A stretch of 64,000 nt of DNA from NCBI GenBank assembly GCA_045636465.1, contig JAZTXP010000013.1, positions 24,686-88,685 on the forward strand, written 5' to 3'. Both the position numbers and the translations under genes were made by a program. The notes under the pieces were generated by a model. The model was given only the letters and a program-made list of their open reading frames with translations, made no database searches and was not told the origin of the DNA. The DNA is from Eubacteriales bacterium (GTDB lineage: Bacteria; Bacillota; Clostridia; Oscillospirales; CAG-272). Below, one piece after another: positions 1-64,000 of this stretch (positions within the stretch are counted from its first letter, which is position 1; each line of letters opens with the position of its first letter).

Positions 1-337
1 CACCTATCAGATAGGCGTTATCAAGGCCATGGGAGGCAGAAGCAGAGATATAGCAAAAATATTCGTGCTTGAGAACCTAGTTATAACTGTAGCTATATGG
101 ATAATCAGCTATATAGGCTCACTACTGTTGGTGGATAAGGCAAACCGACTGATCTTGGATTCCTTTGAGGCCATTGTGGGAGAAAAATTCGGCAACCTTA
201 CCATTATCGCATTTTCCAACGAGCTTATACTTGCCGCATTTGCCCTGACATTGGTACTTGGTCTTGCCTCTACGGTAATTCCTCTTTTGATACTGCACTG
301 TATAAAGCCTATAAAGATCATCAAATCAAAGGAATAA
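1..337 (+). CDS. FtsX/MacB-type ABC transporter permease, C-terminal part (gene starts upstream of the window)
   Basis: Frame is open from nt 2 (TYQIGVIKAMGGRSRDIAKIFVLENL...). This resembles the conserved cytoplasmic loop plus last TM helices of FtsX-family permeases. Hydrophobic C-terminus; stop at 335-337. Confidence 0.75.
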   Translation, partial: TYQIGVIKAMGGRSRDIAKIFVLENLVITVAIWIISYIGSLLLVDKANRLILDSFEAIVGEKFGNLTIIAFSNELILAAFALTLVLGLASTVIPLLILHCIKPIKIIKSKE

Positions 338-425
338 TTCGGAAAAGGCATAGGATCACAGCCACCTATTGGTACCGGGGTGACCTTCCTTAAAAGATAA
401 AACAAAATTCCAAGATATAAAAACA

Positions 426-466
426 CGGTAGAGGTGCCATTGGCAATGCCTTTACCGTGCTTTTTT
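426..466. terminator. Bidirectional rho-independent terminator between convergent genes
   Basis: Stem CGGTAGAGG (426-434) / CCTTTACCG (449-457) with one mismatch. T6 run at 461-466, and an A-run upstream that gives a U-run on the other strand. Confidence 0.6.
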
Positions 467-479
467 ATATACTGTCAGT

Positions 480-1001
480 TTATTGAAGTCGCGACATATA
501 TTCCTCGGGAATTTGGCTTTTGTCGGTGAGAGTGCCTATAAGCTTTATCACCAAGGGGGCGATCTCGGGAGAGAGATTCAGATACCAATCAATGCTCTCC
601 TTGATATATCTGACTCTGAACTCCTCGGAGCATTCGTGGGCGCAGGAGAGATTGTGTATTCTGTCTGCCGCCTTAACCCGTCGGGCAATCGGGTTTTCCA
701 AGATTCCTCTCATATAGTCCGCCATTGCGTAGCCCGGCTGCTTTGTAAGAAGCTTTACGGCAGCGAGGACTTCCTCGCTGCTGAGGGCGAGAATTTCAGC
801 CTCGGTAGCATCGGTATCCTCTAAGAGATCGTGGAAGAGTCCTGAAAGAATATACTCCTCGCCAAGGCCGCGATCTGCCATCATTTGCGCTACAGCCATG
901 GGGTGCGTGATATAAGGTATTCCGCCTCTTCTTGTCTGACCCTCGTGTTTTTTAGTAGCAAACGACAATGCTTGTTTACATTTTACAGAGTTTTCTATCA
1001 T
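480..1001 (-). CDS. HD-domain (p)ppGpp pyrophosphohydrolase, small-alarmone-hydrolase type (RelA/SpoT hydrolase domain only)
   Basis: 173 aa with motifs HPMAVAQMM, LFHDLLEDT and KAADRIHNL, typical of RSH hydrolase domains. No synthetase domain. Start overlaps the glgB stop as ATGA (998-1001). Confidence 0.75.
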   Translation of the reverse strand: MIENSVKCKQALSFATKKHEGQTRRGGIPYITHPMAVAQMMADRGLGEEYILSGLFHDLLEDTDATEAEILALSSEEVLAAVKLLTKQPGYAMADYMRGILENPIARRVKAADRIHNLSCAHECSEEFRVRYIKESIDWYLNLSPEIAPLVIKLIGTLTDKSQIPEEYMSRLQ

Positions 1002-2998
1002 TTTTCCACCTTCATAACGAGAGCGCTTCTGGCAGGAAGATATATATTGAAGCCTATTTTTCCACCATCTGTCTTTTTAGCATTATAAATCTCGCGAGCA
1101 ATTCTGCCGTGGCCGCCGAAGCAATAATCGTCGGTAGAAAGAACAGTTTTGTATTTTCCGCGAGGAAGGTTCTCGATAGTGTAATCGGGATAAGAGTTGT
1201 TAGGGCTGAAGTTGAAGGCGAATACGTAGTCACCTCTCCTGTATACCAAGACCTGCCTTTCGTTATCGTGAAGCACGTACTTTTCCTTTTTTTCAAACAG
1301 ACGTCCCTCTCTTATAATACCGATCATCGCCTTATCAAACTCGTTCATATACTCATATTGAAGCTGGGGATTATCAACAAGGCTCCACTGACGGCGGCAA
1401 TAGTAATGACTGAAGCCGTTACCCTCTCTCGGGAAGTCCAGCCACTCGGGATGGCCGAACTCGTTACCCATAAAGTTAAGGTAGCCCTCGCCTCCTGCAG
1501 TAGAAGTAAGAAGTCTTATCATCTTATGAAGAGAAATTCCGCGGAAGATAACGTCAGAGCCCGAGTCCTTCCTCATAGAGGTATACATCTCTGCGTCGCA
1601 AAGGCGAAAGATTATAGTCTTATCTCCTACAAGTGCCTGATCGTGAGATTCCGCGTATGCCACAGTCTTTTCATGTGGACGGCGGTTAATATGCTCCCAC
1701 CAGATCCAGCTCATATCCCACATCTCTGCGGGCTTATCCTTGATATGCTTTATCCAGAGATCGGGAAGTCCCATTGCAAGACGGAAGTCAAAGCCACATC
1801 CGCCATCCTTGATCTTCATGCACATACCGGGCATAGCCGACATATCCTCGGCTATGGTAATCGCGTGAGGATTGACCTCTCTTATAAGCTCGTTTGCAAG
1901 CTGAAGATAGGTGACAGCCTCTGTATCAGTATTGAGGGAGAAGTAATCCGCGTTGGATGTAAACGCCTTGCCAAGACCGTGATCGTGGTAAAGCATAGAT
2001 GTAACTCCGTCAAATCGGAATCCGTCAAAGTGATACTCGGTCATCCAGAACTTCAGGTTTGAAAGGAGGAAGTGGAGGACCTCGTTTTTATTGTAGTTAA
2101 AGAGCTTGGTATCCCAAGCGGGGTGATGGCCCTTAGCACCATCGTGGAAATACTGATAAGGCGTGGTATCAAACTCAAAGAGACCCTCGTTGGGATTCTT
2201 AATAGCATGGGAGTGAACCACGTCGAGAAGAACGGTTATCCCCATCTTGTGAGCGGTATCCACAAGGCTCTTCAGCTCATTGGGATCGCCGTAGCGGGAG
2301 GATGCCGCAAAGAAGGATGAAACCTGGTAGCCGAAGGAGCCGTAATAGGGATGCTCCATTATAGCCATTATCTGAATGGTATTATAGCCCTGCTCCTTTA
2401 TTCTGGGGAGGATATTATCGCGGAATTCCACGTATGTTCCTACCTTCTCCTCCTCCTGAGCCATACCCACGTGACATTCGTATATAAGCACGTTTTTATC
2501 GGGGATAAAGCCATCGTCCTGCCACTGATATTCGGGAAGGTCAACTATCTGGGCGCACCAAGCGTAGTTTCCCTTATCCTGAACTACCCTTCTTGCGTAT
2601 ACGGGAATTCTCTCAACGAATTTGCCATTTCCCTCAACTACGACCTTAACGTGACAGCCGTGGAAAAGATTCTTTTCTGGGGGCAAAACAAGCTCGAAAA
2701 CGCCGTTATCAAGACGGGTCATACGAAGATCGCGAGGCTCCCATCCGTTCATATCGCCGATGAGATAAAGGGCGTCTGCACCCGGCGCCCACTCTCTGTA
2801 GACCCAGGAGCCGTCCTCTCTTTTATGGAAGCCGAAATACTCGTGGGCATTGGCGAAATCAATAAGCCTTCCGCGCTTGCCAACCAGCTCCGCTTTCTTT
2901 CTCTTATAGTTCTCCATACGGAGATTTATATCTGCCTCAAACTCTAAAAGTCTGGGATCGTAATCAAAAATCTTTAATTTTCTGTCTTGAGTAGCCAT
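998..2998 (-). CDS. glgB: 1,4-alpha-glucan branching enzyme (GH13)
   Basis: Full-length similarity pattern to GlgB, with GH13 regions DVVHSH, GFRFDGVTSM, IAEDMS and ESHDQ. The track start at 3016 is a GTG. The ATG at 2998 is preceded by AAAGGAG with 8-nt spacing and is preferred. Confidence 0.9.
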   Translation of the reverse strand: MATQDRKLKIFDYDPRLLEFEADINLRMENYKRKKAELVGKRGRLIDFANAHEYFGFHKREDGSWVYREWAPGADALYLIGDMNGWEPRDLRMTRLDNGVFELVLPPEKNLFHGCHVKVVVEGNGKFVERIPVYARRVVQDKGNYAWCAQIVDLPEYQWQDDGFIPDKNVLIYECHVGMAQEEEKVGTYVEFRDNILPRIKEQGYNTIQIMAIMEHPYYGSFGYQVSSFFAASSRYGDPNELKSLVDTAHKMGITVLLDVVHSHAIKNPNEGLFEFDTTPYQYFHDGAKGHHPAWDTKLFNYNKNEVLHFLLSNLKFWMTEYHFDGFRFDGVTSMLYHDHGLGKAFTSNADYFSLNTDTEAVTYLQLANELIREVNPHAITIAEDMSAMPGMCMKIKDGGCGFDFRLAMGLPDLWIKHIKDKPAEMWDMSWIWWEHINRRPHEKTVAYAESHDQALVGDKTIIFRLCDAEMYTSMRKDSGSDVIFRGISLHKMIRLLTSTAGGEGYLNFMGNEFGHPEWLDFPREGNGFSHYYCRRQWSLVDNPQLQYEYMNEFDKAMIGIIREGRLFEKKEKYVLHDNERQVLVYRRGDYVFAFNFSPNNSYPDYTIENLPRGKYKTVLSTDDYCFGGHGRIAREIYNAKKTDGGKIGFNIYLPARSALVMKVEK

Positions 2999-3022
2999 AT
3001 CAAAAGCTCCTTTCACATAAAA

Positions 3023-3526
3023 TCAATATCCGCTGATGGGAATACCCGTATCATCCTCACCCTTGGTGATCCTTCTGATTTCCACATAATATGAGGAGGT
3101 GGGATTTACAACTACCTCTACTCTGTCGCCTACCTTATGTCCCATAAGAGCCGAGCCTAGAGGCGACTCCTTGGATACGTAGCCGAGAAGCGCATTCTGA
3201 CGGAGGGTGGTAACGATCTCTATCTCCTTCTCCTTACCCATCTTCTCGTTGTATATTAGAACCTTATCAAAAAGGGATACCACGCCCTCGCTCGAATCCA
3301 CATCTATGACCCTCGCAGTCCTGATCATATTTTCAAGATAGCGGATGCGGCTCTCATTTTTGCGCTTCTCCCTTTTCGCCTCCTTGTATTCGGCGTTTTC
3401 GGAAAGGTCACCGTACTCGCGGGTTCGCTTAAGCTCTGCGCCAAGCTGCGGAGCAAGAGTCACTCTGCGGTAGCGTATCTCCTCCTCCATTTTCTGTATA
3501 TCAACCTTGGTAAGCTCGTCGTACAT
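3023..3526 (-). CDS. greA: Transcription elongation factor GreA
   Basis: 167 aa with an N-terminal coiled-coil (LSENAEYKEAKREKR) and a C-terminal FKBP-like domain (SPLGSALMGHKVGD). Confidence 0.95.
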   Translation of the reverse strand: MYDELTKVDIQKMEEEIRYRRVTLAPQLGAELKRTREYGDLSENAEYKEAKREKRKNESRIRYLENMIRTARVIDVDSSEGVVSLFDKVLIYNEKMGKEKEIEIVTTLRQNALLGYVSKESPLGSALMGHKVGDRVEVVVNPTSSYYVEIRRITKGEDDTGIPISGY

Positions 3527-3560
3527 TAAAAGAAAAACTCCTTGTTTTACTTAGAAGAGA

Positions 3561-3594
3561 GGCCATGCCAAATGAATGGCACGGCCGTTTTTTT
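3561..3594. terminator. GC-rich hairpin between ackA and greA (terminator-like)
   Basis: GGCCATGCCA (3561-3570) / TGGCACGGCC (3577-3586). A T7 run follows on the + strand. On the minus strand the U-tract is weak (TCTCTTCT), so read-through from ackA to greA is possible. Confidence 0.45.
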
Positions 3595-3600
3595 GCAAAA

Positions 3601-4800
3601 TTATTTAAGACCGTTCACGATTTCGAGCGTATCTCTTGCGATCATAAGCTCCTCGTTTGTAGGAAGAACGTAAACTTTAATTGTCGAATCAGGGGTAGAA
3701 ATCTCTACTTCCTCGCCTCTGATCTTGTTCTTGGCCTCGTCGATTTTAACTCCCATAAAGGCAAGCTTCTCGCATACCGCGCTTCTGTACTCGCCTGCAT
3801 TCTCGCCGATGCCGCCGGTGAATACGATAGCATCTGTACCGCCCATGCAGGTGATGTAAGAGCCAACGTACTTAGCGATCTGGTGCTTGTACATCTCAAC
3901 TACGAGCTTGCATCTTTCGTTGCCCTCTGCCGCGAGGTTACCGATCTCCTGGTTATCGCTGGTGATCTCGGTTACACCTAGCATACCCGATCTCTTGTTA
4001 AGGAATCTGTCAACGTCGTCTGCTGTGGTAAGCTCGCCCTTTCTCATAAGGTAAGGGATGATAGCGGGATCGATAGAGCCTGCGCGAGTACCCATCATAA
4101 TACCCTCTGCGGGAGTAACGCCCATAGAGGTGTCGTAGCACTTACCACCCTTAACAGCTGCGAAAGAAGCGCCGTTACCAAGGTGGCAGGTAACGATGTT
4201 GCACTGATCAGCGGGCTTGCCAAGGTGAGCGATAGCGCGCTGTGTAACATATCTGTGAGAGGTACCGTGGAAGCCGTAGCGGCGGATGTGGTACTTCTCG
4301 TAATATTCGTAAGGAATCGCATACATATAAGAGGATGCGGGCATTGTCTGATGGAAGGATGTATCAAACACCGCTACCTGAGGAACGGACATGATCTTCT
4401 CGCACTCTACGATGCCCTTAAGGTTTGCAGGGTTATGAAGAGGGCCAAGGTCGCAGCATTCCTCGATGATTGCCTTAACCTCATCGGTAACGAGAACAGA
4501 GCCGGAAAGCTTTGCGCCGCCGTGAAGAACTCTGTGTCCTACCGCGCTGATCTCGGAGGTGGACTTGATAACGCCCTTATCCTCGGAAACGAGAGTATCA
4601 AGAACGAGCTGAAGCGCTACTGCGTGGTTAGGCATATCGGGTGTTGCCTTATAAGTATCCTTTTCCGGAACGGAATATTTGAATCTGGACTTGCCGCCGA
4701 TCTCCTCGCAAATACCCTTTGCAATTACAGACTCGTTCTCCATGTCGATAAGCTGGAACTTAAGGGAAGAGCTGCCTGCGTTAATAACTAAAACCTTCAT
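3601..4800 (-). CDS. ackA: Acetate kinase
   Basis: 399 aa. MKVLVINAGSSSLKFQL N-terminus and conserved GFHGTSH and TGGIGEN motifs. Confidence 0.95.
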   Translation of the reverse strand: MKVLVINAGSSSLKFQLIDMENESVIAKGICEEIGGKSRFKYSVPEKDTYKATPDMPNHAVALQLVLDTLVSEDKGVIKSTSEISAVGHRVLHGGAKLSGSVLVTDEVKAIIEECCDLGPLHNPANLKGIVECEKIMSVPQVAVFDTSFHQTMPASSYMYAIPYEYYEKYHIRRYGFHGTSHRYVTQRAIAHLGKPADQCNIVTCHLGNGASFAAVKGGKCYDTSMGVTPAEGIMMGTRAGSIDPAIIPYLMRKGELTTADDVDRFLNKRSGMLGVTEITSDNQEIGNLAAEGNERCKLVVEMYKHQIAKYVGSYITCMGGTDAIVFTGGIGENAGEYRSAVCEKLAFMGVKIDEAKNKIRGEEVEISTPDSTIKVYVLPTNEELMIARDTLEIVNGLK

Positions 4801-4838
4801 TTTGTTGTTTCTCCTTCTTGGAAATTATATTTTTTATT

Positions 4839-5345
4839 TTACATATTTGTTGGAATAAAGGATATGAGAGTTTCGAAGTCCCTGGTGATAACAAGGTAAA
4901 GCACTACCACGATTATACCGATTCCTACACCGCAAATCACCTGCAAGGGAGTGTGTCCCACAAGGGTTTTAAGCTTTTCGAGCTTGACCTCCTCATCATG
5001 CTCCAGAAGATACTCATTGAATGTCTCGGCAAGCTCGATGATGGAACGCGCATGCTTTCCTGCCTCCTGGCGCACGCCTGTAGCATCGTGCATTACAACG
5101 ATAGCAAAAACCATAGCAATGCCAAAGATCGGATTGTCAAATCCCAGCCTAAAGCCGGTCATCAGTGCCATTGCCGTTACTGTTGCAGAATGTCCTGATG
5201 GCATACCGCCGTCACCAAAAAGGCGCTCAACGTTCAAACGCTTAGTCACGATTGCGTTGATAACTATCTTCGTAAGCTGCGCGATAAGCCAGGATGCCAG
5301 AGAAACTATAAGAACGTCGTTGCCTATAATGCCTAAAATACCCAT
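4839..5345 (-). CDS. Divergent PAP2-family membrane protein (DUF212, acid phosphatase/vanadium-haloperoxidase-related)
   Basis: 168 aa, multi-TM, with motifs GGMPSGHSATV and GHTPLQV. Confidence 0.8.
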   Translation of the reverse strand: MGILGIIGNDVLIVSLASWLIAQLTKIVINAIVTKRLNVERLFGDGGMPSGHSATVTAMALMTGFRLGFDNPIFGIAMVFAIVVMHDATGVRQEAGKHARSIIELAETFNEYLLEHDEEVKLEKLKTLVGHTPLQVICGVGIGIIVVVLYLVITRDFETLISFIPTNM

Positions 5346-5523
5346 TTATTATCTCCCTTTTAAACTTAGCAATTGATTTTTGCTCATACATAGTTATTTT
5401 AACATTTATTTTATATTTTTGCAATAGTTTTTGTAATATTTTTCTCAAATATTTAGAAAACCGCGGTTTTTTGAATTTTTTTTGAATATTTTATTAATAA
5501 TTGTAAATTTGAACGAATATCAG

Positions 5524-5552
5524 TTGACAAGAAAAGGGTTTTTATGTAAAAT
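5524..5552 (+). promoter_or_regulatory. Sigma-A type promoter for the small membrane protein gene
   Basis: TTGACA (5524-5529), 17-nt spacer, TAAAAT (5547-5552). Leaves a leader of about 90 nt before the ATG at 5649. Confidence 0.55.
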
Positions 5553-5648
5553 ATAAATAGGCATGGTAAGCCGCATTTTCTGTGGCTCAAGGACTTTTTT
5601 GATCCCCAGACACCCTTGCTGATTTTATTACTAAAAGGAGACCAAAAA

Positions 5649-5888
5649 ATGAAATTACTCAATGATCTCGTGAAAACTGTTGACAAGCTTCCTCAGCTTG
5701 TTAAGATCATCCTCTGCCTCCCCTTCCTTGACATCGTATGGGCTATCTACCGTATCGTTAAGGGCGTTGCTCACAAGGACTTTGTAGGCATTATTATCGG
5801 TATCATCTGGGTTGTTGGCGGATGCACCATTACATGGGTATTCGACCTTATCACAACCATTATGTACGGCCACCCCAAGCTTACCTAA
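5649..5888 (+). CDS. Small membrane protein, function unknown
   Basis: 79 aa from the ATG at 5649, preceded by AAAGGAG. Two predicted TM helices (LVKIILCLPFLDIVWAIY, IIIGIIWVVGGCTITWVF). Followed by a terminator. Confidence 0.55.
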   Translation: MKLLNDLVKTVDKLPQLVKIILCLPFLDIVWAIYRIVKGVAHKDFVGIIIGIIWVVGGCTITWVFDLITTIMYGHPKLT

Positions 5889-5930
5889 TTTAAGACGCTA
5901 AGTTCAATCTAAAAAACATCAGTTGAATAG

Positions 5931-5980
5931 AAAAACAGCGGTTATTGCTAATTTAAGTTGGCAAAAACCGCTGTTTTTTT
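5931..5980. terminator. Bidirectional rho-independent terminator
   Basis: AACAGCGGTT (5934-5943) / AACCGCTGTT (5966-5975), flanked by an A-run and a T7 run. Sits between convergent genes (small membrane protein + strand, ABC ATPase minus strand). Confidence 0.7.
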
Positions 5981-6155
5981 GCTGTATAGGCTGCGTGACA
6001 AGAAAAGTCGGGTGCGACGACTTTTTTTGATAACTGCAAGACACAACGAAAGAAGATCAAATTTCGCCTTCAGCTACATCTCCATTCTCCGCTTTACCAC
6101 CCTGAAAAGGGACGGCGTGATGCCCGATAAGAGCATCACGCCGTGTAAGTATTTA

Positions 6156-7280
6156 TCAGAAGAGAAGATTCTGCTCTGTCTTGGGATCGAAGAAGTGCAT
6201 TACCTTACCCTCGAAGGTAACGTAAATTGTTGCACCTGCAACGAGCGCGTTTCTGATACCGTCATCAAGAGAAACAGTGGGAACACGAACGATGAGTCTG
6301 TCACCTGTTGCGGTTGCAACGTGGAGGTGAAGCTCGCTACCCATCATTTCATTAACCTCGATCTTGCAAGCGATTGCGCCGGGGTTATTCTTGTTGGTGA
6401 GCTTGATATGCTCGGGACGAACGCCGAGAATGATATCTCCGCCGCCAATATTCTTAGCTCTAAGCATATCTGCCTTCTTGCCGTCAACGAGGATCTTCGC
6501 GCCGTAAGCTGTTACGTAGTGGTGGCCACCCTCGTAATAAAGCTTGGAACGGAAGGTATTCATCTTGGGAGCGCCGATGAACTCAGCAACGAAGAGGTTC
6601 TTGGGCATATCGAATACCTCTGTGGGAGTGCCAACCTGCTGGATGAAGCCGTCCTTCATAATAACGATACGGTCACCGAGAGTCATAGCCTCTGTCTGGT
6701 CGTGTGTTACGTAAATGAAGGTTGTATCGATCTTCTTACGGAGAAGAATGATCTCTGCTCTCATCTGGTTACGAAGCTTTGCGTCAAGGTTAGAGAGAGG
6801 TTCGTCCATAAGGAATACCTTGGAGTCACGAACCATCGCACGGCCGATAGCAACTCTCTGACGCTGACCGCCGGAAAGAGCTCTGGGCTTTCTTGCGAGG
6901 AACTCGGTAATGCCGAGAATCTCTGCTGCGTTAGTAACCTTTGCATAAACCTCTTTCTGAGGCATCTTCTTAAGGCGAAGGCTGAACGCCATATTTTCAA
7001 ATACTGTAAGGTGAGGATAAAGCGCATAGTTCTGGAATACCATGGCGATATCACGGTCACGGGGCTGAAGGTCGTTTACAACAACGCCGTCGATCTCGAC
7101 TGTACCTTCAGAAATGTCCTCAAGACCTGCGATCATACGGAGAGTGGTGGACTTACCGCATCCCGAAGGACCTACGAAAACAATAAATTCCTTGTCGGCA
7201 ATCTCAAGGTTGAAGTCCTGAACCGCAACCGTATTCTTGCCGTATATCTTTTTAACATTAGTTAATTTTACTGAAGCCAT
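6156..7280 (-). CDS. Sugar ABC transporter ATP-binding protein (MsmK/MsmX/MalK family)
   Basis: 374 aa. Walker A GPSGCGKST, signature LSGGQRQR, Walker B FLMDEPLSNLD, and a C-terminal TOBE-like regulatory domain. Confidence 0.9.
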   Translation of the reverse strand: MASVKLTNVKKIYGKNTVAVQDFNLEIADKEFIVFVGPSGCGKSTTLRMIAGLEDISEGTVEIDGVVVNDLQPRDRDIAMVFQNYALYPHLTVFENMAFSLRLKKMPQKEVYAKVTNAAEILGITEFLARKPRALSGGQRQRVAIGRAMVRDSKVFLMDEPLSNLDAKLRNQMRAEIILLRKKIDTTFIYVTHDQTEAMTLGDRIVIMKDGFIQQVGTPTEVFDMPKNLFVAEFIGAPKMNTFRSKLYYEGGHHYVTAYGAKILVDGKKADMLRAKNIGGGDIILGVRPEHIKLTNKNNPGAIACKIEVNEMMGSELHLHVATATGDRLIVRVPTVSLDDGIRNALVAGATIYVTFEGKVMHFFDPKTEQNLLF

Positions 7281-7301
7281 TTTAATTCTCCTATCTTTAA
7301 G

Positions 7302-8186
7302 TTAGCCCTTAACTGCGCCGCCTGTTACACCCTCAACGTAATACTTCTGAAGGAGAAGGAAGACGGTAACTACGGGGATCGCTACGATAACGCCCGCAGC
7401 ACAGAACATAGTATAGTTAGTGTTTACAATAGTTGCCGAAAGCCACTCGTGCATACCAACGGCAACGGTCATACCTGCGCTATTCTCGTGAATGAGGTAC
7501 TTAGCCATCATAAAGTCGCCCCAAGGAGCCATGAAGCCCATAAGTATGGTGTAAATGATGATAGGCTTGGAGAGAGGAAGGATAACCTTGTAAAGCACCT
7601 GGAAACGGGTAGCACCGTCAACTCTTGCAGCCTCGTCAAGGCTTCTGGAAATGGTATCAAAGAAGCCCTTGGATACGTGGTATCCCATACCGGAAGATGC
7701 GCAATAAACGATGATAAGACCGAGAGGAGCCTGCGCCTCAATAAGATGCAAGTCTGCAAACACCTTGTAAATAAGAATCATAGTAAGGAAGCCGGGGAAC
7801 ATGCCAAGAACAAGCATAAAGTTCATCAGGCCCTTTCTGCCCTTGAATCTCATTCTGGAAAGGGTGTAAGACATTGTAAGAACGAAGAATGTCTGAATGA
7901 AAGCGGTTGCAACACCGATTATAGCGGTATTGGAGAACCAGCTAAGGAAGTCGGTTTCATTGAAGAGTCTCATATAGTTATCAAGACCGAATTCCTTGGG
8001 GATAAGATATCCAACCATATCAGGACGCTCAACTCTGAAGGACTCAAGCACGATTCCGAAGAAGGGGAAGAGCCAAACTACAGTGATTGTAATGAGAAGG
8101 ATGTATATCAATGTATTACCAAGTCTTCTGCTTGCCTTTGCGCCGAGACCGGTTTTCTGGATGGTGGAGGTATTATTCTTTTTCAT
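7302..8186 (-). CDS. CUT1 sugar ABC transporter permease (MalG/GanQ-like)
   Basis: 294 aa, 6 TM, with an EAA loop (LDEAARVDGATRFQVLYKVILP). Confidence 0.9.
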   Translation of the reverse strand: MKKNNTSTIQKTGLGAKASRRLGNTLIYILLITITVVWLFPFFGIVLESFRVERPDMVGYLIPKEFGLDNYMRLFNETDFLSWFSNTAIIGVATAFIQTFFVLTMSYTLSRMRFKGRKGLMNFMLVLGMFPGFLTMILIYKVFADLHLIEAQAPLGLIIVYCASSGMGYHVSKGFFDTISRSLDEAARVDGATRFQVLYKVILPLSKPIIIYTILMGFMAPWGDFMMAKYLIHENSAGMTVAVGMHEWLSATIVNTNYTMFCAAGVIVAIPVVTVFLLLQKYYVEGVTGGAVKG

Positions 8187-9745
8187 TATCCGAAGTCCTC
8201 CTCATTCTTTGTTGAAGGAATTACGTTATAAACAATCAGTGACAGGAATGCTACTACTACGAAGATAAGGATACCGACAACCGATGCGTAGTAATACTTG
8301 GAGGAGGAACTTCCGAGAGTCATCTTGAAGAGCCATGTGATAAGCAAATCTGTGTGACCTACAGATGCGCCGCCTGCGAGACCCTTGATGGGGTTACCGC
8401 CTGTCAGAAGGTAGATAACGTTGAAGTTATTAAGGTTTCCTACGAAGCTTGTAAGAAGGTAAGGACCTGTTACGAAGAGCATGTAGGGAAGTGTAATTTT
8501 TGTGAACTGCTGAACAGAGGATGCACCGTCGATCTTTGCAGACTCGTAAAGATCCTCAGGAATGTTCATAAGAATACCGGTAGCCATAAGCATAATGTAA
8601 GGAATACCGATCCAAATATTGATAACAATAAGAAGGATCTTAGCGGTTACAGGATCACCCCAGAGTGTGTAGACGTGGTTTGCTACAAGAGACTCGGGAA
8701 GAAGGTTATTCACCTTAAGGAAGCTACCGATAATACCCGAAGCATCAAAGAGCTTGGATACGTAAAGGAGAGATACGAACTGAGGAATAGCAATGGTCAT
8801 AACCAGAACTGTTCTCCAGAACTTCTTAAGTCTGATGCCCTTCTTGTTAATAGCCATAGCTACGAACATACCAAGGAAGTAGTTAGAGAAGGTTGCAAAG
8901 AAGGACCAGATAAGTGTCCAGGAAAGGATCTCGCCGAAGGCAAGACCGAGACCGCCCTCACCCATATCAAAGATCTCGTTGAAATGCTCAAGACCTACCC
9001 AACCGAAGAGGTTAGCATAACCGTCGTGGGCGCCGTCATAGCTTGTGAAGGCAATGAGGGACATATAGATGGTAGGAATAACTGTGAATACAAGAATACC
9101 GATAAGAGAGGGAGCAAGAAGAGTCTTGTGGAACTGGTCGTCAAGAAGAGACTGAAGGTCTTCCTTGCCGCTCTTGATCTTCTTACCGCTTGCTACGATG
9201 TCCATACAGGTCTTGCACTGCTTAACCTGCATTCTCCATGTCATAATGAAGCCGATGATGAAGAATACTGTAAGCATACCGTAAAGGAGAACTCTTACAG
9301 AGTCGTCACCGGGAACTCTCTCATAAACGTCGTAGATGGGGTTGTAAACAAGTCCGCTCTGTACAGTACCGATGGTCTTACCAACCTGGAACCACTGTAC
9401 CTTTTTAAGCCAGTGAATACCGCCGCTGGGAACTACCATATAAATACCGAAGATTATTTCGAAGATAAGGAAGAGGATACCTCTGAGCTTCTGGCCGTAA
9501 TGAAGATTACCGAGACCGAAGATAAGGAAGGACCATCTTACCGATCTGTTACCTCTTTTGAAGGTATTGAATATGTCAACGATCTCGTCCTTTACCCATA
9601 CGAGAGCGGTTTTGATAATGCTGAACAGCTTGCAGATAAGCCCCCAGATCCAACCGGGTATGGATAAGAAGAACATCAATACGTCGTACATAAACGCTGA
9701 AAATTTATTCAGCTTTAAATACTGTAAATCATTAATTCTTTTCAT
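8186..9745 (-). CDS. CUT1 sugar ABC transporter permease (MalF/GanP-like, extended N-terminus)
   Basis: 519 aa with an EAA loop (LYESAKIDGASSVQQFTKITLP) and extra N-terminal TM helices, as in MalF-type permeases. Confidence 0.85.
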   Translation of the reverse strand: MKRINDLQYLKLNKFSAFMYDVLMFFLSIPGWIWGLICKLFSIIKTALVWVKDEIVDIFNTFKRGNRSVRWSFLIFGLGNLHYGQKLRGILFLIFEIIFGIYMVVPSGGIHWLKKVQWFQVGKTIGTVQSGLVYNPIYDVYERVPGDDSVRVLLYGMLTVFFIIGFIMTWRMQVKQCKTCMDIVASGKKIKSGKEDLQSLLDDQFHKTLLAPSLIGILVFTVIPTIYMSLIAFTSYDGAHDGYANLFGWVGLEHFNEIFDMGEGGLGLAFGEILSWTLIWSFFATFSNYFLGMFVAMAINKKGIRLKKFWRTVLVMTIAIPQFVSLLYVSKLFDASGIIGSFLKVNNLLPESLVANHVYTLWGDPVTAKILLIVINIWIGIPYIMLMATGILMNIPEDLYESAKIDGASSVQQFTKITLPYMLFVTGPYLLTSFVGNLNNFNVIYLLTGGNPIKGLAGGASVGHTDLLITWLFKMTLGSSSSKYYYASVVGILIFVVVAFLSLIVYNVIPSTKNEEDFG

Positions 9746-9792
9746 AAATCAAACATATAAACCGAGTTTATATAACTCCTTTTTAATATGAG

Positions 9793-9892
9793 AAGGCATT
9801 ATTAGCCGATAGACAAGACAACTGTTGTCCTCATTGTACATTGGCTAACAATGCCTTATCTTACCTCGATGGGCGGGGGAAAATCCCCCGCC
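9793..9892 (-). promoter_or_regulatory. Two intercistronic stem-loops between the binding-protein gene and the permease genes
   Basis: Long hairpin AAGGCATTATTAGCC (9793-9807) / GGCTAACAATGCCTT (9843-9857). A second hairpin GGCGGGGGA-AAA-TCCCCCGCC lies at 9872-9892. This is the typical position for elements that stabilise or attenuate the SBP transcript. Confidence 0.5.
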
Positions 9893-9917
9893 ACCAAAGC
9901 TAAAATAATCTGTTAAA

Positions 9918-11462
9918 TTACTGAGCGATGAGCTCGATCTTTGCAGACTGCTCACCAAGAATGGTAAGACGAACAACGTATGTACCTGTTACGTCAACTA
10001 CACAGTTCTTTTCAGCGTTGAATTCGCCGTTAGCGCCGAAGTTAACAGTCCAGGAAGCACCCTGACGGCACTTGAATTCTTCACCCTGGTTGAGTTCAAG
10101 AGGAGCGGACTCGAATACGCCGGGAGCTACTTCTGTCATGCTGATATCTGTATCCCAGTTAGTACCGCAGATGTTACCGATAACAGACCAAGCTGCAAGC
10201 TCTTCGGGAGTCTTCTCGAAGATAGCGTCGATTGTATCTGTGTATGTGTCAAGAGAAGCCTGAAGATCTGCATCAGTCTTAGCGTTCTTTGCGTCTGCGC
10301 CAAGAACCTTAGCGATATCCCACCAAGAGCCCTCGATCTGGCCCTGAGGTCTACCGTAAGCGCCCTGAAGTGCAAGAGCTGCAAGAGACTTGTTAGCCTG
10401 AACCTCGGGAGACTGCTGAGCTGCCTTGTTAGAGGGACCCCACTGATACTCGTTGTATCTAGCCATCTGGCACTCTTCGTTAGTGAGCCACTGAGCAAGG
10501 AGGTGAAGAACTGCATTCTTCTTGGAATCTGTCTGAGGCTTAACACCCATAAGCTTGTTACCTGTGAAGGAACCAAGGTGGTAAGACTGACCGTCAACTG
10601 TGAAGGAAGGAAGATCTGTAGCACCAAGGTTTGCGCCGAAGTGCTCTGCAGCTGCGTTAGCATTCCAGATACCTGTTACGATAGCGCCAGCGTTGGTGAA
10701 GATATCAGCGTTGGAGTCGTAGCAAGAGGACTGAGCGAGCTTCTGCATACCCTTCATAGCAACGAGACCCTCGGGAGAGTTGAAGGTATCGTTTACGGAA
10801 GTGAACTTACCGGTCTCATCCATTGTCCACTCGGAAACGCAACCTGTTGCGAAGAAGAAGGAAGCGGTGTACCAAGCGTTCTCGAGAGCGTAACGGAAGG
10901 TCTTGCCGTTTGCTTCGCAAGCAGCGATGATGTCTTCCATGCTTTCGGGATTGGTGATGATGCTGGTATCATAGTAGAGATAGTAGCCGTTGTCGGAAGT
11001 CATAGGATAAGCGTAGAGCTGACCTGCAACTGTACCTGCAGCAACGGAACCTGCATCGTTGTTAGCCTTAACTGTGTTAGCAGCAGCTTCACCGAGAGGT
11101 GCAAGAGCGGAAGCCTGTACAAGACGAGCGAGCTGGTCCTGTGCGAAGCAGTAGATGTCGGGAGCGGATGCAACGTCGGTAAGAACCTGACCTGCAGCGT
11201 TAGCCTCGGAAACGCCCTCGATGGAAGCGTTGATTACGATACCGGGGTTAGCAGCCTCGAAAGCATCGATCTGCTGAGCTGTGAGATCAGCAACGCCTGC
11301 GATCTCGGAAACCCAAAGGGTTACGTCGTATGTACCTGCGAGCTCGTTGTCGCCACCGTTGTCAGGACCATCGCCAAAGATATCCTTAAGCCAGTCACAG
11401 GATGTCATGCTGAAGAGCATAACAACAACGAGAATAAGGGAAAAAATCTTACTCATTTTCAT
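9918..11462 (-). CDS. Extracellular solute-binding lipoprotein (CUT1 family, MalE/GanS-like) with an extra C-terminal beta-rich module
   Basis: 514 aa. Lipobox LFSMTSC. The body resembles family-1 sugar SBPs. The last ~95 aa (WSVIGNICGTNWDTD...GEEFKCRQGASWTVNFG...) form an additional aromatic-rich module. Confidence 0.9.
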   Translation of the reverse strand: MKMSKIFSLILVVVMLFSMTSCDWLKDIFGDGPDNGGDNELAGTYDVTLWVSEIAGVADLTAQQIDAFEAANPGIVINASIEGVSEANAAGQVLTDVASAPDIYCFAQDQLARLVQASALAPLGEAAANTVKANNDAGSVAAGTVAGQLYAYPMTSDNGYYLYYDTSIITNPESMEDIIAACEANGKTFRYALENAWYTASFFFATGCVSEWTMDETGKFTSVNDTFNSPEGLVAMKGMQKLAQSSCYDSNADIFTNAGAIVTGIWNANAAAEHFGANLGATDLPSFTVDGQSYHLGSFTGNKLMGVKPQTDSKKNAVLHLLAQWLTNEECQMARYNEYQWGPSNKAAQQSPEVQANKSLAALALQGAYGRPQGQIEGSWWDIAKVLGADAKNAKTDADLQASLDTYTDTIDAIFEKTPEELAAWSVIGNICGTNWDTDISMTEVAPGVFESAPLELNQGEEFKCRQGASWTVNFGANGEFNAEKNCVVDVTGTYVVRLTILGEQSAKIELIAQ

Positions 11463-11514
11463 TTTGAGTAATCCTCCTATAAAAAAATTTTATTTACGCT
11501 TATTGCGCGTATAG

Positions 11515-11543
11515 TATTATAACACCATTAGTCAATTTTGTCA
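11515..11543 (-). promoter_or_regulatory. Consensus sigma-A promoter for the ABC importer operon
   Basis: On the minus strand: TTGACA (11543-11538), 17-nt spacer, TATAAT (11520-11515). AGGAGG RBS before the ATG at 11462. Confidence 0.65.
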
Positions 11544-11671
11544 ATAAGAATAAGCTTAAATTCTTCATTTTCGGCGTTTTGTACAAACTGCCCTAACATT
11601 TTTTTAACATATTGACAAGTGTTTTTTTACCTGCTTTTACGTTTTAATGAATTTTTATGCGTTTTCGTTAA

Positions 11672-12766
11672 TTATTTGAATTCATCGAAGGCAGGAAGCC
11701 TTCTTCCCTCATAGTCGAAAAGGCACTGATTTGCCCACTCGTTATGGGTGGATTTCCCTTCCTCGTGAATATATCTCTGCCCTGCCTCGGACGCCCAGCA
11801 TATTCCCTCTCCGGGAAGCCAGATAGGCTCCCAGTAAAATACGCCGTCAATGCTCTCCTCACGAGCGCGTTTCATAATATAATGTATGAAATCTCGCTGT
11901 CCCTCGGGGGTCATGGGATAAACGTCGGTGAAGCCGGGAACACGGGAGAGAGATTCGTCAACCACAAGGCGGCATTCCTTTCCTTTAAGGAAGTATCCCT
12001 CGGTGGTAAAGCCGTATCCAAGCTCAGCTATCATAATCTCCTTGCCGAAGCGGCGGCAGGCGCGAAGGTTATCGAAAAGCTCCTCGGGGAGTCCGTGCCA
12101 GAAGGGATAATAGGATGCGCCGATAACGTCAAAATCAACGCCCGCGCGTTCCATTTCCGAGAAGAACTCCTGATAAACCTCTTTATCGTTGCTTCTCTCA
12201 AGGTGGAGCATTATTTTTGCCTCGGGAAGAAGCTCTCGGCAGGCTCTCGCTCCTGCGGAAAGAAGCTTCGTTAAGTTCTCGTAGTTACCTCTCTTACCGT
12301 CCACCTCCAGCTTTCCTACCGGCCAGAGAATGCCGTTGGTGATCTCATTTCCCACCTGGATCATCTCAGGAGCGACTCCCTCTCGGATAGCCGTCTCAAG
12401 ACACCCACGGGTGAAGCCGTATACCGCATCCACAAGCTCGTCAAGGCTGTAATCTGCCCAGGCCTTGGGAATGAACTGCTTGCCGGGGTCTGCCCAGAAA
12501 TCGGAATAATGGAGATCCATATAAAGGTGGTAACCTTTAGCTTTAGCTAACTTACCGAGTTTTACGTAATTTTCAATGTCGGCAGTACCGGCAAGATAGG
12601 GCTCGCCCTCGGGACTGTAGGGGTTGTTCCACACCCTGATTCGCATATAATTTACTCCGTTTGCCACAAAGGCATCAAGGGGATCTATCTCGGATGAGCC
12701 GTCGTAGTATTTTGCGCCGTTTTCCAGCTCCTCAAGATAGGTAGATGCGTCAATTCCAAGTATCAT
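11672..12766 (-). CDS. Arabinogalactan endo-beta-1,4-galactanase family protein (GH53), cytoplasmic (no signal peptide)
   Basis: 364 aa with GH53 signatures (VNYMRIRVWNNP, LHYSDFWADPGKQ, VGNEITNG, AELGY). Starts directly with MILGIDAS and has no leader peptide. Confidence 0.85.
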   Translation of the reverse strand: MILGIDASTYLEELENGAKYYDGSSEIDPLDAFVANGVNYMRIRVWNNPYSPEGEPYLAGTADIENYVKLGKLAKAKGYHLYMDLHYSDFWADPGKQFIPKAWADYSLDELVDAVYGFTRGCLETAIREGVAPEMIQVGNEITNGILWPVGKLEVDGKRGNYENLTKLLSAGARACRELLPEAKIMLHLERSNDKEVYQEFFSEMERAGVDFDVIGASYYPFWHGLPEELFDNLRACRRFGKEIMIAELGYGFTTEGYFLKGKECRLVVDESLSRVPGFTDVYPMTPEGQRDFIHYIMKRAREESIDGVFYWEPIWLPGEGICWASEAGQRYIHEEGKSTHNEWANQCLFDYEGRRLPAFDEFK

Positions 12767-13023
12767 TGCTCGCCTCTCCTGTGAGGTATGAATTTCGGAG
12801 GCTCGTTATCCTCTCCAAAGTCAACCACGCGCATCTTCATTGCGCGGTAGCGGTATCTTGCCGCCTCGTTAAGACGGAGAACGTCCTCTTCTTTGCCTGT
12901 AAATCCGCAACGGAGACAGTAATACTCGCTCTTCTCGCCGTCAAAGAACATATCGATATCGATATCTCTCATAAAGCATGAGGGACATCTGAAGTTTAAT
13001 TTACCTTTTGAAGCCTGAGCCAT
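12763..13023 (-). CDS. Small CxxC...CxxC zinc-ribbon protein, function unknown
   Basis: 86 aa containing CPSC and CLRC pairs. Strong RBS GAAGGAGGAG 7 nt upstream of the ATG at 13023. Start lies inside the end of the 601-aa gene, and the stop overlaps the GH53 start (ATGA). Confidence 0.6.
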   Translation of the reverse strand: MAQASKGKLNFRCPSCFMRDIDIDMFFDGEKSEYYCLRCGFTGKEEDVLRLNEAARYRYRAMKMRVVDFGEDNEPPKFIPHRRGEQ

Positions 13024-14801
13024 GTCTTTACTCCTCCTTCGCTGATAGTTTTCTTTGTAGCAAGGTGGTATACGGGGGAGAAGGCTATTCCCTCCTCCAC
13101 CAAAGCCTCGTCGTTATCGCCGCCCATTTCAACCACCGTCATAACCTCGGGGATCTCAACGTAGGCGCGGCTTGCGTTTTTGCCCACAATCTTCTTTCCG
13201 TGGTAGGAGAAGGGCATACTCTCGCCGTCAACGCCGAGGGTGATATTAGTCATATCTGCCTGATACTCGGTAGTGCCGAAGCCGCCGGTGAAGTATTCCT
13301 CAAAGGTTACAGACTCGCCACCGAGGTCATTCTTTATGATACGCTCGGTGATAACCTCGCCCTTACCATCATAGATGGTAAATCTAGACTCAACCACAAC
13401 TTCGAGACCGCCGAGATCAAGGGTTACGGGGTTAGTGATGATACGCACGCCGCCCTCTATTCTCTCAAAGCGAGCCATAGTTCTTGTAAGGCAAAGATCG
13501 GCGCTGACGCCTCTTGCGCTTACCTTGCAGGACTTGATAGTACCTGCTCCCGCATAGTGGGTGAAGTAGCCCGCGCGGTAGTTGATCTGAATAAGGTAGG
13601 GGTGGGATGCATCGTAAACGTTATCTGTGCCGATGCCGGTTTTCTGAGGAATTCTCGCAATATAGGGGCGAAGGTCGATCATCGCGCCGCCCTGATTGAA
13701 GTCGAAGCAGGTTCTCATAGCAGGGTCTGCATACCAGAAATACTCCTTCTCGCTTCCGTAAAGGATGTCCTTCCACATAGCGCACTCGCCGCGGGAGTAA
13801 TCCTTGTGGCAGGAGCGATAGAAATCGGCAAACTCGCTCATAGTCATATCAATGAGCTTGCCCTCCTGCTTCAATTTACCGTAATACTTCATTCCGTCGT
13901 CGTAGGACTTGGCAAGAAGCTCGTAAGGAGCCTCCCAGCGGCCGCGCTTATTAAGCCAGCCCGGACCTACGAACATCATATTGTAGCTGTATCCGTCGTT
14001 GTACTTGCCAAGATGGCGGTACTGGTCAACGAGATTGTAAAGATAGGGATATTCAAATTCGCCCTCGTCGTTATAGTAAATCATACCGCGGAGAACGTTC
14101 TGAGGATGAGTTCCAAAGTTAGAGCCGTTTCCGTCAAAGCAAGCCATAAGGTCACGGGAAAGATGAGGAATTGCAACAATGCCGGAGTCATCGTCAGCAT
14201 CGGATGCGGGGCAATGGGAATTTACCTTAGAGGGAATCCAAGGATTCCAAGGGCCGCCGTCCATAAAGGTATACCAAGAGTTATTGCAGGTATGGAAGGC
14301 CTTGGGACCCTCCTCCCAACAAGTAGCTACCGCGCACTTTACGGATGGGTATTTTTCCTTGATATAGTTGATGGTATAAGCATCAAGGAAATAGGAGCTT
14401 GTGGACTCGGGATAGAAGCCGAATTTCTCATAGAATTTACCGAAAACGTCATCGATAATTTCTGTCTTTGTAGCCTCGTCAAACATCCAGATGCAGAAGT
14501 CCTCTGTCTTATACTTCGCTCTGAACTCGGGACAAGGAAGGCCGAGAAGGGAAAGTCCTATCTCGTCTCCGTACTTCTCATGCTCCTCCTTTGCAAGGTC
14601 GATGATCACATCGGAGAAAAGGGATGCGTAAGTGATCTGAATAGTGGTCTTAAGACCGTATTTATGGGCAGTGTCCTGCTGGAAGCGGAAGATGTCAAGA
14701 GACTCATCTCTCACGCCCTTCGCCCCGCCGAGGGCCTTCTCCGCGTACTCGGGAGAAAGCTCGGGGCGATGAATAATATTTACAACAAATTTGTTATTCA
14801 T
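12996..14801 (-). CDS. Uncharacterised 601-aa cytoplasmic protein in the glycan locus (candidate novel glycoside hydrolase or accessory enzyme)
   Basis: Long ORF with coding-like composition, no signal peptide, embedded between GH13 and GH53 genes. I cannot assign a family by eye. Confidence 0.7.
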   Translation of the reverse strand: MNNKFVVNIIHRPELSPEYAEKALGGAKGVRDESLDIFRFQQDTAHKYGLKTTIQITYASLFSDVIIDLAKEEHEKYGDEIGLSLLGLPCPEFRAKYKTEDFCIWMFDEATKTEIIDDVFGKFYEKFGFYPESTSSYFLDAYTINYIKEKYPSVKCAVATCWEEGPKAFHTCNNSWYTFMDGGPWNPWIPSKVNSHCPASDADDDSGIVAIPHLSRDLMACFDGNGSNFGTHPQNVLRGMIYYNDEGEFEYPYLYNLVDQYRHLGKYNDGYSYNMMFVGPGWLNKRGRWEAPYELLAKSYDDGMKYYGKLKQEGKLIDMTMSEFADFYRSCHKDYSRGECAMWKDILYGSEKEYFWYADPAMRTCFDFNQGGAMIDLRPYIARIPQKTGIGTDNVYDASHPYLIQINYRAGYFTHYAGAGTIKSCKVSARGVSADLCLTRTMARFERIEGGVRIITNPVTLDLGGLEVVVESRFTIYDGKGEVITERIIKNDLGGESVTFEEYFTGGFGTTEYQADMTNITLGVDGESMPFSYHGKKIVGKNASRAYVEIPEVMTVVEMGGDNDEALVEEGIAFSPVYHLATKKTISEGGVKTWLRLQKVN

Positions 14802-14852
14802 ATTTTGATATATCTTCGTTTTTTTGTGGTTATTTGTGAAGTTTGGTTTACA

Positions 14853-16475
14853 TTATTTAAGGATTACAGTTGTATAAGCAGGAACAGTGATAAGGTTGCC
14901 GTTAAGAGACGCTTTACCTGTTCCTACGTAATCGCAAAGCTCGTTAATACCCTTTCCGTCAAGAGCCTTGCATCTTGTCAGATCGTATGTAAGCTCAGAG
15001 CCTGAGGTATTGTGGATGATAACAAGGTACTCGCCGTTGTACTCAACGAGGAAGCCGCCGAGCTTGGTGTTTCCGCAGCTGATCGCGGTGTAATCACCTC
15101 TTGCGATAGCAGGATACTTATGTCTGATAGCGAGAACCTTTACGTAATGGCTGTAGACGCTGTTTTCGTCAGCAACCTGATCCGCAGCAGTGGTCTTGAT
15201 CTGCTTATCGGGGGAATATGTAGTTCCAACGGGGTTTTTGGGGGTATATTCGCTTCCCCAGAGCATTGCAAGTCTGCGGTTTGCGTCGGTAGCTTCGCTG
15301 CCTCTGGAGCCTCTCATGCCAAGCTCCTCGCCGTAATATATAACGGGAGTACCGGGAGCAAGGAGATAAAGGCTTGCTGCCATCTTGGTCATATTTTCAT
15401 GGATGAAGGCACCGCCGATTCTATCCTGGTCGTGGTTAGACAGGAAGAGAGAAACCATAGCGTCGGGATTCTTGGACTCTACCATATTCTGATAGTTTGC
15501 GATATATGCCGCATAACTGTACACATTTTCAATACCCTTTGCAGTGTTAGCAATCTTATTTGCGCCGCCTGCTGTAGTGAAGTTAAAGCAGTTCATCGCG
15601 CCGTAATACTGAACGACCTCGTTATCAGCGGACCAGCATTCGCCTATGGCATAAACGTCGGGCTTATATTTGCGAAGCTCTTCCATATACCACTCCCAGA
15701 ATGCAACCGATCTTGTGGTATCGCCATAGTAAATGTATTTGATAGCGTCGAAGCGGAAGCCGTCAACACCCAGGTCGAGATAATACTTTGCAACGTTGAG
15801 CATTTCCTCTCTTACCTCGGGGTTATCGTAGTTAAGCTCAGGCATATCGCTGGTGAAATTACATTCGTAGTACCAATCAACACCTGCTATCTTTTGATAT
15901 TCACGGCCGTTTGGCTGGGTTGATCCTGTGGCGCAGGAATAATAATCGTAATATTTATTTGTGGTATCCCCGTCCGTACGTGCCTGCTTGAACTGAAGGA
16001 ACCATTCGTGCTGGTTAGAGGTGTGGTTGATAGCAAGGTCAAGTATAAGCTTAACGTTACGGGAGTGGCAAAGGTTTACGAGCTCAACGAGATCCTTTTC
16101 CTCGCCGAAGCGCCAGTCAAGCTTGTAATAGTCCTTCGCGTCATACTTATGATAGGAAGGAGACGTGAAGATGGGAGAGAGCCAGATGCCCTGCACGCCA
16201 AGGTCATTGCCGGAGTTGATGTCTCCGTCGTTGAGATAATCGAAGTTATCAATGATGCCGCGGATGTCGCCGAAGCCATCCTTATTAGCATCTGCAAAGG
16301 AGCCAACGAAGATCTGATAGAAGGTTCTGTAGTTATCTGCAATAGGATCTACCATAGGAGGCTCCTTATCCCCTCCCAAGATCTTGTCAAGAAGCTCACA
16401 GGAGGTAAGAGTGGTAAGCGATACGCCGAGAAGCATTACCGCCACAAGAAGGAATGATACAATTCTTTTAGTCAT
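14853..16475 (-). CDS. Alpha-amylase family (GH13) lipoprotein
   Basis: 540 aa. Lipobox LTTLTSC. GH13 regions DLAINHTS, GVDGFRFDAIKY, AIGECW and FLSNHDQDR. Confidence 0.9.
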   Translation of the reverse strand: MTKRIVSFLLVAVMLLGVSLTTLTSCELLDKILGGDKEPPMVDPIADNYRTFYQIFVGSFADANKDGFGDIRGIIDNFDYLNDGDINSGNDLGVQGIWLSPIFTSPSYHKYDAKDYYKLDWRFGEEKDLVELVNLCHSRNVKLILDLAINHTSNQHEWFLQFKQARTDGDTTNKYYDYYSCATGSTQPNGREYQKIAGVDWYYECNFTSDMPELNYDNPEVREEMLNVAKYYLDLGVDGFRFDAIKYIYYGDTTRSVAFWEWYMEELRKYKPDVYAIGECWSADNEVVQYYGAMNCFNFTTAGGANKIANTAKGIENVYSYAAYIANYQNMVESKNPDAMVSLFLSNHDQDRIGGAFIHENMTKMAASLYLLAPGTPVIYYGEELGMRGSRGSEATDANRRLAMLWGSEYTPKNPVGTTYSPDKQIKTTAADQVADENSVYSHYVKVLAIRHKYPAIARGDYTAISCGNTKLGGFLVEYNGEYLVIIHNTSGSELTYDLTRCKALDGKGINELCDYVGTGKASLNGNLITVPAYTTVILK

Positions 16476-16497
16476 TTGTTTTCACCTTTTTAAAATT

Positions 16498-18504
16498 TTA
16501 TTTTACGGAGTTAAGCATAGCGTCGTCAATCTTGCCCCAAGCGCCGTTTCCTGCGCCCTCGCACTTGACGTAAATACCAACAGTAAGAACGTCGCCCTCG
16601 GCAACGGTAATGTTAGAAATAGTCGCTGTGTGCCACTCATTGTAAACAGTTATTGTCAAATCTGCGGTTTCTACCACCTCTCCGTTGATCTTAACGTAGG
16701 AGTAGATCTCTGTTGCGCCGCCGTCGCCACCCATAATGGAGATGGTGTAATTATAGAGACCGGCCTTAAGATTTTCAACGGTCTGCTCAAGCTCAAACTC
16801 AACGGCTCCCGAGCCCCAGAAGTGATAATGGCGATTGCCCGTGATAGAGTCGGTGATCTTATCCTCAACGTAAAGCTCGTCGAAGGTCTTGATAGCATTT
16901 ACTGTCCAACCGTCACCGAGAGGATCATCCTCAAAGCTCCAGTTCTTAAGGAAGTTGTATTCAACCATAGAAACGTAGCAGGTAGCCTCCATACCGCCTG
17001 CAACACCCTTGATGGTATACTTAGCGGGGCCGTTACCCTTCATAGCTGCCTCGTCGTAGGACTCCCATACAACGGGAACTGCCTGCTTGGAGTTATCAAG
17101 CATAACCGCATTAACTGTCTCGGGAAGTACGATATCGCCGTTAAGGTCGACGATGAGGGTCACGTCCTCGATAGCGTCAGGCTTATTCTCTACAACGTTT
17201 CCGTTTTTCATAAGAGAGAATACCTTAAGCGATTCGATAGCCTCGCCCTTTTCATTGAAGAACGCCTGGTTTTCTACCGCGCATCCGCCGTAATACTTAC
17301 CTGCATCGCCGGGATCGTATTCACTGGCATAGGAGGATGCCCAGCCCGAGCCGTACTTTTCCCACTTCGCAGAGTTCTCTTCCCAGCTGGTAGTACCAAC
17401 GGAGATCCAAGTACCTTCCCAATAGAAGATACCGATACAGTCGGTCATGCCGTTAACGCAAGCATCAACAACATTGCGAACAAGATTTGACTGACCCTGA
17501 ACGGTGTAAGGATAATCCTTTGTAACAACGCTTCCATCGCCGATGGTGTTGCCGTTGAAGTCGGTATCAGCGGAGGTATAAGCATAGGAAACCTCTGCAA
17601 CCATTACCTTTTTACCGTAGTTCTTGGTTATATCGTTAAGAACGGTTGTAAGGTTCTCAAGAGTGCCGTGCCAATAGGGATAATAAGAGGAAGCAAATAC
17701 GTCGTAGTCAACCTGCTGAGCTGCAAGATAGTAGGCGTAGTTCTTATAATTGGTAACCTTTTCGGGGTTAGCGAAGTGAACTGCAACAAGGGCGTGAGGG
17801 AATACCTCTCTTGTAGCCTTGGAGCCTGCGTTCATAAGCTTCGCGATATTTGCCCAGGACTTTTCACCGCACATATAATTGTTAGTCTCGTTACCAATCT
17901 GAACCATACCTACGTCAACGCCCGCCTCGGAAAGCTTCTCAAGGCATTCCTTGGTGTAGTTATAGAGAGCCTCTGCCTTCTCGTCAACACTCATGCCCAC
18001 CCAAGCCTTGGGAACCATCTGCTTTGCAGGGTCAGCCCAGAAGTCGGAGTAATGGAAGTTTACAAGAAGCTTAAGGCCGTACTCTGTAGCGCGCTTACCG
18101 ACTGCAATAGCATTCTCGATATCGCAGTTACCGCCGCCGTAGCCGTTGCCCTTGGCATCGAAGGGATCGTTCCAAACGCGAACGCGTATGTAGTTGATGC
18201 CATTCTCGGAAAGGATCTCGTAAACGTCCTTTTCTGTGCCATCATAGTCGTAGTACTTTACGCCGCTGGCTTCAAGGGAGGGAACGCAGGATGCATCCAT
18301 ACCCATAATGAAATTGTCGGAAAGGTTGTCAACCTTTTTAACGTAAAGCGAATCTGACGTTACGTTGGTTTCGATAGCGTTAGGCTCCCAAGTAGGCTCA
18401 TCGCCTCCAAGGATATCGCGGAAGAAATCTTCACAGGAGGTCAAGCTGAAGAGCATCGACACGATAACCGCAAGCAAAATCGCTTTTGTTCTGAATTTTT
18501 TCAT
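16498..18504 (-). CDS. Extracellular arabinogalactan endo-beta-1,4-galactanase (GH53) lipoprotein with C-terminal Ig-like and CBM-like domains
   Basis: 668 aa. Lipobox FSLTSC. GH53 motifs (INYIRVRVWNDP, FHYSDFWADPAKQ, IGNETNN, AEVSY). Followed by a Big-like segment (VPVVWESYD...YTIKG) and a jelly-roll-like C-terminus. Confidence 0.9.
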   Translation of the reverse strand: MKKFRTKAILLAVIVSMLFSLTSCEDFFRDILGGDEPTWEPNAIETNVTSDSLYVKKVDNLSDNFIMGMDASCVPSLEASGVKYYDYDGTEKDVYEILSENGINYIRVRVWNDPFDAKGNGYGGGNCDIENAIAVGKRATEYGLKLLVNFHYSDFWADPAKQMVPKAWVGMSVDEKAEALYNYTKECLEKLSEAGVDVGMVQIGNETNNYMCGEKSWANIAKLMNAGSKATREVFPHALVAVHFANPEKVTNYKNYAYYLAAQQVDYDVFASSYYPYWHGTLENLTTVLNDITKNYGKKVMVAEVSYAYTSADTDFNGNTIGDGSVVTKDYPYTVQGQSNLVRNVVDACVNGMTDCIGIFYWEGTWISVGTTSWEENSAKWEKYGSGWASSYASEYDPGDAGKYYGGCAVENQAFFNEKGEAIESLKVFSLMKNGNVVENKPDAIEDVTLIVDLNGDIVLPETVNAVMLDNSKQAVPVVWESYDEAAMKGNGPAKYTIKGVAGGMEATCYVSMVEYNFLKNWSFEDDPLGDGWTVNAIKTFDELYVEDKITDSITGNRHYHFWGSGAVEFELEQTVENLKAGLYNYTISIMGGDGGATEIYSYVKINGEVVETADLTITVYNEWHTATISNITVAEGDVLTVGIYVKCEGAGNGAWGKIDDAMLNSVK

Positions 18505-18601
18505 TAAATTCTCCTTCTGCCGCTCTATGACGGCGTTTTATTTTGTGCTAGGTTATAATATACGCACCCAGCGCGCCTATGGGCGCATTAGGTCAATATA
18601 A

Positions 18602-18632
18602 ATTATAACACTTTTACTTGAAAAATTCAAGT
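18602..18632 (-). promoter_or_regulatory. Promoter of the GH53/GH13 operon with an overlapping 17-bp perfect palindrome
   Basis: On the minus strand: TTGAAT (18630-18625), 17-nt spacer, TATAAT (18607-18602). The palindrome ACTTGAA-AAA-TTCAAGT (18616-18632) overlaps the -35 element. Confidence 0.55.
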
Positions 18633-18753
18633 TCGCATAATCTACAAAAATATCCCCCCTTTTTTGGTTATTATAACTACAGGGGTATTGTTTTTCCGAA
18701 ATTTCTGTGATATAATGAAGAAAAATCAAGCTTTGGAAGGGGGAAAAGAAAAA

Positions 18754-19701
18754 ATGACAGGTACTATTCCAAGTCTCATTATGCTCATGGGAATACCGGG
18801 CTCGGGAAAAAGCACTCTGGCAAGAAGCCTCGCCCGCGAGGACAATACCGTCCTTTCCTCTGATGAAATAAGGGCGGAGATCTTTGGCGGCGAGGGCTTC
18901 CCCGAAGGTGAAAAGGAAAGAGAGAGACTCAAAAACGCCGTGTATAGCGAGATAAGAAAAAGGGCGAAGGCGCATCTTGAAAACGGCCGCTCTGTGGTCA
19001 TCGACGCCACTAACCTGAATAGAAAAAAGCGGACAAAGCTTCTTTCCTTTTTCGGGCAGATACCCTGCTATAAAAAGGCTGTTCTCTTTGTTACCTCACC
19101 CGAGGTATGCCGGAGAAGAAATTCTCTTCGCCCCGAAGGAAAAAGAGTCCCCGAGGAGGATATGCAAAGGCTGCTTAGGGGCTTCGAGGTGCCGGTGATG
19201 GGCGAGGGATGGGATGAAATTTCCTTGGTTATCGACGAGGAAAAGTACGACTACCCCTTTGACATTCTCCCCGGTTTCAGTCAGGATACGCCTTATCACA
19301 CCCTGACTCTCGGCAAGCATATGGAGGCGGCAAAGGAATATGCCATAGCCCGCGGCTATAGCGATGCGCTCGTCAAAATATGCGCGCTCCACGATATAGG
19401 AAAGCTCTATACCAAGGAATTCAAGAACTACAAGGGCGAGCCCACAGACACAGCCCATTTCTACGGCCACGAAAACTTTGGCGCATATCTCTATCTTGCA
19501 ATGGAGCTTTGCGGAAAGGGGCGAGAAGAGAAAGAGATCAAAGAGATCTTATACGAGGCGGCTCTCATTAATTGCCACATGCGCCCCCTCACCGCTTGGA
19601 GAGACTCTCTCGCCGCCAAGGAAAAGGACAAGATTCTTTTCGGCGAAGGCTTTGTATCGGATATAGAAAAAATAAACGCCGCAGACGGCTCGGCGCATTA
19701 A
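18754..19701 (+). CDS. P-loop polynucleotide-kinase-like domain fused to a C-terminal HD phosphohydrolase domain
   Basis: Preferred start is the ATG at 18754, after GGAAGGGGG. N-terminal half has Walker A GIPGSGKST, SSDEIR and a TNLNRKKR lid. C-terminal half has HTLTLGKH, ALHDIGK and HFYGHENFG (HD motif). Confidence 0.75.
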   Translation: MTGTIPSLIMLMGIPGSGKSTLARSLAREDNTVLSSDEIRAEIFGGEGFPEGEKERERLKNAVYSEIRKRAKAHLENGRSVVIDATNLNRKKRTKLLSFFGQIPCYKKAVLFVTSPEVCRRRNSLRPEGKRVPEEDMQRLLRGFEVPVMGEGWDEISLVIDEEKYDYPFDILPGFSQDTPYHTLTLGKHMEAAKEYAIARGYSDALVKICALHDIGKLYTKEFKNYKGEPTDTAHFYGHENFGAYLYLAMELCGKGREEKEIKEILYEAALINCHMRPLTAWRDSLAAKEKDKILFGEGFVSDIEKINAADGSAH

Positions 19702-19795
19702 TAACTCTTATATTCAAAAGCAAACATCTTATGCGTTTTTGTAAAAATATAGGCATTTTCCCAACTTTAGTTTACAAAAAAACATAATTACAGCA

Positions 19796-19829
19796 TAAAA
19801 AATGCCCGAGACTCGGGCATTTTCTTTTT
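19796..19829. terminator. Bidirectional rho-independent terminator
   Basis: ATGCCCG (19802-19808) / CGGGCAT (19814-19820), flanked by an A-run and TTTCTTTTT. Sits between convergent genes. Confidence 0.85.
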
Positions 19830-19844
19830 AATTTATTTAGCGCT

Positions 19845-21761
19845 TTATCTAGCTTTGATATCTTTTACGATATGGCCTTCCTCACCGTAGGGAACGGAAA
19901 GGTCCAAAACGGTAACTCCTCTGTCATTTACAAGATAGAAGTATCCGTCTCTTAAAATGCCGCGAGATCCTGTTGGCATTCCGTAATAATTGTTGAATTC
20001 CATTACGGAAACCACGTTCAGGTCATAGCCGTCAAACTGAAGAAGGACGTAGCTACTTCCGTATTTGGAATCATAATCAACACCGAAGCCAAAGAGATTT
20101 TCCTCTCTATTGATGAAGTAATCCTTATAGTTCTCGCTGTATCTGCCGTCAAAGATAAACTCGGCAACGGAAACCACCTGACCTGCCTGCTCCTCGTAAA
20201 CCTCGACCTTGCACTGAGACCAATTATCTCTGCCTATGCCGAGAAGGAAGCCCTCGCCAAGATTGATAAGAGAGGTGGAGAAGCCCTCGATGACTCCCGT
20301 GTCGGTGTAGGTAATGTTACTGTAATCCGAGAGGTCGAAGAAGAATACGGGGTCTGTGAAGGTGACAACAACCGCGGTGCAAACGTAGAGAGTATCGCCG
20401 TCAAATCTCACCGATGCAACTTCTTCACCCTGGGGAGCAAAGTCCTCAACAGAGGCAACAGTGCTGCAGCTTGAGAGATCAACTATATAAAGGCTGGCGC
20501 TTTGAGTAATGATAGGAAATGAACCAAAGTCGTTTTTATCGGCGCGCTTATTTGTAGAGGTAACCACTCTTAAGTGTCCTTCCCTCTCGTCAATACTGTA
20601 CTGATTAAGAACCGAGCCCGAAACGGTAATTACCTGTCTTTCAAGACTGCCCTCGGTGTAGCCGAGAACTGCAATATCGGTCTTTGTCTCGATGATAATT
20701 TTGTTATCCTCAGTCTTTGTTTCGTCTGTATACTCTCTTGTAACGTATACGTTATTTTCAGAAACATATACGGTATCTGTAAAGTTAAGTAGTCCATTTG
20801 CGCCTGTTATCTCACGGCTACCAATATCTATGGATGCAACAACTGTGTATCTTGATGCATTAACACCGTCAGGAGCAAAAATCTCATCCATAGTGAGCAG
20901 GGAGTCCTCTCCGTTCCTTGTAACGGTAGGAACATAGGTGTGGGGATCGTCATAATCAACGTTGTGGATAGCAAAATAATACTCGCTCATCAAGAGAAGC
21001 TTATCTCCTACAAGTCTTGATGTGTTATAGTCACCGTCAATAGAGAGCATGCCACTAAAGGAAGGATTGGCGGGATCGGCAACATCCAAAAAGATCACCC
21101 CGACCCGCCCCTTATTATCGCGAGTCGTATAATCAATAACTATGATCGCGGTCTTGCCATCAGCGGTGAGATACATTTCATGTTCATTATAGCTCTTTGC
21201 ATCTAAAACCTTCTTAATATCGAAGATTGCTGTTCTCTCAGTGTTTTCGCCGTTAAGCTCGTAAATCATTATATTGCTGTATGAGTAATGGAAAAGATGA
21301 GTTGTCGTAGTTTTTATGAGATCGCCCTCGATAACGCCCGAAACCTGGTTATCTGTGGTCTCAACATACTCGCTGCCCGCTCCCATCATATCTTCCTCCG
21401 GAACCATAGGCGACATTACGTCAGTGCCGCCGATGAACAATCCTCTGAAAATAGTTCCAATGAGTGATAGTATAAGCTCAAAATTGTTATCGAACGGTAA
21501 AGCCATAGCTTCTTGTCTGTAGGGCTCGATGACCTGGATGAGGGAGTAATACTCCGAATCCTCGTAGGGTGTGGTGTTGATTCTATTGTTATTCAAGGGA
21601 AGGAATAAGAACAGAGCCACGCCAATGAGGATAATAAATCCCGCTACCTTTTTCCAGATTGGTTTTCCGTTTGCCGTCTTTTTCATTTTGCCGCTTGCCT
21701 CCTCAATAAATTTTTCATTAATATTTCCCATTGCGTAAATAAGCTTTTCTTCTTTTCTCAT
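19845..21761 (-). CDS. Single-pass membrane protein with a large extracellular beta-propeller domain (putative anti-sigma/sensor partner of the upstream ECF sigma factor)
   Basis: 638 aa. Short cytoplasmic N-terminus (NINEKFIEEA), one TM helix (VAGFIILIGVALFLFL), then a long beta-rich region resembling the Firmicute/archaeal 'beta propeller domain' family. 4-nt overlap with the sigma gene. Confidence 0.75.
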   Translation of the reverse strand: MRKEEKLIYAMGNINEKFIEEASGKMKKTANGKPIWKKVAGFIILIGVALFLFLPLNNNRINTTPYEDSEYYSLIQVIEPYRQEAMALPFDNNFELILSLIGTIFRGLFIGGTDVMSPMVPEEDMMGAGSEYVETTDNQVSGVIEGDLIKTTTTHLFHYSYSNIMIYELNGENTERTAIFDIKKVLDAKSYNEHEMYLTADGKTAIIVIDYTTRDNKGRVGVIFLDVADPANPSFSGMLSIDGDYNTSRLVGDKLLLMSEYYFAIHNVDYDDPHTYVPTVTRNGEDSLLTMDEIFAPDGVNASRYTVVASIDIGSREITGANGLLNFTDTVYVSENNVYVTREYTDETKTEDNKIIIETKTDIAVLGYTEGSLERQVITVSGSVLNQYSIDEREGHLRVVTSTNKRADKNDFGSFPIITQSASLYIVDLSSCSTVASVEDFAPQGEEVASVRFDGDTLYVCTAVVVTFTDPVFFFDLSDYSNITYTDTGVIEGFSTSLINLGEGFLLGIGRDNWSQCKVEVYEEQAGQVVSVAEFIFDGRYSENYKDYFINREENLFGFGVDYDSKYGSSYVLLQFDGYDLNVVSVMEFNNYYGMPTGSRGILRDGYFYLVNDRGVTVLDLSVPYGEEGHIVKDIKAR

Positions 21762-22318
21762 AAATAAATATCCTCTCTTTCCAGACGTTCCTTTAACAAA
21801 GCTCTCATTCGGCTTAGCGCCACTTTAACCGCAGAGATGCTAACTCCCGTCTCGTCGGAGATCTCTCCGATAGAGCGCATAAAGAAGTATCTTTTCACAA
21901 AAATAATGCGGTTTTGGCTTGAGAGCCCCGAAAGGAATCTATTAAGACAATCGCGAATGGCAATATCCTCTGCCGTATCTCCTGCGGGCGCGGGAATACA
22001 CTCCGCAAGCTCGTCGAGAACTGCCTCGGCAACAAGATTTCTCGTCCTTCTCTTATTTTGATTGTACCTACTGAAGGAAATATTCCTTACGATCTTCGAG
22101 AGAAAAGCGGAAAAATATGTAGGCTTAGCAGGAGGGATTGCTCCCCACGCGCTCATATAGGTATCGTCAACGCACTCCTCCGCATCGGGAGCAGAATGCA
22201 AAATTCCATAGGATATCCCAAAAAGCAGCTTACCGTATTTCGCCTTGGTTTGCTTGATAGCTCTCTCGTCTCTTGCAAAATAGAGGTCGATTATTTTGTT
22301 GTCATCCACGATCATCAC
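21758..22318 (-). CDS. RNA polymerase sigma-70 family, ECF-type sigma factor
   Basis: 186 aa. Region 2 (LFGISYGILHSAPDAEECVDDTYMSAW) and region 4 HTH (MRSIGEISDETGVSISAVKVALSRMR). The exact start (GTG 22318 or ATG 22315) is uncertain. Confidence 0.9.
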   Translation of the reverse strand: MMIVDDNKIIDLYFARDERAIKQTKAKYGKLLFGISYGILHSAPDAEECVDDTYMSAWGAIPPAKPTYFSAFLSKIVRNISFSRYNQNKRRTRNLVAEAVLDELAECIPAPAGDTAEDIAIRDCLNRFLSGLSSQNRIIFVKRYFFMRSIGEISDETGVSISAVKVALSRMRALLKERLEREDIYL

Positions 22319-22578
22319 CTCGCTTAAAATGACTTTTTTGCCCTGATATCATTGGCTTTCACTATATAAGACAACGAAAAGGAAGCAAAGGTTACATAAA
22401 ATTTGAAATTTTTTGAAAAAATTTATTTTTTTGGCATTCTGATGAAAAGGGGGAGATAATCCCTAAGCAAAAAAACTTAAGTCTCGGTTTTTTCCCTTTT
22501 ATTATATCACTAAATTTCCTTTATTGCAAGTTTTTTCTCACAACAAGGCGAGGTGAGCGTCATTTGGAAAAAATACAC

Positions 22579-22607
22579 TTGCAATAATCGCCGTAATATG
22601 ATAAAAT
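22579..22607 (+). promoter_or_regulatory. Sigma-A type promoter for the PI-PLC-like gene
   Basis: TTGCAA (22579-22584), 17-nt spacer, TAAAAT (22602-22607). AAAGGAG RBS before the ATG at 22631. Confidence 0.55.
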
Positions 22608-22630
22608 AGGTATGAAAGGAGATATTTACT

Positions 22631-23536
22631 ATGAAAAATATCGTAAACTACGTAATAAACATCGTACTCATATTCGCTATAGCGGCCTTGGCCGTTGCTC
22701 CTCTTGAAAGCCCTATAACCGAAAAGGGCCTTCGCTGGATGTCCGCCTTAGAGGATGACAGAGCAATTAATGAGCTTTCCATCCCCGGAACGCACGATAG
22801 CGGCGCAACCCATTCCATCGCAGACGTGGCAGGAAAATGCCAATCCCTCTCTATTGAGGATCAGCTTTACATCGGCGTAAGGTTCTTTGATATCCGTCTT
22901 CAGCAGGTTGAGGACGACTTCAACATCGTTCATAGCTTCGTCGATCAGGGCGAGGATTTCGACGACGTGCTGGAGGATATGGCAGAATTCGTGAAGCGAA
23001 ATCCTACCGAATTTCTCTTTGTTTCCATTAAGAAGGATGCCGACGCAAAAAGACCCGAGGGCGATTTTACGTCTCTTCTTGAAGAGGAGCTTCGTGAATA
23101 CGACTGCATCTCAACCTCTACTACTCTTCCCAAAACCGTAGGCGAGGCAAGAGGCAAGATATACATAATTTCAAGATATGAGGGCGCTACTATGGGTATC
23201 CCCGCCTATGAGGGCTGGGCAGATTCTCAGAGCTTTGAGCTTGGCGAGCTTTACGTGCAAGATAACTACAGAGTTGACAGCGCGGAGGAAAAGATCACCG
23301 ATATAGAGGCGACTATGGCTATCGCCGATAGATGCACCTACGGCCTTGTGCTTAACTACACAAGCTGTTATCTCACCTCGGGCTTCCCTCCCTCATACGC
23401 GGCCACCCCCGCAAAGACCATCAACCCCTGGCTTATAGAAAGACTCAATCTTGAATCTCGTCCGCAGGGTGTTCTCGTCTGCGATTTTATGACAAGCGAG
23501 CTTGTTAAATCTATCTGGGAGGTGAACTTCAGATGA
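22631..23536 (+). CDS. Phosphatidylinositol-specific phospholipase C X-domain protein, membrane-anchored or secreted
   Basis: 301 aa with an N-terminal hydrophobic segment. PI-PLC X-box motifs LSIPGTHDSGA and RFFDIRL. Confidence 0.8.
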   Translation: MKNIVNYVINIVLIFAIAALAVAPLESPITEKGLRWMSALEDDRAINELSIPGTHDSGATHSIADVAGKCQSLSIEDQLYIGVRFFDIRLQQVEDDFNIVHSFVDQGEDFDDVLEDMAEFVKRNPTEFLFVSIKKDADAKRPEGDFTSLLEEELREYDCISTSTTLPKTVGEARGKIYIISRYEGATMGIPAYEGWADSQSFELGELYVQDNYRVDSAEEKITDIEATMAIADRCTYGLVLNYTSCYLTSGFPPSYAATPAKTINPWLIERLNLESRPQGVLVCDFMTSELVKSIWEVNFR

Positions 23537-23907
23537 AAAAAGCGGCAAATATAATTTTAGGTATAGTAAGCGTTATAATCGCTATACTTTCTCTCGCCTT
23601 TCTTGTTATCGAGGGCAGGCTTCTCCTCTCCTTCGACTGGACTCTTCACGAGCACGAATTCTTAGGCTTTATACAGTACCTTGCAAGAGTAGGCCTCTCG
23701 CTTCTCTGCCTCGCTACCTCTATAAGCTCCATTGTATATGTGAATAGAAAGACCTCTATCTTTGAGGGCTGCTGCCTTTTAGCTATAGCAATCGCCATAT
23801 CCACCGGCGCAACAAACGGTATAGGACTATATCTTATAATCGCCGCATCGGTATATCTCGCCGCATCGGTATTCCACCTCGTTGCATCAAAGAAGGAAGC
23901 GGAGTAA
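23533..23907 (+). CDS. Membrane protein, function unknown
   Basis: 124 aa with four predicted TM segments. ATGA overlap with the preceding gene. Confidence 0.6.
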   Translation: MKKAANIILGIVSVIIAILSLAFLVIEGRLLLSFDWTLHEHEFLGFIQYLARVGLSLLCLATSISSIVYVNRKTSIFEGCCLLAIAIAISTGATNGIGLYLIIAASVYLAASVFHLVASKKEAE

Positions 23908-23952
23908 ACGCTGTTTACACAAAAAAACACAAAAAAGCAAATAAAACATTAC

Positions 23953-23997
23953 AAAAAGCGCACTGTCAAAGCTTGAAGCTTTAGCAGTGCGCTTTTA
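23953..23997. terminator. Bidirectional rho-independent terminator
   Basis: AAAGCGCACTG (23955-23965) / CAGTGCGCTTTT (23985-23996), with A-run and T-run flanks. Sits between convergent genes. Confidence 0.75.
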
Positions 23998-24011
23998 TAA
24001 ATTTCAAAAAC

Positions 24012-26087
24012 TTAACCTATAAGATTAACGATGAGATCCCAAAGACAGGTGATCTCTGCAAGAACGGGAACGAGAACGAGGGATATTACAGACATGAGCT
24101 TGATAAGAATATCCATCGCGGGGCCTGCGGTATCCTTGAAGGGGTCACCAACGGTGTCACCGGTGATGGCCGCCTTATGAGTTTCGCTTCCCTTGCCGCC
24201 GAAGTTTCCTGCCTCGACGTATTTCTTGGCATTATCCCAAGCGCCGCCTGCGTTAGCCATAAATACAGCCAGCATAATAGCCGATACAAGACCACCGATA
24301 AGCAAACCGCCAAGACCCTCAGAGCCGATGATGAAGCCTGCCGCAATGGGAGATACGAGAACGATAATACCGGGAACGATCATCTCGCGAAGAGAAGCCG
24401 CTGTGGAAATATCGATACATCTGTTATAATCGGGAGCCATCTTACCCTCGAGAATTTCGGGATGGGCCTCGTACTGAGCGCGAACCTCGTCAACCATCTT
24501 ATTAGCCGCTCTACCAACCGAGCCGATAGTGAGCGAGCTGAAGAGATAAGGAAGCATTGCGCCGACGAGCATACCAACGAGAACCTTGGGGTCTGAAAGA
24601 GCAATATCAACCTTTGCCGCCTCGATGAAGGACATAATAAAGGCAAGAGATGTGAGAGTTGCAGAGCCAATGCAGAAGCCCTTACCGATAGCCGCAGTGG
24701 TGTTACCTACAGAGTCAAGCTTATCCGTGATCTCACGAACGCCGTGAGGAAGCTCAGCCATCTCCGCAATACCGCCTGCGTTATCCGCAATAGGTCCGTA
24801 GCCGTCAACAGAAACGGTGATACCAACTGTGGAAAGCATACCTACAGCCGCAAGAGCGATACCGTAGCTGCCGCCGAAGAAGTAAGAAACTGCAATAACC
24901 AATGCAAGGCAAGCGATGGTGAGCCAGGTAGACTTCATACCTACGCCCATACCTGCGATAATGTTAGTACCGTGACCCGTAGTGGATTCCTTTGCGATCT
25001 GCTTAACCGAGGCAAACTCATCGGAGGTATAAAGCTCCGCGATGAAGCCGACGCCGATGCCTGCGAGAAGACCTGCAACCACACAGACGAGAAGCTTCCA
25101 GTTTCCAACGTAGAATATTGCAAGAGTAACAGCCGCCACGATAACAATGCCGGTAGCAATATATGTAGCAATATTAAGCGCCTTATGAGGATCAGCCCAC
25201 TTTCTTGCGCGAACTATAACAACAGAGATAACAGCCGCAAGCGCGCCTATGCCGCAGAGCAGGATGGGGAAAAGCATGTGCTTTGCGGTGAGACCGGGAG
25301 TGAGAAGAGCCATTGTAAGGGCAGAAAGTATAGATCCAACATAGGATTCAGTAAGGTCGGAGCCCATACCTGCGATATCGCCAACGTTATCACCAACGTT
25401 ATCCGCGATAGTTGCGGGGTTTCTGGGGTCATCCTCGGGAATGCCTGCCTCAAGCTTACCTACAAGGTCTGCGCCAACGTCTGCCGCCTTAGTATAAATA
25501 CCGCCGCCAACACGGGCAAAGAGAGCGATGAGCGAGCAGCCCAAGCTATAGCCTGTAAGGATCTGAATGGGCGAATGAATATCCTTGGTAATAGCGTATA
25601 CCACAAGAGTGATAGCCGAAAGACCCAAAAGACCGAAGCCCACAACCGAAAGACCGAGAACCGCGCCGCCGCTGAAAGCGATATTAAGCGCGCCCGACAT
25701 ACCCTCGTCGCGAGCCTTAACGGCTGTACGCGCGTTAGCCTTGGTGGCAACGAACATACCTATCCAGCCTGCCGCCGCAGAGAACAACGAGCCGATGATA
25801 AAGCAGATAGCTGCCTTCCAGCCAATTCCCTCTGCGCCCTGAAGAGCAGGGATAAAGCCCAATACCGTAAGCAATACGCCTATTCCGATAACAAAGGGAA
25901 TGATCAGCTTATACTCACGAATGAGGAAGGTCATTGCTCCGTCGTGAATGTGCTTGTGAATAGTCTCAACCTTGTCATCGTTAATTGCGACTCTTGATAC
26001 TCTGTGGAATAGCACGAAAACGTATCCGAGAGTGATCACCGTAGCAAAAATGACGAGGATCAGCGGAAAATAAATGTTGAATTCCAT
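24012..26087 (-). CDS. hppA: Membrane-bound proton/sodium-translocating pyrophosphatase
   Basis: About 691 aa from the ATG at 26087 ([12 protein letters not shown]), preceded by AAGGAAAC. Motifs [26 protein letters not shown] and [10 protein letters not shown]. The track start at 26207 lies upstream of the predicted promoter and is rejected. Confidence 0.95.
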
Positions 26088-26145
26088 ACTTGTTTCCTTC
26101 TTTTCTTTGTATTTTGATTTTGCTAAATAAAGCTCAATCAACTGT

Positions 26146-26174
26146 ATTGTACCACAAAACGGCGGTAATTTCAA
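26146..26174 (-). promoter_or_regulatory. Sigma-A type promoter for hppA
   Basis: On the minus strand: TTGAAA (26174-26169), 17-nt spacer, TACAAT (26151-26146), with an upstream TG (extended -10). Confidence 0.6.
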
Positions 26175-26249
26175 TAGCTTAAACGCTATATTTTGACGTT
26201 TGCTCAAAAAAAAACGATCTTTTATCTTATTGATTATTAATAATCAGCC

Positions 26250-26293
26250 TAAAAAAGCCGAGGCTGCCTCAAATTCGCATTTGTGACAGCCTC
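26250..26293 (-). terminator. Rho-independent terminator after the MazG-like/flavin reductase/Sir2 gene group
   Basis: On the minus strand: GAGGCTGTCACA ... TTGAGGCAGCCTC hairpin followed by GGCTTTTTT. Confidence 0.7.
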
Positions 26294-26368
26294 TTTCATT
26301 TTCAATTATTTTAATTAACTATATAGGTTTTATCGGATTTCATCAATAGTTATCCGTACCGCCTTTTA

Positions 26369-26674
26369 TTAGTATGTTTCAATAAGGTATATTTTCTCAT
26401 CGAAGCCGCCGCGGCTCTCGCGCTTGGCGATGCGCTTCGCTTCAAGTTCCTCTACCGGCATTCCTCTTGCCTCGGCAAGGGCGTATAACACCTCGAGTAC
26501 GTCGCAAAGCTCGTCGGGGTTCTTATCAAGCTTATACTCGTGTACCTCCTCGGAGAGCTTTCTTTCAAGCTCAAAGACGTAATCCTTATCGGAAAGCACC
26601 TTAGTCTTGCATTTTCTTCCGGATTCGGCTATTATTTCGGGAATCTTGTTTCTAACAAGCTTATTATGTATCAT
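26369..26674 (-). CDS. MazG-like all-alpha nucleoside triphosphate pyrophosphohydrolase (small, house-cleaning type)
   Basis: 101 aa. KLVRNKIPEII N-terminus and EExxE-type acidic helices (EEVHEY, ELCDVLEV), typical of small MazG/HisE-like NTP-PPases. Confidence 0.7.
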   Translation of the reverse strand: MIHNKLVRNKIPEIIAESGRKCKTKVLSDKDYVFELERKLSEEVHEYKLDKNPDELCDVLEVLYALAEARGMPVEELEAKRIAKRESRGGFDEKIYLIETY

Positions 26675-27242
26675 TTTTCTTTACCTCGCAAAGCTTTTTT
26701 CCGTCGGAGAAGGCGCGTCCTGCCACCTCTCCAAGAGTCCAATACAAATGAAGGGAGCTATCATAACAGATAGGGTCAAGCTTCTTCGCATCGATCTTAC
26801 CGTCATCGTCAAGGATCTCCTCCTCTGCCGATACGTTGACTATCTCGCCGATGCAAATTCCGTCCTCGTTGAACTTCAAGAGCTTGCATTCAACAGCCAT
26901 TGGAAGCTCGCCTATTATGGGCGCGTTAACAAACTCGCTCTTTGTTGCGGTAAAGCCGGCCCTCGCGAATTTATCGGGGGTATCGTTTGCCGACACGATT
27001 CCAACGTAGTCGCAGGGGACAAGCCTCTCCCTAGTGGCAAAGCTCAAAGTGAACGCTCCGTTTTTCTTTATGTTTTCGGTGGTTTTATGATCGTCAGCAA
27101 GACATACCATAACCAGATTGGTATCGTATATTCCTCCCCAGGCAGCATTCATGGCATTGGGATTTCCCTCGCCGTCGTAAGTTCCCACGATAAGCACGGG
27201 CATAGGATAAAGCCAGGTCTTTTTACCAAAATTCTTACGCAT
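26664..27242 (-). CDS. Flavin reductase family protein (flavoredoxin-like)
   Basis: 192 aa. PMPVLIVGTYD...NAMNAAWGG pattern, typical of the FMN-binding split-barrel flavin reductase domain. Confidence 0.8.
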   Translation of the reverse strand: MRKNFGKKTWLYPMPVLIVGTYDGEGNPNAMNAAWGGIYDTNLVMVCLADDHKTTENIKKNGAFTLSFATRERLVPCDYVGIVSANDTPDKFARAGFTATKSEFVNAPIIGELPMAVECKLLKFNEDGICIGEIVNVSAEEEILDDDGKIDAKKLDPICYDSSLHLYWTLGEVAGRAFSDGKKLCEVKKNDT

Positions 27243-27264
27243 ATCTCTCCTCCTGAAAATGTAT

Positions 27265-27996
27265 TCAATCTAAAGCTGCAAATTCAAGAACCCTCTCGAT
27301 AGGCTCTCTGATAATCAAAGTGGCATAAGGATCGTAGGGTGTTTCAGTCTTATTTATGATAACGAAATGCTTGCCTCGGAAGGCTCTTACCAGCGATGCC
27401 GCAGGATAAACCGTCAGCGATGTTCCGCCTACGATAAGTACATCTGCCTCCGAAATTGCCAACTCTGCTTTACAAAGCGGCTCGCTTTCAAGCCCCTCTC
27501 CGTAAAGTATAACATTGGGTCTCACGAGATTTCCGCATTTATTACATCGGGGCACACCCTCGCTCTTCATCACAAAATCAAGCCCGTATCTCTCGGTGCA
27601 GACAGTACAATAATTCTGAAGCACAGAGCCGTGAAGCTCTATAACGTTTTGACTTCCCGCCGCCTGGTGAAGGCCGTCTATATTTTGGGTTATGACAGCG
27701 GTGAGCTTTCCTTCGTCCTCTAGTCTCTTGAGGGCAAGATGCGCCCTGTTGGGTCTTGCATCCTTGTAGATCATCTCGTTTTTATAGTAGCGATAGAAGC
27801 CCTCGGGATTTTTCATAAGATACCTGCCGCTGAGAATTTCCTCGGGTCTTGCATCGTATTTATTTTCCTTTTGGTAGAGGCCGTCGCCGCCCCTGAAATC
27901 GGGGATACCGCTGGCAGTTGAAACGCCTGCTCCGCCGAAGAAAACAATGCTTTTCGCCTCCGCGATTATCTCGCGAAGCATCTCGGATTTGTTCAT
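27265..27996 (-). CDS. cobB: NAD-dependent protein deacylase (Sir2 family)
   Basis: GAGVSTASGIPDFRG, TQNIDGLH and a Zn module (CTVC...CNKCG). The ATG at 27996 (MNKSEMLREI) is preferred over the track start at 28008. Confidence 0.9.
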   Translation of the reverse strand: MNKSEMLREIIAEAKSIVFFGGAGVSTASGIPDFRGGDGLYQKENKYDARPEEILSGRYLMKNPEGFYRYYKNEMIYKDARPNRAHLALKRLEDEGKLTAVITQNIDGLHQAAGSQNVIELHGSVLQNYCTVCTERYGLDFVMKSEGVPRCNKCGNLVRPNVILYGEGLESEPLCKAELAISEADVLIVGGTSLTVYPAASLVRAFRGKHFVIINKTETPYDPYATLIIREPIERVLEFAALD

Positions 27997-28188
27997 ACCC
28001 ACCTCCAAAACGAAAAAAATTCATCCAAAAATCACGTAGGCGAAGAAACATATCGCATCGCCCTTTTTGGTATAGCATATATAGTATACCACAAAAAATC
28101 CCCGAGTTCAAGCCATTTTAGGAACAAAAAGGCGACAAATCTCTTTTACCCCATTTTGCACAAATTATGAATCTTTTTCACAAAAGCA

Positions 28189-28217
28189 TTGCATTCGGGG
28201 AAAATAAATGATATAAT
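28189..28217 (+). promoter_or_regulatory. Sigma-A type promoter for the TetR-family gene
   Basis: TTGCAT (28189-28194), 17-nt spacer, TATAAT (28212-28217). Confidence 0.6.
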
Positions 28218-28282
28218 TATATGGGATCTGCCGAAAAGGGGCAGACATCTTTCATTCGGTAACTACCTGAAGGGGAAATAAT

Positions 28283-28864
28283 ATGTCTAAGAAAAGCTTT
28301 AATACAAAAGGAATCAACTACCCAAAGACAAGGCTCGGTATGGCGAAGATGAACAAGCTGGCGGAGGCGGCGGAGGGGCTTTTCTCTACGGTCGGCTTCT
28401 ATAATACCTCCATCGTGGATATTTGCAAGAGGGCTGATACTGCCGTCGGCACCTTTTATATATATTTTGAAACCAAAGCAGACGTTTACCGCTACCTCTT
28501 AAGGAAATACAATGATGATATTTTGGCGAATATGGACGAGGCGATCAGCACCCCCACCGATAAGGCAAAAAGAGGTCGGGAGAGCATCAGGGCTTTTATA
28601 AAATACGTTAAGGAGCATCCAAACGCCTATACTGTTATACTCGGCAGCCTCTCGGTGGATAGGTCGATGTTTTTCGGTTGTATTTCTGCCTTTGCGGAAG
28701 CCTTAGAGGGAGAGCTTGGCGGCGAAGGGGGCGACTTCTCTGCCCTTACCTATTCTCTGATAGGAATTTCGGGTATGCTGGGACTGAAGGCGATATCCGA
28801 GGAAATGACAAACAAGGATATAGACAAAATGTTAGACGGCTTCTCCTTCGCAAGCCTCATATAA
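28283..28864 (+). CDS. TetR/AcrR family transcriptional regulator
   Basis: 193 aa. N-terminal HTH (FYNTSIVDICKRADTAVGTFYIYFETK) and a helical C-terminal ligand domain. Confidence 0.85.
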   Translation: MSKKSFNTKGINYPKTRLGMAKMNKLAEAAEGLFSTVGFYNTSIVDICKRADTAVGTFYIYFETKADVYRYLLRKYNDDILANMDEAISTPTDKAKRGRESIRAFIKYVKEHPNAYTVILGSLSVDRSMFFGCISAFAEALEGELGGEGGDFSALTYSLIGISGMLGLKAISEEMTNKDIDKMLDGFSFASLI

Positions 28865-28866
28865 AT

Positions 28867-28949
28867 AAAAGAGCAGGTTTTATCTATTGAAGTGAATCCG
28901 AAAAATACTTTCGATTGTATATCACTCAAAGGATTCCCTGCTCTTTTTA
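28867..28949 (+). terminator. Long branched hairpin ending in a U-run immediately after tetR (terminator or structured 3' element)
   Basis: Outer stem AAAAGAGCAGG (28867-28877) / CCTGCTCTTTT (28937-28947). Inner stems GAATCC (28894-28899) / GGATTC (28931-28936) and CGAAA..TTTCG. T5 follows. Confidence 0.55.
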
Positions 28950-28985
28950 TTGAGTTTACGGTTTTAACTTTTGGCCTTATTTATG

Positions 28986-29128
28986 GACGTTCATCTTACT
29001 TCAAAATACGTTTATCGTCTATCAAAGACATTTTTCTTACATTAAAAGACGTTTGCTTCAATCAACAGACGTTCATCTTATATTAAAAAACGTTTACTTC
29101 TATCAATAGACGTTTATCTTCTTTTTTA
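28986..29128. repeat. Seven tandem 20/21-bp direct repeats (core GACGTTTATCTT), organised as a 41-bp super-repeat x3.5
   Basis: Units start at 28986, 29007, 29027, 29048, 29068, 29089 and 29109. Odd units end in ...TTAAAA and even units in ...TATCAA(A/T)A. The array is non-coding and lies between convergent gene ends. Confidence 0.85.
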
Positions 29129-29150
29129 TAGGCGACTTTTCGGCGTCTGA

Positions 29151-29639
29151 TCACGTCTCCGAGCGCTTTTTTATCTCTTCCCGAAGCCACCTCATAACGC
29201 CGAGACAGCCCTCGTAAATATCCTCATAAGCGATATCAAATCGGTCGGTATACCAGGGATCTGCCACGTCGCCTCCGCGAGGGGTGAAATCCATCAGCTT
29301 ATGAAGCTTTCCTTCGGGATCGCCTGAGAGAATACGGAGAGAGTTGCGGATATTCTTCTCGTCCATAGCGATTAAGATATCGTATTTTCCATAGTCGTCC
29401 TTCGTAAGCTGAACAGCCCTTTTGCCCGAGGGGTCTATGCCGTGCTTTTTAAGCTCACGAACGGCAGGCGGATAAACGGGATTACCTACCTCGCCCCATA
29501 TTTCCTCTCTAGAGGTGGCAGATGATGCAACCGACGATACCCCCACAAGTGAAGAGTCCTCTATCATTTTTCGCATAACGAACTCTGCCATAGGGCTGCG
29601 GCAGATATTTCCGTGACATATAAACATTATTTTTATCAT
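29151..29639 (-). CDS. Low-molecular-weight protein-tyrosine phosphatase
   Basis: Starts at MIKIMFICHGNICRSP (CX5R(S/T) P-loop), with a DPWY motif near the C-terminus. The ATG at 29639 is preferred over the track start. Confidence 0.85.
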   Translation of the reverse strand: MIKIMFICHGNICRSPMAEFVMRKMIEDSSLVGVSSVASSATSREEIWGEVGNPVYPPAVRELKKHGIDPSGKRAVQLTKDDYGKYDILIAMDEKNIRNSLRILSGDPEGKLHKLMDFTPRGGDVADPWYTDRFDIAYEDIYEGCLGVMRWLREEIKKRSET

Positions 29640-29786
29640 TAACAACTCCCGAAAAACAAGAGAGCAAAAGCTAAAAGCCAAATATGCAAATTTAAGTTGT
29701 CATATTGCGGTCTTTTGCGCTTTCGCTCTTTTTATATTGACACTAATCAAAGCGCGCCCTGATAACTGTATTTTTGCTTTCTCGCC

Positions 29787-31286
29787 TTATTTTAACGTTT
29801 CAGCGCGCCTTCCTTTTGCGGTTTTTTTCTCGCATCGCTGGTAGAATATCTCGGTAGCAAAGGCGATCTTGGTGGCAACGTTTTTCTTGGTGGGATAGCA
29901 ATAGAAGGAATCGTTCTCGGTGGAAACGTCTATGCAATCCTTAAGAGGCTTGATCTTGGGGAAATCATACTCCACGTGGAGGCCGCTTGTCTGAATAGGC
30001 GTTCTGTGAATACAGAAGTCCTCGCCGTTATAATGTCCGCGAACTACGAAGCCATCCACCTCATTATGAACGAGCGTTCCCTTGCCAAGATAGGGGAAGC
30101 TATAGCAGCCGGGCTGGGAATAGATCTCAACATCGTCAGAGAATGAGTATTCTCCTCGCTCGATCTGACCTTTGACCTGCTCCTTTTCCCAATTGAACCA
30201 ATCGGGAACGTGAGAAAACTCGGTCTCGCCCTCGTTTGCCTTAAGCGATCCGTCCTCAAGAAGAGTCCATCTCTTGCCGCACTTCTCGCAGAATATCTCG
30301 CTGCCGAGAGAATTCATCTCCGACTCCGCCATACAGTGAGGACACTGATAAAGAACCTTATGTAAGCCCTCTGCCCTCCCCGGCTCTGTGATGAGAATGC
30401 TGTTTTCCTTCTGATATTTATAGTCGTCGTAGGTCATCTCGGATTTGATAAAATCGTTGATCTCCTTTGCTGACATCCTTTCAATATCCTCCGCTGTGAG
30501 CGAAAGCTTGATGGTGGTGTGAAGAGGAACCTTTCTGTTATTCTTCACGTTCCAGGCAGGCTGAAGAAGATGGTTGCCTCTCTGTGTGACGATAACCACG
30601 GGAACCTTACATCTCTTTATAAGCATGCCCAGAGACTCGGGGAGATAGGAGCTGACACCGCAAGGGGAATATCTCGCCTCGGGGTACATACAAAGCACGT
30701 CGCCGCGGGAGAGTACCTTGCGGATAGACTTGATAAGATGGATATCCGAGGTGAACTTTCTTGTTCCGATAGAGCCGATCCACTCCATGAGCCAGGGACG
30801 AAGGTAATAGCCGTCGATATTTACCACGTTGTTCATTCTCTGGGGATATGTACCTACCGACACAAGCTCGAAGTCAACGAAGGACATGTGATTGGAAAGA
30901 ATCATATAAGGAGGCTTTAGCCCCTCCATGCCTATCCTCTCCACCTTCTTCTTCTTACCCATCAGCATTATCTGAGAAAGAACCCAAATAAGCCAGGTAA
31001 GATAGATAGGCTGCCTTATAGGATATTTTGCAGTTTTATAGTATTTATGAAACCTATAGTTTACATTTTTAGGGATTATTTCTTCTTTTTCGCCCTCGCA
31101 CTCAGAGGGAGAATTTACAGAATCTTCGGATTTTTCGTAATTATTTTCCGAATTTTCCGAGCAAGGCGCCGCATTTTCACCGTTTTTTTCGGGAGATGCT
31201 ACGCCCTCGCAAAAGATTTCATTTTCTTCCTCGGAATGTCTTGTATCAATAGTCGTATCGTTATTTATTACTTTTAAGTTATTCAC
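29787..31286 (-). CDS. Lysophospholipid (PlsC-type) acyltransferase family protein with a C-terminal Cys4 ribbon
   Basis: 499 aa. An acidic, low-complexity N-terminus (the real start may be internal). NHMSFVDF (HX4D) and YPEARYS motifs. CPHC...CEKCG in the C-terminal half. Confidence 0.75.
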   Translation of the reverse strand: MNNLKVINNDTTIDTRHSEEENEIFCEGVASPEKNGENAAPCSENSENNYEKSEDSVNSPSECEGEKEEIIPKNVNYRFHKYYKTAKYPIRQPIYLTWLIWVLSQIMLMGKKKKVERIGMEGLKPPYMILSNHMSFVDFELVSVGTYPQRMNNVVNIDGYYLRPWLMEWIGSIGTRKFTSDIHLIKSIRKVLSRGDVLCMYPEARYSPCGVSSYLPESLGMLIKRCKVPVVIVTQRGNHLLQPAWNVKNNRKVPLHTTIKLSLTAEDIERMSAKEINDFIKSEMTYDDYKYQKENSILITEPGRAEGLHKVLYQCPHCMAESEMNSLGSEIFCEKCGKRWTLLEDGSLKANEGETEFSHVPDWFNWEKEQVKGQIERGEYSFSDDVEIYSQPGCYSFPYLGKGTLVHNEVDGFVVRGHYNGEDFCIHRTPIQTSGLHVEYDFPKIKPLKDCIDVSTENDSFYCYPTKKNVATKIAFATEIFYQRCEKKTAKGRRAETLK

Positions 31287-31336
31287 AGATACCTCTTATA
31301 ACACGTAAAATCAAACAGCTAATTTCACCGTCGAAA

Positions 31337-33085
31337 TTAAATGCTATATTTTCCTTTATATTCCTTATATTTTTCCTCGAATGCCGAGTCCTCTCGCTTG
31401 ATCTCTCTCATATACTTGTGGGTATCGATAAGCTCCCTCTCGGCGATCTCGATAACACACTCCGCAATATTGGAGCAATGGTCGGATACACGCTCAAAGT
31501 TGTTAAGTATATCGGCGAGAATAAATCCGTTTTCGATAGTACATTCGTTGTTCTGAAGACGGCGAATGTGATTGCGCTTTATCTTGCTCTTAAGACCGTC
31601 GATAACCTGCTCAAGAGGCTCGACCAATCTCGCCTTTTCGATATCGTTATTGAGGAATGCTTCCTCGGTTATACCAAGTATCTCGCGTATTGCGTCGCGC
31701 AAAATGGCAAGCTCACGGCGAGCCTCCTCGGAGAATTCCATCTTTTTATCGGCGATTTCCTCTGCCGATTCAACGATATTTACTGCGTGGTCGGAGATAC
31801 GCTCAAGGTCGCCTATAATGTGAAGGAGCTTTGATACTTGCTTTGAATCCTGCTCGTCAACCTCATTTTCAGCGATCTTGATAAGATAACTGCCAAGGCT
31901 ATCCTCGTAATTATCCGCCTTGCTTTCCTGCTTTCTGACCTTTTCGGCAAGCTTCACGTCATACTGCTCGAATACCGAAAGTGCATTGCGCAGAGCCTTG
32001 AAGGAAACCGTTGCCATAGATCCTGTAACCTCTGTAGCGCGCGCTACCGCAACCGCAGGGGTGAGAAGCAAACGCTCGTCGAGGGGGCTTGCCTTCTCGT
32101 CCTCGTCCTCCTCCTTGTCCTTTACCGTAAGAACGGCAAGCTTTTCAAGAAGCTTATAGAAGGGGGCGATAAGGGCTACGGAAAGTATCTTGAATATGGT
32201 GTGTACCGCTGCAACGCCCCACATATTGATGGTTCCGTCGGCAAAATTCGCCACGTACGGAACGAGGGCTTCAACGATGGAGTAAACCGAAAGCCACACC
32301 ACCATACCGATTATATTGAAGTAGAGATGCACGAAGGCGGCTCTTTTACCGTTCTTATTCGCACCGATAGAAGAGATCATTGCGGTAACGCAGGTACCGA
32401 TGTTCTGACCCATAATGATGGGGATCGCCGCGCCGTAGGTGATTGCGCCGGTTGCCGTCAGGGACTGAAGAATACCGATTGATGCGGAGGAGGACTGAAC
32501 TATAACAGTAAGAACAAGTCCTGCAAGAACGCCGAGGATGGGATTCTGGAACTTAAGGAGGATATTTGCAAACTCAGGATCGTTCTTAAGACCGCTTACC
32601 GAGCCGCTCATTATATCCATACCCACCATAAGAACCGCAAAGCCGAGAAGAATATATCCTACATCTTTCTTTTTACCTCTCTTGGCAAACATCGTGAGTA
32701 TTATACCTATCGCAGCAACCAGGGGTATCCAGGAGTCGGGCTTCAGCCATCTCAGAGCATCGCCTACACCGGAAAGACCTGTAAGCCAGGCGGTAACCGC
32801 TGTACCTACGTTCGCTCCCATAATAACGCCAACCGACTGAAGAAGGGTCATAGTTCCCGAGTTTACAAAGCCCACTACCATAACCGTGGTAGCAGATGAT
32901 GATTGAATAACCGCGGTTACGCCGAGACCGAGAAGGAAGCCGCGAAGAGGACTTGAGGTCATCTTGGCAAGGATCTTTTTAAGGCTTGAGCCCGCGCTTT
33001 TTTTAAGCGATTCGCCCATAACGTCCATTCCGTAAAGGAAGAGAGCCAAGCCGCATACCAATTCTAAAATTTCAAAAATTCCCAT
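31337..33085 (-). CDS. Na+/phosphate cotransporter family protein with C-terminal PhoU-like repeats
   Basis: NptA-type TM repeats (QSSSATT / QSSSASIG) followed by two PhoU-like helical repeats (ERISDHAVNI, ERVSDHCSNI). The ATG at 33085 (MGIFEILELV) is preferred. Confidence 0.85.
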   Translation of the reverse strand: MGIFEILELVCGLALFLYGMDVMGESLKKSAGSSLKKILAKMTSSPLRGFLLGLGVTAVIQSSSATTVMVVGFVNSGTMTLLQSVGVIMGANVGTAVTAWLTGLSGVGDALRWLKPDSWIPLVAAIGIILTMFAKRGKKKDVGYILLGFAVLMVGMDIMSGSVSGLKNDPEFANILLKFQNPILGVLAGLVLTVIVQSSSASIGILQSLTATGAITYGAAIPIIMGQNIGTCVTAMISSIGANKNGKRAAFVHLYFNIIGMVVWLSVYSIVEALVPYVANFADGTINMWGVAAVHTIFKILSVALIAPFYKLLEKLAVLTVKDKEEDEDEKASPLDERLLLTPAVAVARATEVTGSMATVSFKALRNALSVFEQYDVKLAEKVRKQESKADNYEDSLGSYLIKIAENEVDEQDSKQVSKLLHIIGDLERISDHAVNIVESAEEIADKKMEFSEEARRELAILRDAIREILGITEEAFLNNDIEKARLVEPLEQVIDGLKSKIKRNHIRRLQNNECTIENGFILADILNNFERVSDHCSNIAECVIEIAERELIDTHKYMREIKREDSAFEEKYKEYKGKYSI

Positions 33086-33210
33086 ATTTTTTCCTTTCGT
33101 AAAAGAAGCGAATAAGAAAATTCGCATTTTTTCACAATACCATTATAGCAAAAGAATGTCTATTTTTCAATAGTTTTTTATAATCGCGCATGTATTGTGT
33201 GCATTTTACA

Positions 33211-33241
33211 TAAAAAGACCGACCAAAAGTCGGTCGGTCTT
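33211..33241 (-). terminator. Rho-independent terminator after copA
   Basis: On the minus strand: AAGACCGACC-GACTTTT-GGTCGGTCTT followed by TTTAT. Confidence 0.8.
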
Positions 33242-33272
33242 AAGAGGAAAATGTTGAAATTATACAAATAAA

Positions 33273-35792
33273 TCAAGCCTCTGCCTTGTAGCCCGCATCG
33301 ATTATAGCGCGTACAAGAGCATCTTTGTCAAGGTTTTCGCCGCTTACGGTAGCGCGGTCCTCCTTGTAGCTAACGTCCGCCTCGCTAACGCCCGGGATAG
33401 CCTCAAGCACGCCCTTTACTCTTGCCTCGCAATGAGGACACATCATTCCTTCAACCTTGATAGTAACTGTCATAATACTGTTCTCCTTTTCGTTTATTTC
33501 TTCGTTTGTATTTTCTAAGTCCTCGCCGCGGGACTCACACTTGTGGCGCAGTGTACGCCCAAAGAGATTAAGGCGAAGAGCATTCATTACTACAATGAAG
33601 CTGGAAACACTCATAGCCGCCGCGCCGAACATAGGTGTCAGGGTAAGCCCAAGACCCGAGAATGCGCCCATAGCAAGAGGAATGCCGATAACATTGTATA
33701 TAAACGCCCAGAAAAGATTTTCCTTGATATTGAGAAGCACGCGTCTGCCCAGCCTGATGGCTTTGGGGATATCCTTCACGTCATCGCACATAAGAACAAC
33801 GTCGCTTGACTCGATTGCAATGTCCGTTCCGCCGCCGATAGCAACGCCCACATCGGCTCTTGCAAGAGCGGGAGCATCGTTTATTCCGTCACCCACCATC
33901 ATTACTCTGCCCTCCTCCATGAGGCGGCGTACTACTGCCTCCTTTTCATCGGGAAGCACGTCGGAGATGATCTCGCAGACCCCGAGAGGCGCGCCGATGG
34001 CCTCGGCAACGCGGCGGTTGTCGCCGGTAAGAAGAACCGTCTTGATGCCCATCTCCCGAAGCTCGGAAAGAGCAGATACGGCGGTATCGCGAAGGGTATC
34101 GGCAACAGATATAACGCCCATAAGACGGGAGTCGGAAATGAAGTAAAGAGGGGTCTTTCCTTCGCCCGAGAGCCCCTCGCCAAGCTCCCTCATATCAGAG
34201 GAAATATCGGCTATTTCCATTGCGGTTTTAAGGTTTACACCATATATTTCTTTCCCAAACACCTTGGCATAAACACCCTTGCCGCCAAGAGCCTTGAACT
34301 CAGAAATATCTATGTTTTGTAAATCATAATTTACATATTTTTTGATTGCAAGGGAAATTGGATGCTCGCTCATTTTTTCTGCCGCGGCAACTGTGCGGAG
34401 AAATTCATCTCTGTCAACCCCCGCCCGGGGAATAACGTCAACCACTCGCATATTGCCCTCGGTGACAGTTCCCGTCTTGTCGAAAACCACGGTCTTAATC
34501 CTGCCCGAAAGCTCTAAGGACGTAGCATTCTTATAGAGTATTCCGCCCTTCGCGCCAACTCCCGTGCCTACCATTATGGCAACCGGAGTAGCAAGTCCGA
34601 GAGCGCAGGGACAGCTGACTACCAATACCGAGATGGCAGATGAAAGAGCCGTATCAAAGCCGGATTTCAAGATGAGATGCAATATTAGGGTAAAAAGAGA
34701 AATTCCAAGAACCACAGGAACAAAAACTCCCGAGACCTTATCTGCAAGCTTGGCAATGGGAGCCTTTGATGCCGAGGCCTCCTCCACCATTTTCACCACC
34801 TTGGAATAGGTGGTCTCGGAGAGGACCTTAGTGGCTCTACATTTAAGATATCCCGACTGATTGACGGTGGCCGCAAGCACCGATGAGCCCACGCCCTTTT
34901 CGGCAGGAATGCTCTCGCCTGTAAGAGAGGCTTCCACGATCTGACTCTCGCCCTCGATAACTACGCCGTCTACTGCGATCATCTCGCCGGGGCGAACAAG
35001 GAATGTATCTCCTACCTTTACGTCCTCTGCCGCCACAATCATCTCCTCTCCGTCTACGATGAGAGTAGCGATTTTGGGAGAAAGCTCCATAAGCGAATTG
35101 ATAGCGTCTGTGGTTCTGCCCTTCGCCAGACTTTCAAGCAGCTTTCCAACGGTGATAAGTGTCAATATCATTGCCGCAGACTCAAAATAGAGGCCGTGAA
35201 GATGATGGCGGGCAAGCTCAATATTTCCGTCCATATACGCTTCGCTCATTGATATAACTATCCACACGCTGTAGACGAATGATGCCGCCGAGCCCAGAGA
35301 AACCAGGGTGTCCATATTGGGAGATCTGTTAATAACGCCCTTCACTCCGTTTATGAAGAACCTCTGATTTATTATCATAACCGCCGCCGCAAGGAGCATC
35401 TCGATAATAGCGATCATCAGGGGATTTCTTGAGATCCTCTCGGGTAGCCAAGCGCCCATCATAACGTGCCCCATAGATATATACATTAGTATGACCATAA
35501 GAACCACAGAGGAGACAAGACGGATAATAAGTGCGTTTTTCTCCTTGTTTTGTAAACTATTATTTTCTTTTTCGGGAGCTTTTACTCCCTTTTCCTTTGC
35601 TGAATATCCTGCATTCACTACCGCATCTATAATTTCAGAGGCGGTAATATCCCCCTCAACGGTCATAGAATTGGCAAGGAGATTTACCTGACATTCATTA
35701 ACTCCAGAGAGCTTGGAAACCGCCCCCTCTACCCTTGCTGAGCAGGCGGCACAGCTCATTCCGAATACGTCAAACGTCATTTTACTCATCAC
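33273..35792 (-). CDS. copA: Copper-translocating P1B-type ATPase with N-terminal and C-terminal heavy-metal-associated domains
   Basis: 839 aa. N-terminal HMA (GMSCAACSARV), CPC in a TM helix (SCPCALGLATP), DKTGT, GDGINDAP, and a second HMA at the extreme C-terminus (GMMCPHCEARV). Confidence 0.95.
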   Translation of the reverse strand: MMSKMTFDVFGMSCAACSARVEGAVSKLSGVNECQVNLLANSMTVEGDITASEIIDAVVNAGYSAKEKGVKAPEKENNSLQNKEKNALIIRLVSSVVLMVILMYISMGHVMMGAWLPERISRNPLMIAIIEMLLAAAVMIINQRFFINGVKGVINRSPNMDTLVSLGSAASFVYSVWIVISMSEAYMDGNIELARHHLHGLYFESAAMILTLITVGKLLESLAKGRTTDAINSLMELSPKIATLIVDGEEMIVAAEDVKVGDTFLVRPGEMIAVDGVVIEGESQIVEASLTGESIPAEKGVGSSVLAATVNQSGYLKCRATKVLSETTYSKVVKMVEEASASKAPIAKLADKVSGVFVPVVLGISLFTLILHLILKSGFDTALSSAISVLVVSCPCALGLATPVAIMVGTGVGAKGGILYKNATSLELSGRIKTVVFDKTGTVTEGNMRVVDVIPRAGVDRDEFLRTVAAAEKMSEHPISLAIKKYVNYDLQNIDISEFKALGGKGVYAKVFGKEIYGVNLKTAMEIADISSDMRELGEGLSGEGKTPLYFISDSRLMGVISVADTLRDTAVSALSELREMGIKTVLLTGDNRRVAEAIGAPLGVCEIISDVLPDEKEAVVRRLMEEGRVMMVGDGINDAPALARADVGVAIGGGTDIAIESSDVVLMCDDVKDIPKAIRLGRRVLLNIKENLFWAFIYNVIGIPLAMGAFSGLGLTLTPMFGAAAMSVSSFIVVMNALRLNLFGRTLRHKCESRGEDLENTNEEINEKENSIMTVTIKVEGMMCPHCEARVKGVLEAIPGVSEADVSYKEDRATVSGENLDKDALVRAIIDAGYKAEA

Positions 35793-36082
35793 TTGATAAA
35801 CCTCGCTATAGTACGAATAAGCTCTTCGATTTTTTCATCGTCTCCATTGCGCACTCCACCTGCAACGCAAGAACGGATATGAGATTCCAGGATCTCCTTT
35901 GAAAAAGAACCTAAGGCGGAGATAGTCGCGGATGTCTGCGTCAGAATATCAACGCAGTATTTATCGTCTGTGAGCATCTCTTTAATGCCTCTTACCTGCC
36001 CTTCTATCCTTGAAAGACGGTTTATCAGGGCGCGCTTCTCCTTCTCGCTGCGTATTTTTGTTTTTTCACCGCAACATTCCAT
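35789..36082 (-). CDS. csoR: CsoR-family copper-sensing transcriptional repressor
   Basis: 97 aa. RLSRIEGQVRGI, C-x...H-x3-C ligand pattern (YCVDILTQ ... ESHIRSC). Overlaps the copA start by 4 nt. Confidence 0.9.
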   Translation of the reverse strand: MECCGEKTKIRSEKEKRALINRLSRIEGQVRGIKEMLTDDKYCVDILTQTSATISALGSFSKEILESHIRSCVAGGVRNGDDEKIEELIRTIARFIK

Positions 36083-36149
36083 AAAGCTTCTAACCTTCCT
36101 TTTCTATAATCTAGAGCGGCCTTACAAAAAGGTCCATATTTCCCTATAT

Positions 36150-36178
36150 ATTATATACCCCCGAGGGGTATTTGTCAA
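36150..36178 (-). promoter_or_regulatory. csoR-copA promoter with a CsoR-type operator in the spacer
   Basis: On the minus strand: TTGACA (36178-36173), 17-nt spacer, TATAAT (36155-36150). The GC-tract palindrome ATACCCC-CGA-GGGGTAT (36155-36171) fills the spacer. Confidence 0.75.
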
Positions 36179-36420
36179 GTGCTTTTTGAGATAATTATTA
36201 TTTTACGATGCGCGAAGCTGTATACAGACGGCGCTCACAATTATTGGGTTATCTCTAATCCTTTTTAATCCTACAACGATTATTATATTATTTCCCACAT
36301 TTTCCCCGAGTCCGTGACAAAAGCGCAAAAATGACCGCCCAAAATAGGGCGGTCGAATTCTGTTTTTACTGACAAGCTCAAATGCCGTTTTCAGTTATAA
36401 GTAAATTTATACTATGATAA

Positions 36421-37953
36421 TTACTTAGTCGCAGTTATAAAGAACACTACGAGATAATAGCCTTCATCGGTATAGTTATAAACAGTGAACTCCACGCTTT
36501 CGTGATCAATAGCATCCTCGATGGACGAATGAACGTTCTTGCCGGTCACTGCGCTTGCGGGATCGAACTTCAAGGTATATGCAGGAGAATCAAGCTCCAA
36601 AGCGTCGTCCAGCATTGTGTCAACCAGAGTATCAAGCTCAGAATAAGAATCGATCTTAAAGTCCAGATCAGATCCAAGATCACACTTGTCATAATAGCTA
36701 TCTGCCATGCTGGCATTATTGTTGTTGTTTTTGAGAGTAGAATCCCAAATGCCGCTGTAGTCATAGACTTTATCCGTTGAATAGCCCTGCTTGTAGGTGT
36801 TAACCGCGCAAAGGAAATAAGCGTAATCAACAACCTCTGCTTTAGCCTTGCCACCATCAAAGCTTACACCTGCATCTCCTGCGGTAGTATCAACCATATA
36901 CCAGGTGCCGTTAATCTTAACGTAGTTCCAAGCGTGACCTGCACCGCCGGTAAGGGATGCTCCAAAATCACGGAGGCACTCGATTCCCTCTATTCTGCAA
37001 AGAAGCACGAAGGCCTTGCTCTTGCCGTCGCAAACCGCGCGATTATATTCGAACACGCCCTCAAGGAAGTAGCAAACATTGTTTGCGGTATCGCCGCTAT
37101 CAATAGCCGCGTAAGCATCGTAGTCGTAATCAACGGAATCAACTATGTATTCGAAGATTGCCAGAGTCTTTTCGTAATCGGTCATATCATCGTTGATGAT
37201 GCGGCGAAGAATGTCCTTTGCCTCCTCATAGAAGGCCTCAGCCTTAGTGTTTTTCGCAGGGAAGGTGGGGAGATAATTATGCTCCAGCGCCCACCAAAGC
37301 GACTCGGAATTATAAACAGCCATCTCGCCCGCGTTGTTCTTGTTGATAGCAAAGTCATCAAAATCGGCAGATCTTGTAGCCTCGCCATCCTTTGCATCGC
37401 GGATAAGCATATTGCCATTCTTGTAGTTTTGATAAGTATGCTCCGCAGTTTTCGGAAGATTGTAGGATGCGGTTTCGTTATCGTACTTCAACTCAAAGGT
37501 TGCCACACTGCCTTCGTAAGTATATTCATATCCCGTGATATGCTCAAGCTCTCTGTTAGTATTTGCAAGATAGCCATTCTTGAAGAAATCGCCGAGTCCC
37601 GCATATCCGTATATCATGGAACCGAAATCAATAGTTATCTCCGAGAGAAGATTGGCAATCGCATAATCAAATACACGGTCAATTTCGTAATAACTTTCAA
37701 CTTCCCAAATATATCCGTCGGGGGAAGCAGGCACTACATTGTAGCCACTATGTAAACCAGAGTAGGGATTTTGGGGGGTGTTTACTCGATTTTCATCAGG
37801 CAGAACCTCTACAGCTCTTTCCTCCGTCTCCCCTTCGCCGCCATCCTGCAGGAAGGCATCAAGTATCTCAAAGATGATGTCGCAGGAGGTCATGGAAAAT
37901 ACCATAACCACGGTGAGAAGCAGCACAAGTAATCTCTTAAGTGTGTTTTTCAT
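36421..37953 (-). CDS. Transglutaminase-like (papain-fold) domain lipoprotein
   Basis: 510 aa. Lipobox FSMTSC. Transglutaminase core motifs CDGKSKAFVLLCR, GHAWNYV and MVDTT. Confidence 0.8.
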   Translation of the reverse strand: MKNTLKRLLVLLLTVVMVFSMTSCDIIFEILDAFLQDGGEGETEERAVEVLPDENRVNTPQNPYSGLHSGYNVVPASPDGYIWEVESYYEIDRVFDYAIANLLSEITIDFGSMIYGYAGLGDFFKNGYLANTNRELEHITGYEYTYEGSVATFELKYDNETASYNLPKTAEHTYQNYKNGNMLIRDAKDGEATRSADFDDFAINKNNAGEMAVYNSESLWWALEHNYLPTFPAKNTKAEAFYEEAKDILRRIINDDMTDYEKTLAIFEYIVDSVDYDYDAYAAIDSGDTANNVCYFLEGVFEYNRAVCDGKSKAFVLLCRIEGIECLRDFGASLTGGAGHAWNYVKINGTWYMVDTTAGDAGVSFDGGKAKAEVVDYAYFLCAVNTYKQGYSTDKVYDYSGIWDSTLKNNNNNASMADSYYDKCDLGSDLDFKIDSYSELDTLVDTMLDDALELDSPAYTLKFDPASAVTGKNVHSSIEDAIDHESVEFTVYNYTDEGYYLVVFFITATK

Positions 37954-38061
37954 ATTTATTCTCCTTGATAAAATTTAGTTTTCTACCTATATATTACCAT
38001 AAATAAATCGTAAATTCAATAATTTTTTGTGAACAGATAATAAAATTTATTTAAATATCAA

Positions 38062-38089
38062 CAAAAAGCGCCCTCGTCTGAGGGCGCTA
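38062..38089 (-). terminator. Rho-independent terminator ending the Opp-like operon
   Basis: On the minus strand: AGCGCCCTC-AGAC-GAGGGCGCT followed by TTTTTG. Confidence 0.8.
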
Positions 38090-38107
38090 AAAGCAACTAT
38101 TTGACTT

Positions 38108-38512
38108 TTATACGAAGGAAGCGAGAATTAATGAAACTATCACCATTCCGACACCTAACCAAAGGTATTCGAAGGGGACTCCCTTTCTCTTTTCCTTCTT
38201 CTGGAGCTTGTATTCATAGAATCCGCCCTCGTCCTTATCCTTTTGCATAGGCGTAAATAGATAAAGAACAGATTTGAATCCGTATCCGATTATATCCAGC
38301 ACTCCGGTGGTGGATATCCACATAATTAGACCGACGCCTGTAAACATTATTCCCGCAACACAAAATCCGTCGCTGAGCGCGTGGATAGGAGGGATGTAAT
38401 CCACACCGTATGGGGGATTGTTTATTCTAAGGAAATACACAAGCACCACAGTGACCACGGATACTGCAACAGCAACACCCCAGTTGATCAGCTTTTTATA
38501 CTTATTTTCCAT
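38108..38512 (-). CDS. Small membrane protein (DUF3899-like)
   Basis: 134 aa with 3-4 TM segments. Last gene of the Opp-like operon. Family assignment is from overall resemblance only. Confidence 0.6.
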   Translation of the reverse strand: MENKYKKLINWGVAVAVSVVTVVLVYFLRINNPPYGVDYIPPIHALSDGFCVAGIMFTGVGLIMWISTTGVLDIIGYGFKSVLYLFTPMQKDKDEGGFYEYKLQKKEKRKGVPFEYLWLGVGMVIVSLILASFV

Positions 38513-38515
38513 TTA

Positions 38516-39607
38516 TTACTTCAATTCCTTCTGATACTTCTTAAATTCCTCAGAGTTGCAATAAACGAAATGTCCGGGCTTTATCTCACGCATAGTAGGA
38601 CCTTCCTTGGAATAGTCGTGGGATGCGAGAGGGTTGTAAACGATTCTCTGTCTCTTCTTCTCGTACATAGGATCGGGAAGAGGAATAGCAGAAAGAAGCG
38701 ATCTTGTATAGGGGTGAAGAGGATTTCTGAAGAGCTCTTCTGCGGGAGCAAGCTCGACCATCTTGCCAAAGTACATAACGCCGATTCTGTCAGAGAAGTA
38801 CTTAACAACCGAAAGGTCGTGAGCGATGAAGAGGATGGTAAGTCCAAGCTCGCGACGAAGGTCGTTAAGAAGGTTGATAACCTGAGCCTGAATAGAAACG
38901 TCGAGAGCGGAAACGGGCTCGTCTGCGATAATGAGGTCGGGCTCCATAATTACAGCACGGGCAACGCCGATTCTCTGCTTCTGTCCGCCTGAGAACTCGT
39001 GAGGATAACGGGATGCGTGCTCCTTAACGAGACCTACAAGCTCGAGGATCTTAAATACCTTGTTATCGATCTCCTCCTTATCCTTCATACCGTTGATGAT
39101 AAGACCCTCTGCGATAATATCGCGTACGGTCATACGGGGGTCAAGAGAAGCGATGGGATCCTGGAAGATCATCTGAATCTTTGTTCTGAGTTTCTTATCA
39201 ATATTCTTCTTATCCTGGATTAAGGACTTGATCTCTCTCTTACAAGTTTCAATATTTACGTATTCCTGCTTGATCTCATCTCTGATTGCTTTGCGATCGG
39301 AGAATCTTGCATGCTTGATCTCCTTCTTGAGCTTCTTGATCTGAACCTCGGACTTCTTGATAGCATATCTGTGGTAGCCTGTTCCAACAGCCATTTTCTT
39401 GCCTTTGAAGGTAACGCTACCGCCGGTGATATCGTAAAGACCGATAATGGATCGACCGGTTGTGGTTTTGCCGCAGCCGGACTCACCAACAAGACCGAAT
39501 ACTTCGCCCTTTCTGATCTCAAAGTTTACGTCGTCTACAGCCTTGGTAGGACCGAAGTACTGACAGAGATGCTCAACTTTGAGCAAAACTTCATTATTAT
39601 TTGCCAT
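38516..39607 (-). CDS. Opp/Dpp-type ABC transporter ATP-binding protein (OppF-like) with an insertion of about 55 aa before the Q-loop
   Basis: 363 aa. Walker [36 protein letters not shown] and the oligopeptide C-terminal extension. A Lys-rich helical insert ([18 protein letters not shown]...KNIDKKLR) lies between the first beta-strands and the Q-loop. Confidence 0.9.
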
Positions 39608-41796
39608 TACTGTGCACCTCCGCGTTTTCTCATTCTTTCAATTCTCTCCGCAACTACCTTGGGCATACCGATCTTAGGCGCCTGGGGATGAAGGAGCCAT
39701 GTTGCTGCCTCATGTGTAGGAGAAATTCTAAACATAGGAGGCTGCATCTCGAAGTCGATCTCGAGCGCATACTTGTTACGGTCTGCGAAAGCATCGCCCA
39801 CGGGAGGATAGATCATGTTAGGAGGTGTGCCGGGAATAGCCTCAAGCTTTTCCTTGGTATCAAGGTCGGGCATGGAGGAGAGGAGCGCCCATGTATAAGG
39901 ATGGGCGGGAGCGTAGAAGATATCTTCTGAAGTACCGCACTCAACGATCTTACCCGCGTACATAACTGCAATTCTGTCTGCCATGTTAGCAACAACGCCA
40001 AGGTCGTGGGTAATGAAGATGATGGAGAGCTGACGCTCCTTCTTGATTTTGTTAATAAGCTCAAGGATCTGAGCCTGAATAGTAACGTCAAGAGCTGTTG
40101 TAGGCTCGTCGCAAATAAGGATGTCGGGGTTAGCCGCGAGAGCGATCGCAATAACAATTCTCTGTCTCATACCTCCGGAGAACTCGAAGGGATACTGTTT
40201 GAATCTCTTTGCAGGCTCGGCGATACCAACCTCATCCATAAGCTTGATAGCCTTACGCTTAGCCATGCTCTTAGTTACGGTATAAACTGTATCGGAAGCG
40301 TTGCGCTTGAAGAAATCAACGAGCTCAACGGTTTCCTTTGCGAAGTTACGGCTTGCGCTTTCGGCAAGTCTCTTCTGATAATGCTTGATAAGTCTTTCCA
40401 CTACGCCAACAACGTCGCGCTTAACGTCCTCAAGGTCGATGAGGGCGGCAGGAATAACCTTCCACTCGGGAGTCTTTCCTCTTCTTACGAGACTGTCATA
40501 CTTAGCCTGCTGCTTATCGTGAGCAGCCTTTGCAACCTTATTCTTCTTGATAGCCTCGAAGTAGCTGTCAATTGTATGAATCAAGCTGGTCTTAAAGGTA
40601 TATGCGATACTGTCCTTATGGATCTCAAGATGGTCAATGGATTCTTCAACCTCCTTGATAAGGGCATTTGCGCAATCATAAACTGTCTTCTTGTGATAGC
40701 GTCCGCTCTTGCCGAAGGTTCTGAGAGATCTTCTCGCGCAGTCAAGCGCCTCTCTCTTTTCCTTATCATAAATAATAGCGGAGTATCTGAGAGCAACCTC
40801 GATGAAGCCGAGGAAGCGAAGCATGAAGTGCTTATCGAGATACTGGAGAAGGAACTCGTTAAGCTCCTTAACAGGCATTTCGGGAAGGGGCTGGTTTGCG
40901 AATGTGAGATAGTAGCCCATTCTGAAGAAGTCGGGAGAATCCTTAGCAACCGCAAACTCAAGAACAGACTTAAGCTCTGCAAGTTTCTTAGCTGTTGATG
41001 CAAACTTTCCGCCTCTTTCCTCGCGGTTATAAGCCTTAGGAAGTGTATTAACAAGGCTCATAAGCTTAACCGAGTGTTCTTTTACAACGTACTCGTGTGT
41101 TGCCTTGCCTGCAAGAGTACAGATCTCCTTGATCTCAGCCTTGCATCCCTTAAAAGCGTTCTTCTCAATGTGGAAGAGCGCGTCCTCAATAAGAGGAATT
41201 GCTTCCTGAGCAGACTCGTAAGACTCGTTATACTTCTGCTCAAGCTCGATGTGCTTGAACTCAAATGTGTCGAAGTCCTTGCAAAGCTGTTCGATCTGCT
41301 GCTCTGTAAGCTTTTCTATTCTCTGACCTGTAAGATTGGTATAGCCGCCCTTAGTAATAGCCGCTACCATCGTCCTCTTAAGGAGAGCGAGAGTATTATT
41401 GAAAGCATCACGGCTAGCCTTCTGTCTTGCCTTGCCCTTAAGGAGCATAGCCTCGGTAAGCTGCCTACCGATCTTCATAATGGGGTTAAGAGAGGACATG
41501 GGATCCTGGAAGATCATAGCGATCTTGTCACCGCGGATCTTGTGGAAGTCCTCCTCGCCGATCTTGAGAAGGTCCTGACCGTCGTAGATGATCTCGCCGG
41601 ACTCAACAATTGCGTTGCCGGAAAGAATACCAAGAATGGACTTGGATGTTACGGATTTACCGGAACCGGACTCACCAACGATAGCGAGGGTTTCACCCTT
41701 GTAAAGGTCAAAGTTGATATTTCTAACGGCCTGAACCTTGCCGTTTACCGTTTTGAACGATATTCTTAAATTGTTAACTTCTAATTTCTTTTCCAT
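39607..41796 (-). CDS. Opp/Dpp-type ABC transporter ATP-binding protein (OppD-like) split by a helical insertion of roughly 380 aa
   Basis: 729 aa. Walker A GESGSGKS (aa 41-48), Q-loop IAMIFQDP (aa ~92-99), signature FSGGMRQR only at aa ~539, then ILICDEPTTALD and the oligopeptide C-terminal domain. Confidence 0.9.
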   Translation of the reverse strand: MEKKLEVNNLRISFKTVNGKVQAVRNINFDLYKGETLAIVGESGSGKSVTSKSILGILSGNAIVESGEIIYDGQDLLKIGEEDFHKIRGDKIAMIFQDPMSSLNPIMKIGRQLTEAMLLKGKARQKASRDAFNNTLALLKRTMVAAITKGGYTNLTGQRIEKLTEQQIEQLCKDFDTFEFKHIELEQKYNESYESAQEAIPLIEDALFHIEKNAFKGCKAEIKEICTLAGKATHEYVVKEHSVKLMSLVNTLPKAYNREERGGKFASTAKKLAELKSVLEFAVAKDSPDFFRMGYYLTFANQPLPEMPVKELNEFLLQYLDKHFMLRFLGFIEVALRYSAIIYDKEKREALDCARRSLRTFGKSGRYHKKTVYDCANALIKEVEESIDHLEIHKDSIAYTFKTSLIHTIDSYFEAIKKNKVAKAAHDKQQAKYDSLVRRGKTPEWKVIPAALIDLEDVKRDVVGVVERLIKHYQKRLAESASRNFAKETVELVDFFKRNASDTVYTVTKSMAKRKAIKLMDEVGIAEPAKRFKQYPFEFSGGMRQRIVIAIALAANPDILICDEPTTALDVTIQAQILELINKIKKERQLSIIFITHDLGVVANMADRIAVMYAGKIVECGTSEDIFYAPAHPYTWALLSSMPDLDTKEKLEAIPGTPPNMIYPPVGDAFADRNKYALEIDFEMQPPMFRISPTHEAATWLLHPQAPKIGMPKVVAERIERMRKRGGAQ

Positions 41797-41800
41797 ATTA

Positions 41801-43396
41801 TCAATCCTCGATTCCCTTCAGTGATGGGTTGAAAGCGTCGCGGAGACCGTTACCGAAGAGGTTGAACGAAATCTCAAGCAGGGAAATGAACAACGCGGGG
41901 AACAAAATAATGTGAGGGAAGGTGCTGAGAACGCCGTTACCGTTAGAAAGAAGTGTACCAACGGATGTCTGAGTGGAGCTCTCAAGGTTAACGATACCCA
42001 GGTATGTCAAGCTGGACTCGGAGAAGATAACTCCGGGGATAGAAAGAACTGAGCCTGTGATAAGTGTACCCATTGCGTTGGGGAAAATGTGCTTGAAGAT
42101 AAGTCTTCTGTCGCTGGCACCGAGAGTTCTTGCGGAAAGAACGTATTCCTGATGCTTGAATCTGTAGAACTGCATACGTGTTCTTGCAGCCATACCAAGC
42201 CATCCTGTAAGCACGAAGGCGAATACCATCGACCATACAGGACCAACCTTCGATGCAAGGTGGAGCTGGAAGAGCGACATAACTACCATTGAGGGCATAC
42301 CGCCGAGAATATCGGAGATTCTTTCCATTACCATATCAACAGCGCCGCCGTAGAAGCCCTCGATCGCGCCGTACATAGCGCCGATGAAGAGGTTAACTGC
42401 GGAAATGCAGATAGCGAGAACAAGAGAGAATCTTGCACCGGCTGCAAGCCTTGTAAGGATATCCTGACCCTTCTGGTTAGTACCGAAGAGGAAGGAAGCC
42501 TCGTGACCGTATCTATAGGTGAAGTAGTTATCGAGAAGAACTCTTACCTTGTAGGAGGTAATAACCTTATCGTTTACTCTTGTTGCAGAAACGAGAGCAT
42601 AAAGATAATCGCCGTTATCGCCATCAATGCGAAGACTGTTGTAATTATAATACTCGGAGGAGTAAAGCAAGCCCTGGAATCTTGCGCTGTCCTTATCTGC
42701 GTAGCATTCTATGAAATTGCCTTTATTATCTAATCTGGGGTAACCGTTACCTGTGGTTGAATACCAAACGTTTGCGTCACCCTTCTTAGCATTGGCGATT
42801 AGATCCTTGCCGTTTTCCTTAAGAGTGGTATCAACTACAGGGAAAATAACCTGTATGCCGGTTTCATTCTGCCATCTCTGAATGTCCTCGAATTGTTCAA
42901 GAGAAAGGTCGATGAACTGCATACCGTTTGCAACGTAGGAGTCAACTCTTACGTCATAGTAGGTTCTGTTATCTTCCTTGTAAGGATCGCCGTAAACCTC
43001 AACCATAACCTCGGAGCCGGTCTCTTTCTCGAGAGCTCTGAAAATGTTATACTGGTTTTCGTTAACGGTTTTGTCCTTCGCACCGTCCCAGAAGCCGTAC
43101 TGAGAAAGAAGCTCGGACTTGGGAAGGAGGTTTCTATACTGAAGATAGGTTGTGTCTGTAAGTGAAAGTGAATATGTGGTCTCGCAGAAAATAGGAACGA
43201 AAATCGCGAAAAGCACAAGAAGGAAAATGATGATAGCCGCTACTACGGAGGACTTGTTCTTGCAGAATCTTCTGAATACGTCCTTTGCGTAGCTCATAGG
43301 CTTGGTATCAAACTTCTTATCACCGGTTCTGCGCCCGGGATCTGCAAAGCGGAGCTTTTCTAATGGTATATTTTTAATATTTATATTCTTTTCCAT
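41801..43396 (-). CDS. Opp/Dpp-type ABC transporter permease (OppC-like) with a large extracytoplasmic insertion after TM1
   Basis: 531 aa. TM1 (AAIIIFLLVLFAIFVPIF), then about 230 soluble residues, then the conserved BPD permease core (EAA-like SARTLGASDRRLIFKHIFPN). Confidence 0.85.
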   Translation of the reverse strand: MEKNINIKNIPLEKLRFADPGRRTGDKKFDTKPMSYAKDVFRRFCKNKSSVVAAIIIFLLVLFAIFVPIFCETTYSLSLTDTTYLQYRNLLPKSELLSQYGFWDGAKDKTVNENQYNIFRALEKETGSEVMVEVYGDPYKEDNRTYYDVRVDSYVANGMQFIDLSLEQFEDIQRWQNETGIQVIFPVVDTTLKENGKDLIANAKKGDANVWYSTTGNGYPRLDNKGNFIECYADKDSARFQGLLYSSEYYNYNSLRIDGDNGDYLYALVSATRVNDKVITSYKVRVLLDNYFTYRYGHEASFLFGTNQKGQDILTRLAAGARFSLVLAICISAVNLFIGAMYGAIEGFYGGAVDMVMERISDILGGMPSMVVMSLFQLHLASKVGPVWSMVFAFVLTGWLGMAARTRMQFYRFKHQEYVLSARTLGASDRRLIFKHIFPNAMGTLITGSVLSIPGVIFSESSLTYLGIVNLESSTQTSVGTLLSNGNGVLSTFPHIILFPALFISLLEISFNLFGNGLRDAFNPSLKGIED

Positions 43397-44448
43397 TATC
43401 TTTCTCCCATTCTGATTCTAGGATCTACAAAGCCATAGCTAAGGTCAACTACGATACCGGAGGCAAGGCCTACAAGGGTATAGAAGGAGTTGAGAAGCAG
43501 GTAAACGTTGTAGTCAAGTGCATTGATAGACTCAAGGTAGAGACCGCCAACACCGGGAATACCAAAGATCTGCTCAACGATAAGAGAACCGCCGATGATA
43601 CCGATGAATTCACCAAGAATCATGGGGAAGATAGGCACCATGGAGTTTCTGAGGGCGTGGCGAACTGTAGCCTGTCCTCGTGTCAAGCCCTTAGTTCTTG
43701 CAAGGAGCATATATTCCTGAGTAAGAACCTCGCAAAGCTCGGCTCTGGTGTATCTCGCAAGACCTGCGATAGTACCGAGAGCAAGGGAAAGCACGGGGGG
43801 AACGATGGATATAAACATACTCATAGAGAAGTAGTCCGTACCGGGGTTCATAGTAAGGGGGAAGCCCCATCCTGTCCATTCAACCAGCTTATGGCAGAGA
43901 ATGTACTGGATAAGGAAGCAGTAAACGTAACCGGGAACCGAAATGAATACCATAACGCCGGTGGAAATAAGGTGGTCCTGCCACTTGTTCTTTTTAAGAG
44001 CTGCATAAATACCGAGAGCAAGACCTGCAGGAACCGCAACGATCATTGTCACTACGTTTACAAGCATTGTGGAGGGAAGCTTAGTAAGGAAAACATCCCA
44101 TATCTCACGGTTAGGATAGAGCTGCTCGGAAAGACCCCAGTTACCGCCCTTGAATACTTTGTTGTTAAGGTCGTAACCTAACAAAACACGTGTCTGTTCA
44201 CCGTTAGCATTTGTACTGAAATCTGTTGCGAGAAGTGTCTTTGTAAGGAATATTCCGTACTGCTCAATAAGCGGCTTATTATAACCCAGTGCCTCACGGC
44301 GCATCATAATAATATTATATGAGTCGGAGCCGGGCTGTGCCTGCGGCGGCTTATCTGGCAGGAGCTTAACGAGGAAGAAGCACATTGTGATGATTACGAA
44401 GAATACGAAGATCATCAGCAAAAGTCGTTTTACTACGTATTTAAACAT
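43396..44448 (-). CDS. Opp/Dpp-type ABC transporter permease (OppB-like)
   Basis: 350 aa. MFKYVVKRLLLMIFVFF N-terminus and EAA loop (LARTKGLTRGQATVRHALRNS). Confidence 0.9.
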   Translation of the reverse strand: MFKYVVKRLLLMIFVFFVIITMCFFLVKLLPDKPPQAQPGSDSYNIIMMRREALGYNKPLIEQYGIFLTKTLLATDFSTNANGEQTRVLLGYDLNNKVFKGGNWGLSEQLYPNREIWDVFLTKLPSTMLVNVVTMIVAVPAGLALGIYAALKKNKWQDHLISTGVMVFISVPGYVYCFLIQYILCHKLVEWTGWGFPLTMNPGTDYFSMSMFISIVPPVLSLALGTIAGLARYTRAELCEVLTQEYMLLARTKGLTRGQATVRHALRNSMVPIFPMILGEFIGIIGGSLIVEQIFGIPGVGGLYLESINALDYNVYLLLNSFYTLVGLASGIVVDLSYGFVDPRIRMGER

Positions 44449-44638
44449 ATTTACCTCCTGTAAATTTTGTTGAAAATGTAAATTTTAATTAGCTTTTTTC
44501 GCTAAAAAACGCAATTAGGATTACCATTGGAAATTGCACTTTAATATTATCTTCATCCCCATAAAGGTAATACCAAAATGCAATTTTAACCGCTGTTTTT
44601 TTGACAGCTGTAGCGATAACCTGCAAATCGCAAGAAAA

Positions 44639-44694
44639 GGGGTTACACCCCAAAAAATGCACATTCCCCCCCGAGGGCCTAAACCCTCGGGGGG
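44639..44694 (-). promoter_or_regulatory. Two GC-rich stem-loops between the binding-protein gene and the permease genes
   Basis: CCCCCCCGAGGG (44666-44677) / CCCTCGGGGGG (44684-44694), and GGGG-TTACA-CCCC (44639-44651). On the minus strand each is followed by a short U-run. This is the position of a partial terminator or stabiliser downstream of the SBP gene. Confidence 0.6.
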
Positions 44695-44753
44695 CAGTAT
44701 GCCAAGTATCACTTACAAGAAGTCATACCTATAAATTCTATCTGTTTTACAGA

Positions 44754-47267
44754 TTACTGGTAGTTAAGAACGCCACCCTTTTCGGTGATGTACTCTTCCC
44801 ACTCAGCGTCGGTGTAGTTGTATGTCATGTACTGAATACCACCACGGCCAACACCGTAAACGTATTCCTGAGTATAGTACTCTACCTGGTAACCAAGAAG
44901 AGAAGCGGAGGAATCACAGTGTGTAGGAATCATATCGTAGTTTCTAAGAACTGCGCCCTCGATAGCAGCGAGAAGGAGAACTCTCTCTTCCTGCTTGGAA
45001 GGATCCTTCTTAACTTCTGCAGTACCGCAAGCATATTCTACCATTTGACCTGTAGCAACGTTACGGATCTCGATTGTCTCGCCTTCGCAAGCGTATGTCC
45101 AGTTAAGAACGGAAGCTTCGTAAGTAACGCCATCGAATGTGAACTGCATCATTTCCTTAGAAGTATCCCAAGAGGGGTCATACTGGTAATCAGGATATGT
45201 GTAAGCACCGATAAGACCGTAGGGGTTAAGAGCGGAACCGGTCCAACCTACTCCGAAGAGCATATCAACAGTGTTAGCGCGAAGAGCATCGGAGAAGCCG
45301 TTACCAAGAGTGCTGTCGTTGGTGAATGTAAGCTTACCTTCAAGCTTTGTGCCCTTAACTGCCTCAGTATAGTTGTTTACGAGGAAGTCATAACCGTTGG
45401 TATAGAACTTAGATGTGTTGTTGGGAGTACCGATGCAGATCTCGATTGTATCTGTACCGTTGTAAACGCCTGCTGCAACAGCTGCGTCATAAGCCTGGTT
45501 GAAGAGCTCCTTAGCACCCTCAAGGTTGTAACCTGTGATGGAAGCGATAGCCTCATCCTTTGTGGGATAGAGCTTGCCTTCACCGATATCGTCCTGAGAA
45601 ACGCCCCAGAACTCAAGGATTGTATCCTTAGCTGCTTCCTCTGTACGGTACATAACACCGTTTTCAGGGTCAGAGCAGATCATGTTGCTGAAGAGTGCAA
45701 GACCGATGGAGCCCATAGGATCAAGTGTGTTAATGAACTTCTGACGGTCAAGAGAGAAGGAGATAGCCATTCTGAACTCCTTCATGCCAAGGATGGACTT
45801 ATCCTTGCCGGGATTCTCTTTTTCCCACTCTACGAAAGCTGCCTCGCTGGGGTTCATAGCGATGAACCAAGTGGAGTCGCCGTCTGTGTAGTAAATTCTC
45901 TCAGAAGATGTGTAATCGGAAACGTGGTCAACGTCGAGACCGTATGCATCAAGCTTACCCTGAAGGAATGCTGTGTAAGCGGTTTCGCTGTCGTACTTGT
46001 CGATAACAACCTTAGTTGTCTGATACTGACCCTCACGAGCGGGATCGGAGTGACCATACCAGTTGTTGTTCTTTGTGAACACGAGCTGCTTATCAAGCTG
46101 GAAGGATTCAAGCTTGTAAGGACCGAAGCCCATGTATGTTTCGGTAGATGTACCGTAAGTGTTAGAATAGAGACCGTTCTCGTCGATAGACTCGCACTTA
46201 TCATAGATGTCAGTCTTTACGAGACCGAAGTTACCTGTAAGGCTGTAGTTGAGGTAGAAGCCATCAAGGGGAGACTCAAGGATAATAACAAGCTCTGTGT
46301 CAGAGAGAGCCTTGATACCAACTTCGTCGAAGGAAACGTCGGGATATGTGATAGTGCTTATGCACCATACAAGGGGAGTGCCTGCAAGAGCCATACCGAA
46401 CTGAGCTGCAGAGTTCCAAGCTGCTGCAAGAGCGGGATCTGCCTTAATCTCAGCAAGGGTCTTACCTTCCATAGCTACTGCTGCCTCGGGAGTGAAAGCA
46501 ACATTGCCGTCTTTATCTGCCATGTAGTTGCCGTAGTTACCGATAAGCCAAGCTGCTGTGTTAGCTACATTGTAGGATGCAGGGAAACCTGCCCAAGTTC
46601 TAACGTAGCACTCTACTTCGCCTGCGCCAAGGTTGAACACGAGAACGTCGTCAAGCTCTTCGGAGTAAGCGCCGTAACCTTCCTGTGCAGGAACGGTAGC
46701 AGTTCTGCCGCTATAGAAACGATCCTTAGCGTTTACAAGAACAAGGTCGCCGGAGTAGAGCTGGTCAGCTCTGTAGTTGATAGCAACGGGATCAAGAAGT
46801 CTGTCTGCGGATGCAACGAAATCGTGCGCTGTGATGGGTGTGCCGTCTTCCCATTTGAGGTCGTTACGAAGCTCGATGAGCCAAGCTCTGGAAGTCTCGT
46901 CTTCGCCGATGCCCCATTCCTCGCCAACGTAGTTAGATGTAACGTCAACGGGCATTGCAGCTGCCATTTCGGGAACAACTACGAAACCGTCTTTAGTTTC
47001 GTTGTAATCGAAGGTGTAGAAACCAACAGTTGTGTAATCAAGAACTGTGGAATCGTTAGCAGTCTGATAAGTGTGGGGGTTCCAAGAGGTACCGAATTCG
47101 GATGTGTAAGTATTGTATGTGTAATGAAGTTCTGCTCTGCACTTATCGCAAACAAGATCTCCATTATCGTCCTTGTGCTTACACTTGAACCAATCGCAAG
47201 ATGTCATAGAGAGCATCATTGCAACTACAAGAACCAAAGTAAGAACTTTAGTGAAGTTTTTGAACAT
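44754..47267 (-). CDS. Family-5 (peptide/nickel/oligosaccharide type) ABC substrate-binding lipoprotein, unusually large
   Basis: 837 aa. Lipobox LSMTSC. The family-5 SBP-like body carries several insertions. A Cys-rich segment (CDWFKCKHKDDNGDLVCDKCRAELHYTY) follows the lipid-anchor Cys. Confidence 0.85.
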   Translation of the reverse strand: MFKNFTKVLTLVLVVAMMLSMTSCDWFKCKHKDDNGDLVCDKCRAELHYTYNTYTSEFGTSWNPHTYQTANDSTVLDYTTVGFYTFDYNETKDGFVVVPEMAAAMPVDVTSNYVGEEWGIGEDETSRAWLIELRNDLKWEDGTPITAHDFVASADRLLDPVAINYRADQLYSGDLVLVNAKDRFYSGRTATVPAQEGYGAYSEELDDVLVFNLGAGEVECYVRTWAGFPASYNVANTAAWLIGNYGNYMADKDGNVAFTPEAAVAMEGKTLAEIKADPALAAAWNSAAQFGMALAGTPLVWCISTITYPDVSFDEVGIKALSDTELVIILESPLDGFYLNYSLTGNFGLVKTDIYDKCESIDENGLYSNTYGTSTETYMGFGPYKLESFQLDKQLVFTKNNNWYGHSDPAREGQYQTTKVVIDKYDSETAYTAFLQGKLDAYGLDVDHVSDYTSSERIYYTDGDSTWFIAMNPSEAAFVEWEKENPGKDKSILGMKEFRMAISFSLDRQKFINTLDPMGSIGLALFSNMICSDPENGVMYRTEEAAKDTILEFWGVSQDDIGEGKLYPTKDEAIASITGYNLEGAKELFNQAYDAAVAAGVYNGTDTIEICIGTPNNTSKFYTNGYDFLVNNYTEAVKGTKLEGKLTFTNDSTLGNGFSDALRANTVDMLFGVGWTGSALNPYGLIGAYTYPDYQYDPSWDTSKEMMQFTFDGVTYEASVLNWTYACEGETIEIRNVATGQMVEYACGTAEVKKDPSKQEERVLLLAAIEGAVLRNYDMIPTHCDSSASLLGYQVEYYTQEYVYGVGRGGIQYMTYNYTDAEWEEYITEKGGVLNYQ

Positions 47268-47983
47268 AAAAATGTCCTCCTTTAAAATTTTGATATCATA
47301 ATCTCAAATATTTAACCCGCGGTCAACGGCAATTTTCTACGGTGTTAATCTGTTTGAAAAAATAATAACTTGTTTTTATTCACTTTCCGCGGAGTGAATG
47401 AAAAATGCATATTATGCATATTTTTTCGTCCAGCAAAAAATAAATATGCCTTATTGTATCACATCTCCAAAGAAATATCAACAGACTATGAGAAACTTTC
47501 ATACCCTTATCTCAAAGTATAATAAGCCAAATAAAAACCTTTGTTAAATATGCACTAAACTCTAGAAAAATGACGGGTTTTATTGTGCATTTTATATATT
47601 TTATTATATTTAGGGGAAAAGTAAGGCTTTTTTTGACATTTTCGAGTATGCAAAAAAGCTTCTGCCGATACCACGCGGCATACAGAAAAATAAAGCCAAA
47701 ATGTGCCCAAAACAAAGATACGTTGTTTTTTGTCATAGTATGCAAAAAGTATGCTATGTGTCCCGGGCATCCCGTATTTTTTCATATAGAGAGAAAATTT
47801 ACAAATCATTTAAGAAATATTTACCTTGTAGGCAGTCTTTTCTCTTTTCGAGGTTAATTTTTCAACCGTTTGAGCTTTTGTTATTCCTTTTGAAATGATA
47901 AACAGAACTCCTCTGCAGCTTTTAAGCCTTATTTTTCCCACCTCCGACGTGCATATACATTTTCATTCCGGGTTCCGCCAAGT

Positions 47984-48026
47984 AAAAAGAAAAAGAGCCG
48001 TTTTTTCTGAAATTACGACTCTTTTC
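47984..48026 (-). terminator. Rho-independent terminator after pepF
   Basis: On the minus strand: AAAAGAGTCG ... CGGCTCTTTT hairpin (one G-U pair) followed by TCTTTTT. Confidence 0.6.
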
Positions 48027-48099
48027 TTCCTTATATATTTTAAAGCGGAGAAAAATGTTGGACATTTTTCCGTTATTTAGCGCTTAAAACATGGGGGGA

Positions 48100-49899
48100 T
48101 TATTTATTGTTATAAATTTCTCTGAACTGACGGACGCAGGATGCGAAGTCCTCGATCGCGCCGTTAATAACCTCGGGAGAGGTCATATCGATGCCTGCAA
48201 CCTTAAGGCTATCAAGAGGAGACTTGGAATCGCCGCACTTGAGGAAATCGATATACTGATTTACGTAGGACGGGCCCTCGGTTTCGATTCTCTTTACGAT
48301 TGCGGATGCCGCGGAAATGCAGGTAGCGTACTTATATACGTAGAAGCTGGTGTAGAAATGAGGAATTCTCATCCATTCGAAGGCGATCTGGCGGTCGATT
48401 GCCACCTTGGGGCCGAAATACTTGCGAACAAGCTTCTTATAATGGGTATTGATAACGTCGGCAGTGAGAGGAGTTCCCTTCTCTGTCATCGCGTGCATAT
48501 CGCGCTCAAACTCCGCAAACATAGTCTGACGGTAGAGAGTTCCCTTATAGGTCTCGATAAGCTGATTGAGGATATAGAGCTTCTCCTCCGCGCTTTCGCA
48601 CTCTGCAAGCTTTCTGTGAGCCATAAGAAGCTCGTTAACGGTAGATGCAACCTCTGCAACGAAGATGGTGTAACCTGCATTATGAGGCTCGTTGTAGGTG
48701 TTTGAGAAATAGGTATGCATAGAGTGACCTGCCTCGTGGGCAAGAGTGGACACGTCGTTGAAGGTTTCGGTGTAGTTCATAAGGATGTAGGGCTCTGTGC
48801 CGGGGCAGCCTGAGCTGAATGCGCCGCCTCTTTTACCCTTTGCGGGATAAACGTCTACCCATCCGCGCTCGGTGAGACCGGCTTTAAGGGTGGAGTGATA
48901 CTCTTCGCCGAATACCTCTGCGGTCTTGATAACCTCTTCAACCGCCTCCTCGTAGGTGTACTTCTTGTCAAGCTCGCCGATAAGGGGCGCGTAGAGATCA
49001 TACATATGAAGCTTGTCAACACCAAGAACCTCGCGCTTGAGATCATAGTAATCATAAAGGGCGGGGAGCCCCTTGTGAACCGACTTAATAAGATTATTAT
49101 AAATGGTAGGATCTACCTCATCACGGAAGGTGGAGGCGGTGATGGAATTTTTAAAGTTGCGAATCTTCGCCATAGCGCATCTTTCCTTAACGTGAGATGC
49201 AAAGAGAGTGGCAAAGGTGTTACCAAACTGCTCGTAGGTCTTGTAAAGAGTGCGGAAGGCAGACTGGCGAACGCGGCGGTCGGGACTCATAAGCATAGTA
49301 ACATAGCTCGCATCCTCAATCTGCACCATATTGCCTTTTTCATCCTTAATCTTGCCAAATTGTAAATCAGAGTTTGCAAAAATGCTACGAACTTGGCTGT
49401 TCGAACCAAGAGCATCACTCACCTTTGTCATAAGCTTTTCACATTCATCGGAGAGAGTGTGCTTCTTTTCAGCCTGGCTTTTCTCTATCATTCTGCGGAA
49501 GGATTCAAGGCGAGGCTCTACTGCGAACCAGGACTCAACAACCTTGGAATCAAGCTTGATAAGATAGGGGGATACGAACCAGGTAGTCTGCCCCATCATT
49601 ACCGAGAGGTTTCTTACTCTCGCATTCATCGCCTGATATGCGTTGTTGGAGCTGTCGGTAGCAAAGTGAAGAGATGCATACTGCCAGAGTCTTTCAAGCT
49701 TCTCAATAAGAGTAGCCATATCGCGAAGAGCCTCATAGAGAGCGGTAGCGGAGCCGGTCATAGTTTTTTCGTGCTTTGCATAGTCACGTGCCATCTCCTC
49801 TGCCAGCTTCAAATCAGCATTAAAATCATCCTCCGTTTTGTATATTACGGTGAGATCCCACTTATATTTTGCGGGAACGTCTTTTCTGTCAAGTGCCAT
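48100..49899 (-). CDS. pepF: Oligoendopeptidase F (M3B metallopeptidase)
   Basis: 599 aa. HEAGHSMH zinc motif and typical PepF N-terminus (KYKWDLTVIY). Confidence 0.95.
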   Translation of the reverse strand: MALDRKDVPAKYKWDLTVIYKTEDDFNADLKLAEEMARDYAKHEKTMTGSATALYEALRDMATLIEKLERLWQYASLHFATDSSNNAYQAMNARVRNLSVMMGQTTWFVSPYLIKLDSKVVESWFAVEPRLESFRRMIEKSQAEKKHTLSDECEKLMTKVSDALGSNSQVRSIFANSDLQFGKIKDEKGNMVQIEDASYVTMLMSPDRRVRQSAFRTLYKTYEQFGNTFATLFASHVKERCAMAKIRNFKNSITASTFRDEVDPTIYNNLIKSVHKGLPALYDYYDLKREVLGVDKLHMYDLYAPLIGELDKKYTYEEAVEEVIKTAEVFGEEYHSTLKAGLTERGWVDVYPAKGKRGGAFSSGCPGTEPYILMNYTETFNDVSTLAHEAGHSMHTYFSNTYNEPHNAGYTIFVAEVASTVNELLMAHRKLAECESAEEKLYILNQLIETYKGTLYRQTMFAEFERDMHAMTEKGTPLTADVINTHYKKLVRKYFGPKVAIDRQIAFEWMRIPHFYTSFYVYKYATCISAASAIVKRIETEGPSYVNQYIDFLKCGDSKSPLDSLKVAGIDMTSPEVINGAIEDFASCVRQFREIYNNK

Positions 49900-50121
49900 T
49901 TTTTATACTTCCTTTCGGGATTATTTTTAAGTATATAAATATCATATCAGCATTTTATGGAAAAATCAATAGCAAAGAACAAAAAAGTTAAAAAATTCAC
50001 ATATTAGTGCTTTGTTTTTACCGCGTTTTCTCCGCCCCTGAATGTTTTTCAAAAACGTGAAAGAGAGTCGAATTCATTTTTTTACGTTTCACTAACCTAC
50101 AGAGCGTGTTTCGGGAGACGC

Positions 50122-50151
50122 AAAAATGCCCCGAACCGCAAGATCCGAGGC
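50122..50151 (-). terminator. Probable terminator after the ZIP transporter gene
   Basis: On the minus strand: GCCTCGGA-TCTTGCGG-TTCGGGGC (8 bp including two G-U pairs) followed by ATTTTTG. Confidence 0.5.
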
Positions 50152-50222
50152 AATCTCAGTATTAAGATTTGTTTGGATTTTTCTAATACTTTTCCACCCT
50201 AACTATTGATAAATAGGCAGAT

Positions 50223-51029
50223 TTATAAGAAGAAATCCATAACCAGCATTACCGCAAAGCCCACCAGAAGCGAATATGTGGCGGCTCGCTGGTATCCGTG
50301 TTCATGTGTTTCGGGAATCATCTCGTCGGAAATAACATAAAGCATTGTTCCGCCTGCAAAGGCAAGAGCAAAGGGGAGAATTGCCGATGCCATGTGCACG
50401 GCAAAGTAACCGATAAATGTTCCGAACACCTCTACAAGTCCGGTCAGGGATGCATAGAGGAAGGTTTTCTTCGGGCTCACGCCTGCGGAAAGCATAGGCG
50501 CGATAATTACCATGCCCTCAGGGATATTCTGCAGAGCAATACCGAGAGCTATCATAAAAGCCTCGGCATTATTTCCCGAGCCGAATCCCACTCCGGCGGC
50601 TATCCCTTCAGGGAGATTGTGGATAGCAATAGCAAGAACAAACAAAAGAACCTTATTGACTCTGGCATCATTATTACTTACACTTAGGAGGGCTTTATCA
50701 ACCACATCATTGCCCCTATGCTCCTCGTTTTCCCCACCGTCGGGGTTATGAAGATGAGGCACCAGCTTATCAAGAAGGCTTATAACGAGAGCGCCAAGGA
50801 ATATACCGGCAACGGTGATAATTATAGCAGGCCAACCCACCATTTCCTCGCCGTATTCCAGTGACGGAATGATAAGCCCAAGTACCGCTGCCGCAAGCAT
50901 TATTCCGGCAGCAAAGGCAAGGATTATATCGCTGAATTTATGAGATATTTCCTTAAAGCAGAAGCCTATAACAGCACCTATGACTGTTGCTCCTCCTACT
51001 CCAAGAGCAGTAATTAAAACTATTTCCAT
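50223..51029 (-). CDS. zupT: ZIP-family divalent metal (zinc) transporter
   Basis: 268 aa, 8 TM. Conserved HNLPEGIA and QNIPEGM motifs. His/Glu/Asp-rich cytoplasmic loop (HLHNPDGGENEEHRGND). Confidence 0.9.
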   Translation of the reverse strand: MEIVLITALGVGGATVIGAVIGFCFKEISHKFSDIILAFAAGIMLAAAVLGLIIPSLEYGEEMVGWPAIIITVAGIFLGALVISLLDKLVPHLHNPDGGENEEHRGNDVVDKALLSVSNNDARVNKVLLFVLAIAIHNLPEGIAAGVGFGSGNNAEAFMIALGIALQNIPEGMVIIAPMLSAGVSPKKTFLYASLTGLVEVFGTFIGYFAVHMASAILPFALAFAGGTMLYVISDEMIPETHEHGYQRAATYSLLVGFAVMLVMDFFL

Positions 51030-51154
51030 ATTTTATTTCCTTTGGTTAACGTTTATTGAAAAACGCGAGACTTTCGCTATTTCATTTTATGCAAAAACAA
51101 GTTTTTGGTGACAAATATGGGATTTTGTAATGCAAAGTTTACATATTCGCAGAT

Positions 51155-54100
51155 TTATCTGAATTTCTTAATCAGAACAAAAGCAATAAGAGCCATTAAA
51201 GCAACAGAGGAGATAACAATCACTACTATGACCAAGGTGCTATCCGAGCCGCCAAGAGGATCGATATGCTCGCTCTCGATCTCGCCGCAGATCTGACATT
51301 CGCGGCTCTTTATTCCTTCGGCATCCTCTGTAGGCTCAAGGACTGTATAATACTCACCAAACCTATGCTCGGAGGGTTCTCTCACCCAGCCGCACACATT
51401 GCATTTTTCGTCACAATCATTATCATACCGATGATGCGAGATCTCTCTTACCTCGCCGCAAAGATTACAGTCCTTATCGCAGGCATTGTCATATCCATGA
51501 CCCAACACTTCTCTTTCGATACTGCATTCATTGCACTCCGAGTCACACACGTTATCGTATACGTGATCTCCTACAGAACGGATAGCTTTACAAAGGTCGC
51601 AATCTATATCACAATTATTGCTGAAGCTGTGAGACAAAGACGGATTTAGTGCCGCACCGCAGGAATCGCAGACCTCGTCGCACCCCGAGGCAGGAAGGTG
51701 AGGTATGTTATTCCTCGCTGTGCCACAATTTTTGCAGCTTGCCGAGCAATGGCTTTCATATTCGTGCTTAGTATCCTCTCTCACTGCATGGCACTCGTTG
51801 CAAATGCTGTCGCAGGAGCCGTCGTAAACGTGATCACTCCGAAGTCTTTCTTCAGAGCAAACGTTACAAATCGCATCACAGTTATTATCATAGGTATGGG
51901 ATGCAGAAGCTTGATGCCAAACTCCGCAAATATCGCAATGTTCGTCACAAACGTAGCTATAAACATGCCCCTCTGTCTCGCGTATAGATTCGCAAACGTT
52001 GCAATCAATATCGCAGGCATTGGTGTAGGTATGGGACGCGCCGTTTGTATCGCGCTCAAGACCGCAGTCTTTGTTGCAAATGGCATCGCAGTCGCCGCTG
52101 AAACTATGCTCGGTAGAACGTGCAAATTCGCATTCATTACATTCACTGTCGCAATCGTTGTCGAAATTGTGAGGAACATCTATGCGGATATATCCACAGC
52201 CGAGACATCTGTTGCCACAGGGCTCGTTATACGTATGGATTATCTCACGGATCGTACCGCAAAGGTCACATATCTCATCACAAGAGCCCGAATAGGAGTG
52301 ATCAGAGGGGACGCGCGCGGCTCCGCATACAGAGCATATCGCATCCTTACAAGAGGCAAAGCTATGGGGCTCGGATTCTCTCACTTCACCGCAATAGACG
52401 CATTCGGCAGAACAGGCATGAGGGTAAAGATGCTCAGAGGAAATCCTCTCCGCTCCACAGAGATCACACCGGCTATCGCACTCATATTCGTAGCTATGAG
52501 GCTCTGCCTCGCGCACCTCGCCGCACTCGCTGCAATCAGTGTCGCAATCAGATAAATAGTAATGATCTCCAACCTCTCGGGTTTGTCCGCACACGTTACA
52601 GTCGCTATCGCATAAATTAAGGTAGGTATGCTTCTCTGCTTCACGGATGGCTCCGCACACGGCGCAAGCCTCGGAGCAGGAGTGCGGATAAACGTGAAAA
52701 TCATCTCTTATTTCACCGCAAACATTGCAGTCCCCGTCGCAAACGTTATCGTACTTATGACCGATAACCGACCTAGAAAATCCGCAAAGATTGCAATCTA
52801 TATCAAAGCAAGATGAGAATTTATGAGGCGCGCTGTCACGAAGTGCAGAACATATATTACAATCGGGATCACAATCGCCGTCGTAACTATGCTCTACTTT
52901 TCGAGTAAGTCCACAGCCTCCACAGGTATCATCACAGATCTCGTCATAATAATGTATCGCTTCACGCATCTCACCGCAAATATCACAACTTTCGTCGCAA
53001 TTGTCAATATAAGTGTGCATTTTTGTGGCGTTTCTCTCCAAATTACAAAAATCACAAAATTGAGAGCATTCAAACTTGTATAGATGATCGGGATAAATTA
53101 CAGTATCGCCTTCGGTATTTGAATAAACCTCATTGCGAGACTCCGATCCGGGGCAATCGTATGTATAAGAGACAAAAACCCTGTTTCCGAAGAAGGCGGG
53201 CAACCCGCATCCGACGGTCTGGAAATAGACCTCTCCGCCGCTGTTCAGAAGATAGCAAACCTCGCCGGAAAGAAAGGCATCTCTAGTCCTACAGCTTGTC
53301 CCGCCTATATTGTCAAGCTCTTCATTTGCAAGGTAATAATTGTCGGTATGCTCCCCGCCCGCTCCGGGCGCTGAGATGATCGGTCCGTTTATTTCTCCTA
53401 TAACATTTCCTGCGAAATAGCAATATTTTATTTCTCCTATAGATTCCGCGGCAATTCCGCCTGCATGTCTCAGCGATCCTGCCACCGCATCAAAGCCGCC
53501 AAAGCAGTAGCTGATAACGCCGCTATTAAGCCCTGCAATGCCTCCGGCATAATCTTGAGCTTGCGCACCGGCAGCAAATTCGGTTTCAATAATCGTTCCA
53601 TAGTTTAGCCCTGCTACACCGCCTGCCCATTCTTCGGCATAAGCGCCGCCCTACAGTAACTGTGACGTCTCTGATTTCTCCGCAATTCACACCCGCCAGA
53701 GTACCCGCGGTATTTGCCGACGTATAAACGTAAGAGTCGCTTACAGTAAGATTTCTAACCGCGCCTCCCTCCTCGATAATGCGTATCATACCGACGTTAT
53801 CGGAATCGGCTTTTGCATAGATACCGCTGACGGTATGTCCGCCGCCGTCAAGGACACCAGAGAAGGAGGGGATCATAGCCCACTCACGAATACGTAAGCC
53901 GAGAGGCAAGCTGGGCTCACCCGTCACGGGATCAATGATAATGCTAGCGGTAAGATCAGCATTTATTTCAATGTCGGCAACCATAAGACCACATATATCC
54001 GAGTTGGTCTTCGCCTCATTTGCAAACCAAAAAAGATCGTCCGCATCAGCGATCCTGTAGTATCCGAAATATTCCTTGCCAAGCTCCTCGTAGCTCCCTT

Positions 54101-54254
54101 GCCCAATGATCGCGGGCCGATCCTCTGCCGCAAGAGAAGCGCCATCGCCTATACCAAGCGACAGGGAGGCCACAAGGCAAAGCATAATCACCGCCCCCAT
54201 TTTAGTCAGTGCAAGAATAATTTTTTGAATAAATCCTTTTAGCAGTCTGTTCAT
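51155..54254 (-). pseudogene. Large surface protein gene (signal peptide, GLUG-like region, ~26 His/Cys3 repeats, C-terminal TM anchor) interrupted by a single +1/-1 frameshift near 53650
   Basis: ORF 53586-54254 carries the signal peptide and head domain but ends in out-of-frame-looking residues (GRRLCRRMGRRCSRAKLWNDY). The neighbouring frame is open from 53650 down to 51155. It continues with GGAYAEEWAGGVAGLNYG..., matching the repeat pattern of the N-terminal part. A 1-nt change in the GGG run (53649-51 on the + strand) restores one ORF of about 1030 codons. Confidence 0.75.
51266..53086 (-). repeat. About 26 tandem coding repeats of ~66 bp (21-25 codons): H-x-[YF]-x3-C-D-x2-C-x2-C-G-x2-R
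   Basis: Counted directly in the 776-aa translation from HLYKFECSQFCDFCNLER to HRYDNDCDEKCNVCGWVRE. H-x6-C-x3-C-x2-C spacing is conserved in nearly all units. Confidence 0.9.
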
Positions 54255-54381
54255 CTAAGTCACCTTCTTAATCTTCATAATTTTCAAGTCGCGGAAGTAC
54301 AAAGGTCCGCAAAAAGCAACAGAGGCTGTCTCAAATCAATTCTGAGGCGGCCTCTCTTGCTTGGAATATGGTCTTTTAAAA

Positions 54382-55341
54382 TCATTCGGTCTTTATCTTT
54401 TTGCCCTCATATTTTCTGTTCAGCCCGGAAAGAAGCCTTGCCAAAGCAATTCCTGCCGCTATGCAAAGCGTATTTATCACGGCCGAAAGGATGGATGTAC
54501 CAAAGCTCTCAAAGGGAATAATAACCGCAGTAGCCGCAATAACCACACCTACCACGATATTCTGTGCCACCGAATAATGCTTGTCAAAGAGACCCGATAT
54601 AAGCCTAGAGAAGGCTATGAAGGTTACCAGCGCACCTATTCCTGCCGGTATAAGAACTGCCATGTCAAAATCGCCTATGCCCTGCACAAATGGAGTATAA
54701 AGTCCAAGAGGCATCAGCATAGTGGAGAAGCTCATACCCGGCACGATGACGCTGAATGCAAGAGCGCAGCCGCAAAGAATATACCAAAGGAAATTCGGCT
54801 GTATCTCAACACTCATAGCGCGAAGGGATACCAATATACTAAGCACAACAACACAGGAAAGAGCAAGTCCAAGATAAGAAAGCACTCTGTTTTTCCCCTT
54901 GCCTACAGAAACAAAAAGCGAGGGGAGCATACCTGCAACCAGGCCTATGAAAACGCAAGTACAGGGCGCTTCAAATCTTGTAAGAAGCATTTCCAGCATT
55001 TTTGATACGCCCCAGAATCCTATGAATATGCCAACTATATAGGGCATAAGTATTTTCAGCTTGCTTTTGAGATTCAAGAAGGGATGTGATATAAAATCCA
55101 TAACCACAGGGTAGATGCCAAAGATTACGCAAAGAACTCCGCCGGAAACGCCGGGCAAAACCGCACCCACGCCTATGAGAATTCCGCACAGAAGCTTCAG
55201 TGCAATCCTTGTCATAAGACTTCCTTCATTGCTCTCAAGCCGCTCTCTAATCTTATCAAGCTCGTTTTTAACCCCGTGAACAGCGGCCCCGTTCTGTCGA
55301 TCCGCCTCGCCGGGTTCTTTAACCTTTTTAGATTCTTCCAC
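54382..55341 (-). CDS. DUF368-family membrane protein (family recently linked to polyprenyl/undecaprenyl-phosphate translocation)
   Basis: 319 aa, multi-TM, with duplicated G(V/M)SGG-type motifs (LPGVSGGVLCVIFGIY, VPGMSFSTMLM). The N-terminal ~40 aa are hydrophilic. Confidence 0.75.
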   Translation of the reverse strand: MEESKKVKEPGEADRQNGAAVHGVKNELDKIRERLESNEGSLMTRIALKLLCGILIGVGAVLPGVSGGVLCVIFGIYPVVMDFISHPFLNLKSKLKILMPYIVGIFIGFWGVSKMLEMLLTRFEAPCTCVFIGLVAGMLPSLFVSVGKGKNRVLSYLGLALSCVVVLSILVSLRAMSVEIQPNFLWYILCGCALAFSVIVPGMSFSTMLMPLGLYTPFVQGIGDFDMAVLIPAGIGALVTFIAFSRLISGLFDKHYSVAQNIVVGVVIAATAVIIPFESFGTSILSAVINTLCIAAGIALARLLSGLNRKYEGKKIKTE

Positions 55342-55428
55342 CTTGTTTTTTCCTCTATTTTATAAAGTTTTGTTTACATTTTGCCTTATTAAGCAAAGCC
55401 AAACATTCTCAACTTTTTTGAGATAAAT

Positions 55429-55983
55429 CTATTTTACATTTCTCTTTGAGGGAGTAGTGAAGTCCTCCTCGGTTCTTGTATCGCTATGATCGCAAAAGAA
55501 GAACATCATATCTATTATTGACTTGTCATAGGAAATAAATTCCCTGCGGTCGATCATTTCGTGGATCTTCTCCCTCGATGCCCAAGCGACCCTCTCAACC
55601 TCCTCGTACTGAAGAGAAAGACTGTCAAGATCCACGTCCATATTAAGAAGATAGAAATCGGCAAATACAGAATCAAATGTAAATGCCACCTTTGGAGCAA
55701 TACCCGCGAGAGATATCTCCAAGCCAAGCTCCTCCCGCACCTCGCGCTCTGCTGCAGTTCTGTTATCATCTCCGGCGATTGCCGCACCGCCTACGGTAAT
55801 ATCCCATAGTCCCGACCAGCCCTGCTTAAAGGGTTGTCTTTTCTGTATAAGCATCTCGCCTTTAGAATTAAAGATACAAATTCCGACCACCAGGCGGTAA
55901 TACCCTTCCGGCGTTTTTTCACCTCGAACCATCTTTTTATCTGTGAGTTTTCTGTCTACGTCGTAGAGATCCCAAATCTCCAT
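55429..55983 (-). CDS. NUDIX hydrolase
   Basis: 184 aa. Nudix box GGAAIAGDDNRTAAEREVREELGL. Confidence 0.85.
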   Translation of the reverse strand: MEIWDLYDVDRKLTDKKMVRGEKTPEGYYRLVVGICIFNSKGEMLIQKRQPFKQGWSGLWDITVGGAAIAGDDNRTAAEREVREELGLEISLAGIAPKVAFTFDSVFADFYLLNMDVDLDSLSLQYEEVERVAWASREKIHEMIDRREFISYDKSIIDMMFFFCDHSDTRTEEDFTTPSKRNVK

Positions 55984-56061
55984 AGCTTAAGTTCTCCTAT
56001 TATAAAAGCGGTAAATTGACCGGTTTAGTTGTCTTTTTGTATGTTTTTTCTTAAGAGACCT

Positions 56062-56937
56062 TTATAAGGCGCTGTCCTCTTCTGCAATTTCTGCTTCAGC
56101 CTCGGGAGCCACATCGTCCTCAGGCTCGTCAGCGCTATCCGTCTCCTCTGCTTCCTCGGGTTGTTCACCGGACTCTTCGAACTCTGCCACGTCCTCTGTG
56201 ACGGGCTCTTCTGCATCTTCGAGCTCAATAGCTTCATCGGTTTCAGCCTCCTCCGGCTGCACCTCTGCCTCGCAATGACTCTGTGCTTCGTCACTTTCTG
56301 GTGCGTCCTCTTCCCTCTCGTGCTCGCAAGCCTCGGCAGCAGCTTCATCGGGAGAATCTATGCTAAAATTAGGATCAGGCTCTGCATAATCAACCTTCAA
56401 TTCGCCATAGCCCTCCTCTGCGAGAACCTCGTCTGCCCAGGTATCATTTTCATCGGGAACAAAATCTTCGCCGGGGTTATATTCATCAGCGCGGGGCTCA
56501 GCCTCAGGCTGAGATGCCTCTTCCACTACAATCTTTTTCGCATTTTTCTTAGCTTCTCTTGCCTTCTCCACTCTATCCATCTTCGCGAAGGTAAAGCCAA
56601 AGAGAGATGCAAGCGCACCTATTACAACAAGGGCAATCGAGAACGTGCCGTAGGTTGCCCACTCAACGAGAGAGATACCCACGCCGTAAGCGATAGGCAA
56701 AAGCCACATCCAGCCCTTGGGTGCTTTCTTTATGGTTGCTGTATAGGATGCGACCAATGCGCAAACGGGCAACACCAGCCATCGCATCGCCACAAGATAT
56801 ACCTTAACCCATTCCACGTCCGGTAATATACGAAACAGTATTATAGCCGAAAGTGCAAGAACTCCAAAAATAGCTGAAAAAATTATAAGGGGTAAATTTC
56901 TTTCCTTTGTAGATCTATTTTCCATAATAACCTCCAT
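56062..56937 (-). CDS. Membrane protein with a long polyacidic, disordered C-terminal tail
   Basis: 291 aa. Four TM segments in the first ~125 aa, a basic juxtamembrane patch (KAREAKKNAKK), then about 155 residues dominated by E/D/A/P. Confidence 0.6.
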   Translation of the reverse strand: MEVIMENRSTKERNLPLIIFSAIFGVLALSAIILFRILPDVEWVKVYLVAMRWLVLPVCALVASYTATIKKAPKGWMWLLPIAYGVGISLVEWATYGTFSIALVVIGALASLFGFTFAKMDRVEKAREAKKNAKKIVVEEASQPEAEPRADEYNPGEDFVPDENDTWADEVLAEEGYGELKVDYAEPDPNFSIDSPDEAAAEACEHEREEDAPESDEAQSHCEAEVQPEEAETDEAIELEDAEEPVTEDVAEFEESGEQPEEAEETDSADEPEDDVAPEAEAEIAEEDSAL

Positions 56938-57075
56938 TTTTATACAAAAAATCCATTTTTTCTATAATTTCAATTATATTATACACCAAATAAACGATAA
57001 ATGCAAGTTTTAAGGAATTATTTTATGTATTTTTATAGTTATTTTAATGTTTTTCGTAAATAAATCCGTATTTTG

Positions 57076-57120
57076 CAAAAAAATAGAGGCAATCTTAGCT
57101 TCACACGCAAGAGTGCCTCT
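57076..57120 (-). terminator. Rho-independent terminator after the Crp/Fnr gene
   Basis: On the minus strand: AGAGGCA ... TGCCTCT hairpin followed by ATTTTTTTG. Confidence 0.65.
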
Positions 57121-57126
57121 AAATAA

Positions 57127-57789
57127 TTACTGCGCTACCTTGCGCAATTTAGCCTTATCTACAATTTTTATACCGCCGCGGAACAGCTCCACGATACCCT
57201 CTATCTGGAAATACTTCAGCATTCTCGTCACGACCTCTCTTGCGGATGCCATATATTTCGCTATCTGCTCGTGAGTGAGCCTTACCTCATCGGAGCCGCT
57301 TTTCGCTATCTCGTCAAGAAGGAAGATGGCAAGACGCTTGTCGAAGCTCATAAACATTATCTGCTGCATTACCCACATAACCTCGGAGAAGCGGCTGAGA
57401 GCGCACTCCTGAGAGAAAATCTTAAGAGCGGGCACCCGTTCTGCCACATCGGCAAAGGCACAGCCTGCAATAACCTTGCATCGGCTATCCTCCTCGGCAT
57501 CCACGAACACGTCAAAGGTAATACTATCCAGCACGCAGGATGCGGAGAGCATACAAATATCACCCGCATAAAGACGATACAGAGTTATCTCCTTGCCGTC
57601 ATCGGACAGCATATAAACTCGCAGAGAGCCGCTTTCGATCAGAATAACTCCCGTGCATTCGGCGCCATCGTGAATATTAGTTCCCTTCTTATAAACCAAG
57701 TCAAAGGTGTTGTTTCTTATTGTGCTTTTTTCTTCCTCGGGCATATCCCCAAAACAAGGAAATGCATCCTCAAATATCTTGTCGCTCAT
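57127..57789 (-). CDS. Crp/Fnr family transcriptional regulator
   Basis: 220 aa. N-terminal cNMP-binding-like beta-roll and C-terminal HTH (THEQIAKYMASAREVVTRMLKYFQIEGIV). Confidence 0.85.
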   Translation of the reverse strand: MSDKIFEDAFPCFGDMPEEEKSTIRNNTFDLVYKKGTNIHDGAECTGVILIESGSLRVYMLSDDGKEITLYRLYAGDICMLSASCVLDSITFDVFVDAEEDSRCKVIAGCAFADVAERVPALKIFSQECALSRFSEVMWVMQQIMFMSFDKRLAIFLLDEIAKSGSDEVRLTHEQIAKYMASAREVVTRMLKYFQIEGIVELFRGGIKIVDKAKLRKVAQ

Positions 57790-57879
57790 ACTTCCCTCCC
57801 GAGAATTACGTTTATATACAAATTATACCACTAATAAAATTTTATGTCAACTTTATTTTTTTATTTTTTCTCAAAAAAA

Positions 57880-57921
57880 TGTAACCAAGTTACAGAATCA
57901 TTCACATTTTGATGGTATAAT
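57880..57921 (+). promoter_or_regulatory. dfx promoter with an upstream palindrome (candidate Crp/Fnr-family site)
   Basis: TGTAAC-CAA-GTTACA (57880-57894) is centred 29 nt upstream of TATAAT (57916-57921, preceded by TGG). This places the centre near -41 relative to the expected transcription start. Confidence 0.5.
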
Positions 57922-57965
57922 AAGAGTACCAAAACAAAAAAACAACTCGAAAGGTGATATAAATT

Positions 57966-58346
57966 ATGAAAGATGTTAAATTCTATATTTGTGAAACATG
58001 CGGAAAGGTTATCCAGATCGTTGAGGACAGACGCGTTCCCACTATCTGCTGCGGAAAGCCTATGCAGCTGCTTGAAGCAGGCACAGTTGATGCCAGCCGC
58101 GAAAAACATATTCCCGAGGTAGAGATCGACGGCGACCTTCTCCACGTAACTGTAGGCGCAGTTCTCCATCCTATGACAGAGCCTCACCACATCGCTTGGA
58201 TCTACGTCCAGTTTGAGAACGGCGGTCAGCTCGTTTACCTTGATCACGAGGGCGAGCCCAAGGCAACGGTTGCTCTTGGCGGCAAGAAGCCCGTAGCAGT
58301 TTACGAATACTGCAACCTCCACGGTCTTTGGAAGAAAGAGCTTTAA
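57966..58346 (+). CDS. dfx: Desulfoferrodoxin (2Fe superoxide reductase)
   Basis: 126 aa. N-terminal desulforedoxin-like CxxC...CC (CETCGKV...TICCG) and a C-terminal SOR domain (KHIPEV, HPM, HHIAWI, CNLHG). Confidence 0.9.
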   Translation: MKDVKFYICETCGKVIQIVEDRRVPTICCGKPMQLLEAGTVDASREKHIPEVEIDGDLLHVTVGAVLHPMTEPHHIAWIYVQFENGGQLVYLDHEGEPKATVALGGKKPVAVYEYCNLHGLWKKEL

Positions 58347-58380
58347 TATTCAAAATATAACCTCAAAAAGCGAAAGCTTT

Positions 58381-58413
58381 ATCCCCTGTCGATTTTCGGC
58401 AGGGGATTTTTTC
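58381..58413 (+). terminator. Rho-independent terminator after dfx
   Basis: ATCCCCTG (58381-58388) / CAGGGGAT (58400-58407) followed by TTTTTT. Confidence 0.85.
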
Positions 58414-58531
58414 TTTAACCGTTTTTGAGCATACATCAAAGCAGTACCTTAATTTCTCATTTCTAATTTCTCATTCCTCATTTGTTGTATAGCAACAGAA
58501 ATTTTTCATTTTGCCCTGTGGGCAAGCAAGG

Positions 58532-58566
58532 CGAAAAAACGACCCACTCTTTCGAGCAGGTCGTTT
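58532..58566 (-). terminator. Rho-independent terminator after the GPH transporter gene
   Basis: On the minus strand: AACGACC-TGCTCGAAAGAGTG-GGTCGTT followed by TTTTCG. Confidence 0.7.
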
Positions 58567-58603
58567 TCGTTTTTCACCAAAATGTATCAATCAAAAGATT
58601 GAA

Positions 58604-60163
58604 TTAGTCGATTGTGATGTTTGCAACCTCGGGAGCAACAGCATCTGTGCCTGCTGCTGCAGGAGCTGCTTCGTGACGAGCTTCAAGCTCTTCGGTCATC
58701 TGAGCGAGCTTCTTCTTATCAAGGTTATAGATAAGACCAAGACCAACGAACTGCATAATGCCGGCTACAAGGTAAAGAACTGCAACAAGCATACGGATCT
58801 TGGAAGAAACGTCCCAACCAAATGCAGAGGGGTCAATAGCGTCGAAGGGAATACCCTCGATAAGTGTGTGGCTGTATTCGCCTGTTACGGGATCAAGGTA
58901 AGCATTGTTCTGATAACCAAGAGTGCCCATGATAGCGATAGCTACTGCAGGACCAACGCCCTGAGCGAGCTTTCTGAAGAAGGAGTGAAGGGAGTATACG
59001 ATACCCTCGTCTCTGCTACCTGTCTTCCACTCGTTGTAGTCAATAGCGTCACCCATCATAGCCCAAGATACTGTGGAATAGATACCAAGACCGAGAGCAC
59101 AAACGAGCTGACCAACAACGTAAACGATAAGGTCAAGACCTGTGTTGCCTTCGCTTACAGGAATAATACCAAGCGGGCCTGCGAAGAGAATGATAGCACC
59201 CGCGATATAAGCAACAGAACCAATAACGGAAAGCTCCTTCTTACCATACTTCTTAACCATCTTACGAGCAAGAGGTGTGAAGAGGATGATAGGAAGCATA
59301 GCAAATGCGGATACAAGACCGGAAATGCTGGTGTTCTTGAAGTAGGACTGGAATGTTACGGTAACTGCTGTGGTAGCACCCTGCATACCGATGAACATAC
59401 CCATAGCTGCAAGTGTAGCACCTACTGCAGGACGGTTCTTGAGGAAGTTCCACATTGCCTTGAATACGTTGAACTTAGGCTGTTCTTCGTTAAGTGTAAG
59501 ATCCTTTTCAACACGGATCTCTGTGTTCTTGATCATGAACATGAAGCAGAAGAATCCGAAAATACCCATGATGAATGCGGTACCGAATGTCTTATAAGGA
59601 TTAAGAACGTTGTTATCGTAAATGAGCATGGGGAGAAGGATCATAGGAACCATGTTACCCACAAGACCACCGATAGAACGCCATGCGGAAAGAGAAGCAC
59701 GGTCAGAAGGATCGGAGGAAATGAGGGAAAGGAGTGAACCGTAAGGAACATTCGCGATGGTGTAGAATGCATCCCATACTACATAACCGGCTACGAAGAT
59801 GATAGCCTTTGCGATAGGATGTAAGCTGGGAACGGGAATAAATACGCAAGCACCGCCTATGATAAGACCGATAGAACCAACGAATATGTACTGAAGGAAC
59901 TTGTTTCTCTTATAAACGCGCTTATCAGCGTCAACCATAGAACCGATAATAGGATCGTTGATAGCGTCCCAAACCTGAACGATGATAAGGAGAAGCGAAT
60001 ACCATGCCTGCATACCCATGATCTGGGTCCAGAAGATGGCCATTGTGCCCTTGAGAGCAAAGCTCATGTTACAGCCAAGGTCGCCTGCAGCATACGCGAC
60101 TGAGTCGCGAATACCAAACTTGCGATGGCCGTTTGCGTCAAGATTTTTTTGTTTTCTTGCCAT
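58604..60163 (-). CDS. Glycoside-pentoside-hexuronide (GPH):cation symporter family MFS transporter
   Basis: About 519 aa from the ATG at 60163 (MARKQKNLD), preceded by AAGAGG. 12 TM. GPH-like N-terminal motif (FGIRDSVAYAAGDLGCNM). Hydrophilic C-terminal tail. Confidence 0.8.
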   Translation of the reverse strand: MARKQKNLDANGHRKFGIRDSVAYAAGDLGCNMSFALKGTMAIFWTQIMGMQAWYSLLLIIVQVWDAINDPIIGSMVDADKRVYKRNKFLQYIFVGSIGLIIGGACVFIPVPSLHPIAKAIIFVAGYVVWDAFYTIANVPYGSLLSLISSDPSDRASLSAWRSIGGLVGNMVPMILLPMLIYDNNVLNPYKTFGTAFIMGIFGFFCFMFMIKNTEIRVEKDLTLNEEQPKFNVFKAMWNFLKNRPAVGATLAAMGMFIGMQGATTAVTVTFQSYFKNTSISGLVSAFAMLPIILFTPLARKMVKKYGKKELSVIGSVAYIAGAIILFAGPLGIIPVSEGNTGLDLIVYVVGQLVCALGLGIYSTVSWAMMGDAIDYNEWKTGSRDEGIVYSLHSFFRKLAQGVGPAVAIAIMGTLGYQNNAYLDPVTGEYSHTLIEGIPFDAIDPSAFGWDVSSKIRMLVAVLYLVAGIMQFVGLGLIYNLDKKKLAQMTEELEARHEAAPAAAGTDAVAPEVANITID

Positions 60164-60383
60164 TTTGTTTTTTACCTCTTTCTTTTTTTCGGTATTTTTC
60201 ATTAAAAAAAGCAATTTATGAATTGAAGTTTGCCTTTTGGGGGTTCGCCGAAATACATAAGTTGCTCGCTTTAACTAGTCATTTACCGTATTTTATTATA
60301 TCATATTTAATAGTTTTGTCAACATTTTTAATATATTGTTAACAATTTATTCACACTTTTTTGGCTCATTTTACTATATCGAA

Positions 60384-60421
60384 AATAAAAAAGGTACAAA
60401 TGTGAAACCACTGTACCTTTT
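60384..60421 (-). terminator. Rho-independent terminator after the LysR gene
   Basis: On the minus strand: AAAGGTACA ... TGTACCTTT hairpin followed by TTTTAT. Confidence 0.8.
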
Positions 60422-60445
60422 GTCTGTAAAATTAATGAACTTATG

Positions 60446-61327
60446 TTAAATTTTAGGAACGTATGCTCTTGCCGCTTCCTTGGTTATGGCAATGAGTCGC
60501 TTCATAGGAAGAGTCAGCACCTTATCAGATTTCACTGCCACGCAGATGTTACGGGAAATGAAGGGAGAAATAGGCACTATACGGACGTTATCGTGGCGAT
60601 CTGCGATAGTCAAGGCGGAAAGCATACTGATGCCCAGGTTATGCTCTACCATTGAAAGGATAGCGGGGTCATCAACGTATGTAGGGGTAACGAAGGGGTG
60701 CACCTTATGCTCGTTGAACACCTGGCCGATATCATCGTCGTAGCCAAGGCCGGGCATGAGGAACTTTGTTCCGTTGAACTGCTGAATTGGGAAGGTATCA
60801 GAGCTTAAGGGATATTCCTTTGGCAGGATAGCATAGTAACGGTCGGACATAAGGGATGTCCATTTGAATTCATACTTATTATTCTTTGTACCGTAGCAGA
60901 TATCAAATCTCTCGTCGCGCAGGCCGCCGTAAAGCTCAGCAACCGTACCGGTCTGAATATTGAGGGTAACGCTTGGGAACTCCGCATTGAAGCGCTCAAC
61001 GATAGCAGGCAGAATACTTCCCGCCAGGCTGGAAAAGGCACCGATCCTGATAACGTTATCGCCGTAGGATTTAACCAGGTCGATCTCGTTCATAAGAGCG
61101 TCCTCACAGTTAACAAGCTCGCGGATTCTGGGGATTATTCTCTCTCCGCCGGGTGTTAACTTAACACCAAAGTATCCGCGCTGAAGGATGGAAAATCCAA
61201 GCTCATCTTCAAGGGCATTCATCATGTGAGTAAGTCCCGATTGGGTATATCCAAGTTTATTTGCAGCGGCAGAAAAGCTTCCCATATCCACAGCGGCAAG
61301 CAATGCTTTATATTTTGAAATATTCAT
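60446..61327 (-). CDS. LysR family transcriptional regulator
   Basis: 293 aa. N-terminal wHTH (ALLAAVDMGSFSAAANKLGYTQSGLTHMMNALE) and a periplasmic-binding-protein-like effector domain. Confidence 0.9.
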   Translation of the reverse strand: MNISKYKALLAAVDMGSFSAAANKLGYTQSGLTHMMNALEDELGFSILQRGYFGVKLTPGGERIIPRIRELVNCEDALMNEIDLVKSYGDNVIRIGAFSSLAGSILPAIVERFNAEFPSVTLNIQTGTVAELYGGLRDERFDICYGTKNNKYEFKWTSLMSDRYYAILPKEYPLSSDTFPIQQFNGTKFLMPGLGYDDDIGQVFNEHKVHPFVTPTYVDDPAILSMVEHNLGISMLSALTIADRHDNVRIVPISPFISRNICVAVKSDKVLTLPMKRLIAITKEAARAYVPKI

Positions 61328-61425
61328 TTAATACTCCGTTTTTGTAAACTTTTATTTTCAATTTACCTGTTTTTTGATCTTCAATTCAAAAACCGTTTTG
61401 AGTTCATAGATAAAATTTATTGCGG

Positions 61426-62517
61426 TTACGCTTTGGTAATATAGCCCTCGCGGCAAAGAAGCTCGGCAATAAGCACTGCTCCGCCTGCCGCTCCCCTAAG
61501 GGTATTATGAGAAAGGGCAACGAATTTATAATCGTAAACAGAGTCGGGACGAAGCCTGCCTATGCTGACTCCCATTCCGCCATAAATGTCGCGGTCAAGA
61601 CCGGTCTGAGGGCGGTTCTCTTCCTCAAAATAGGTAAGGAACTGCTTCGGGGCTGAAGGGAGCATAAGCTCCTGGGGCGCGCCGCGATATTCCTTCCAAT
61701 CTGCGAGGATCTCTTCTTTTTCTGGCTTATTTTCAAACCTCACAAACACAGCCGCCATGTGGCCGTCGGTTACGGGAACGCGAATGCACTGAGTCGTTAT
61801 TACAGGCTCTTTAGCGGGAATTATCTCACCGCCAACCACCTCACCCCATACTCTGAGGGGCTCACGCTCGCTCTTTTCTTCCTCGCCGCCTATAAAAGGA
61901 ATGATGTTATCTATCATCTCGGGCCATTCGGCAAAGGTCTTGCCCGCGCCGCTGATAGCCTGATAGGTGGTAGCCACGATCTCCTTAATGCCGTACTTGC
62001 GAAGGGGGGTCAGGGCGCCCACGTATGACTGAATAGAGCAATTGGGCTTAACTGCGATAAATCCGCGCTTTGTTCCAAGACGGGCTCTTTGGGCTGAAAT
62101 TACTTCAAGGTGATCGCGGTTGATCTCGGGAATGACCATAGGAACGTCGGGAGTCCATCTGTTGGCAGAGTTATTGGATACCACCGGGATCTCCGCCTTT
62201 GCGTAAAGCTCCTCAAGGGCAAGGACGTCCGCCTTCGGCATATTGACTGCGCAAAAGACGAAATCAACCAAGGGAACCACATCCGCTACTCCTTCGGCAT
62301 CCATCACCTTCATATCAAGCACCCATTCGGGGCAGGGCGATGCAAGCTTCCATCTACCCGAAAGGGCCTCTCTGTAGGTCTTGCCTGCAGATCTTTTGCT
62401 TGCCATAAGAGCAGTGATTTCAAAATAAGGGTGATCTTCAAGGAGAGTGATAAATCTCTGCCCCACCATTCCGGTAGCGCCGATAATACCTACTCTCAAT
62501 TTATCACTTTTGTTCAT
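61426..62517 (-). CDS. asd: Aspartate-semialdehyde dehydrogenase
   Basis: About 363 aa from the ATG at 62517, preceded by AAGGAG. GIIGATGMVGQRF Rossmann motif, active-site NCSIQ, and SHNTLRGAAGGAV near the C-terminus. Confidence 0.9.
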   Translation of the reverse strand: MNKSDKLRVGIIGATGMVGQRFITLLEDHPYFEITALMASKRSAGKTYREALSGRWKLASPCPEWVLDMKVMDAEGVADVVPLVDFVFCAVNMPKADVLALEELYAKAEIPVVSNNSANRWTPDVPMVIPEINRDHLEVISAQRARLGTKRGFIAVKPNCSIQSYVGALTPLRKYGIKEIVATTYQAISGAGKTFAEWPEMIDNIIPFIGGEEEKSEREPLRVWGEVVGGEIIPAKEPVITTQCIRVPVTDGHMAAVFVRFENKPEKEEILADWKEYRGAPQELMLPSAPKQFLTYFEEENRPQTGLDRDIYGGMGVSIGRLRPDSVYDYKFVALSHNTLRGAAGGAVLIAELLCREGYITKA

Positions 62518-62743
62518 AAGGATTCTCCTTTTCTGCCGCGCAATTGCGGCCTCGTTAAATGACGCTTCATACACTATGAATATTTTTCATAAGGTGATGA
62601 AATTTTCTCATCGACTATATTCTACCACACATTTTTTTAATAGTCAATAGTATTCAAAAATATTTAACATTTTTATCTATAAGCTTTATCTGTAAAAGCC
62701 GTCCGCACTATTTTGCAAATTTCGCTCACGTGTATCTATAAAT

Positions 62744-62774
62744 ATCGCCCACACCTTTTTGAGGAGCGGGCGAT
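62744..62774 (-). terminator. Possible terminator hairpin after spoIIIAH
   Basis: ATCGCCC (62744-62750) / GGGCGAT (62768-62774). The U-tract on the minus strand is weak (ATATTTAT). Confidence 0.35.
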
Positions 62775-62859
62775 TGGAGGCTTTTTATTAGTTTGCCTTT
62801 TATCTTTTTTGCGATGACCTTTTTTATCTTACTTATATTCGCTATTTTTCAGAAGTTTT

Positions 62860-63420
62860 TCATTTCGCCTTGTTGATGATGCTTACGTTTTCGGGAGAAA
62901 TACCCGTTGTCTCGTAAACAATAGTTAGAATCTGAGCGGTCTGAGAAGCCATAAGCTCATCCGCACTAACAATGACAGTTACAGCCCCCTCGGAAATAAC
63001 GGCTATACATTCGTCAAAGCCCTTAGCCTTCACAAGAGTCTCGATATTAGCCTCATTCTGTATATCAAGAGCGATCTGCGAGATCTTTTCCGCCGCTTCA
63101 GCCTTTGCCTCCGCAGAGGATTCCTCGCTCTCGCTGATGAGCTTCAAAACGTCGATAGCCTCGTCTCTCGCCTCTTGTCTGTCAAGGGCTGTTGCGGTGA
63201 AGTAATCCTCGGTTGCGCCCGAATCGGCATTCTGAGAATCGTCGTAATTATCCTCCATATTATTATCGCCGTAGCCGAGATTGCCGTCGGGATTATAAAA
63301 CCAGGTATAGTTTAAGTACACCGCAAGACCGATCAGAAGGGCGGCTGAGGCTACTATTACCGACTTTCCTGCCTGGGAGGTCAAAAACTTTTTGAATTTT
63401 TCGATTTTTTCGTTTTTCAT
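62860..63420 (-). CDS. spoIIIAH: Stage III sporulation protein AH (SpoIIIAH-like)
   Basis: N-terminal TM helix (SVIVASAALLIGLAVYL), an acidic linker, and a C-terminal YscJ/FliF-like region (ALDRQEARDEAIDVL...KGFDECIAVI). The ATG at 63420 has better AGGAG spacing than the track start at 63429. Confidence 0.75.
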   Translation of the reverse strand: MKNEKIEKFKKFLTSQAGKSVIVASAALLIGLAVYLNYTWFYNPDGNLGYGDNNMEDNYDDSQNADSGATEDYFTATALDRQEARDEAIDVLKLISESEESSAEAKAEAAEKISQIALDIQNEANIETLVKAKGFDECIAVISEGAVTVIVSADELMASQTAQILTIVYETTGISPENVSIINKAK

Positions 63421-63640
63421 AATATGCATCTCCTAAAAAAATTGTTACTGTTAATATCTATGCCTGCAGTACCCCACATATTCCTCTTTTTTTCGGAGCC
63501 GCGGGATTTTTTCTTTCGGACTGAACGTCGGTGATAAGCTCTTTTGTGCGCATTTTTCTGCGAAGCCTTTTGGCAGGCATAGACCAAATAACGATGTGAG
63601 GCTCGCGTGTTGCGCATTTATTATCACCGGAAGCTCCCCG

Positions 63641-63991
63641 TCAGGTCATGGGCTGAATGCTGACTCGGTTTGCACCGATGCCGTAAATGGAGGTTATCAG
63701 CTCGGTCAGCCTCTCCCGTACCCGAGGGCTGTCAGCTCCGCGGCAAACTACCGCCACTGCATATACCTCGCCGTCACGGTAAGTCACCATAACTCGGCAT
63801 TCCCCTACTCCGTCTATCCTCGAGCATAGCTCCTCCAGCCTGGTCGCTTCATCGACGGGAACCTCCTCTTCTTCCTTTTTATTCGATGAGGGGATAAGCA
63901 GGATAGCCAGAACCAAAATTCCCACCAACAGTATGATAAATTTTGAATCCTGTTTTTTTATAAATGAAAGAAAGCTAAAATCAGATTTCAA
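63641..63991 (-). CDS. spoIIIAG: Stage III sporulation protein AG (SpoIIIAG-like)
   Basis: 116 aa. N-terminal TM helix (FIILLVGILVLAILLI). Conserved C-terminal block (LEELCSRIDGVGECRVMVTY...VAVVCRGADSPRVRERLTELITSIYGI). Confidence 0.8.
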   Translation of the reverse strand: MKSDFSFLSFIKKQDSKFIILLVGILVLAILLIPSSNKKEEEEVPVDEATRLEELCSRIDGVGECRVMVTYRDGEVYAVAVVCRGADSPRVRERLTELITSIYGIGANRVSIQPMT

Positions 63992-64000
63992 TTTTCACCT

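Follow-up and report, generated by a model that had tools for sequence, protein, structure and literature searches.

A conserved gene pair encoding a 601-residue protein and a zinc-ribbon protein in beta-1,4-galactan loci is a strong candidate for a novel family of carbohydrate enzymes

The ganSPQAB system of Bacillus subtilis has an extracellular GH53 and a MalEFG-like (CUT1) ABC importer, both of which are also found in the locus described here, which lies in a 64-kb window (the whole stretch of DNA that was analysed, 64,000 nucleotides). The two systems also have in common a GanS-like binding protein and the intracellular processing of galacto-oligosaccharides, and in the loci of relatives the likeness extends to LacI, GH42 and Leloir genes. 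In contrast to ganSPQAB, the window locus has no GH42 and carries in addition a cytoplasmic GH53, a GH13 alpha-amylase lipoprotein and a gene pair, called here X601 and Zn86. The closest structural match to X601 is 3LM3 (BDI_3119 of Parabacteroides distasonis; DUF3863 + DUF3864), which was deposited by structural genomics as a "putative glycoside hydrolase/deacetylase" and is itself uncharacterised. A literature search returned nothing on the X601 family, DUF3863 or 3LM3, and the X601 family is not covered in the survey of new GH families by Helbert (2019). The features of the locus are as follows.

16498..18504, minus strand: surface GH53 endo-galactanase lipoprotein, 668 aa, lipobox LTSC (Pfam PF07745 at 2.7e-120, and Big_4)
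14853..16475, minus strand: GH13 alpha-amylase lipoprotein, 540 aa, lipobox LTSC (Pfam Alpha-amylase at 2.6e-78, and SusG_C)
14801..12996, minus strand: X601, 601-aa ORF, predicted cytoplasmic protein of an uncharacterised family, no family assigned
13040..13031, minus strand: Shine-Dalgarno sequence GAAGGAGGAG, inside the X601 CDS, 7 nt ahead of the Zn86 ATG
12996..13023, minus strand: 28-nt overlap, shared by the 3' end of X601 and the 5' end of Zn86, read in the sequence
13023..12763, minus strand: Zn86, 86-aa ORF, CxxC…CxxC zinc-ribbon protein (C13-x2-C16 and C36-x2-C39)
12766..12763, minus strand: ATGA, overlap of the Zn86 TGA stop with the ATG start of the cytoplasmic GH53, read in the sequence
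11672..12766, minus strand: cytoplasmic GH53 endo-beta-1,4-galactanase, 364 aa (Pfam PF07745 at 1.5e-91, residues 2-363)
11516..11544, minus strand: sigma-70 consensus promoter-like site, a perfect TTGACA-17-TATAAT with TG, ahead of the solute-binding protein gene
9918..11462, minus strand: lipoprotein solute-binding protein of the ABC importer (Pfam SBP_bac_8)
8186..9745, minus strand: MalF-like ABC permease
7302..8186, minus strand: MalG-like ABC permease
6156..7280, minus strand: MsmK/MalK-type ABC ATPase (Pfam)

Pfam agrees with the neighbours named in the preliminary description, in which the order runs from the surface GH53 through the GH13 lipoprotein, X601 and Zn86 to the cytoplasmic GH53. 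The GH13 lipoprotein gene lies directly upstream of X601 (gap 51 nt), and the PDB matches of its product are the alpha-amylases 7jjt, 9fz2, 7jjn and 1wza. Besides Big_4, the surface GH53 has a C-terminal region without an assigned domain. The best PDB match of the cytoplasmic GH53 was 7osk (3.7e-69), and the alignment takes in the GNE and AE(L/T) segments, in which the catalytic glutamates of GH53 lie; the first residue of this protein falls at Pfam position 1, which indicates that it has no signal peptide. GanS is the closest named match of the solute-binding protein, although the match is weak (NCBIfam GanS 2.7e-13 versus MalE 8e-7, both far under the cut-off). The promoter-like site ahead of the solute-binding protein gene suggests that the importer could be transcribed from a promoter of its own. 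A 665-aa ORF antisense to the operon (13008..15005, plus strand) was rejected as a gene; the median antisense open run was 171 codons in 81 relatives, and the ORF is a non-conserved shadow.

X601 had been reported as unassigned, and this was confirmed by comparison with Pfam (no match even at E<=10), NCBIfam and, with phmmer, the sequences of the PDB. An exact look-up in a contig index gave no record of X601. A match to a known non-carbohydrate enzyme family, which would have been at odds with the earlier proposal of an oligosaccharide-processing enzyme, was not found. By sequence, 2598 homologues of X601 and 815 of Zn86 were found, and both genes are real. In the family alignment of X601, residues E80, E164, R216, R238, Y253, N268, R363, D376 and R378 are invariant, and conserved polar residues are located at the ends of the predicted barrel strands beta1, beta4, beta5 and beta6. 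The N-terminus leads straight into strand beta1 in every aligned member, which suggests that X601 is a cytoplasmic protein.

The association between X601 and Zn86 is highly conserved. Of 81 related pairs, 79 have a 28-nt overlap of the two genes and the remaining two have one of 25 nt, and an SD-like motif precedes the Zn86 homologue in 77 of 81 related loci. In the window, the overlap sits behind GAAGGAGGAG and the ATGA leads into the signal-less GH53, just as the preliminary description had read them. Since the X601 3' end overlaps the Zn86 5' end, this arrangement indicates translational coupling. The gene pair is kept down to 22–45 % identity, and in 8 of 9 distant loci a homologous gene of 62-77 aa with the CxxC…CxxC pattern overlaps the 3' end of the X gene. 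In addition, a Zn86-like domain is naturally fused to the X C-terminus in two distant homologues (P0187 and P0192), one of which is from Verrucomicrobiae; in the AF2 model of a natural fusion the Zn domain is of moderate confidence (pLDDT 61-83). Across 12 diverse partners and fused domains, the four Cys and P14 of Zn86 never vary. An apparent fusion of Zn86 to GH42 in locus L065 was ruled out by the presence of a stop codon. Taken together, the conserved overlap, the co-occurrence down to 22 % identity and the two natural fusions support the earlier suggestion that X601 works with the zinc-ribbon protein. Zn86 appears to be an obligate partner of X601, and from these gene arrangements we infer that the two proteins physically associate as one complex.

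The genome scan for related loci was done with a 9-sequence X601 alignment, and the gene pair occurs in at least 593 species genomes, including those of cultured Lachnospiraceae. In 57 of 67 loci the gene that immediately follows the pair is GH53, so that the triplet of X601, Zn86 and cytoplasmic GH53 is conserved in relatives, and a GH53 is found somewhere in the locus in 70 of 80. The preliminary description had called a cytoplasmic GH53 atypical; this stands among characterised galactan systems, but in the loci of the X601/Zn86 pair such an enzyme is the rule. GalK, GalT, GalE and LacI occur in Lachnospiraceae loci of the pair. A metagenome scan for distant subfamilies yielded 13 loci. Distant X family members lie in loci that lack GH53, among them loci for pectin and mannan, and their neighbours include GH28, RG-I lyase, GH26, GH5, GH16, GH63-like and apiosidase-like proteins. 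Since these neighbour enzymes are very different, a substrate is not transferable across the X601 family.

The preliminary description had also assigned the pair to the slot of a missing beta-galactosidase. The absence itself was confirmed: across the 64-kb window, none of the large ORFs had a GH2, GH35 or GH42 domain by Pfam, and two ORFs there are without any Pfam family. This absence, the translational coupling of the pair to the cytoplasmic GH53, and the restriction of GH42 matches in related loci to L023, L028 and the Lachnospiraceae-type loci (61-62 %) would all fit a non-orthologous displacement of the intracellular GH42/GH2, in which X601/Zn86 would split galactobiose or galactotriose to galactose. 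The only GH2 in related loci was a single weak partial match at the edge of L011, and the scanned large unassigned ORFs of these loci contained no GH2, GH35 or GH42, with GH35 having no probe of its own. However, displacement predicts mutual exclusion, yet a canonical GH42 was found in the same locus as the pair in 15 of 80 related loci, in five of which it lies directly between the Zn-ribbon gene and GH53 (X-Zn-GH42-GH53). GH42-like genes also adjoin the distant members L085 and L089, and the known glycosidases of X601-like fold (GH57 and GH38) act on alpha-linkages, which also counts against displacement. We therefore consider it unlikely that the pair fills the beta-galactosidase slot. The presence of GH42 in the same locus in 15 relatives argues that the pair complements the beta-galactosidase rather than replaces it, and together with the distant members in loci without GH53 it points to an additional function. 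X601/Zn86 thus probably complements GH42 and is not a substitute for it.

To what kind of protein X601 belongs is suggested by its AF2 model (pLDDT 91.4, pTM 0.92), in which an N-terminal 7-stranded beta/alpha barrel (residues ~1-283) is followed by a helical linker and a C-terminal mutarotase-like beta-sandwich (~339-601). Foldseek ranked 3lm3 first (E 1.9e-15), followed by GH57 1k1x (2e-14) and then GH38 and CE4. The match to 3lm3 has a TM-score of 0.69 normalised to the target and an rmsd of 4.3 Å at 15 % identity, and the proteins differ in length (449 aa for 3LM3 versus 601 aa for X601). At the DUF3863 (PF12979) gathering score X601 has no match, and 2 of 31 relatives gave weak matches (E 0.0036); a weak sequence link is provided by an EGGPWxPWxPS-like motif common to 3LM3 and the X601 family, at which the family profile matched the 3lm3 sequence over 40 residues (E 0.0097). 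For GH57 1k1x/1k1w, E-values were 2e-14 to 7e-12. The GH38 alpha-mannosidases and CE4 (NodB) share the 7-stranded barrel superfamily with X601, and GH38 also has a mutarotase-like C-terminal domain, as in X601, although its TM-scores are low (0.15-0.27). This predicted fold supports the earlier proposal that X601 is a carbohydrate enzyme, of the GH57/GH38/CE4 superfamily; since the fold is common to CE4 deacetylases, which are not glycosidases, hydrolase chemistry stays a prediction. No GH42, GH2 or GH35 Pfam match was found in X601, and the barrel of its model has the 7-stranded form known from GH57 and CE4; the catalytic domain of GH42, GH2 and GH35 is a (beta/alpha)8 barrel of clan GH-A. 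The C-terminal domain matches mutarotases by fold only (Foldseek E about 1e-8). A mutarotase function was rejected for this domain, which has no conserved His, and hence not the catalytic His/His/Glu set of galactose mutarotase (aldose 1-epimerase), and no Pfam Aldose_epim match, and the epimerase once put forward for X601 is disfavoured in its mutarotase-type form because no His among residues 339-601 is invariant in the family alignment.

A reading to which we give somewhat less weight than displacement is that X601/Zn86 leaves glycosidic bonds intact and acts instead as a CE4- or YdjC-like esterase or deacetylase, or else as an isomerase or epimerase, and would in this way condition imported oligosaccharides for the true glycosidases. 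It is suggested by the Foldseek matches to the CE4 deacetylases 3qbu and 3rxz (E about 1e-5, target-normalised TM about 0.6), by the words "hydrolase/deacetylase" in the deposition name of 3LM3 and by the CE2, GDSL or CE4 genes that adjoin distant members in L088, L090, L091 and L105, and the occurrence of the family in loci for several glycans would fit a substrate-agnostic modification. However, the X601 family lacks the Asp-His-His metal triad by which CE4 is defined, as well as any PF01522 match, and a second esterase would be redundant beside adjacent dedicated esterases. H213 is the sole His that is at least 90 % conserved, none is invariant across 31 sequences, and with only one near-invariant His neither a GH38-type His/Asp nor a CE4-type metal site is apparent. 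To our knowledge, beta-1,4-galactan side chains are not acetylated, which also counts against an esterase.

Still less probable is that X601 is a divergent GH57-type alpha-glucan enzyme that processes imported maltodextrins for the starch half of a mixed locus. The GH57 4-alpha-glucanotransferase of Thermococcus litoralis (1K1W/1K1X) is the second-best structural match and has the same barrel, helical segment and beta-sandwich in the order (beta/alpha)7 barrel and C-terminal beta-sandwich that characterises GH57, and colinear local likenesses (FG..P before strand beta4, and a PSK segment) were seen with hhalign and by eye. The position of X601 directly downstream of a GH13 alpha-amylase, the MalF/MalG-like permeases, and the neighbouring pullulanase genes in 14 related loci and GH77 genes in 11-12 are consistent with such a role. 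In contrast, neither the CSR-3 nucleophile Glu nor the CSR-4 DDGEKFG motif of GH57 is recognisably conserved in the X601 family, and Pfam GH57 (PF03065) gave no match at E<=10 in X601 and none in 31 diverse relatives. The hhalign probability between the family profile and one GH57 protein was 1.3 %, which is not significant, and in that alignment the nucleophile position is not acidic and D140 of X601 is 2-4 residues off. GH57 enzymes act on alpha-glucans or alpha-galactosides, whereas the genomic context of X601 is beta-galactan: GH53 accompanies the pair in 70/80 loci versus 33/80 for GH13, GH53, GH42 and Leloir genes go with the pair in most of the 61-62 % loci, of which only four have GH77 and one a GH13, and distant members lie in pectin and mannan loci. 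We also know of no Zn-ribbon subunit in GH57 enzymes. Least probable of all is a non-enzymatic role in sugar sensing or regulation, in which a pseudo-enzyme domain would bind a ligand and a Zn-ribbon/Arg-rich tail would bind nucleic acid or another protein; for this reading, the resemblance of the Zn86 profile to TFIIE/TFIIB-type Zn ribbons (E about 0.01), the Arg/Lys-rich helix after the ribbon and the lack of a dedicated regulator gene in the window locus could be cited, but the ribbon similarity is generic, LacI or AraC regulators are already encoded in relatives' loci, and the invariant carboxylates and arginines of X601 lie on the canonical catalytic face of the barrel.

Our preferred reading, to which we assign a probability of about 0.5, is that X601 and Zn86 together form a cytoplasmic enzyme that complements GH42 in galactan loci and belongs to a new, polyspecific family of carbohydrate enzymes; judged from the genes and the model, the pair is a strong candidate for such a family. 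X601 would be the large subunit and Zn86 a small structural subunit of one carbohydrate-active enzyme, and the family would fall within the 7-stranded beta/alpha-barrel superfamily of GH57, GH38, CE4 and DUF3863. Within the clade of the window locus, X601/Zn86 would be a core part of the Firmicute beta-1,4-galactan utilisation locus: galactan would be cut by the surface GH53, the galacto-oligosaccharides would be imported by the MalEFG-type ABC importer, and the cytoplasmic, signal-less GH53 and X601/Zn86 would process them further. Candidate catalytic residues are D140, E163/E164 and H213/R216/D217 at the C-terminal ends of strands beta4-beta6, and a loop with R363, D376 and R378 from the beta-sandwich domain may add to the active site. 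The chemistry would most likely be glycosidic-bond cleavage by hydrolysis and, less likely, phosphorolysis or transglycosylation. More tentatively, X601/Zn86 may found a new polyspecific family of glycoside-cleaving enzymes, hydrolases or phosphorylases, in which the zinc ribbon is an obligate subunit, and its galactan-locus clade would carry out an as yet unassigned step of beta-1,4-galactan breakdown in gut Firmicutes, a narrower claim that we hold with clearly less confidence. The step could be exo-cleavage or phosphorolysis of beta-1,4-galacto-oligosaccharides, or the removal of a substituent beyond the reach of GH42 and GH53; we know of no beta-1,4-galactan phosphorylase.

Major dietary fibres include galactan and pectin side chains, whose degradation pathways in Firmicutes are annotated from their likeness to those of Bacillus and Bifidobacterium. 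The textbook GH42 is a less constant member of these loci than the unannotated X601/Zn86 pair, whose family extends to other phyla in loci for pectin and mannan. Characterising X601/Zn86 would probably add a CAZy-type family, and would reveal a glycan-processing enzyme of a rare kind, in which the Zn ribbon is a subunit of its own. The functions of thousands of "hypothetical proteins" from gut metagenomes would then also be predicted better.

The genes of the galactan locus all lie on the minus strand of the window and are listed as transcribed, together with a promoter-like site; X601 denotes the 601-aa protein and Zn86 the 86-aa CxxC…CxxC protein.

18504..16498 (-), GH53 with Big_4, 668 aa, lipobox LTSC
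16475..14853 (-), GH13 alpha-amylase with SusG_C, 540 aa, lipobox LTSC
14801..12996 (-), X601, 601 aa, without assigned family
13023..12763 (-), Zn86, 86 aa, C13xxC16…C36xxC39
12766..11672 (-), GH53, 364 aa
11544..11516 (-), promoter-like site TTGACA-17-TATAAT (12/12 sigma-70 consensus, extended -10 TG), in the 205-nt gap ahead of the solute-binding protein gene
11462..9918 (-), solute-binding lipoprotein, 514 aa
9745..8186 (-), MalF-like permease, 519 aa
8186..7302 (-), MalG-like permease, 294 aa
7280..6156 (-), MsmK-like ATPase, 374 aa

Residue 2 of the 364-aa GH53 falls on Pfam position 1, and this protein is therefore without a signal peptide. The X601 and Zn86 genes overlap by 28 nt, GAAGGAGGAG lies at 13040..13031, 7 nt upstream of the Zn86 ATG, and a shared ATGA contains both the stop of Zn86 and the start of GH53; all of these junctions are seen in the sequence as the preliminary description had them. 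Given the promoter-like site before the solute-binding protein gene, the importer genes and the enzyme genes may be transcribed separately. The C-terminal ~150 aa of both the solute-binding protein (9918-11462, -; residues ~362-514) and the surface GH53 (16498-18504, -; residues ~505-668) are without a Pfam model and may be carbohydrate-binding modules. A GlgB-type branching enzyme (CBM48 and GH13; 998-3016, -) is encoded ~3 kb past the importer ATPase gene, and immediately upstream of the locus (19845-22318, -) a sigma-70-like gene, ECF-type by eye from its translation, overlaps the start of the gene for a 638-aa Beta_propel (PF09826) protein. A 665-aa ORF antisense to X601 (13008..15005, +), open over the whole gene, was rejected as a shadow and is unconserved in relatives; across 81 related genes, the antisense open run has a median of 171 codons and is below 300 in 59.

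X601, previously noted as unassigned, indeed has no match in Pfam (even at E<=10), in NCBIfam (June 2026) or among PDB sequences, and no model in Pfam (2025) or NCBIfam (2026) covers the X601/Zn86 pair. A collection of 5.8 billion proteins holds 2598 X601 homologues (493 clusters at 50 % identity), and all source-named proteins among the top 120 are labelled 'hypothetical protein'. In an alignment of 31 full-length family members (22-59 % identity), E80, E164, G165, G182, W185, P190, R216, R238, Y253, N268, R363, D376, R378, G389 and P401 are invariant, the near-invariant residues include D140, C161, E163, H213 and D217, and the motifs CFEEG, EGGPWxPWxPS, PHLxRD and GGAIxDLRPY recur in the family. 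Because none of the 31 members has an N-terminal extension, the family appears to be cytoplasmic. Elsewhere in the window, a 776-aa ORF (51155-53485, -) encodes another large protein without a Pfam, NCBIfam or PDB sequence match; the gene for a sugar-type transporter (MFS_2; 58604-60214) is a few kb away.

Zn86 has 815 homologues, and its four cysteines and P14 are invariant in an alignment of 12 sequences. X and Zn share 28 nt in 79 of 81 related loci and 25 nt in the remaining 2, and 77 of the 81 have an SD-like motif ahead of the Zn start. At distant loci (X identity 22-45 %), a 62-77-aa gene lies over the 3' end of X in 8 of 9, with an overlap of ~11-31 nt. Two distant homologues, P0187 from Verrucomicrobiae and P0192 (671 and 676 aa), are fusions in which the ribbon follows the C-terminus of X; the Zn domain reaches a pLDDT of only 61-83 in a model of a natural fusion. 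The Rosetta-stone fusions and the universal translational coupling argue that X601 and Zn86 act as one unit, and the conserved overlap and the two fusions thus lend support to the earlier suggestion that X601 works with the Zn-ribbon protein. In the Verrucomicrobiae locus L085 (GCA_028687435.1, 1-7085), the P0187 fusion adjoins two GH42/GH42M-domain proteins of 1185 and 1301 aa.

With one genome scanned for each GTDB species, at least 600 matches were obtained, of which at least 593 encode a relative; the synteny counts rest on the best 80 of these relatives (61-90 % identity). The hosts of these 80 are gut Clostridia, Oscillospiraceae, Christensenellaceae, Erysipelotrichaceae, Bacilli and Lachnospiraceae, and they include the cultured Lachnospiraceae bacterium 10-1 and Bacterium D16-36 and an Acetatifactor muris MAG. 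In strain 10-1 the genes lie on KE159799, at about 382-404 kb. The X601-Zn86-GH53 triplet, whose conservation had been left to be checked, is kept in relatives, with a cytoplasmic-type GH53 directly after the pair in 57 of the 67 loci with enough sequence. Any GH53 lies within ±10 kb of the pair in 70 of 80 loci, a GH13 resembling the window's lipoprotein is found in 33 of 80, and an ABC importer adjoins the pair in most. Lachnospiraceae-type loci read LacI-SBP-MalF-MalG-X-Zn-(GH42)-GH53, with GalK, GalT, GalE and a second, secreted GH53 nearby. In the window's clade, a pullulanase and GH77 often lie ahead of the surface GH53/GH13 lipoprotein pair, which makes this a mixed starch/galactan locus that shares one MalEFG-type importer. 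The surface GH53 and the GH13 alpha-amylase lipoprotein (14853-18504, -) are conserved neighbours and stay together even if relocated (L004-L051); the closest PDB entries to the GH13 lipoprotein (14853..16475, -) are 7jjt, 9fz2, 7jjn and 1wza.

No GH2, GH35 or GH42 domain was found in any large ORF of the 64-kb window, which bears out the absence stated in the preliminary description, where the pair was read as filling the β-galactosidase slot. That reading was not supported, since GH42 shares the locus with the pair in 15 loci (two of them Clostridiales, 76 % identity), and in five (L057, L061, L065, L071, L076) it lies directly between Zn86 and GH53. The pair is therefore not a GH42 replacement as far as these loci indicate, and we regard replacement as unlikely; the pair is the more constant element of these loci and GH42 the variable one.

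Distant X/Zn subfamilies are found in other plant-glycan loci, next to GH28, GH43, GH36, GH2 and GH123 (L084), an RG-I lyase-like protein (L086), pectate-lyase-fold and CE2 proteins (L088), GH42-like (L085, L089) or GH63-like proteins (L090, L105), GH92, GH28, GH78 and CE4 (L091), GH28 and a polysaccharide lyase behind a TonB receptor (L093), GH26 and GH5 (L097 and the near-identical L098, with an apiosidase-like enzyme across X in L098), GH16 (L099) and GH5 (L101). With members in such varied loci, the family would thus be polyspecific.

The AlphaFold2 model of X601 built from the 31-sequence alignment has a pLDDT of 91.4 and a pTM of 0.92. Its top Foldseek match in the PDB is 3LM3 (E 1.9e-15, target-normalised TM 0.69); this is BDI_3119, a DUF3863 protein that carries the deposition title 'putative glycoside hydrolase/deacetylase' and is itself uncharacterised. 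Next come a 4-alpha-glucanotransferase of family GH57 from T. litoralis (E 2e-14), galactose-mutarotase-fold proteins aligned to the C-terminal half, and then GH38 mannosidases and CE4 deacetylases. The sequence link to DUF3863 is weak (family profile against 3lm3, E 0.0097 at the EGGPW motif), and PF12979 is matched by 2 of the 31 members (E 0.0036). These fold matches and the weak DUF3863 link place X601, as modelled, in a new family that has the same two-domain layout as GH57 and GH38 and belongs to the 'glycoside hydrolase/deacetylase' superfamily of 7-stranded beta/alpha barrels; X601 resembles GH57, GH38 and DUF3863 in structure but fails sequence membership of each. In a literature search, no paper found mentions DUF3863, 3LM3/BDI_3119 or such an X/Zn-type pair, and we rate X601 as a new family in a known superfamily of enzymes; its putative obligate subunit, the Zn ribbon, is unusual.

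Model and alignment together put conserved polar residues at the C-terminal ends of predicted strands, H11/R12 at beta1, D140 at beta4, E163/E164 at beta5 and H213/R216/D217 at beta6, which would be the side where barrels of this kind usually carry out catalysis. The reaction is most probably glycosidic bond cleavage by the beta4-beta6 carboxylates. Possible ligands of the four invariant arginines are hydroxyls or an anion, for instance phosphate, so that the enzyme could also be read as a phosphorylase. An esterase, deacetylase or isomerase is slightly less likely than GH42 replacement: CE4 deacetylases and mutarotase-fold proteins are among the fold matches, and both the CE4-type Asp-His-His triad and the mutarotase catalytic histidines are absent from the 31 aligned sequences. 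It is improbable that X601 is a GH57-like alpha-glucan enzyme serving the starch half of the locus; conservation of the GH57 catalytic motifs in the family could not be demonstrated (hhalign probability 1.3 %), despite which the FG..P/beta4 and PSK segments are colinear. The Zn86 ribbon is similar to generic TFIIE/TFIIB-type ribbons, and a non-enzymatic sensor or regulator is the least probable role for the pair.

Taken together, we favour, with a probability of about 0.5, X601/Zn86 as a two-subunit cytoplasmic carbohydrate-active enzyme that here works on imported galactan-derived oligosaccharides. After import, the cytoplasmic GH53 and X601/Zn86 would jointly process these oligosaccharides, and where GH42 is present its role and that of the pair would be complementary. 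X601/Zn86 would act in a system similar to the Bacillus galactan utilisation system ganSPQAB, yet outside its canonical set. The pair occurs widely and is conserved strictly, and the function that we infer for it here lends itself to direct testing.

Follow-up and report, generated by a model that had tools for sequence, protein, structure and literature searches.

Genes and features of the locus

The window, by which we mean the whole stretch of 64,000 nucleotides analysed in this work, has the gene content of an ordinary chromosome. Its open reading frames (ORFs), approximately 47 of which were compared with Pfam, include those for GreA, acetate kinase, glycoside hydrolases, Opp-type ABC transporters, a P-type ATPase, SpoIIIAH, an ECF sigma factor, and regulators of the Crp and LysR types. 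No Rep, Par, LytTR, integrase or transposase gene is present among them, and the partition families ParA, ParM, TubZ, ParB and ParR are also missing from this set, so that the original prediction was right in placing no replication or partition genes nearby. There is no GC-skew switch in the window, and the idea of a replication origin or terminus at the repeat array described here was rejected on this ground.

The array is situated between the ends of two converging genes, tetR and a gene for a low-molecular-weight phosphotyrosine phosphatase (LMW-PTP, or PTP), both of them anticipated and confirmed by their ORFs and Pfam domains (Table 1). The phosphatase gene is the last one of a minus-strand run, after those for a Na/Pi-PhoU transporter and an acyltransferase-like protein, and the homologues of its product are also 162 aa in length. 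The TetR protein shows only weak FasR-, FadR- and RefZ-like matches in NCBIfam, all of them far below the curated cut-offs. An exact-protein look-up returned no record of the window's TetR; homologues with 94-50% identity occur in gut Clostridia metagenomes and metagenome-assembled genomes (MAGs).

Table 1. Features around the repeat array, with nucleotide diversity (pi) among the haplotypes that carry it.
Feature	Position	Strand	Pi	Remarks
5' intergenic region	28180-28282		0.20
TetR/AcrR-family regulator gene	28283..28864	+	0.07 (coding sequence)	193 aa; ORF; Pfam TetR_N, E = 1.3e-10
81-nt hairpin	28865..28949	.	0.024-0.030	A-run before, T-run after; read as a bidirectional intrinsic terminator
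Spacer, terminator to array	28950..28985	.	0.057-0.062	Homologous to the stretch TATCAAATTACCGGTTTTAATTCC..TTATTTATA of relative L002
Array	28986..29128	.	0.022-0.024	Seven 20/21-bp units = 3.5 copies of a 41-bp unit
Array-to-phosphatase-stop segment	29129..29150	.	0.05-0.06 (range for short spacer and post-array segments)	Homologous to TAGGTGA...TTCGGCATCT of L002
LMW-PTP gene	29151..29639	-	0.07 (coding sequence)	162 aa; Pfam LMWPc, E = 1.8e-25; NCBIfam matches
5' intergenic region	29640-29786		0.11
Acyltransferase-like protein gene	29787-31286	-		Between transporter and phosphatase genes
Na/Pi-PhoU transporter gene	31337-33127	-		First of the minus-strand run ending in the phosphatase gene
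Four-fold degenerate sites of tetR and PTP			0.18-0.21

The gap between the two genes had been described as gene-free. It does lack a conserved ORF, but it is not featureless, since it contains an 81-nt hairpin in addition to the array. The outer arms of this hairpin (28867-28877 and 28937-28947) are complementary at 11 out of 11 positions, and its folding energy is -26.7 kcal/mol (z = -5.7). An equivalent hairpin with a different inner sequence is found at the same place in five relatives, namely L005, L002, L006, L008 and L109 (-26 to -32 kcal/mol, z -4.8 to -6.8). We read this element as a bidirectional terminator common to tetR and the phosphatase operon, so that the array is enclosed by this terminator and the stop codon of the phosphatase gene. 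It was located through an inverted-repeat search, its loop being longer than the limit of the terminator tool; with that limit, the promoter and terminator scan returned no site inside 28865-29150, and no promoter-like site on either strand. The sole ORF that runs over the array (28892-29086, 64 aa) starts inside the hairpin and has no Pfam match. A coding role of the array was discarded, as the 41-bp period is not divisible by 3 and an indel at 28960 breaks this ORF in three haplotypes.

Structure and geometry of the array

The seven units that the original prediction had listed were all found exactly as given, within a segment of 143 bp and with starts at positions 28986, 29007, 29027, 29048, 29068, 29089 and 29109. 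They share the sequence NACGTTYNNCTTNNNTYAANA and abut each other without spacers. The self-complementary tetranucleotide ACGT is present in six of the seven units. Unit 3 has the one degenerate core, GACATT, and is polymorphic (A vs C) at exactly the degenerate position. With the 21/20 indel taken into account, conserved columns are distributed over the unit and are not limited to the core. The GC content of the array is 28%, compared with 46% in the window.

The alternating 21/20-bp spacing and the 41-bp super-period are evident on direct reading, and the same period is reported by Tandem Repeats Finder for positions 28986-29120 (period 41, 3.3 copies, 78% matches). The score of this repeat, 163, is the highest of the window; at period 20 the same stretch yields 5.9 copies and a score of 96. 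No score exceeded 63 when the 64-kb window was simulated 60 times with a first-order Markov model, and the highest was 92 in 30 simulations of 64 kb that had the array's own AT-rich dinucleotide composition. This is a real, non-random tandem array, far beyond chance. Its paralogous 41-mers are 74-83% identical within the window and 69-88% identical across haplotypes.

The spacing of the units, 20.5 bp, is close to two helical turns, and tracts of A3-A6 and T5-T6 recur through the array in phase with the helix, both facts being read directly from the sequence and in agreement with the proposal that all units lie on the same face of the DNA. Strong intrinsic curvature is predicted for the segment. 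According to a simple AA-wedge model, which is crude, the end-to-end/contour ratio of the array is 0.78 vs a window median of 0.975; the array occupies rank 50 among 6386 windows of 143 bp (top 0.8%), and its value is reached by 0 of 500 shuffles. Other top-curved windows (about 56,900, 60,270 and 22,550) are gaps bordering a gene start. The one at 60,270 additionally borders the stop of the LysR gene, while the array lies instead between two gene ends. As had been stated, the array is neither a terminator nor, given that its units abut, a CRISPR array.

A feature of a single locus

Searches of sequence collections show how restricted the array is. The region 28860-29160 has no blastn match in 72,556 plasmids or 50,697 phage records, and the complete set of 4227 Rfam families gives no match over 27500-30500 at E <= 10. 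Among 241 million metagenome records, a 21-nt unit pattern matched 11 times; only the match in L012 is an array, at the same locus, and the remaining ones are single chance matches within unrelated coding sequence. The same pattern matched twice in viral contigs, in both cases singly and by chance within coding sequence. A 29-nt two-unit pattern gave 0 matches in 185,579 species-representative genomes. Within the window, no site outside the array is within one mismatch of the 12-nt core, and nothing exceeds 13.8 bits with a 16-bp unit PWM. The 13.8-bit match at 28477 was rejected as an additional site because it is a conserved codon stretch inside tetR, and the regulon search in the window with this PWM provided no convincing extra site. 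Since genome, metagenome and viral scans know the array only from one locus, it is a single-locus feature, neither a dispersed family nor the end of a mobile element.

These results bear directly on the possibility that the array is a set of plasmid or phage iterons, a partition centromere, or a mobile-element end. The original prediction had pointed to iterons and ParR/centromere-like sites on the basis of geometry, and had named the remnant of a mobile element as an alternative. Only the format fits, that is, 20/21-bp tandem direct repeats phased with the helix. On the other hand, the window contains no gene for Rep, ParA/B/M/R, TubZ/R, an integrase or a transposase and no GC-skew switch, the housekeeping gene order of this syntenic chromosome is conserved across relatives, and neither plasmids and phages (by blastn) nor viral contigs (beyond those chance matches) hold anything similar. 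A second copy, as could be expected of a mobile end, is missing from the window, the species genomes, the metagenome records and the viral contigs, and the flanks of the array are homologous to those of relatives devoid of it, which speaks for duplication in place and not for insertion. This reading is already largely refuted, and we regard it as exceedingly improbable.

Carriers, non-carriers and origin of the array

The array is carried by seven assemblies, representing five haplotypes: the window, L001, L012, L104/L105 and L106/L107. All of them have seven units. The identity of their phosphatase proteins to that of the window goes down to 89%. Copy-number variation between strains, which the original prediction had proposed to look for, is thus not observed in the seven carrier assemblies. 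Relatives hold either seven units or 0-1 unit, and no intermediate count was found.

The convergent order of tetR and the phosphatase gene is kept on all contigs with close homologues of both, and the gene order of the phosphatase run is the same in L002, L006 and L008. The array, however, is missing from six syntenic sister lineages and must therefore be dispensable for the neighbouring genes. The contigs without it comprise L005 and L108 (TetR 88% and PTP 86% identical, with ~34 nt from terminator to stop codon), L109 (PTP 84% identical), L002 (TetR 77% identical), L006/L007 (TetR 63% identical) and L008/L010 (TetR 58% identical). When the 185,579 species genomes were scanned with a TetR profile, identities did not exceed about 52%. 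Among named genomes, the closest ones are gut Eubacteriales/Clostridia MAGs of ruminant origin, with a TetR identity of only about 50%. Tandem Repeats Finder revealed no homologous array in 80 TetR loci from species genomes. Unrelated intergenic tandem repeats do appear sporadically in these related loci.

The sequence of L002 provides a view of the ancestral arrangement. Its flanks match those of the window, the left spacer up to ...TTATTTATA and the right segment from TAGGTGA to ...TTCGGCATCT, and between these homologous flanks there is a single 42-nt segment ending in GGACTTTTATCTTTTTTA. This segment and the last 41-mer of the window have 29/46 identity, a score reached by 1/500 shuffles, and it is the best array-like PWM site outside the array (15.8 bits). 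The presence of homologous flanks around one proto-unit of ~41 bp shows amplification in situ, not insertion; a single-copy AT-rich spacer segment of ~41 bp, present beforehand between the phosphatase stop codon and the shared terminator, was amplified in tandem, in place, to 3.5 copies. The 41-mers are now only 69-88% identical, so that the amplification is old in comparison with the divergence of the carriers from each other. The array has been passed on by vertical descent within a small clade of uncultured gut Clostridia.

Sequence diversity among carriers

Diversity was estimated from the five haplotypes of the seven assemblies, all of which are short metagenomic contigs (Table 1). In this sample, the array is 5-8 times less diverged than the four-fold degenerate sites of the flanking genes and the two neighbouring intergenic regions. 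Fisher tests on segregating sites gave p = 2.5e-9 for the comparison of the array with four-fold sites, p = 4.5e-4 with a control intergenic region, and p = 0.006 with all coding sites, the array being the less diverged. With respect to its closest surroundings, the differences are not significant: p = 0.23 against the spacer plus the post-array segment and p = 1 against the hairpin. The array cannot be told apart by its conservation from the non-coding DNA directly beside it, and for this reason the constraint may act on the whole 3'UTR, not on the repeats as sites. Despite its many A/T homopolymer runs, the array shows one 1-bp indel among carriers, whereas the control intergenic regions contain 12-75 gap columns.

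A recent sweep or introgression could also lower the diversity of the array. The divergence of the array from the window is 0.7, 1.4 and 4.2% in L012, L104 and L106, respectively, vs 6.2, 5.3 and 12.3% for the PTP coding sequence, and high divergence resumes directly at the tetR stop codon. Because the divergence of the array rises with that of its flanks and is high again at the tetR stop, this explanation is disfavoured. Purifying selection on the whole interval from stop codon to terminator, including the array, is the simplest reading of data that consist of five haplotypes from short contigs. It should be considered that most intergenic sites of bacteria are constrained in any case (62-79% in six species; bioRxiv 10.1101/069708). 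The array has changed little since its amplification and so it probably does something.

An opposite reading is that the array is a fossil minisatellite without function, a decaying duplication of spacer DNA due to slipped-strand or unequal-crossover events, whose conservation would be only apparent and result from low local mutation, hitch-hiking beside a constrained terminator, or the small sample. Its occurrence in one narrow clade and absence from the six syntenic lineages agree with this, as do its single locus, the lack of a partner gene and of a known motif, and the sporadic appearance of unrelated intergenic tandem repeats in related loci. The divergence of the units to 69-88% identity is what an old duplication would show, and with units so different slippage would be rare, so that a stable copy number would be unsurprising. 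Against it stand the 5-8-fold deficit of divergence relative to four-fold sites and adjacent intergenic regions (p 2.5e-9 to 4.5e-4), a divergence lower even than that of flanking coding DNA (p = 0.006), homopolymer runs nearly free of indels next to control regions with 12-75 gap columns, and a scaling with the flanks that speaks against a recent sweep. On balance we find a functionless array unlikely. The original prediction had proposed that a neutral minisatellite would be absent or highly variable in close relatives; the array is indeed absent from six sister lineages, but in carriers its copy number is invariant and its sequence nearly so. This unusual conservation is more in keeping with a functional multi-site platform than with a neutral minisatellite.

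Probable transcription of the array

No terminator lies in the short segment that separates the array from the phosphatase stop codon. The minus-strand fold of 29129..29150 is negligible (-2.8 kcal/mol, z = -0.7) and is followed by no U-run, and the first strong minus-strand terminator past the phosphatase gene is the hairpin 28949-28865. The array would consequently be part of a phosphatase 3'UTR of ~200 nt and, by inference, is probably transcribed as such from the minus strand.

It is accordingly possible, if doubtful, that the selected element is RNA, the array being transcribed within the 3'UTR of the phosphatase operon. In one version of this proposal, repeated motifs similar to GAAGNNAACGUC would be bound by an RNA-binding protein, a small RNA (sRNA) or an RNase; in another, the array would make up the body of a small RNA that derives from the 3'UTR and has its end at the shared terminator. 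The lack of a terminator ahead of the hairpin is compatible with both. So is the low diversity of the whole stop-to-terminator interval (pi 0.024-0.06 vs 0.18-0.21 at four-fold sites), within which the array does not stand out from the adjacent non-coding segments by its conservation. However, the minus-strand fold of the array is not significant (z = -1.4), no Rfam family is found even at E <= 10, and no known RNA-binding motif was recognised. The plus-strand fold has z = -2.9, which depends entirely on base pairs that the self-complementary ACGU cores form from one unit to the next. Direct repeats with a period of two helical turns would have no meaning for RNA, and the sister lineages manage without the array, with 3'UTRs down to about 34 nt.

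A proposed DNA platform at a convergent-gene junction

Our preferred reading, which we hold tentatively, is that the array is a helically phased, curved DNA platform, selectively kept for a putative protein at the junction of two convergent genes. Purifying selection would maintain it at the DNA level. Seven similar sites with an ACGTT core, two helical turns apart, would all be displayed on one face of a curved 143-bp segment, and the putative protein would bind or wrap this segment cooperatively where the two transcription units converge. This protein could be a regulator that binds direct repeats, a nucleoid-associated protein, or an enzyme that wraps DNA. The effect would be local, for instance a roadblock or insulator against read-through, or the management of supercoiling between the converging genes, and the array would take no part in replication or partition.

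The platform is favoured by the fixed number of seven units, the low divergence, the phased geometry and the predicted curvature, and an action on DNA by the absence of a conserved small ORF, of a convincing RNA structure and of an Rfam family. The following points count against it: neither a binding protein, nor a promoter, nor a second genomic site was found, the array is missing from the six syntenic sister lineages, its conserved columns are spread over the unit, and it has no excess of conservation over its non-coding neighbours. The cooperative binding array of the original prediction therefore survives in part. Geometry and conservation among carriers fit a multi-site platform; membership of the iteron or centromere classes was not upheld.

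Several proteins were considered as possible binders. The adjacent TetR, suggested at the outset, appears an unlikely one from the sequences compared. The palindromes of its own promoter (28068-28094 and 28212-28223) are unlike the units, which are direct repeats downstream of both genes and not a promoter inverted repeat as in a TetR operator; in addition, TetR is present in lineages with or without the array. The best array-like PWM match upstream of tetR has 11.7 bits, within background. Other recognition motifs (DnaA box, cre, Cheo/LexA box, CtsR, WalR, PhoP, ARG box, ComK box and tetO), compared with the units by eye, do not fit more than one unit.

A more specific and speculative proposal, which we consider quite improbable, is that the array is a selected 'wrapping pad', amplified where two transcription units converge, for a DNA-wrapping or DNA-bridging factor. 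This factor could be gyrase, a nucleoid protein or a new direct-repeat binder, and would absorb positive supercoils or block read-through. In E. coli, the gyrase motif consists of a central cleavage region and two periodic flanks, about 130 bp in total (-63 to +66), and the enzyme is attracted to the DNA that follows transcription units as well as to BIME-2 repeats between genes (PMC6379681). If the proposal were true, the array would be a single-locus, recently evolved counterpart of the REP/BIME-type topology elements in a Gram-positive anaerobe.

Significance

The array occurs in a single narrow clade with a constant number of seven units, and it evolves far more slowly than neutral proxies. 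If this conservation reflects function, the array would be a bacterial cis-element of datable origin, which arose when existing 3' spacer DNA was amplified in tandem and has since been kept by selection, with carriers, non-carriers and a single-copy precursor all at hand for comparison. It would offer a clean natural experiment on the rise of multi-site DNA or RNA platforms and on the role of the DNA between converging genes. If the array is inert, the lesson is that neither iteron-like geometry nor low divergence is by itself a sign of replication or partition. In practical terms its importance is local in either case. Nothing ties the array to mobility, replication, defence or a wider system. 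What we describe is an intergenic tandem-repeat array, and of its features only the unexpected conservation would merit an experiment.

Comparison with known systems

None of the companion features that define iterons, centromeres, LytTR promoters, CRISPR arrays and dispersed repeats accompanies the array, the window being the scope for the genes concerned. Iterons, such as those of pSC101, R6K, F and P1, are tandem direct repeats of ~17-22 bp located on one helix face in an AT-rich setting. The array consists of tandem direct repeats in that size range, with sites on one helix face and rich in A and T; unlike iterons, it has no initiator gene, origin context or replicon, it is placed at the 3' ends of convergent housekeeping genes, and it originated on the chromosome of one lineage, through local duplication. 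From partition centromeres of the parC/parH/tubC type it differs in that no partition NTPase or adaptor gene adjoins it, and from CRISPR arrays in that its units abut without unique spacers.

The binding sites of LytTR response regulators (AgrA, ComE, PlnC/D, HdrR/BrsR) resemble the array in several aspects: 9-mers of the ACGTT/xxGTT kind, AT-rich spacers of 11-13 bp, and a period of 20-22 bp. The LytTR consensus, [TA][AC][CA]GTTN[AG][TG], is found as 9-bp direct repeats 12-13 bp, sometimes 11 bp, apart (PMC5600425, PMC6193735), with spacer lengths listed as 11-13 bp (PMC6193735). Known sites are pairs located 4-11 bp upstream of a -35 box (PMC5600425, PMC6193735). The 9-mers of the array units have 1, 0, 3, 2, 1, 1 and 1 mismatches to this consensus, so that five out of seven are within one mismatch of it, and their spacers are of 12/11 bp. 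Moreover, the sequence TACGTTTAT is close to the plantaricin repeat TACGTTAAT. A site array for a regulator of the AgrA/ComE/PlnC class, which would be a specific form of the protein platform, is nevertheless very unlikely, and we take the resemblance as a lead and no more. The consensus is loose enough for chance matches (sites with one mismatch or less occur at about 0.7% of positions, and there are 16 chance pairs elsewhere in the window), and the units are copies of each other, so that their matches are not independent. Neither a -35/-10 promoter is located 4-11 bp downstream of any pair nor is there a regulated gene downstream, the plus strand running antisense into a conserved gene; no LytTR protein is encoded among the ~47 window ORFs, and seven sites instead of two would be atypical.

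Variable-number tandem repeats (VNTRs), for instance the mycobacterial MIRUs, originate from slippage or unequal recombination, and their defining traits are a polymorphic copy number and units that are almost identical. Like them, the array is lineage-specific and made of repeats of tens of bp, arranged head to tail in intergenic, non-coding DNA. In contrast to VNTRs, its copy number is fixed at seven in seven assemblies, its units are only 69-88% alike, and its sequence changes at a lower rate than synonymous sites. Descriptions of curved DNA mostly concern regions upstream of promoters; the array has the phased A/T tracts and the predicted curvature of such DNA and differs from it by lying between gene ends.

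Dispersed repeat families (REP/BIME, BOX, MITE ends) differ from the array in their distribution, as the latter occupies one locus in window, metagenome, viral and genome scans. The REP/BIME-2 elements of E. coli, which bind gyrase, are palindromic and exist in hundreds of dispersed copies, while the array is made of direct repeats at one locus. They nonetheless resemble the array in being located in intergenic DNA downstream of transcription units, and they constitute a precedent for repeats of this kind serving DNA-wrapping or topology proteins (PMC6379681). The footprint of gyrase, about 130 bp with periodic flanks, is similar in size to the phased array of 143 bp (PMC6379681).

Hairpin downstream of tetR

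Several sequence features other than the array of seven 20/21-bp units (28986-29128) were found in the window (table). The hairpin following tetR keeps a constant position in all the relatives examined, its inner sequence differing, with folding energies of -26 to -32 kcal/mol. Among close relatives the loop region is also highly conserved (nucleotide diversity, pi, 0.024-0.03). This hairpin is likely to be a bidirectional terminator.

Sequence features of the window other than the array
Feature	Position	Sequence	Description
Hairpin	28865-28949		81 nt, unusually long; directly 3' of the tetR stop codon; A-run on one side, T-run on the other
Palindrome	28064-28097	TGGTATAGCATATATAGTATACCA	Upstream of tetR
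Palindrome	28212-28223	ATATAATTATAT	Upstream of tetR; overlaps a -10-like box, GATATAAT
Second ~20-bp tandem repeat	60302-60348	CATTTTTAATAGTATTGTCAA	2.3 copies, 81% matches
11-12-bp tandem repeat cluster	5413-5499	ATATTTTTGCA; TTTTTTGAATA	x2.7; x2.4-3.0; from the Tandem Repeats Finder table only

The region upstream of tetR

Compared with the array, the two palindromes upstream of tetR are better candidates for an operator, whether of TetR or of the divergent SIR2 gene. The gene content of the SIR2-tetR interval (28009-28282 in the window) varies between relatives. A 269-aa HTH_3/Xre-like gene lies there in the array-carrying contig L001 (1853-2662) and in the array-less relatives L006 (1854-2663) and L007, and a short-chain dehydrogenase gene in L008, also array-less (2018-2791), and L009; no gene is present in the window or in L002, a relative with a single proto-unit. 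Among close haplotypes this intergenic region is hypervariable, with a pi of 0.20 and numerous indels.

Other tandem repeats and predicted curvature

On one side of the second ~20-bp tandem repeat an MFS_2 transporter gene (58604-60214, minus strand) begins, and on the other a LysR-family gene (60446-61327, minus strand) ends; the repeat may constitute a LysR-type operator region. The 11-12-bp cluster is located in the gap separating a DUF212 gene (4839-5345, minus strand) from the next ORFs. According to the AA-wedge model, the most curved 143-bp windows are those at ~56,870-56,940 and ~22,550, with end-to-end/contour ratios of 0.66-0.71; the former is in a gap adjoining the start of a gene at 56062-56937 (minus strand) and the latter in a gap adjoining the start of a PI-PLC-like gene (22631-23536, plus strand). 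The second ~20-bp repeat region also ranks among the most curved windows predicted by this model.

Intergenic tandem repeats are also present near the tetR homologues of two distant relatives, whose TetR proteins are ~46-48% identical. L054 carries repeats with periods of 91-92 bp and 187 bp (3701-3873, 1978-2196, and 5995-6351), and L051 one with a 21-bp period and 2.6 copies (4500-4555). These repeats are unrelated to the array. Tandem duplication of intergenic DNA seems to be fairly common within this group of gut Clostridia.

CpG hexamers in the array units

The hexamers GACGTT and AACGTT are classic immunostimulatory CpG motifs recognised by mouse TLR9. As a curiosity only, both occur as unit cores of the array, and this gut commensal carries six such hexamers within 143 bp.

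What the first reader, a model, noticed from the sequence alone, without database searches (positions are those of the whole stretch)
38108..47267. Opp-like ABC importer in which every component is enlarged relative to canonical Opp/Dpp systems
Operon order on the minus strand is SBP (837 aa), OppB-like (350 aa), OppC-like (531 aa), OppD-like (729 aa), OppF-like (363 aa), then a small DUF3899-like membrane protein. pepF lies upstream.

From general knowledge, canonical components are roughly 540 aa (OppA), about 300 aa (OppB/C) and about 310-340 aa (OppD/F). The enlargements here are:
- The SBP carries about 300 extra residues.
- OppC has an extracytoplasmic domain of about 230 aa after TM1.
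- OppD has an insertion of roughly 380 aa.
- OppF has an insertion of about 55 aa.

Comparable oversized Opp ATPases are known to me mainly from Mollicutes. Finding the whole set expanded in a spore-forming Clostridium-type genome is unusual. It suggests co-evolved extra domains, for example an extracellular scaffold formed by the SBP and the OppC insert together with a cytoplasmic regulatory domain in the ATPases. The substrate need not be peptides, since family-5 SBPs also bind oligosaccharides and metals.
Basis: partly seen in the sequence, partly recalled or inferred. Interest (0 to 1): 0.6.

Follow-up and report, generated by a model that had tools for sequence, protein, structure and literature searches.

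The report
Enlarged Opp-type importer of gut Clostridia
This is a real six-gene Opp-type nutrient importer whose binding protein, one membrane subunit and one ATPase each carry a large extra domain of unknown function. It is not a one-off: the same enlarged operon occurs in at least 240 species of gut Clostridia and has never been described or studied.

Summary
The minus strand carries SBP (837 aa), OppB (350), OppC (531), OppD (729), OppF (363) and a DUF3899 membrane protein (134) as one operon, with an RBS in front and a strong terminator after DUF3899.

Extra parts relative to solved Opp/Dpp structures:
- OppD has 389 aa inserted after the Q-loop helix.
- OppC has 226 extracytoplasmic aa between TM1 and TM2.
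- The SBP has about 300 extra aa, spread over a tether and several insertions.
- OppF has about 60 extra aa before the Q-loop.

The system is not rare: the OppD insert occurs in at least 240 species genomes, all Clostridia, and the whole architecture is conserved in the 80 loci examined. The OppD insert is not the Mycoplasma one, because it sits at a different site.

The OppD insert and the OppC domain are folded (pLDDT 75–93 and 86), length-constrained and under purifying selection. They have no Pfam, NCBIfam or PDB relative. The SBP and OppF insertions are variable.

Best reading: an undescribed clade of PepT-family importers, probably for peptides, with lineage-specific accessory domains. 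It is a new variant of a known kind, of moderate interest.

The parts
44754..47267 (-). Substrate-binding lipoprotein (837 aa), family-5 / cluster-C SBP; lipobox Cys24
   Evidence: ORF. PF00496 scores 118.8 bits against a cut-off of 32.4. There are weak OppA-type matches in the PDB. The lipobox Cys is invariant in 45/45 homologues. Only one hydrophobic segment, residues 1-19, is present.
46329..46742 (-). Main SBP insertion (aa 176-313), hypervariable
   Evidence: It lies between the two stretches that align to OppA chain 5KZT. Length is 113-217 aa in homologues, median identity 14%, and 2% of columns are at least 80% conserved. No Pfam match.
43396..44448 (-). OppB-type permease (350 aa, 6 TM) with a lineage-specific +29 aa in the TM1-TM2 loop
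   Evidence: BPD_transp_1 and BPD_transp_1_N. Best NCBIfam model is Opp3B at 210 bits, below the 480 cut-off. The loop is 82 aa here against 52-55 aa in 66 homologues. Hydropathy.
41801..43396 (-). OppC-type permease (531 aa)
   Evidence: OppC_N and BPD_transp_1. Aligns to E. coli OppC chain 8Z21_B at residues 27-76 and 299-525. Its start overlaps the oppB stop.
42503..43180 (-). OppC extracytoplasmic domain (aa 73-298) between TM1 (51-69) and the next TM (313-331)
   Evidence: AlphaFold2 gives pLDDT 86.2 and pTM 0.81, with an alpha/beta fold. No PDB fold match: best Foldseek E is 0.54 and TM is below 0.2. No Pfam, NCBIfam or PDB sequence match. Found only inside OppC proteins. Length is 200-261 aa and omega is 0.12-0.19. 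The N-terminus is positively charged, with 14 K+R in residues 1-49, so the domain faces outside.
39607..41796 (-). OppD-type ATPase (729 aa); Walker A GESGSGKS, signature FSGGMRQR, Walker B ILICDEP, H-loop ITHDL all intact
   Evidence: ABC_tran and oligo_HPY. Aligns to Mtb OppD chain 8J5Q_D. Motifs were read from the translation.
40279..41445 (-). OppD insert (aa 118-506): all-helical cytoplasmic domain in the helical subdomain, after the helix that follows the Q-loop
   Evidence: Boundaries. It is the confident part of the AlphaFold2 model (pLDDT 75-93) and contains helices of 40-47 residues. Length is 371-411 aa, 27% of columns are at least 80% conserved, and omega is 0.11-0.22. A search with the insert alone gave 150 representatives with E<=1e-3. 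No Pfam, NCBIfam or PDB match. No hydrophobic segment.
38516..39607 (-). OppF-type ATPase (363 aa); motifs intact ([29 protein letters not shown])
   Evidence: ABC_tran and oligo_HPY. Best NCBIfam hits are below their cut-offs. Its start overlaps the oppD stop.
39215..39397 (-). OppF insert (aa ~71-131), before the Q-loop; variable
   Evidence: The flanks map to Mycoplasma OppF profile positions 4-70 and 392-429. Length is 34-110 aa in homologues and median identity is 20%. The insert alone matches no family.
38108..38512 (-). DUF3899 small membrane protein (134 aa, 3 hydrophobic segments), last gene of the operon
   Evidence: PF13038 scores 46.2 bits against a cut-off of 23.4. Present after oppF in most loci. 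The gap from oppF is -3 to +23 nt in 28 of 29 cases. Hydropathy.
38067..38088 (-). Intrinsic terminator ending the operon
   Evidence: A 9-bp stem with 7 G-C pairs followed by TTTTTGTT, 20 nt after the DUF3899 stop.
44639..44651 (-). Weak hairpin plus T-run in the SBP-oppB gap (possible attenuator giving excess SBP)
   Evidence: Consensus scan only. Its function is inferred.
47270..47633 (-). Conserved upstream region with promoter-like sites and RBS
   Evidence: 75% identical over 367 nt to the region upstream of the SBP gene in L002. The last ~85 nt are also conserved in L003 and L007. Promoter-like sites lie at 47481-47453 and 47326-47298. The RBS AAAGGAGGA is visible. No Rfam match.

Best explanation
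This is a member of a large, undescribed clade of PepT-family (Opp/Dpp-type, TC 3.A.1.5) type I ABC importers found in gut and rumen Clostridia. Three core subunits have each acquired a lineage-specific accessory domain.

Proposed working model:
1. The lipid-anchored 837-aa binding protein captures a ligand outside the membrane. The ligand is most likely an oligopeptide.
2. The binding protein docks on the OppB/OppC heterodimer. The 226-aa OppC extracytoplasmic domain is inserted in the TM1-TM2 loop next to the docking surface, where it enlarges or stabilises the platform for the oversized binding protein.
3. The OppD/OppF heterodimer has both ATP sites intact and drives translocation.
4. The 389-aa all-helical OppD insert projects into the cytoplasm from the helical subdomain. 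That subdomain is the part of the ATPase that senses the coupling helix. The insert most likely modulates ATPase coupling or binds a cytoplasmic partner.
5. The 3-TM DUF3899 protein, whose gene is translationally coupled to oppF, is a probable accessory membrane subunit.

Shown here: family membership, operon structure, insert positions, foldedness, conservation and distribution. Inferred: the peptide substrate and every specific role assigned to the accessory domains.
For: Family and operon:
- The Pfam architecture is complete and NCBIfam ranks Opp/Dpp models first.
- The genes align to solved OppBCDF, DppBCDF and Mtb OppABCD chains.
- Gene overlaps, an RBS, promoter-like sites and a strong terminator after DUF3899 define one transcription unit.

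Distribution:
- More than 120 clusters of OppD are 695-751 aa long, and more than 120 clusters of OppC are 503-582 aa long.
- 240 species genomes encode the OppD insert, all of them Clostridia.
- The SBP-B-C-D-F(-DUF3899) order with enlarged sizes is conserved in all 80 loci.

The domains are real:
- OppD insert: pLDDT 75-93, length 371-411 aa, 27% conserved columns, omega ~0.11-0.22.
- OppC domain: pLDDT 86 and pTM 0.81, omega 0.12-0.19, and an outside-facing topology.

Peptide substrate:
- The best SBP matches are peptide-binding OppA proteins.
- The best permease models are S. aureus Opp3B and Opp3C.
- pepF lies directly upstream here and in the closest relative.

DUF3899:
- Gaps from oppF are -3 to +23 nt.
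- A DUF3899 gene also sits in the E. faecalis V583 oppA-oppBCDF locus (bioRxiv 10.64898/2026.09.22.753285).
Against: - All NCBIfam equivalog scores are below their cut-offs, so the system is not an orthologue of any named Opp, Dpp or Nik system.
- SBP similarity to OppA is weak (E about 1e-8 to 1e-10 over short stretches), and family-5 SBPs also bind sugars, metals and opines.
- pepF adjacency is confined to the closest relatives. No functionally informative neighbour recurs across the 80 loci.
- No structural or sequence relative exists for either accessory domain, so their roles rest on position alone.
- The ATPase core of the OppD model was poorly predicted, and the orientation of the insert relative to the membrane could not be inspected.
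- DUF3899 is missing from about 17 loci, mostly Oscillospiraceae with long OppF.
Confidence: 0.6

Rival explanations
1. The transporter has the same architecture but imports a non-peptide substrate, such as oligosaccharides, glycopeptides or muropeptides, or metal-opine complexes. The oversized, hypervariable SBP would then reflect diversification of substrate.
For: The SBP resembles OppA only weakly, and it also gives weak hits to NikA and CntA models. The main SBP insertion is hypervariable. The system meets no equivalog cut-off.
Against: The top SBP matches are peptide binders. The permeases are closest to peptide Opp3 and Opp4 models. No glycoside hydrolase, opine-synthesis or metal-regulation gene recurs next to the operon. 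pepF is adjacent in the closest genomes.
Confidence: 0.2
2. The system shares ancestry with the enlarged Mollicute Opp system, so the inserts are inherited and homologous.
For: The Mycoplasma MMSYN1_0167 and MMSYN1_0168 models give the highest NCBIfam scores for OppD and OppF. The OppF insert occupies the same pre-Q-loop site as the Mycoplasma OppF insert. The neighbouring lipoprotein gives a weak hit to the Mycoplasma MAG6410 family.
Against: The OppD insert is at a different site: after profile position 336, while the Mycoplasma insert lies between positions 72 and 298. The isolated inserts do not hit the Mycoplasma models at E<=10. All scores are far below the equivalog cut-offs: 458 against 740, 401 against 800, 121 against 350 and 184 against 370. 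The permeases score higher against S. aureus Opp3B and Opp3C. In this system OppC is enlarged, and the Mycoplasma OppC model is only 307 positions long.
Confidence: 0.07
3. The extra segments are functionless filler: disordered linkers, decaying insertions, selfish elements, or gene-fusion or assembly artefacts.
For: The SBP N-terminal extension is a low-complexity tether in most homologues. The SBP and OppF insertions are poorly conserved.
Against: The OppD insert and the OppC domain are predicted with confidence as folded domains. Their lengths are constrained across 66-67 genomes, and omega is 0.11-0.22. The same reading frames recur in independent assemblies from many studies.
Confidence: 0.03

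Closest known systems
Canonical OppABCDF / DppABCDF importers (E. coli 8Z21 and 8Z1V; M. tuberculosis OppABCD 8J5Q)
   Same: The subunit set and gene order are the same. So are the Pfam domains, including OppC_N and the oligo_HPY C-terminal domain, and the ATPase motifs are intact. Core identity is 48-53% over the aligned ATPase regions.
   Different: This system has +389 aa in OppD, +~226 aa in OppC, +~300 aa in the SBP and +~60 aa in OppF, plus an extra DUF3899 gene. The C-terminal domains have no Cys cluster: OppD has 0-1 Cys across the clade. The SBP is a lipoprotein.
Staphylococcus aureus Opp3 / Opp4 (NCBIfam Opp3B, Opp3C, Opp4A-C)
   Same: These are the best-scoring permease models: Opp3C 266.8 bits and Opp3B 210 bits. 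They are peptide importers of Firmicutes with lipoprotein SBPs.
   Different: The scores are below the equivalog cut-offs of 450 and 480. The Opp3C model is 328 positions long and lacks the 226-aa domain.
Mollicute Opp system (JCVI-syn / Mycoplasma mycoides MMSYN1_0165-0168)
   Same: Both are Opp systems whose ATPases carry large insertions. The OppF insertion site, before the Q-loop, is shared.
   Different: The OppD insertion site differs: before the Q-loop in Mycoplasma and after the Q-loop helix here. There is no sequence similarity between the inserts. The OppF insert is about 60 aa here and about 320 aa in Mycoplasma. OppC is the enlarged permease here.
Enterococcus faecalis V583 TldR-associated oppA-oppBCDF locus
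   Same: It is an Opp operon of a Firmicute with an associated ~100-aa DUF3899 gene (bioRxiv 10.64898/2026.09.22.753285).
   Different: There the DUF3899 gene is antisense to the operon, whereas here it is co-directional and translationally coupled to oppF. No tldR gene or guide RNA was looked for or seen here. Whether the enterococcal subunits carry the inserts was not checked.
Rad50/SMC-type ABC ATPases (analogy only)
   Same: A long helical element is inserted between the Walker A/Q-loop half and the signature/Walker B half of an ABC ATPase. A sub-threshold SMC_N match spans the insert.
   Different: The SMC_N score is 26.2 against a cut-off of 40. This protein is a transporter ATPase with an oligo_HPY domain. 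No hinge or zinc-hook motif was found, and no fold match was obtained.

Membership tests
PepT / Opp-Dpp family ABC importer (TC 3.A.1.5) | Family-5 (cluster C) extracytoplasmic solute-binding protein | tested here: met
   PF00496 scores 118.8 bits against a cut-off of 32.4. The lipobox Cys is conserved in 45/45 homologues.
PepT / Opp-Dpp family ABC importer (TC 3.A.1.5) | Two different BPD_transp_1 permeases, the second with an OppC_N N-terminal TM domain | tested here: met
   PF00528 scores 118.4 and 78.4 bits, PF19300 34.6 bits and PF12911 43.9 bits, all above their cut-offs. The permeases align to chains 8Z21_B and 8J5Q_C.
PepT / Opp-Dpp family ABC importer (TC 3.A.1.5) | Two ATPases with ABC_tran plus the oligo_HPY C-terminal domain and intact catalytic motifs | tested here: met
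   PF00005 scores 101.3 and 108.3 bits, and PF08352 53.0 and 37.6 bits. Walker A, Walker B, signature and H-loop motifs were read directly from the translations.
PepT / Opp-Dpp family ABC importer (TC 3.A.1.5) | Peptide (or other defined ligand) binding and ATP-dependent uptake | not testable with these tools
   Needs ligand-binding and transport assays.
Named orthologue groups (NCBIfam equivalogs OppA/B/C/D/F, Opp3, Opp4, Dpp, Nik, Gsi, Cnt) | Whole-protein score at or above the curated cut-off | tested here: not met
   Every hit is below its cut-off. Examples: OppA 40 against 947, Opp3B 210 against 480, Opp3C 266.8 against 450, OppD 348.7 against 575, OppF 324.2 against 540.
Mollicute-type enlarged Opp (MMSYN1_0165-0168) | Score at or above the equivalog cut-offs | tested here: not met
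   The scores are 120.7 against 350, 184.4 against 370, 458.3 against 740 and 401.2 against 800.
Mollicute-type enlarged Opp (MMSYN1_0165-0168) | OppD insertion at the same site (before the Q-loop, profile positions 72-298) | tested here: not met
   The window's OppD residues 5-75, 82-120 and 507-718 map to profile positions 2-72, 298-336 and 339-551. The 389-aa insert therefore falls between profile positions 336 and 339.
Mollicute-type enlarged Opp (MMSYN1_0165-0168) | OppF insertion homologous to the Mycoplasma OppF insertion | tested here: inconclusive
   The site is the same: residues 8-70 map to profile 4-70 and residues 132-169 to profile 392-429. However, the insert is about 60 aa against about 320 aa, and on its own it matches no family.
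Fe-S-containing OppD/DppD type (as in M. tuberculosis OppD; from general knowledge) | Four-Cys cluster in the C-terminal domain | tested here: not met
   OppD has 0-1 Cys and OppF 1-2 Cys in the C-terminal region across 67 and 55 homologues.
DUF3899 (PF13038) | Pfam score above the gathering threshold | tested here: met
   46.2 bits against a cut-off of 23.4. The protein has three hydrophobic segments.
SMC/Rad50-type ABC ATPase | SMC_N profile above threshold; coiled-coil with hinge or hook | tested here: not met
   PF02463 scores 26.2 bits against a cut-off of 40. Foldseek returns only transporter ATPase domains.

The most novel reading that the evidence does not exclude
The accessory parts give the transporter a second function beyond uptake. 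The OppD helical insert, the OppF insert and DUF3899 would form a cytoplasmic/membrane module. That module would couple peptide import to a partner such as a peptidase or a regulator, in the manner of a 'trigger transporter'. The OppC extracytoplasmic domain would be a new fold acting as a co-receptor for an oversized, rapidly diversifying binding protein. If so, this would be a distinct sub-type of ABC importer that is abundant in the human and animal gut microbiota.
Probability: 0.12. Interest if true: 0.75.

Novelty: new variant of a known kind. Interest (0 to 1): 0.45.

Why it matters
Opp-type importers are central to nitrogen nutrition and peptide signalling in Firmicutes. This clade is present in hundreds of gut and rumen Clostridia (Lachnospiraceae, Oscillospiraceae and relatives), yet it is annotated only as generic 'ABC transporter' subunits.

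It contains two confidently folded domains with no known relatives. One is a 389-aa domain inserted into the part of the ATPase that communicates with the membrane subunits. The other is a 226-aa extracellular domain in a permease. Large insertions at that ATPase position are unusual for ABC importers, so a structure of this complex could reveal a new way of regulating or assembling a type I importer.

The practical value is a defined family with a cultured member, ready for structural and biochemical work. It does not resolve a long-standing question.

Tried and rejected
- Foldseek/PDB with the OppC domain gave nothing significant.
- Profile searches of both inserts against PDB sequences gave only noise. 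Pfam and NCBIfam on the isolated inserts gave nothing.
- The first genome scan, with a very divergent insert alignment, failed for lack of a conserved stretch. It was repeated with a closer set.
- The look-up of encoding contigs on the 100%-identical OppC (P0121) found no record, so the exact source genome was not identified.
- Neighbour analysis for substrate clues: the recurrent 'clusters' were mostly antisense ORF artefacts, and the real ones (a MATE pump, an RNA methyltransferase, RNase R) were uninformative.
- A CodY-box search found no site near the promoter, and the window total of 7 is no more than chance.
- Rfam found nothing in the window or in the long upstream region.
- Five literature searches on enlarged Opp subunits found no description of these inserts.
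- The Cys/His motif after the SBP lipobox was considered as a conserved zinc knuckle. It was rejected as a family feature because it is confined to the window's sub-clade.
- The ECD profile search listed mainly fragments rather than the full-length proteins already seen. It was used only to show that the domain occurs in no other protein context.

Full report
**1. Observation**

The six minus-strand ORFs exist exactly as described:
- SBP: 44754-47267, 837 aa
- OppB: 43396-44448, 350 aa
- OppC: 41801-43396, 531 aa
- OppD: 39607-41796, 729 aa
- OppF: 38516-39607, 363 aa
- DUF3899 protein: 38108-38512, 134 aa

pepF lies upstream at 48100-49899 (TIGR00181, 604.5 bits, above the cut-off). Pfam gives the full Opp/Dpp architecture: SBP_bac_5; BPD_transp_1 with BPD_transp_1_N; BPD_transp_1 with OppC_N; ABC_tran with oligo_HPY twice; and DUF3899.

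The genes abut or overlap: oppB/oppC and oppD/oppF each share one base, and oppC/oppD are 4 nt apart. An RBS (AAAGGAGGA) precedes the SBP start, and promoter-like sites lie at 47481-47453 and 47326-47298. A strong terminator (9-bp stem, 7 G-C pairs, T-run) follows DUF3899 at 38088-38067. A weaker hairpin with a T-run sits in the 305-nt SBP-oppB gap. This is one transcription unit of six genes. The transglutaminase-like lipoprotein downstream (36421-37953) has its own terminator and is a separate unit.

**2. Where the extra residues are**

- OppD: against Mtb OppD (8J5Q_D), residues 3-117 align to 3-116 and residues 507-698 to 123-316. So 389 aa (118-506) replace a ~6-residue loop. The insertion point is in the helical subdomain, directly after the helix that follows the Q-loop (FQDP at residues 96-99).
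- OppC: against E. coli OppC (8Z21_B), residues 27-76 align to 16-65 and residues 299-525 to 79-300. Hydropathy puts TM1 at 51-69 and the next TM at 313-331. The N-terminal 49 residues carry 14 K+R. Residues ~73-298 therefore face outside.
- SBP: against Listeria-type OppA (5KZT), residues 115-173 align to 64-123 and residues 314-540 to 134-336. The ~300 extra residues divide into about 50 aa after the lipobox, a ~130-aa insertion (176-313) and about 100 aa in the C-terminal third.
- OppF: the extra ~60 aa (71-131) lie before the Q-loop.
- OppB: it is only 44 aa longer than the 306-position E. coli OppB model, and 29 of those are unique to this lineage. The loop is 82 aa here and 52-55 aa in 66 homologues.

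**3. Distribution**

The system is common, not exceptional.
- An OppD search returned 7,995 hits. The best 120 clusters were all 695-751 aa long at 63% identity or better.
- The OppC search gave more than 120 clusters of 503-582 aa.
- A search of 1.84 billion representatives with the OppD insert alone found 150 proteins at E<=1e-3. In the full-length members (about 700-900 aa) the insert always starts near residue 118.
- A scan of one genome per GTDB species found 240 genomes that encode a relative of the insert. The 80 loci retrieved are all Clostridia, almost all gut, faecal or rumen MAGs. They include Eubacteriales, Lachnospiraceae, Oscillospiraceae, Acetatifactor, Ca. Faeciplasma, Faecousia, Firmicutes CAG:882 and the cultured Pseudoflavonifractor sp. 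MSJ-30. The closest are two 'Eubacteriales bacterium' MAGs (79% and 78% identity in the insert).
- ORF calling plus BLASTP on all 80 loci shows the same order and the same enlarged sizes wherever the contig allows: SBP 816-947 aa, OppC 503-562, OppD 713-751, OppF 352-464. DUF3899 is present in most loci. It is absent from about 17, mostly Oscillospiraceae with long OppF.
- Where DUF3899 is present, its gap from oppF is -3 to +23 nt in 28 of 29 measured cases.
- One locus (L026) carries two copies of the operon.

**4. Are the inserts real domains?**

For OppD and OppC, yes.
- The AlphaFold2 model of OppD (27-sequence alignment) has its confident region precisely in the insert, at pLDDT 75-93. 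The insert is all-helical, with helices of 40-47 residues. The first is continuous with the core helix that enters the insert, and the last leads back into the core. The ATPase core itself was poorly modelled.
- The OppC domain modelled alone gave pLDDT 86.2 and pTM 0.81, with an alpha/beta fold.
- Across 66-67 homologues, the OppD insert keeps a length of 371-411 aa, has 45% median identity to the window, and has 27% of columns at least 80% conserved. Its conserved motifs include PDFFRMGYY, SIDRLEIxKDSIAYTF and GKTPxWKVIP. The OppC domain keeps 200-261 aa with 41% median identity.
- dN/dS against the four nearest relatives is 0.11-0.22 for the OppD insert (core 0.05-0.09) and 0.12-0.19 for the OppC domain (TMD 0.07-0.11). 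dS is partly saturated, so these values are approximate.
- The OppF insert is variable: 34-110 aa and 20% median identity. The main SBP insertion is hypervariable: 113-217 aa, 14% identity and 2% conserved columns.
- In most homologues the SBP N-terminal extension is a low-complexity Thr/Ser/Glu/Pro-rich tether after an invariant lipobox Cys.

**5. No known relatives for the accessory domains**

- Pfam and NCBIfam give nothing for the isolated OppD insert, OppC domain or OppF insert.
- Profile searches against PDB sequences give only noise.
- Foldseek against the PDB finds nothing for the OppC domain (best E 0.54, TM below 0.2). For OppD it finds only transporter ATPase domains.
- The OppC domain occurs only within OppC permeases.

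**6. Relation to Mollicutes**

The Mycoplasma OppD and OppF models top the NCBIfam lists but fall far below their cut-offs. Scanning the flanks separately settles the insertion sites.
- OppD residues 5-75, 82-120 and 507-718 map to MMSYN1_0167 profile positions 2-72, 298-336 and 339-551. The Mycoplasma OppD insertion (~225 positions) is therefore before the Q-loop. The clostridial insertion is after the Q-loop helix, where the Mycoplasma profile is continuous. These are independent insertions.
- OppF residues 8-70, 132-169 and 181-359 map to MMSYN1_0168 positions 4-70, 392-429 and 470-649. The OppF insert therefore shares its site with the ~320-position Mycoplasma insert, but it is five times shorter and shows no detectable similarity.
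- The permeases score higher against S. aureus Opp3B and Opp3C than against the Mycoplasma models.

**7. Function**

- Membership of the PepT family is secure.
- Both ATPases have intact Walker A, signature, Walker B and H-loop motifs (read).
- The C-terminal oligo_HPY domains lack a Cys cluster throughout the clade.
- A peptide substrate is the most likely, but it is inferred. The best SBP and permease matches are peptide systems, and pepF is adjacent here and in the closest relative.
- No neighbour recurs across the clade. There is no CodY box and no Rfam element upstream.
- The ~365 nt upstream of the SBP gene are 75% conserved in L002.
- The roles of the accessory domains rest on position only. 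The OppC domain sits in the loop next to the SBP docking face. The OppD insert sits on the subdomain that contacts the coupling helix. This placement draws on established knowledge of type I importer architecture and was not tested here.
- A DUF3899 gene is also embedded in the E. faecalis V583 oppA-oppBCDF locus (bioRxiv 10.64898/2026.09.22.753285). This points to a wider DUF3899-Opp association.

**8. Verdict**

The system is a widespread, conserved and undescribed clade of Opp-type importers in gut Clostridia. It has two novel folded accessory domains (in OppD and OppC), an oversized and rapidly diversifying binding protein, and a probable small accessory membrane subunit. It is not rare in Clostridia, and its OppD insert is not shared with Mollicutes. 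I found no publication describing it. I class it as a new variant of a known kind, with interest 0.45.

Noticed in passing
window 36421-37953 (-): A 510-aa lipoprotein with a transglutaminase-core domain (PF01841, 46.6 bits) and a weak hit to the Mycoplasma MAG6410 lipoprotein family. It has the same SMTSC lipobox as the SBP. It lies just downstream of the operon with its own terminator (36354-36333). It is present only in the two closest relatives, L001 and L002.
   Followed up: partly
window 43396-44448 (-), OppB aa ~65-95: The OppB TM1-TM2 loop carries about 29 extra residues (around ATDFSTNANGEQTRVLLGYDLNNKVFKGG). All 66 homologues lack them, including the closest full-length one (L002, 322 aa).
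   Followed up: partly
window 47100-47198 (-), SBP aa 24-56: A Cys/His-rich motif (CKHKDDNGDLVCDKC) follows the lipobox directly. A related C..HVDxDGDFxCD..C motif occurs in L002, L005, L007, L008 and L019. Other homologues have a low-complexity tether instead. It could be a small metal-binding knuckle on the cell surface.
   Followed up: partly
window 47270-48099 (-): The pepF-SBP intergenic region is unusually long at 830 nt. The proximal ~365 nt are 75% identical in L002, and the last ~85 nt are also conserved in L003 and L007. There is no Rfam match. It may hold a long 5' UTR or an unrecognised regulatory element.
   Followed up: partly
L026 (uncultured Acetatifactor sp. MGBC108232), whole locus: Two complete copies of the enlarged operon lie tail to tail on opposite strands (OppD 728 and 717 aa; OppC 513 and 508 aa). 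This is a within-genome duplication of the system.
   Followed up: no
loci L034, L035, L045, L052, L055, L057-L059, L062, L064, L067-L071, L077, L079: The loci that lack a DUF3899 gene after oppF all have a long OppF (391-464 aa). However, long OppF also occurs together with DUF3899, so any compensation between the two is at best partial.
   Followed up: partly
window 33273-36082 (-): A copper-type P1B ATPase (839 aa, with N- and C-terminal CxxC metal-binding domains) is preceded by a 97-aa CsoR-like repressor ORF. This is an ordinary copper-efflux pair downstream of the region.
   Followed up: no
E. faecalis V583 oppA-oppBCDF-tldR locus (bioRxiv 10.64898/2026.09.22.753285): A ~100-aa DUF3899 gene interrupts that Opp operon on the antisense strand. 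Together with the present clade, this suggests a general and unexplained association between DUF3899 and Opp operons in Firmicutes.
   Followed up: partly
OppD model m44580025b26e: AlphaFold2 modelled the novel insert with higher confidence than the universally conserved ATPase core, whose pLDDT was below 50 over residues 9-90 and 628-712. This is probably an effect of the shallow 27-sequence alignment. The relative orientation of insert and core in that model should not be trusted.
   Followed up: no
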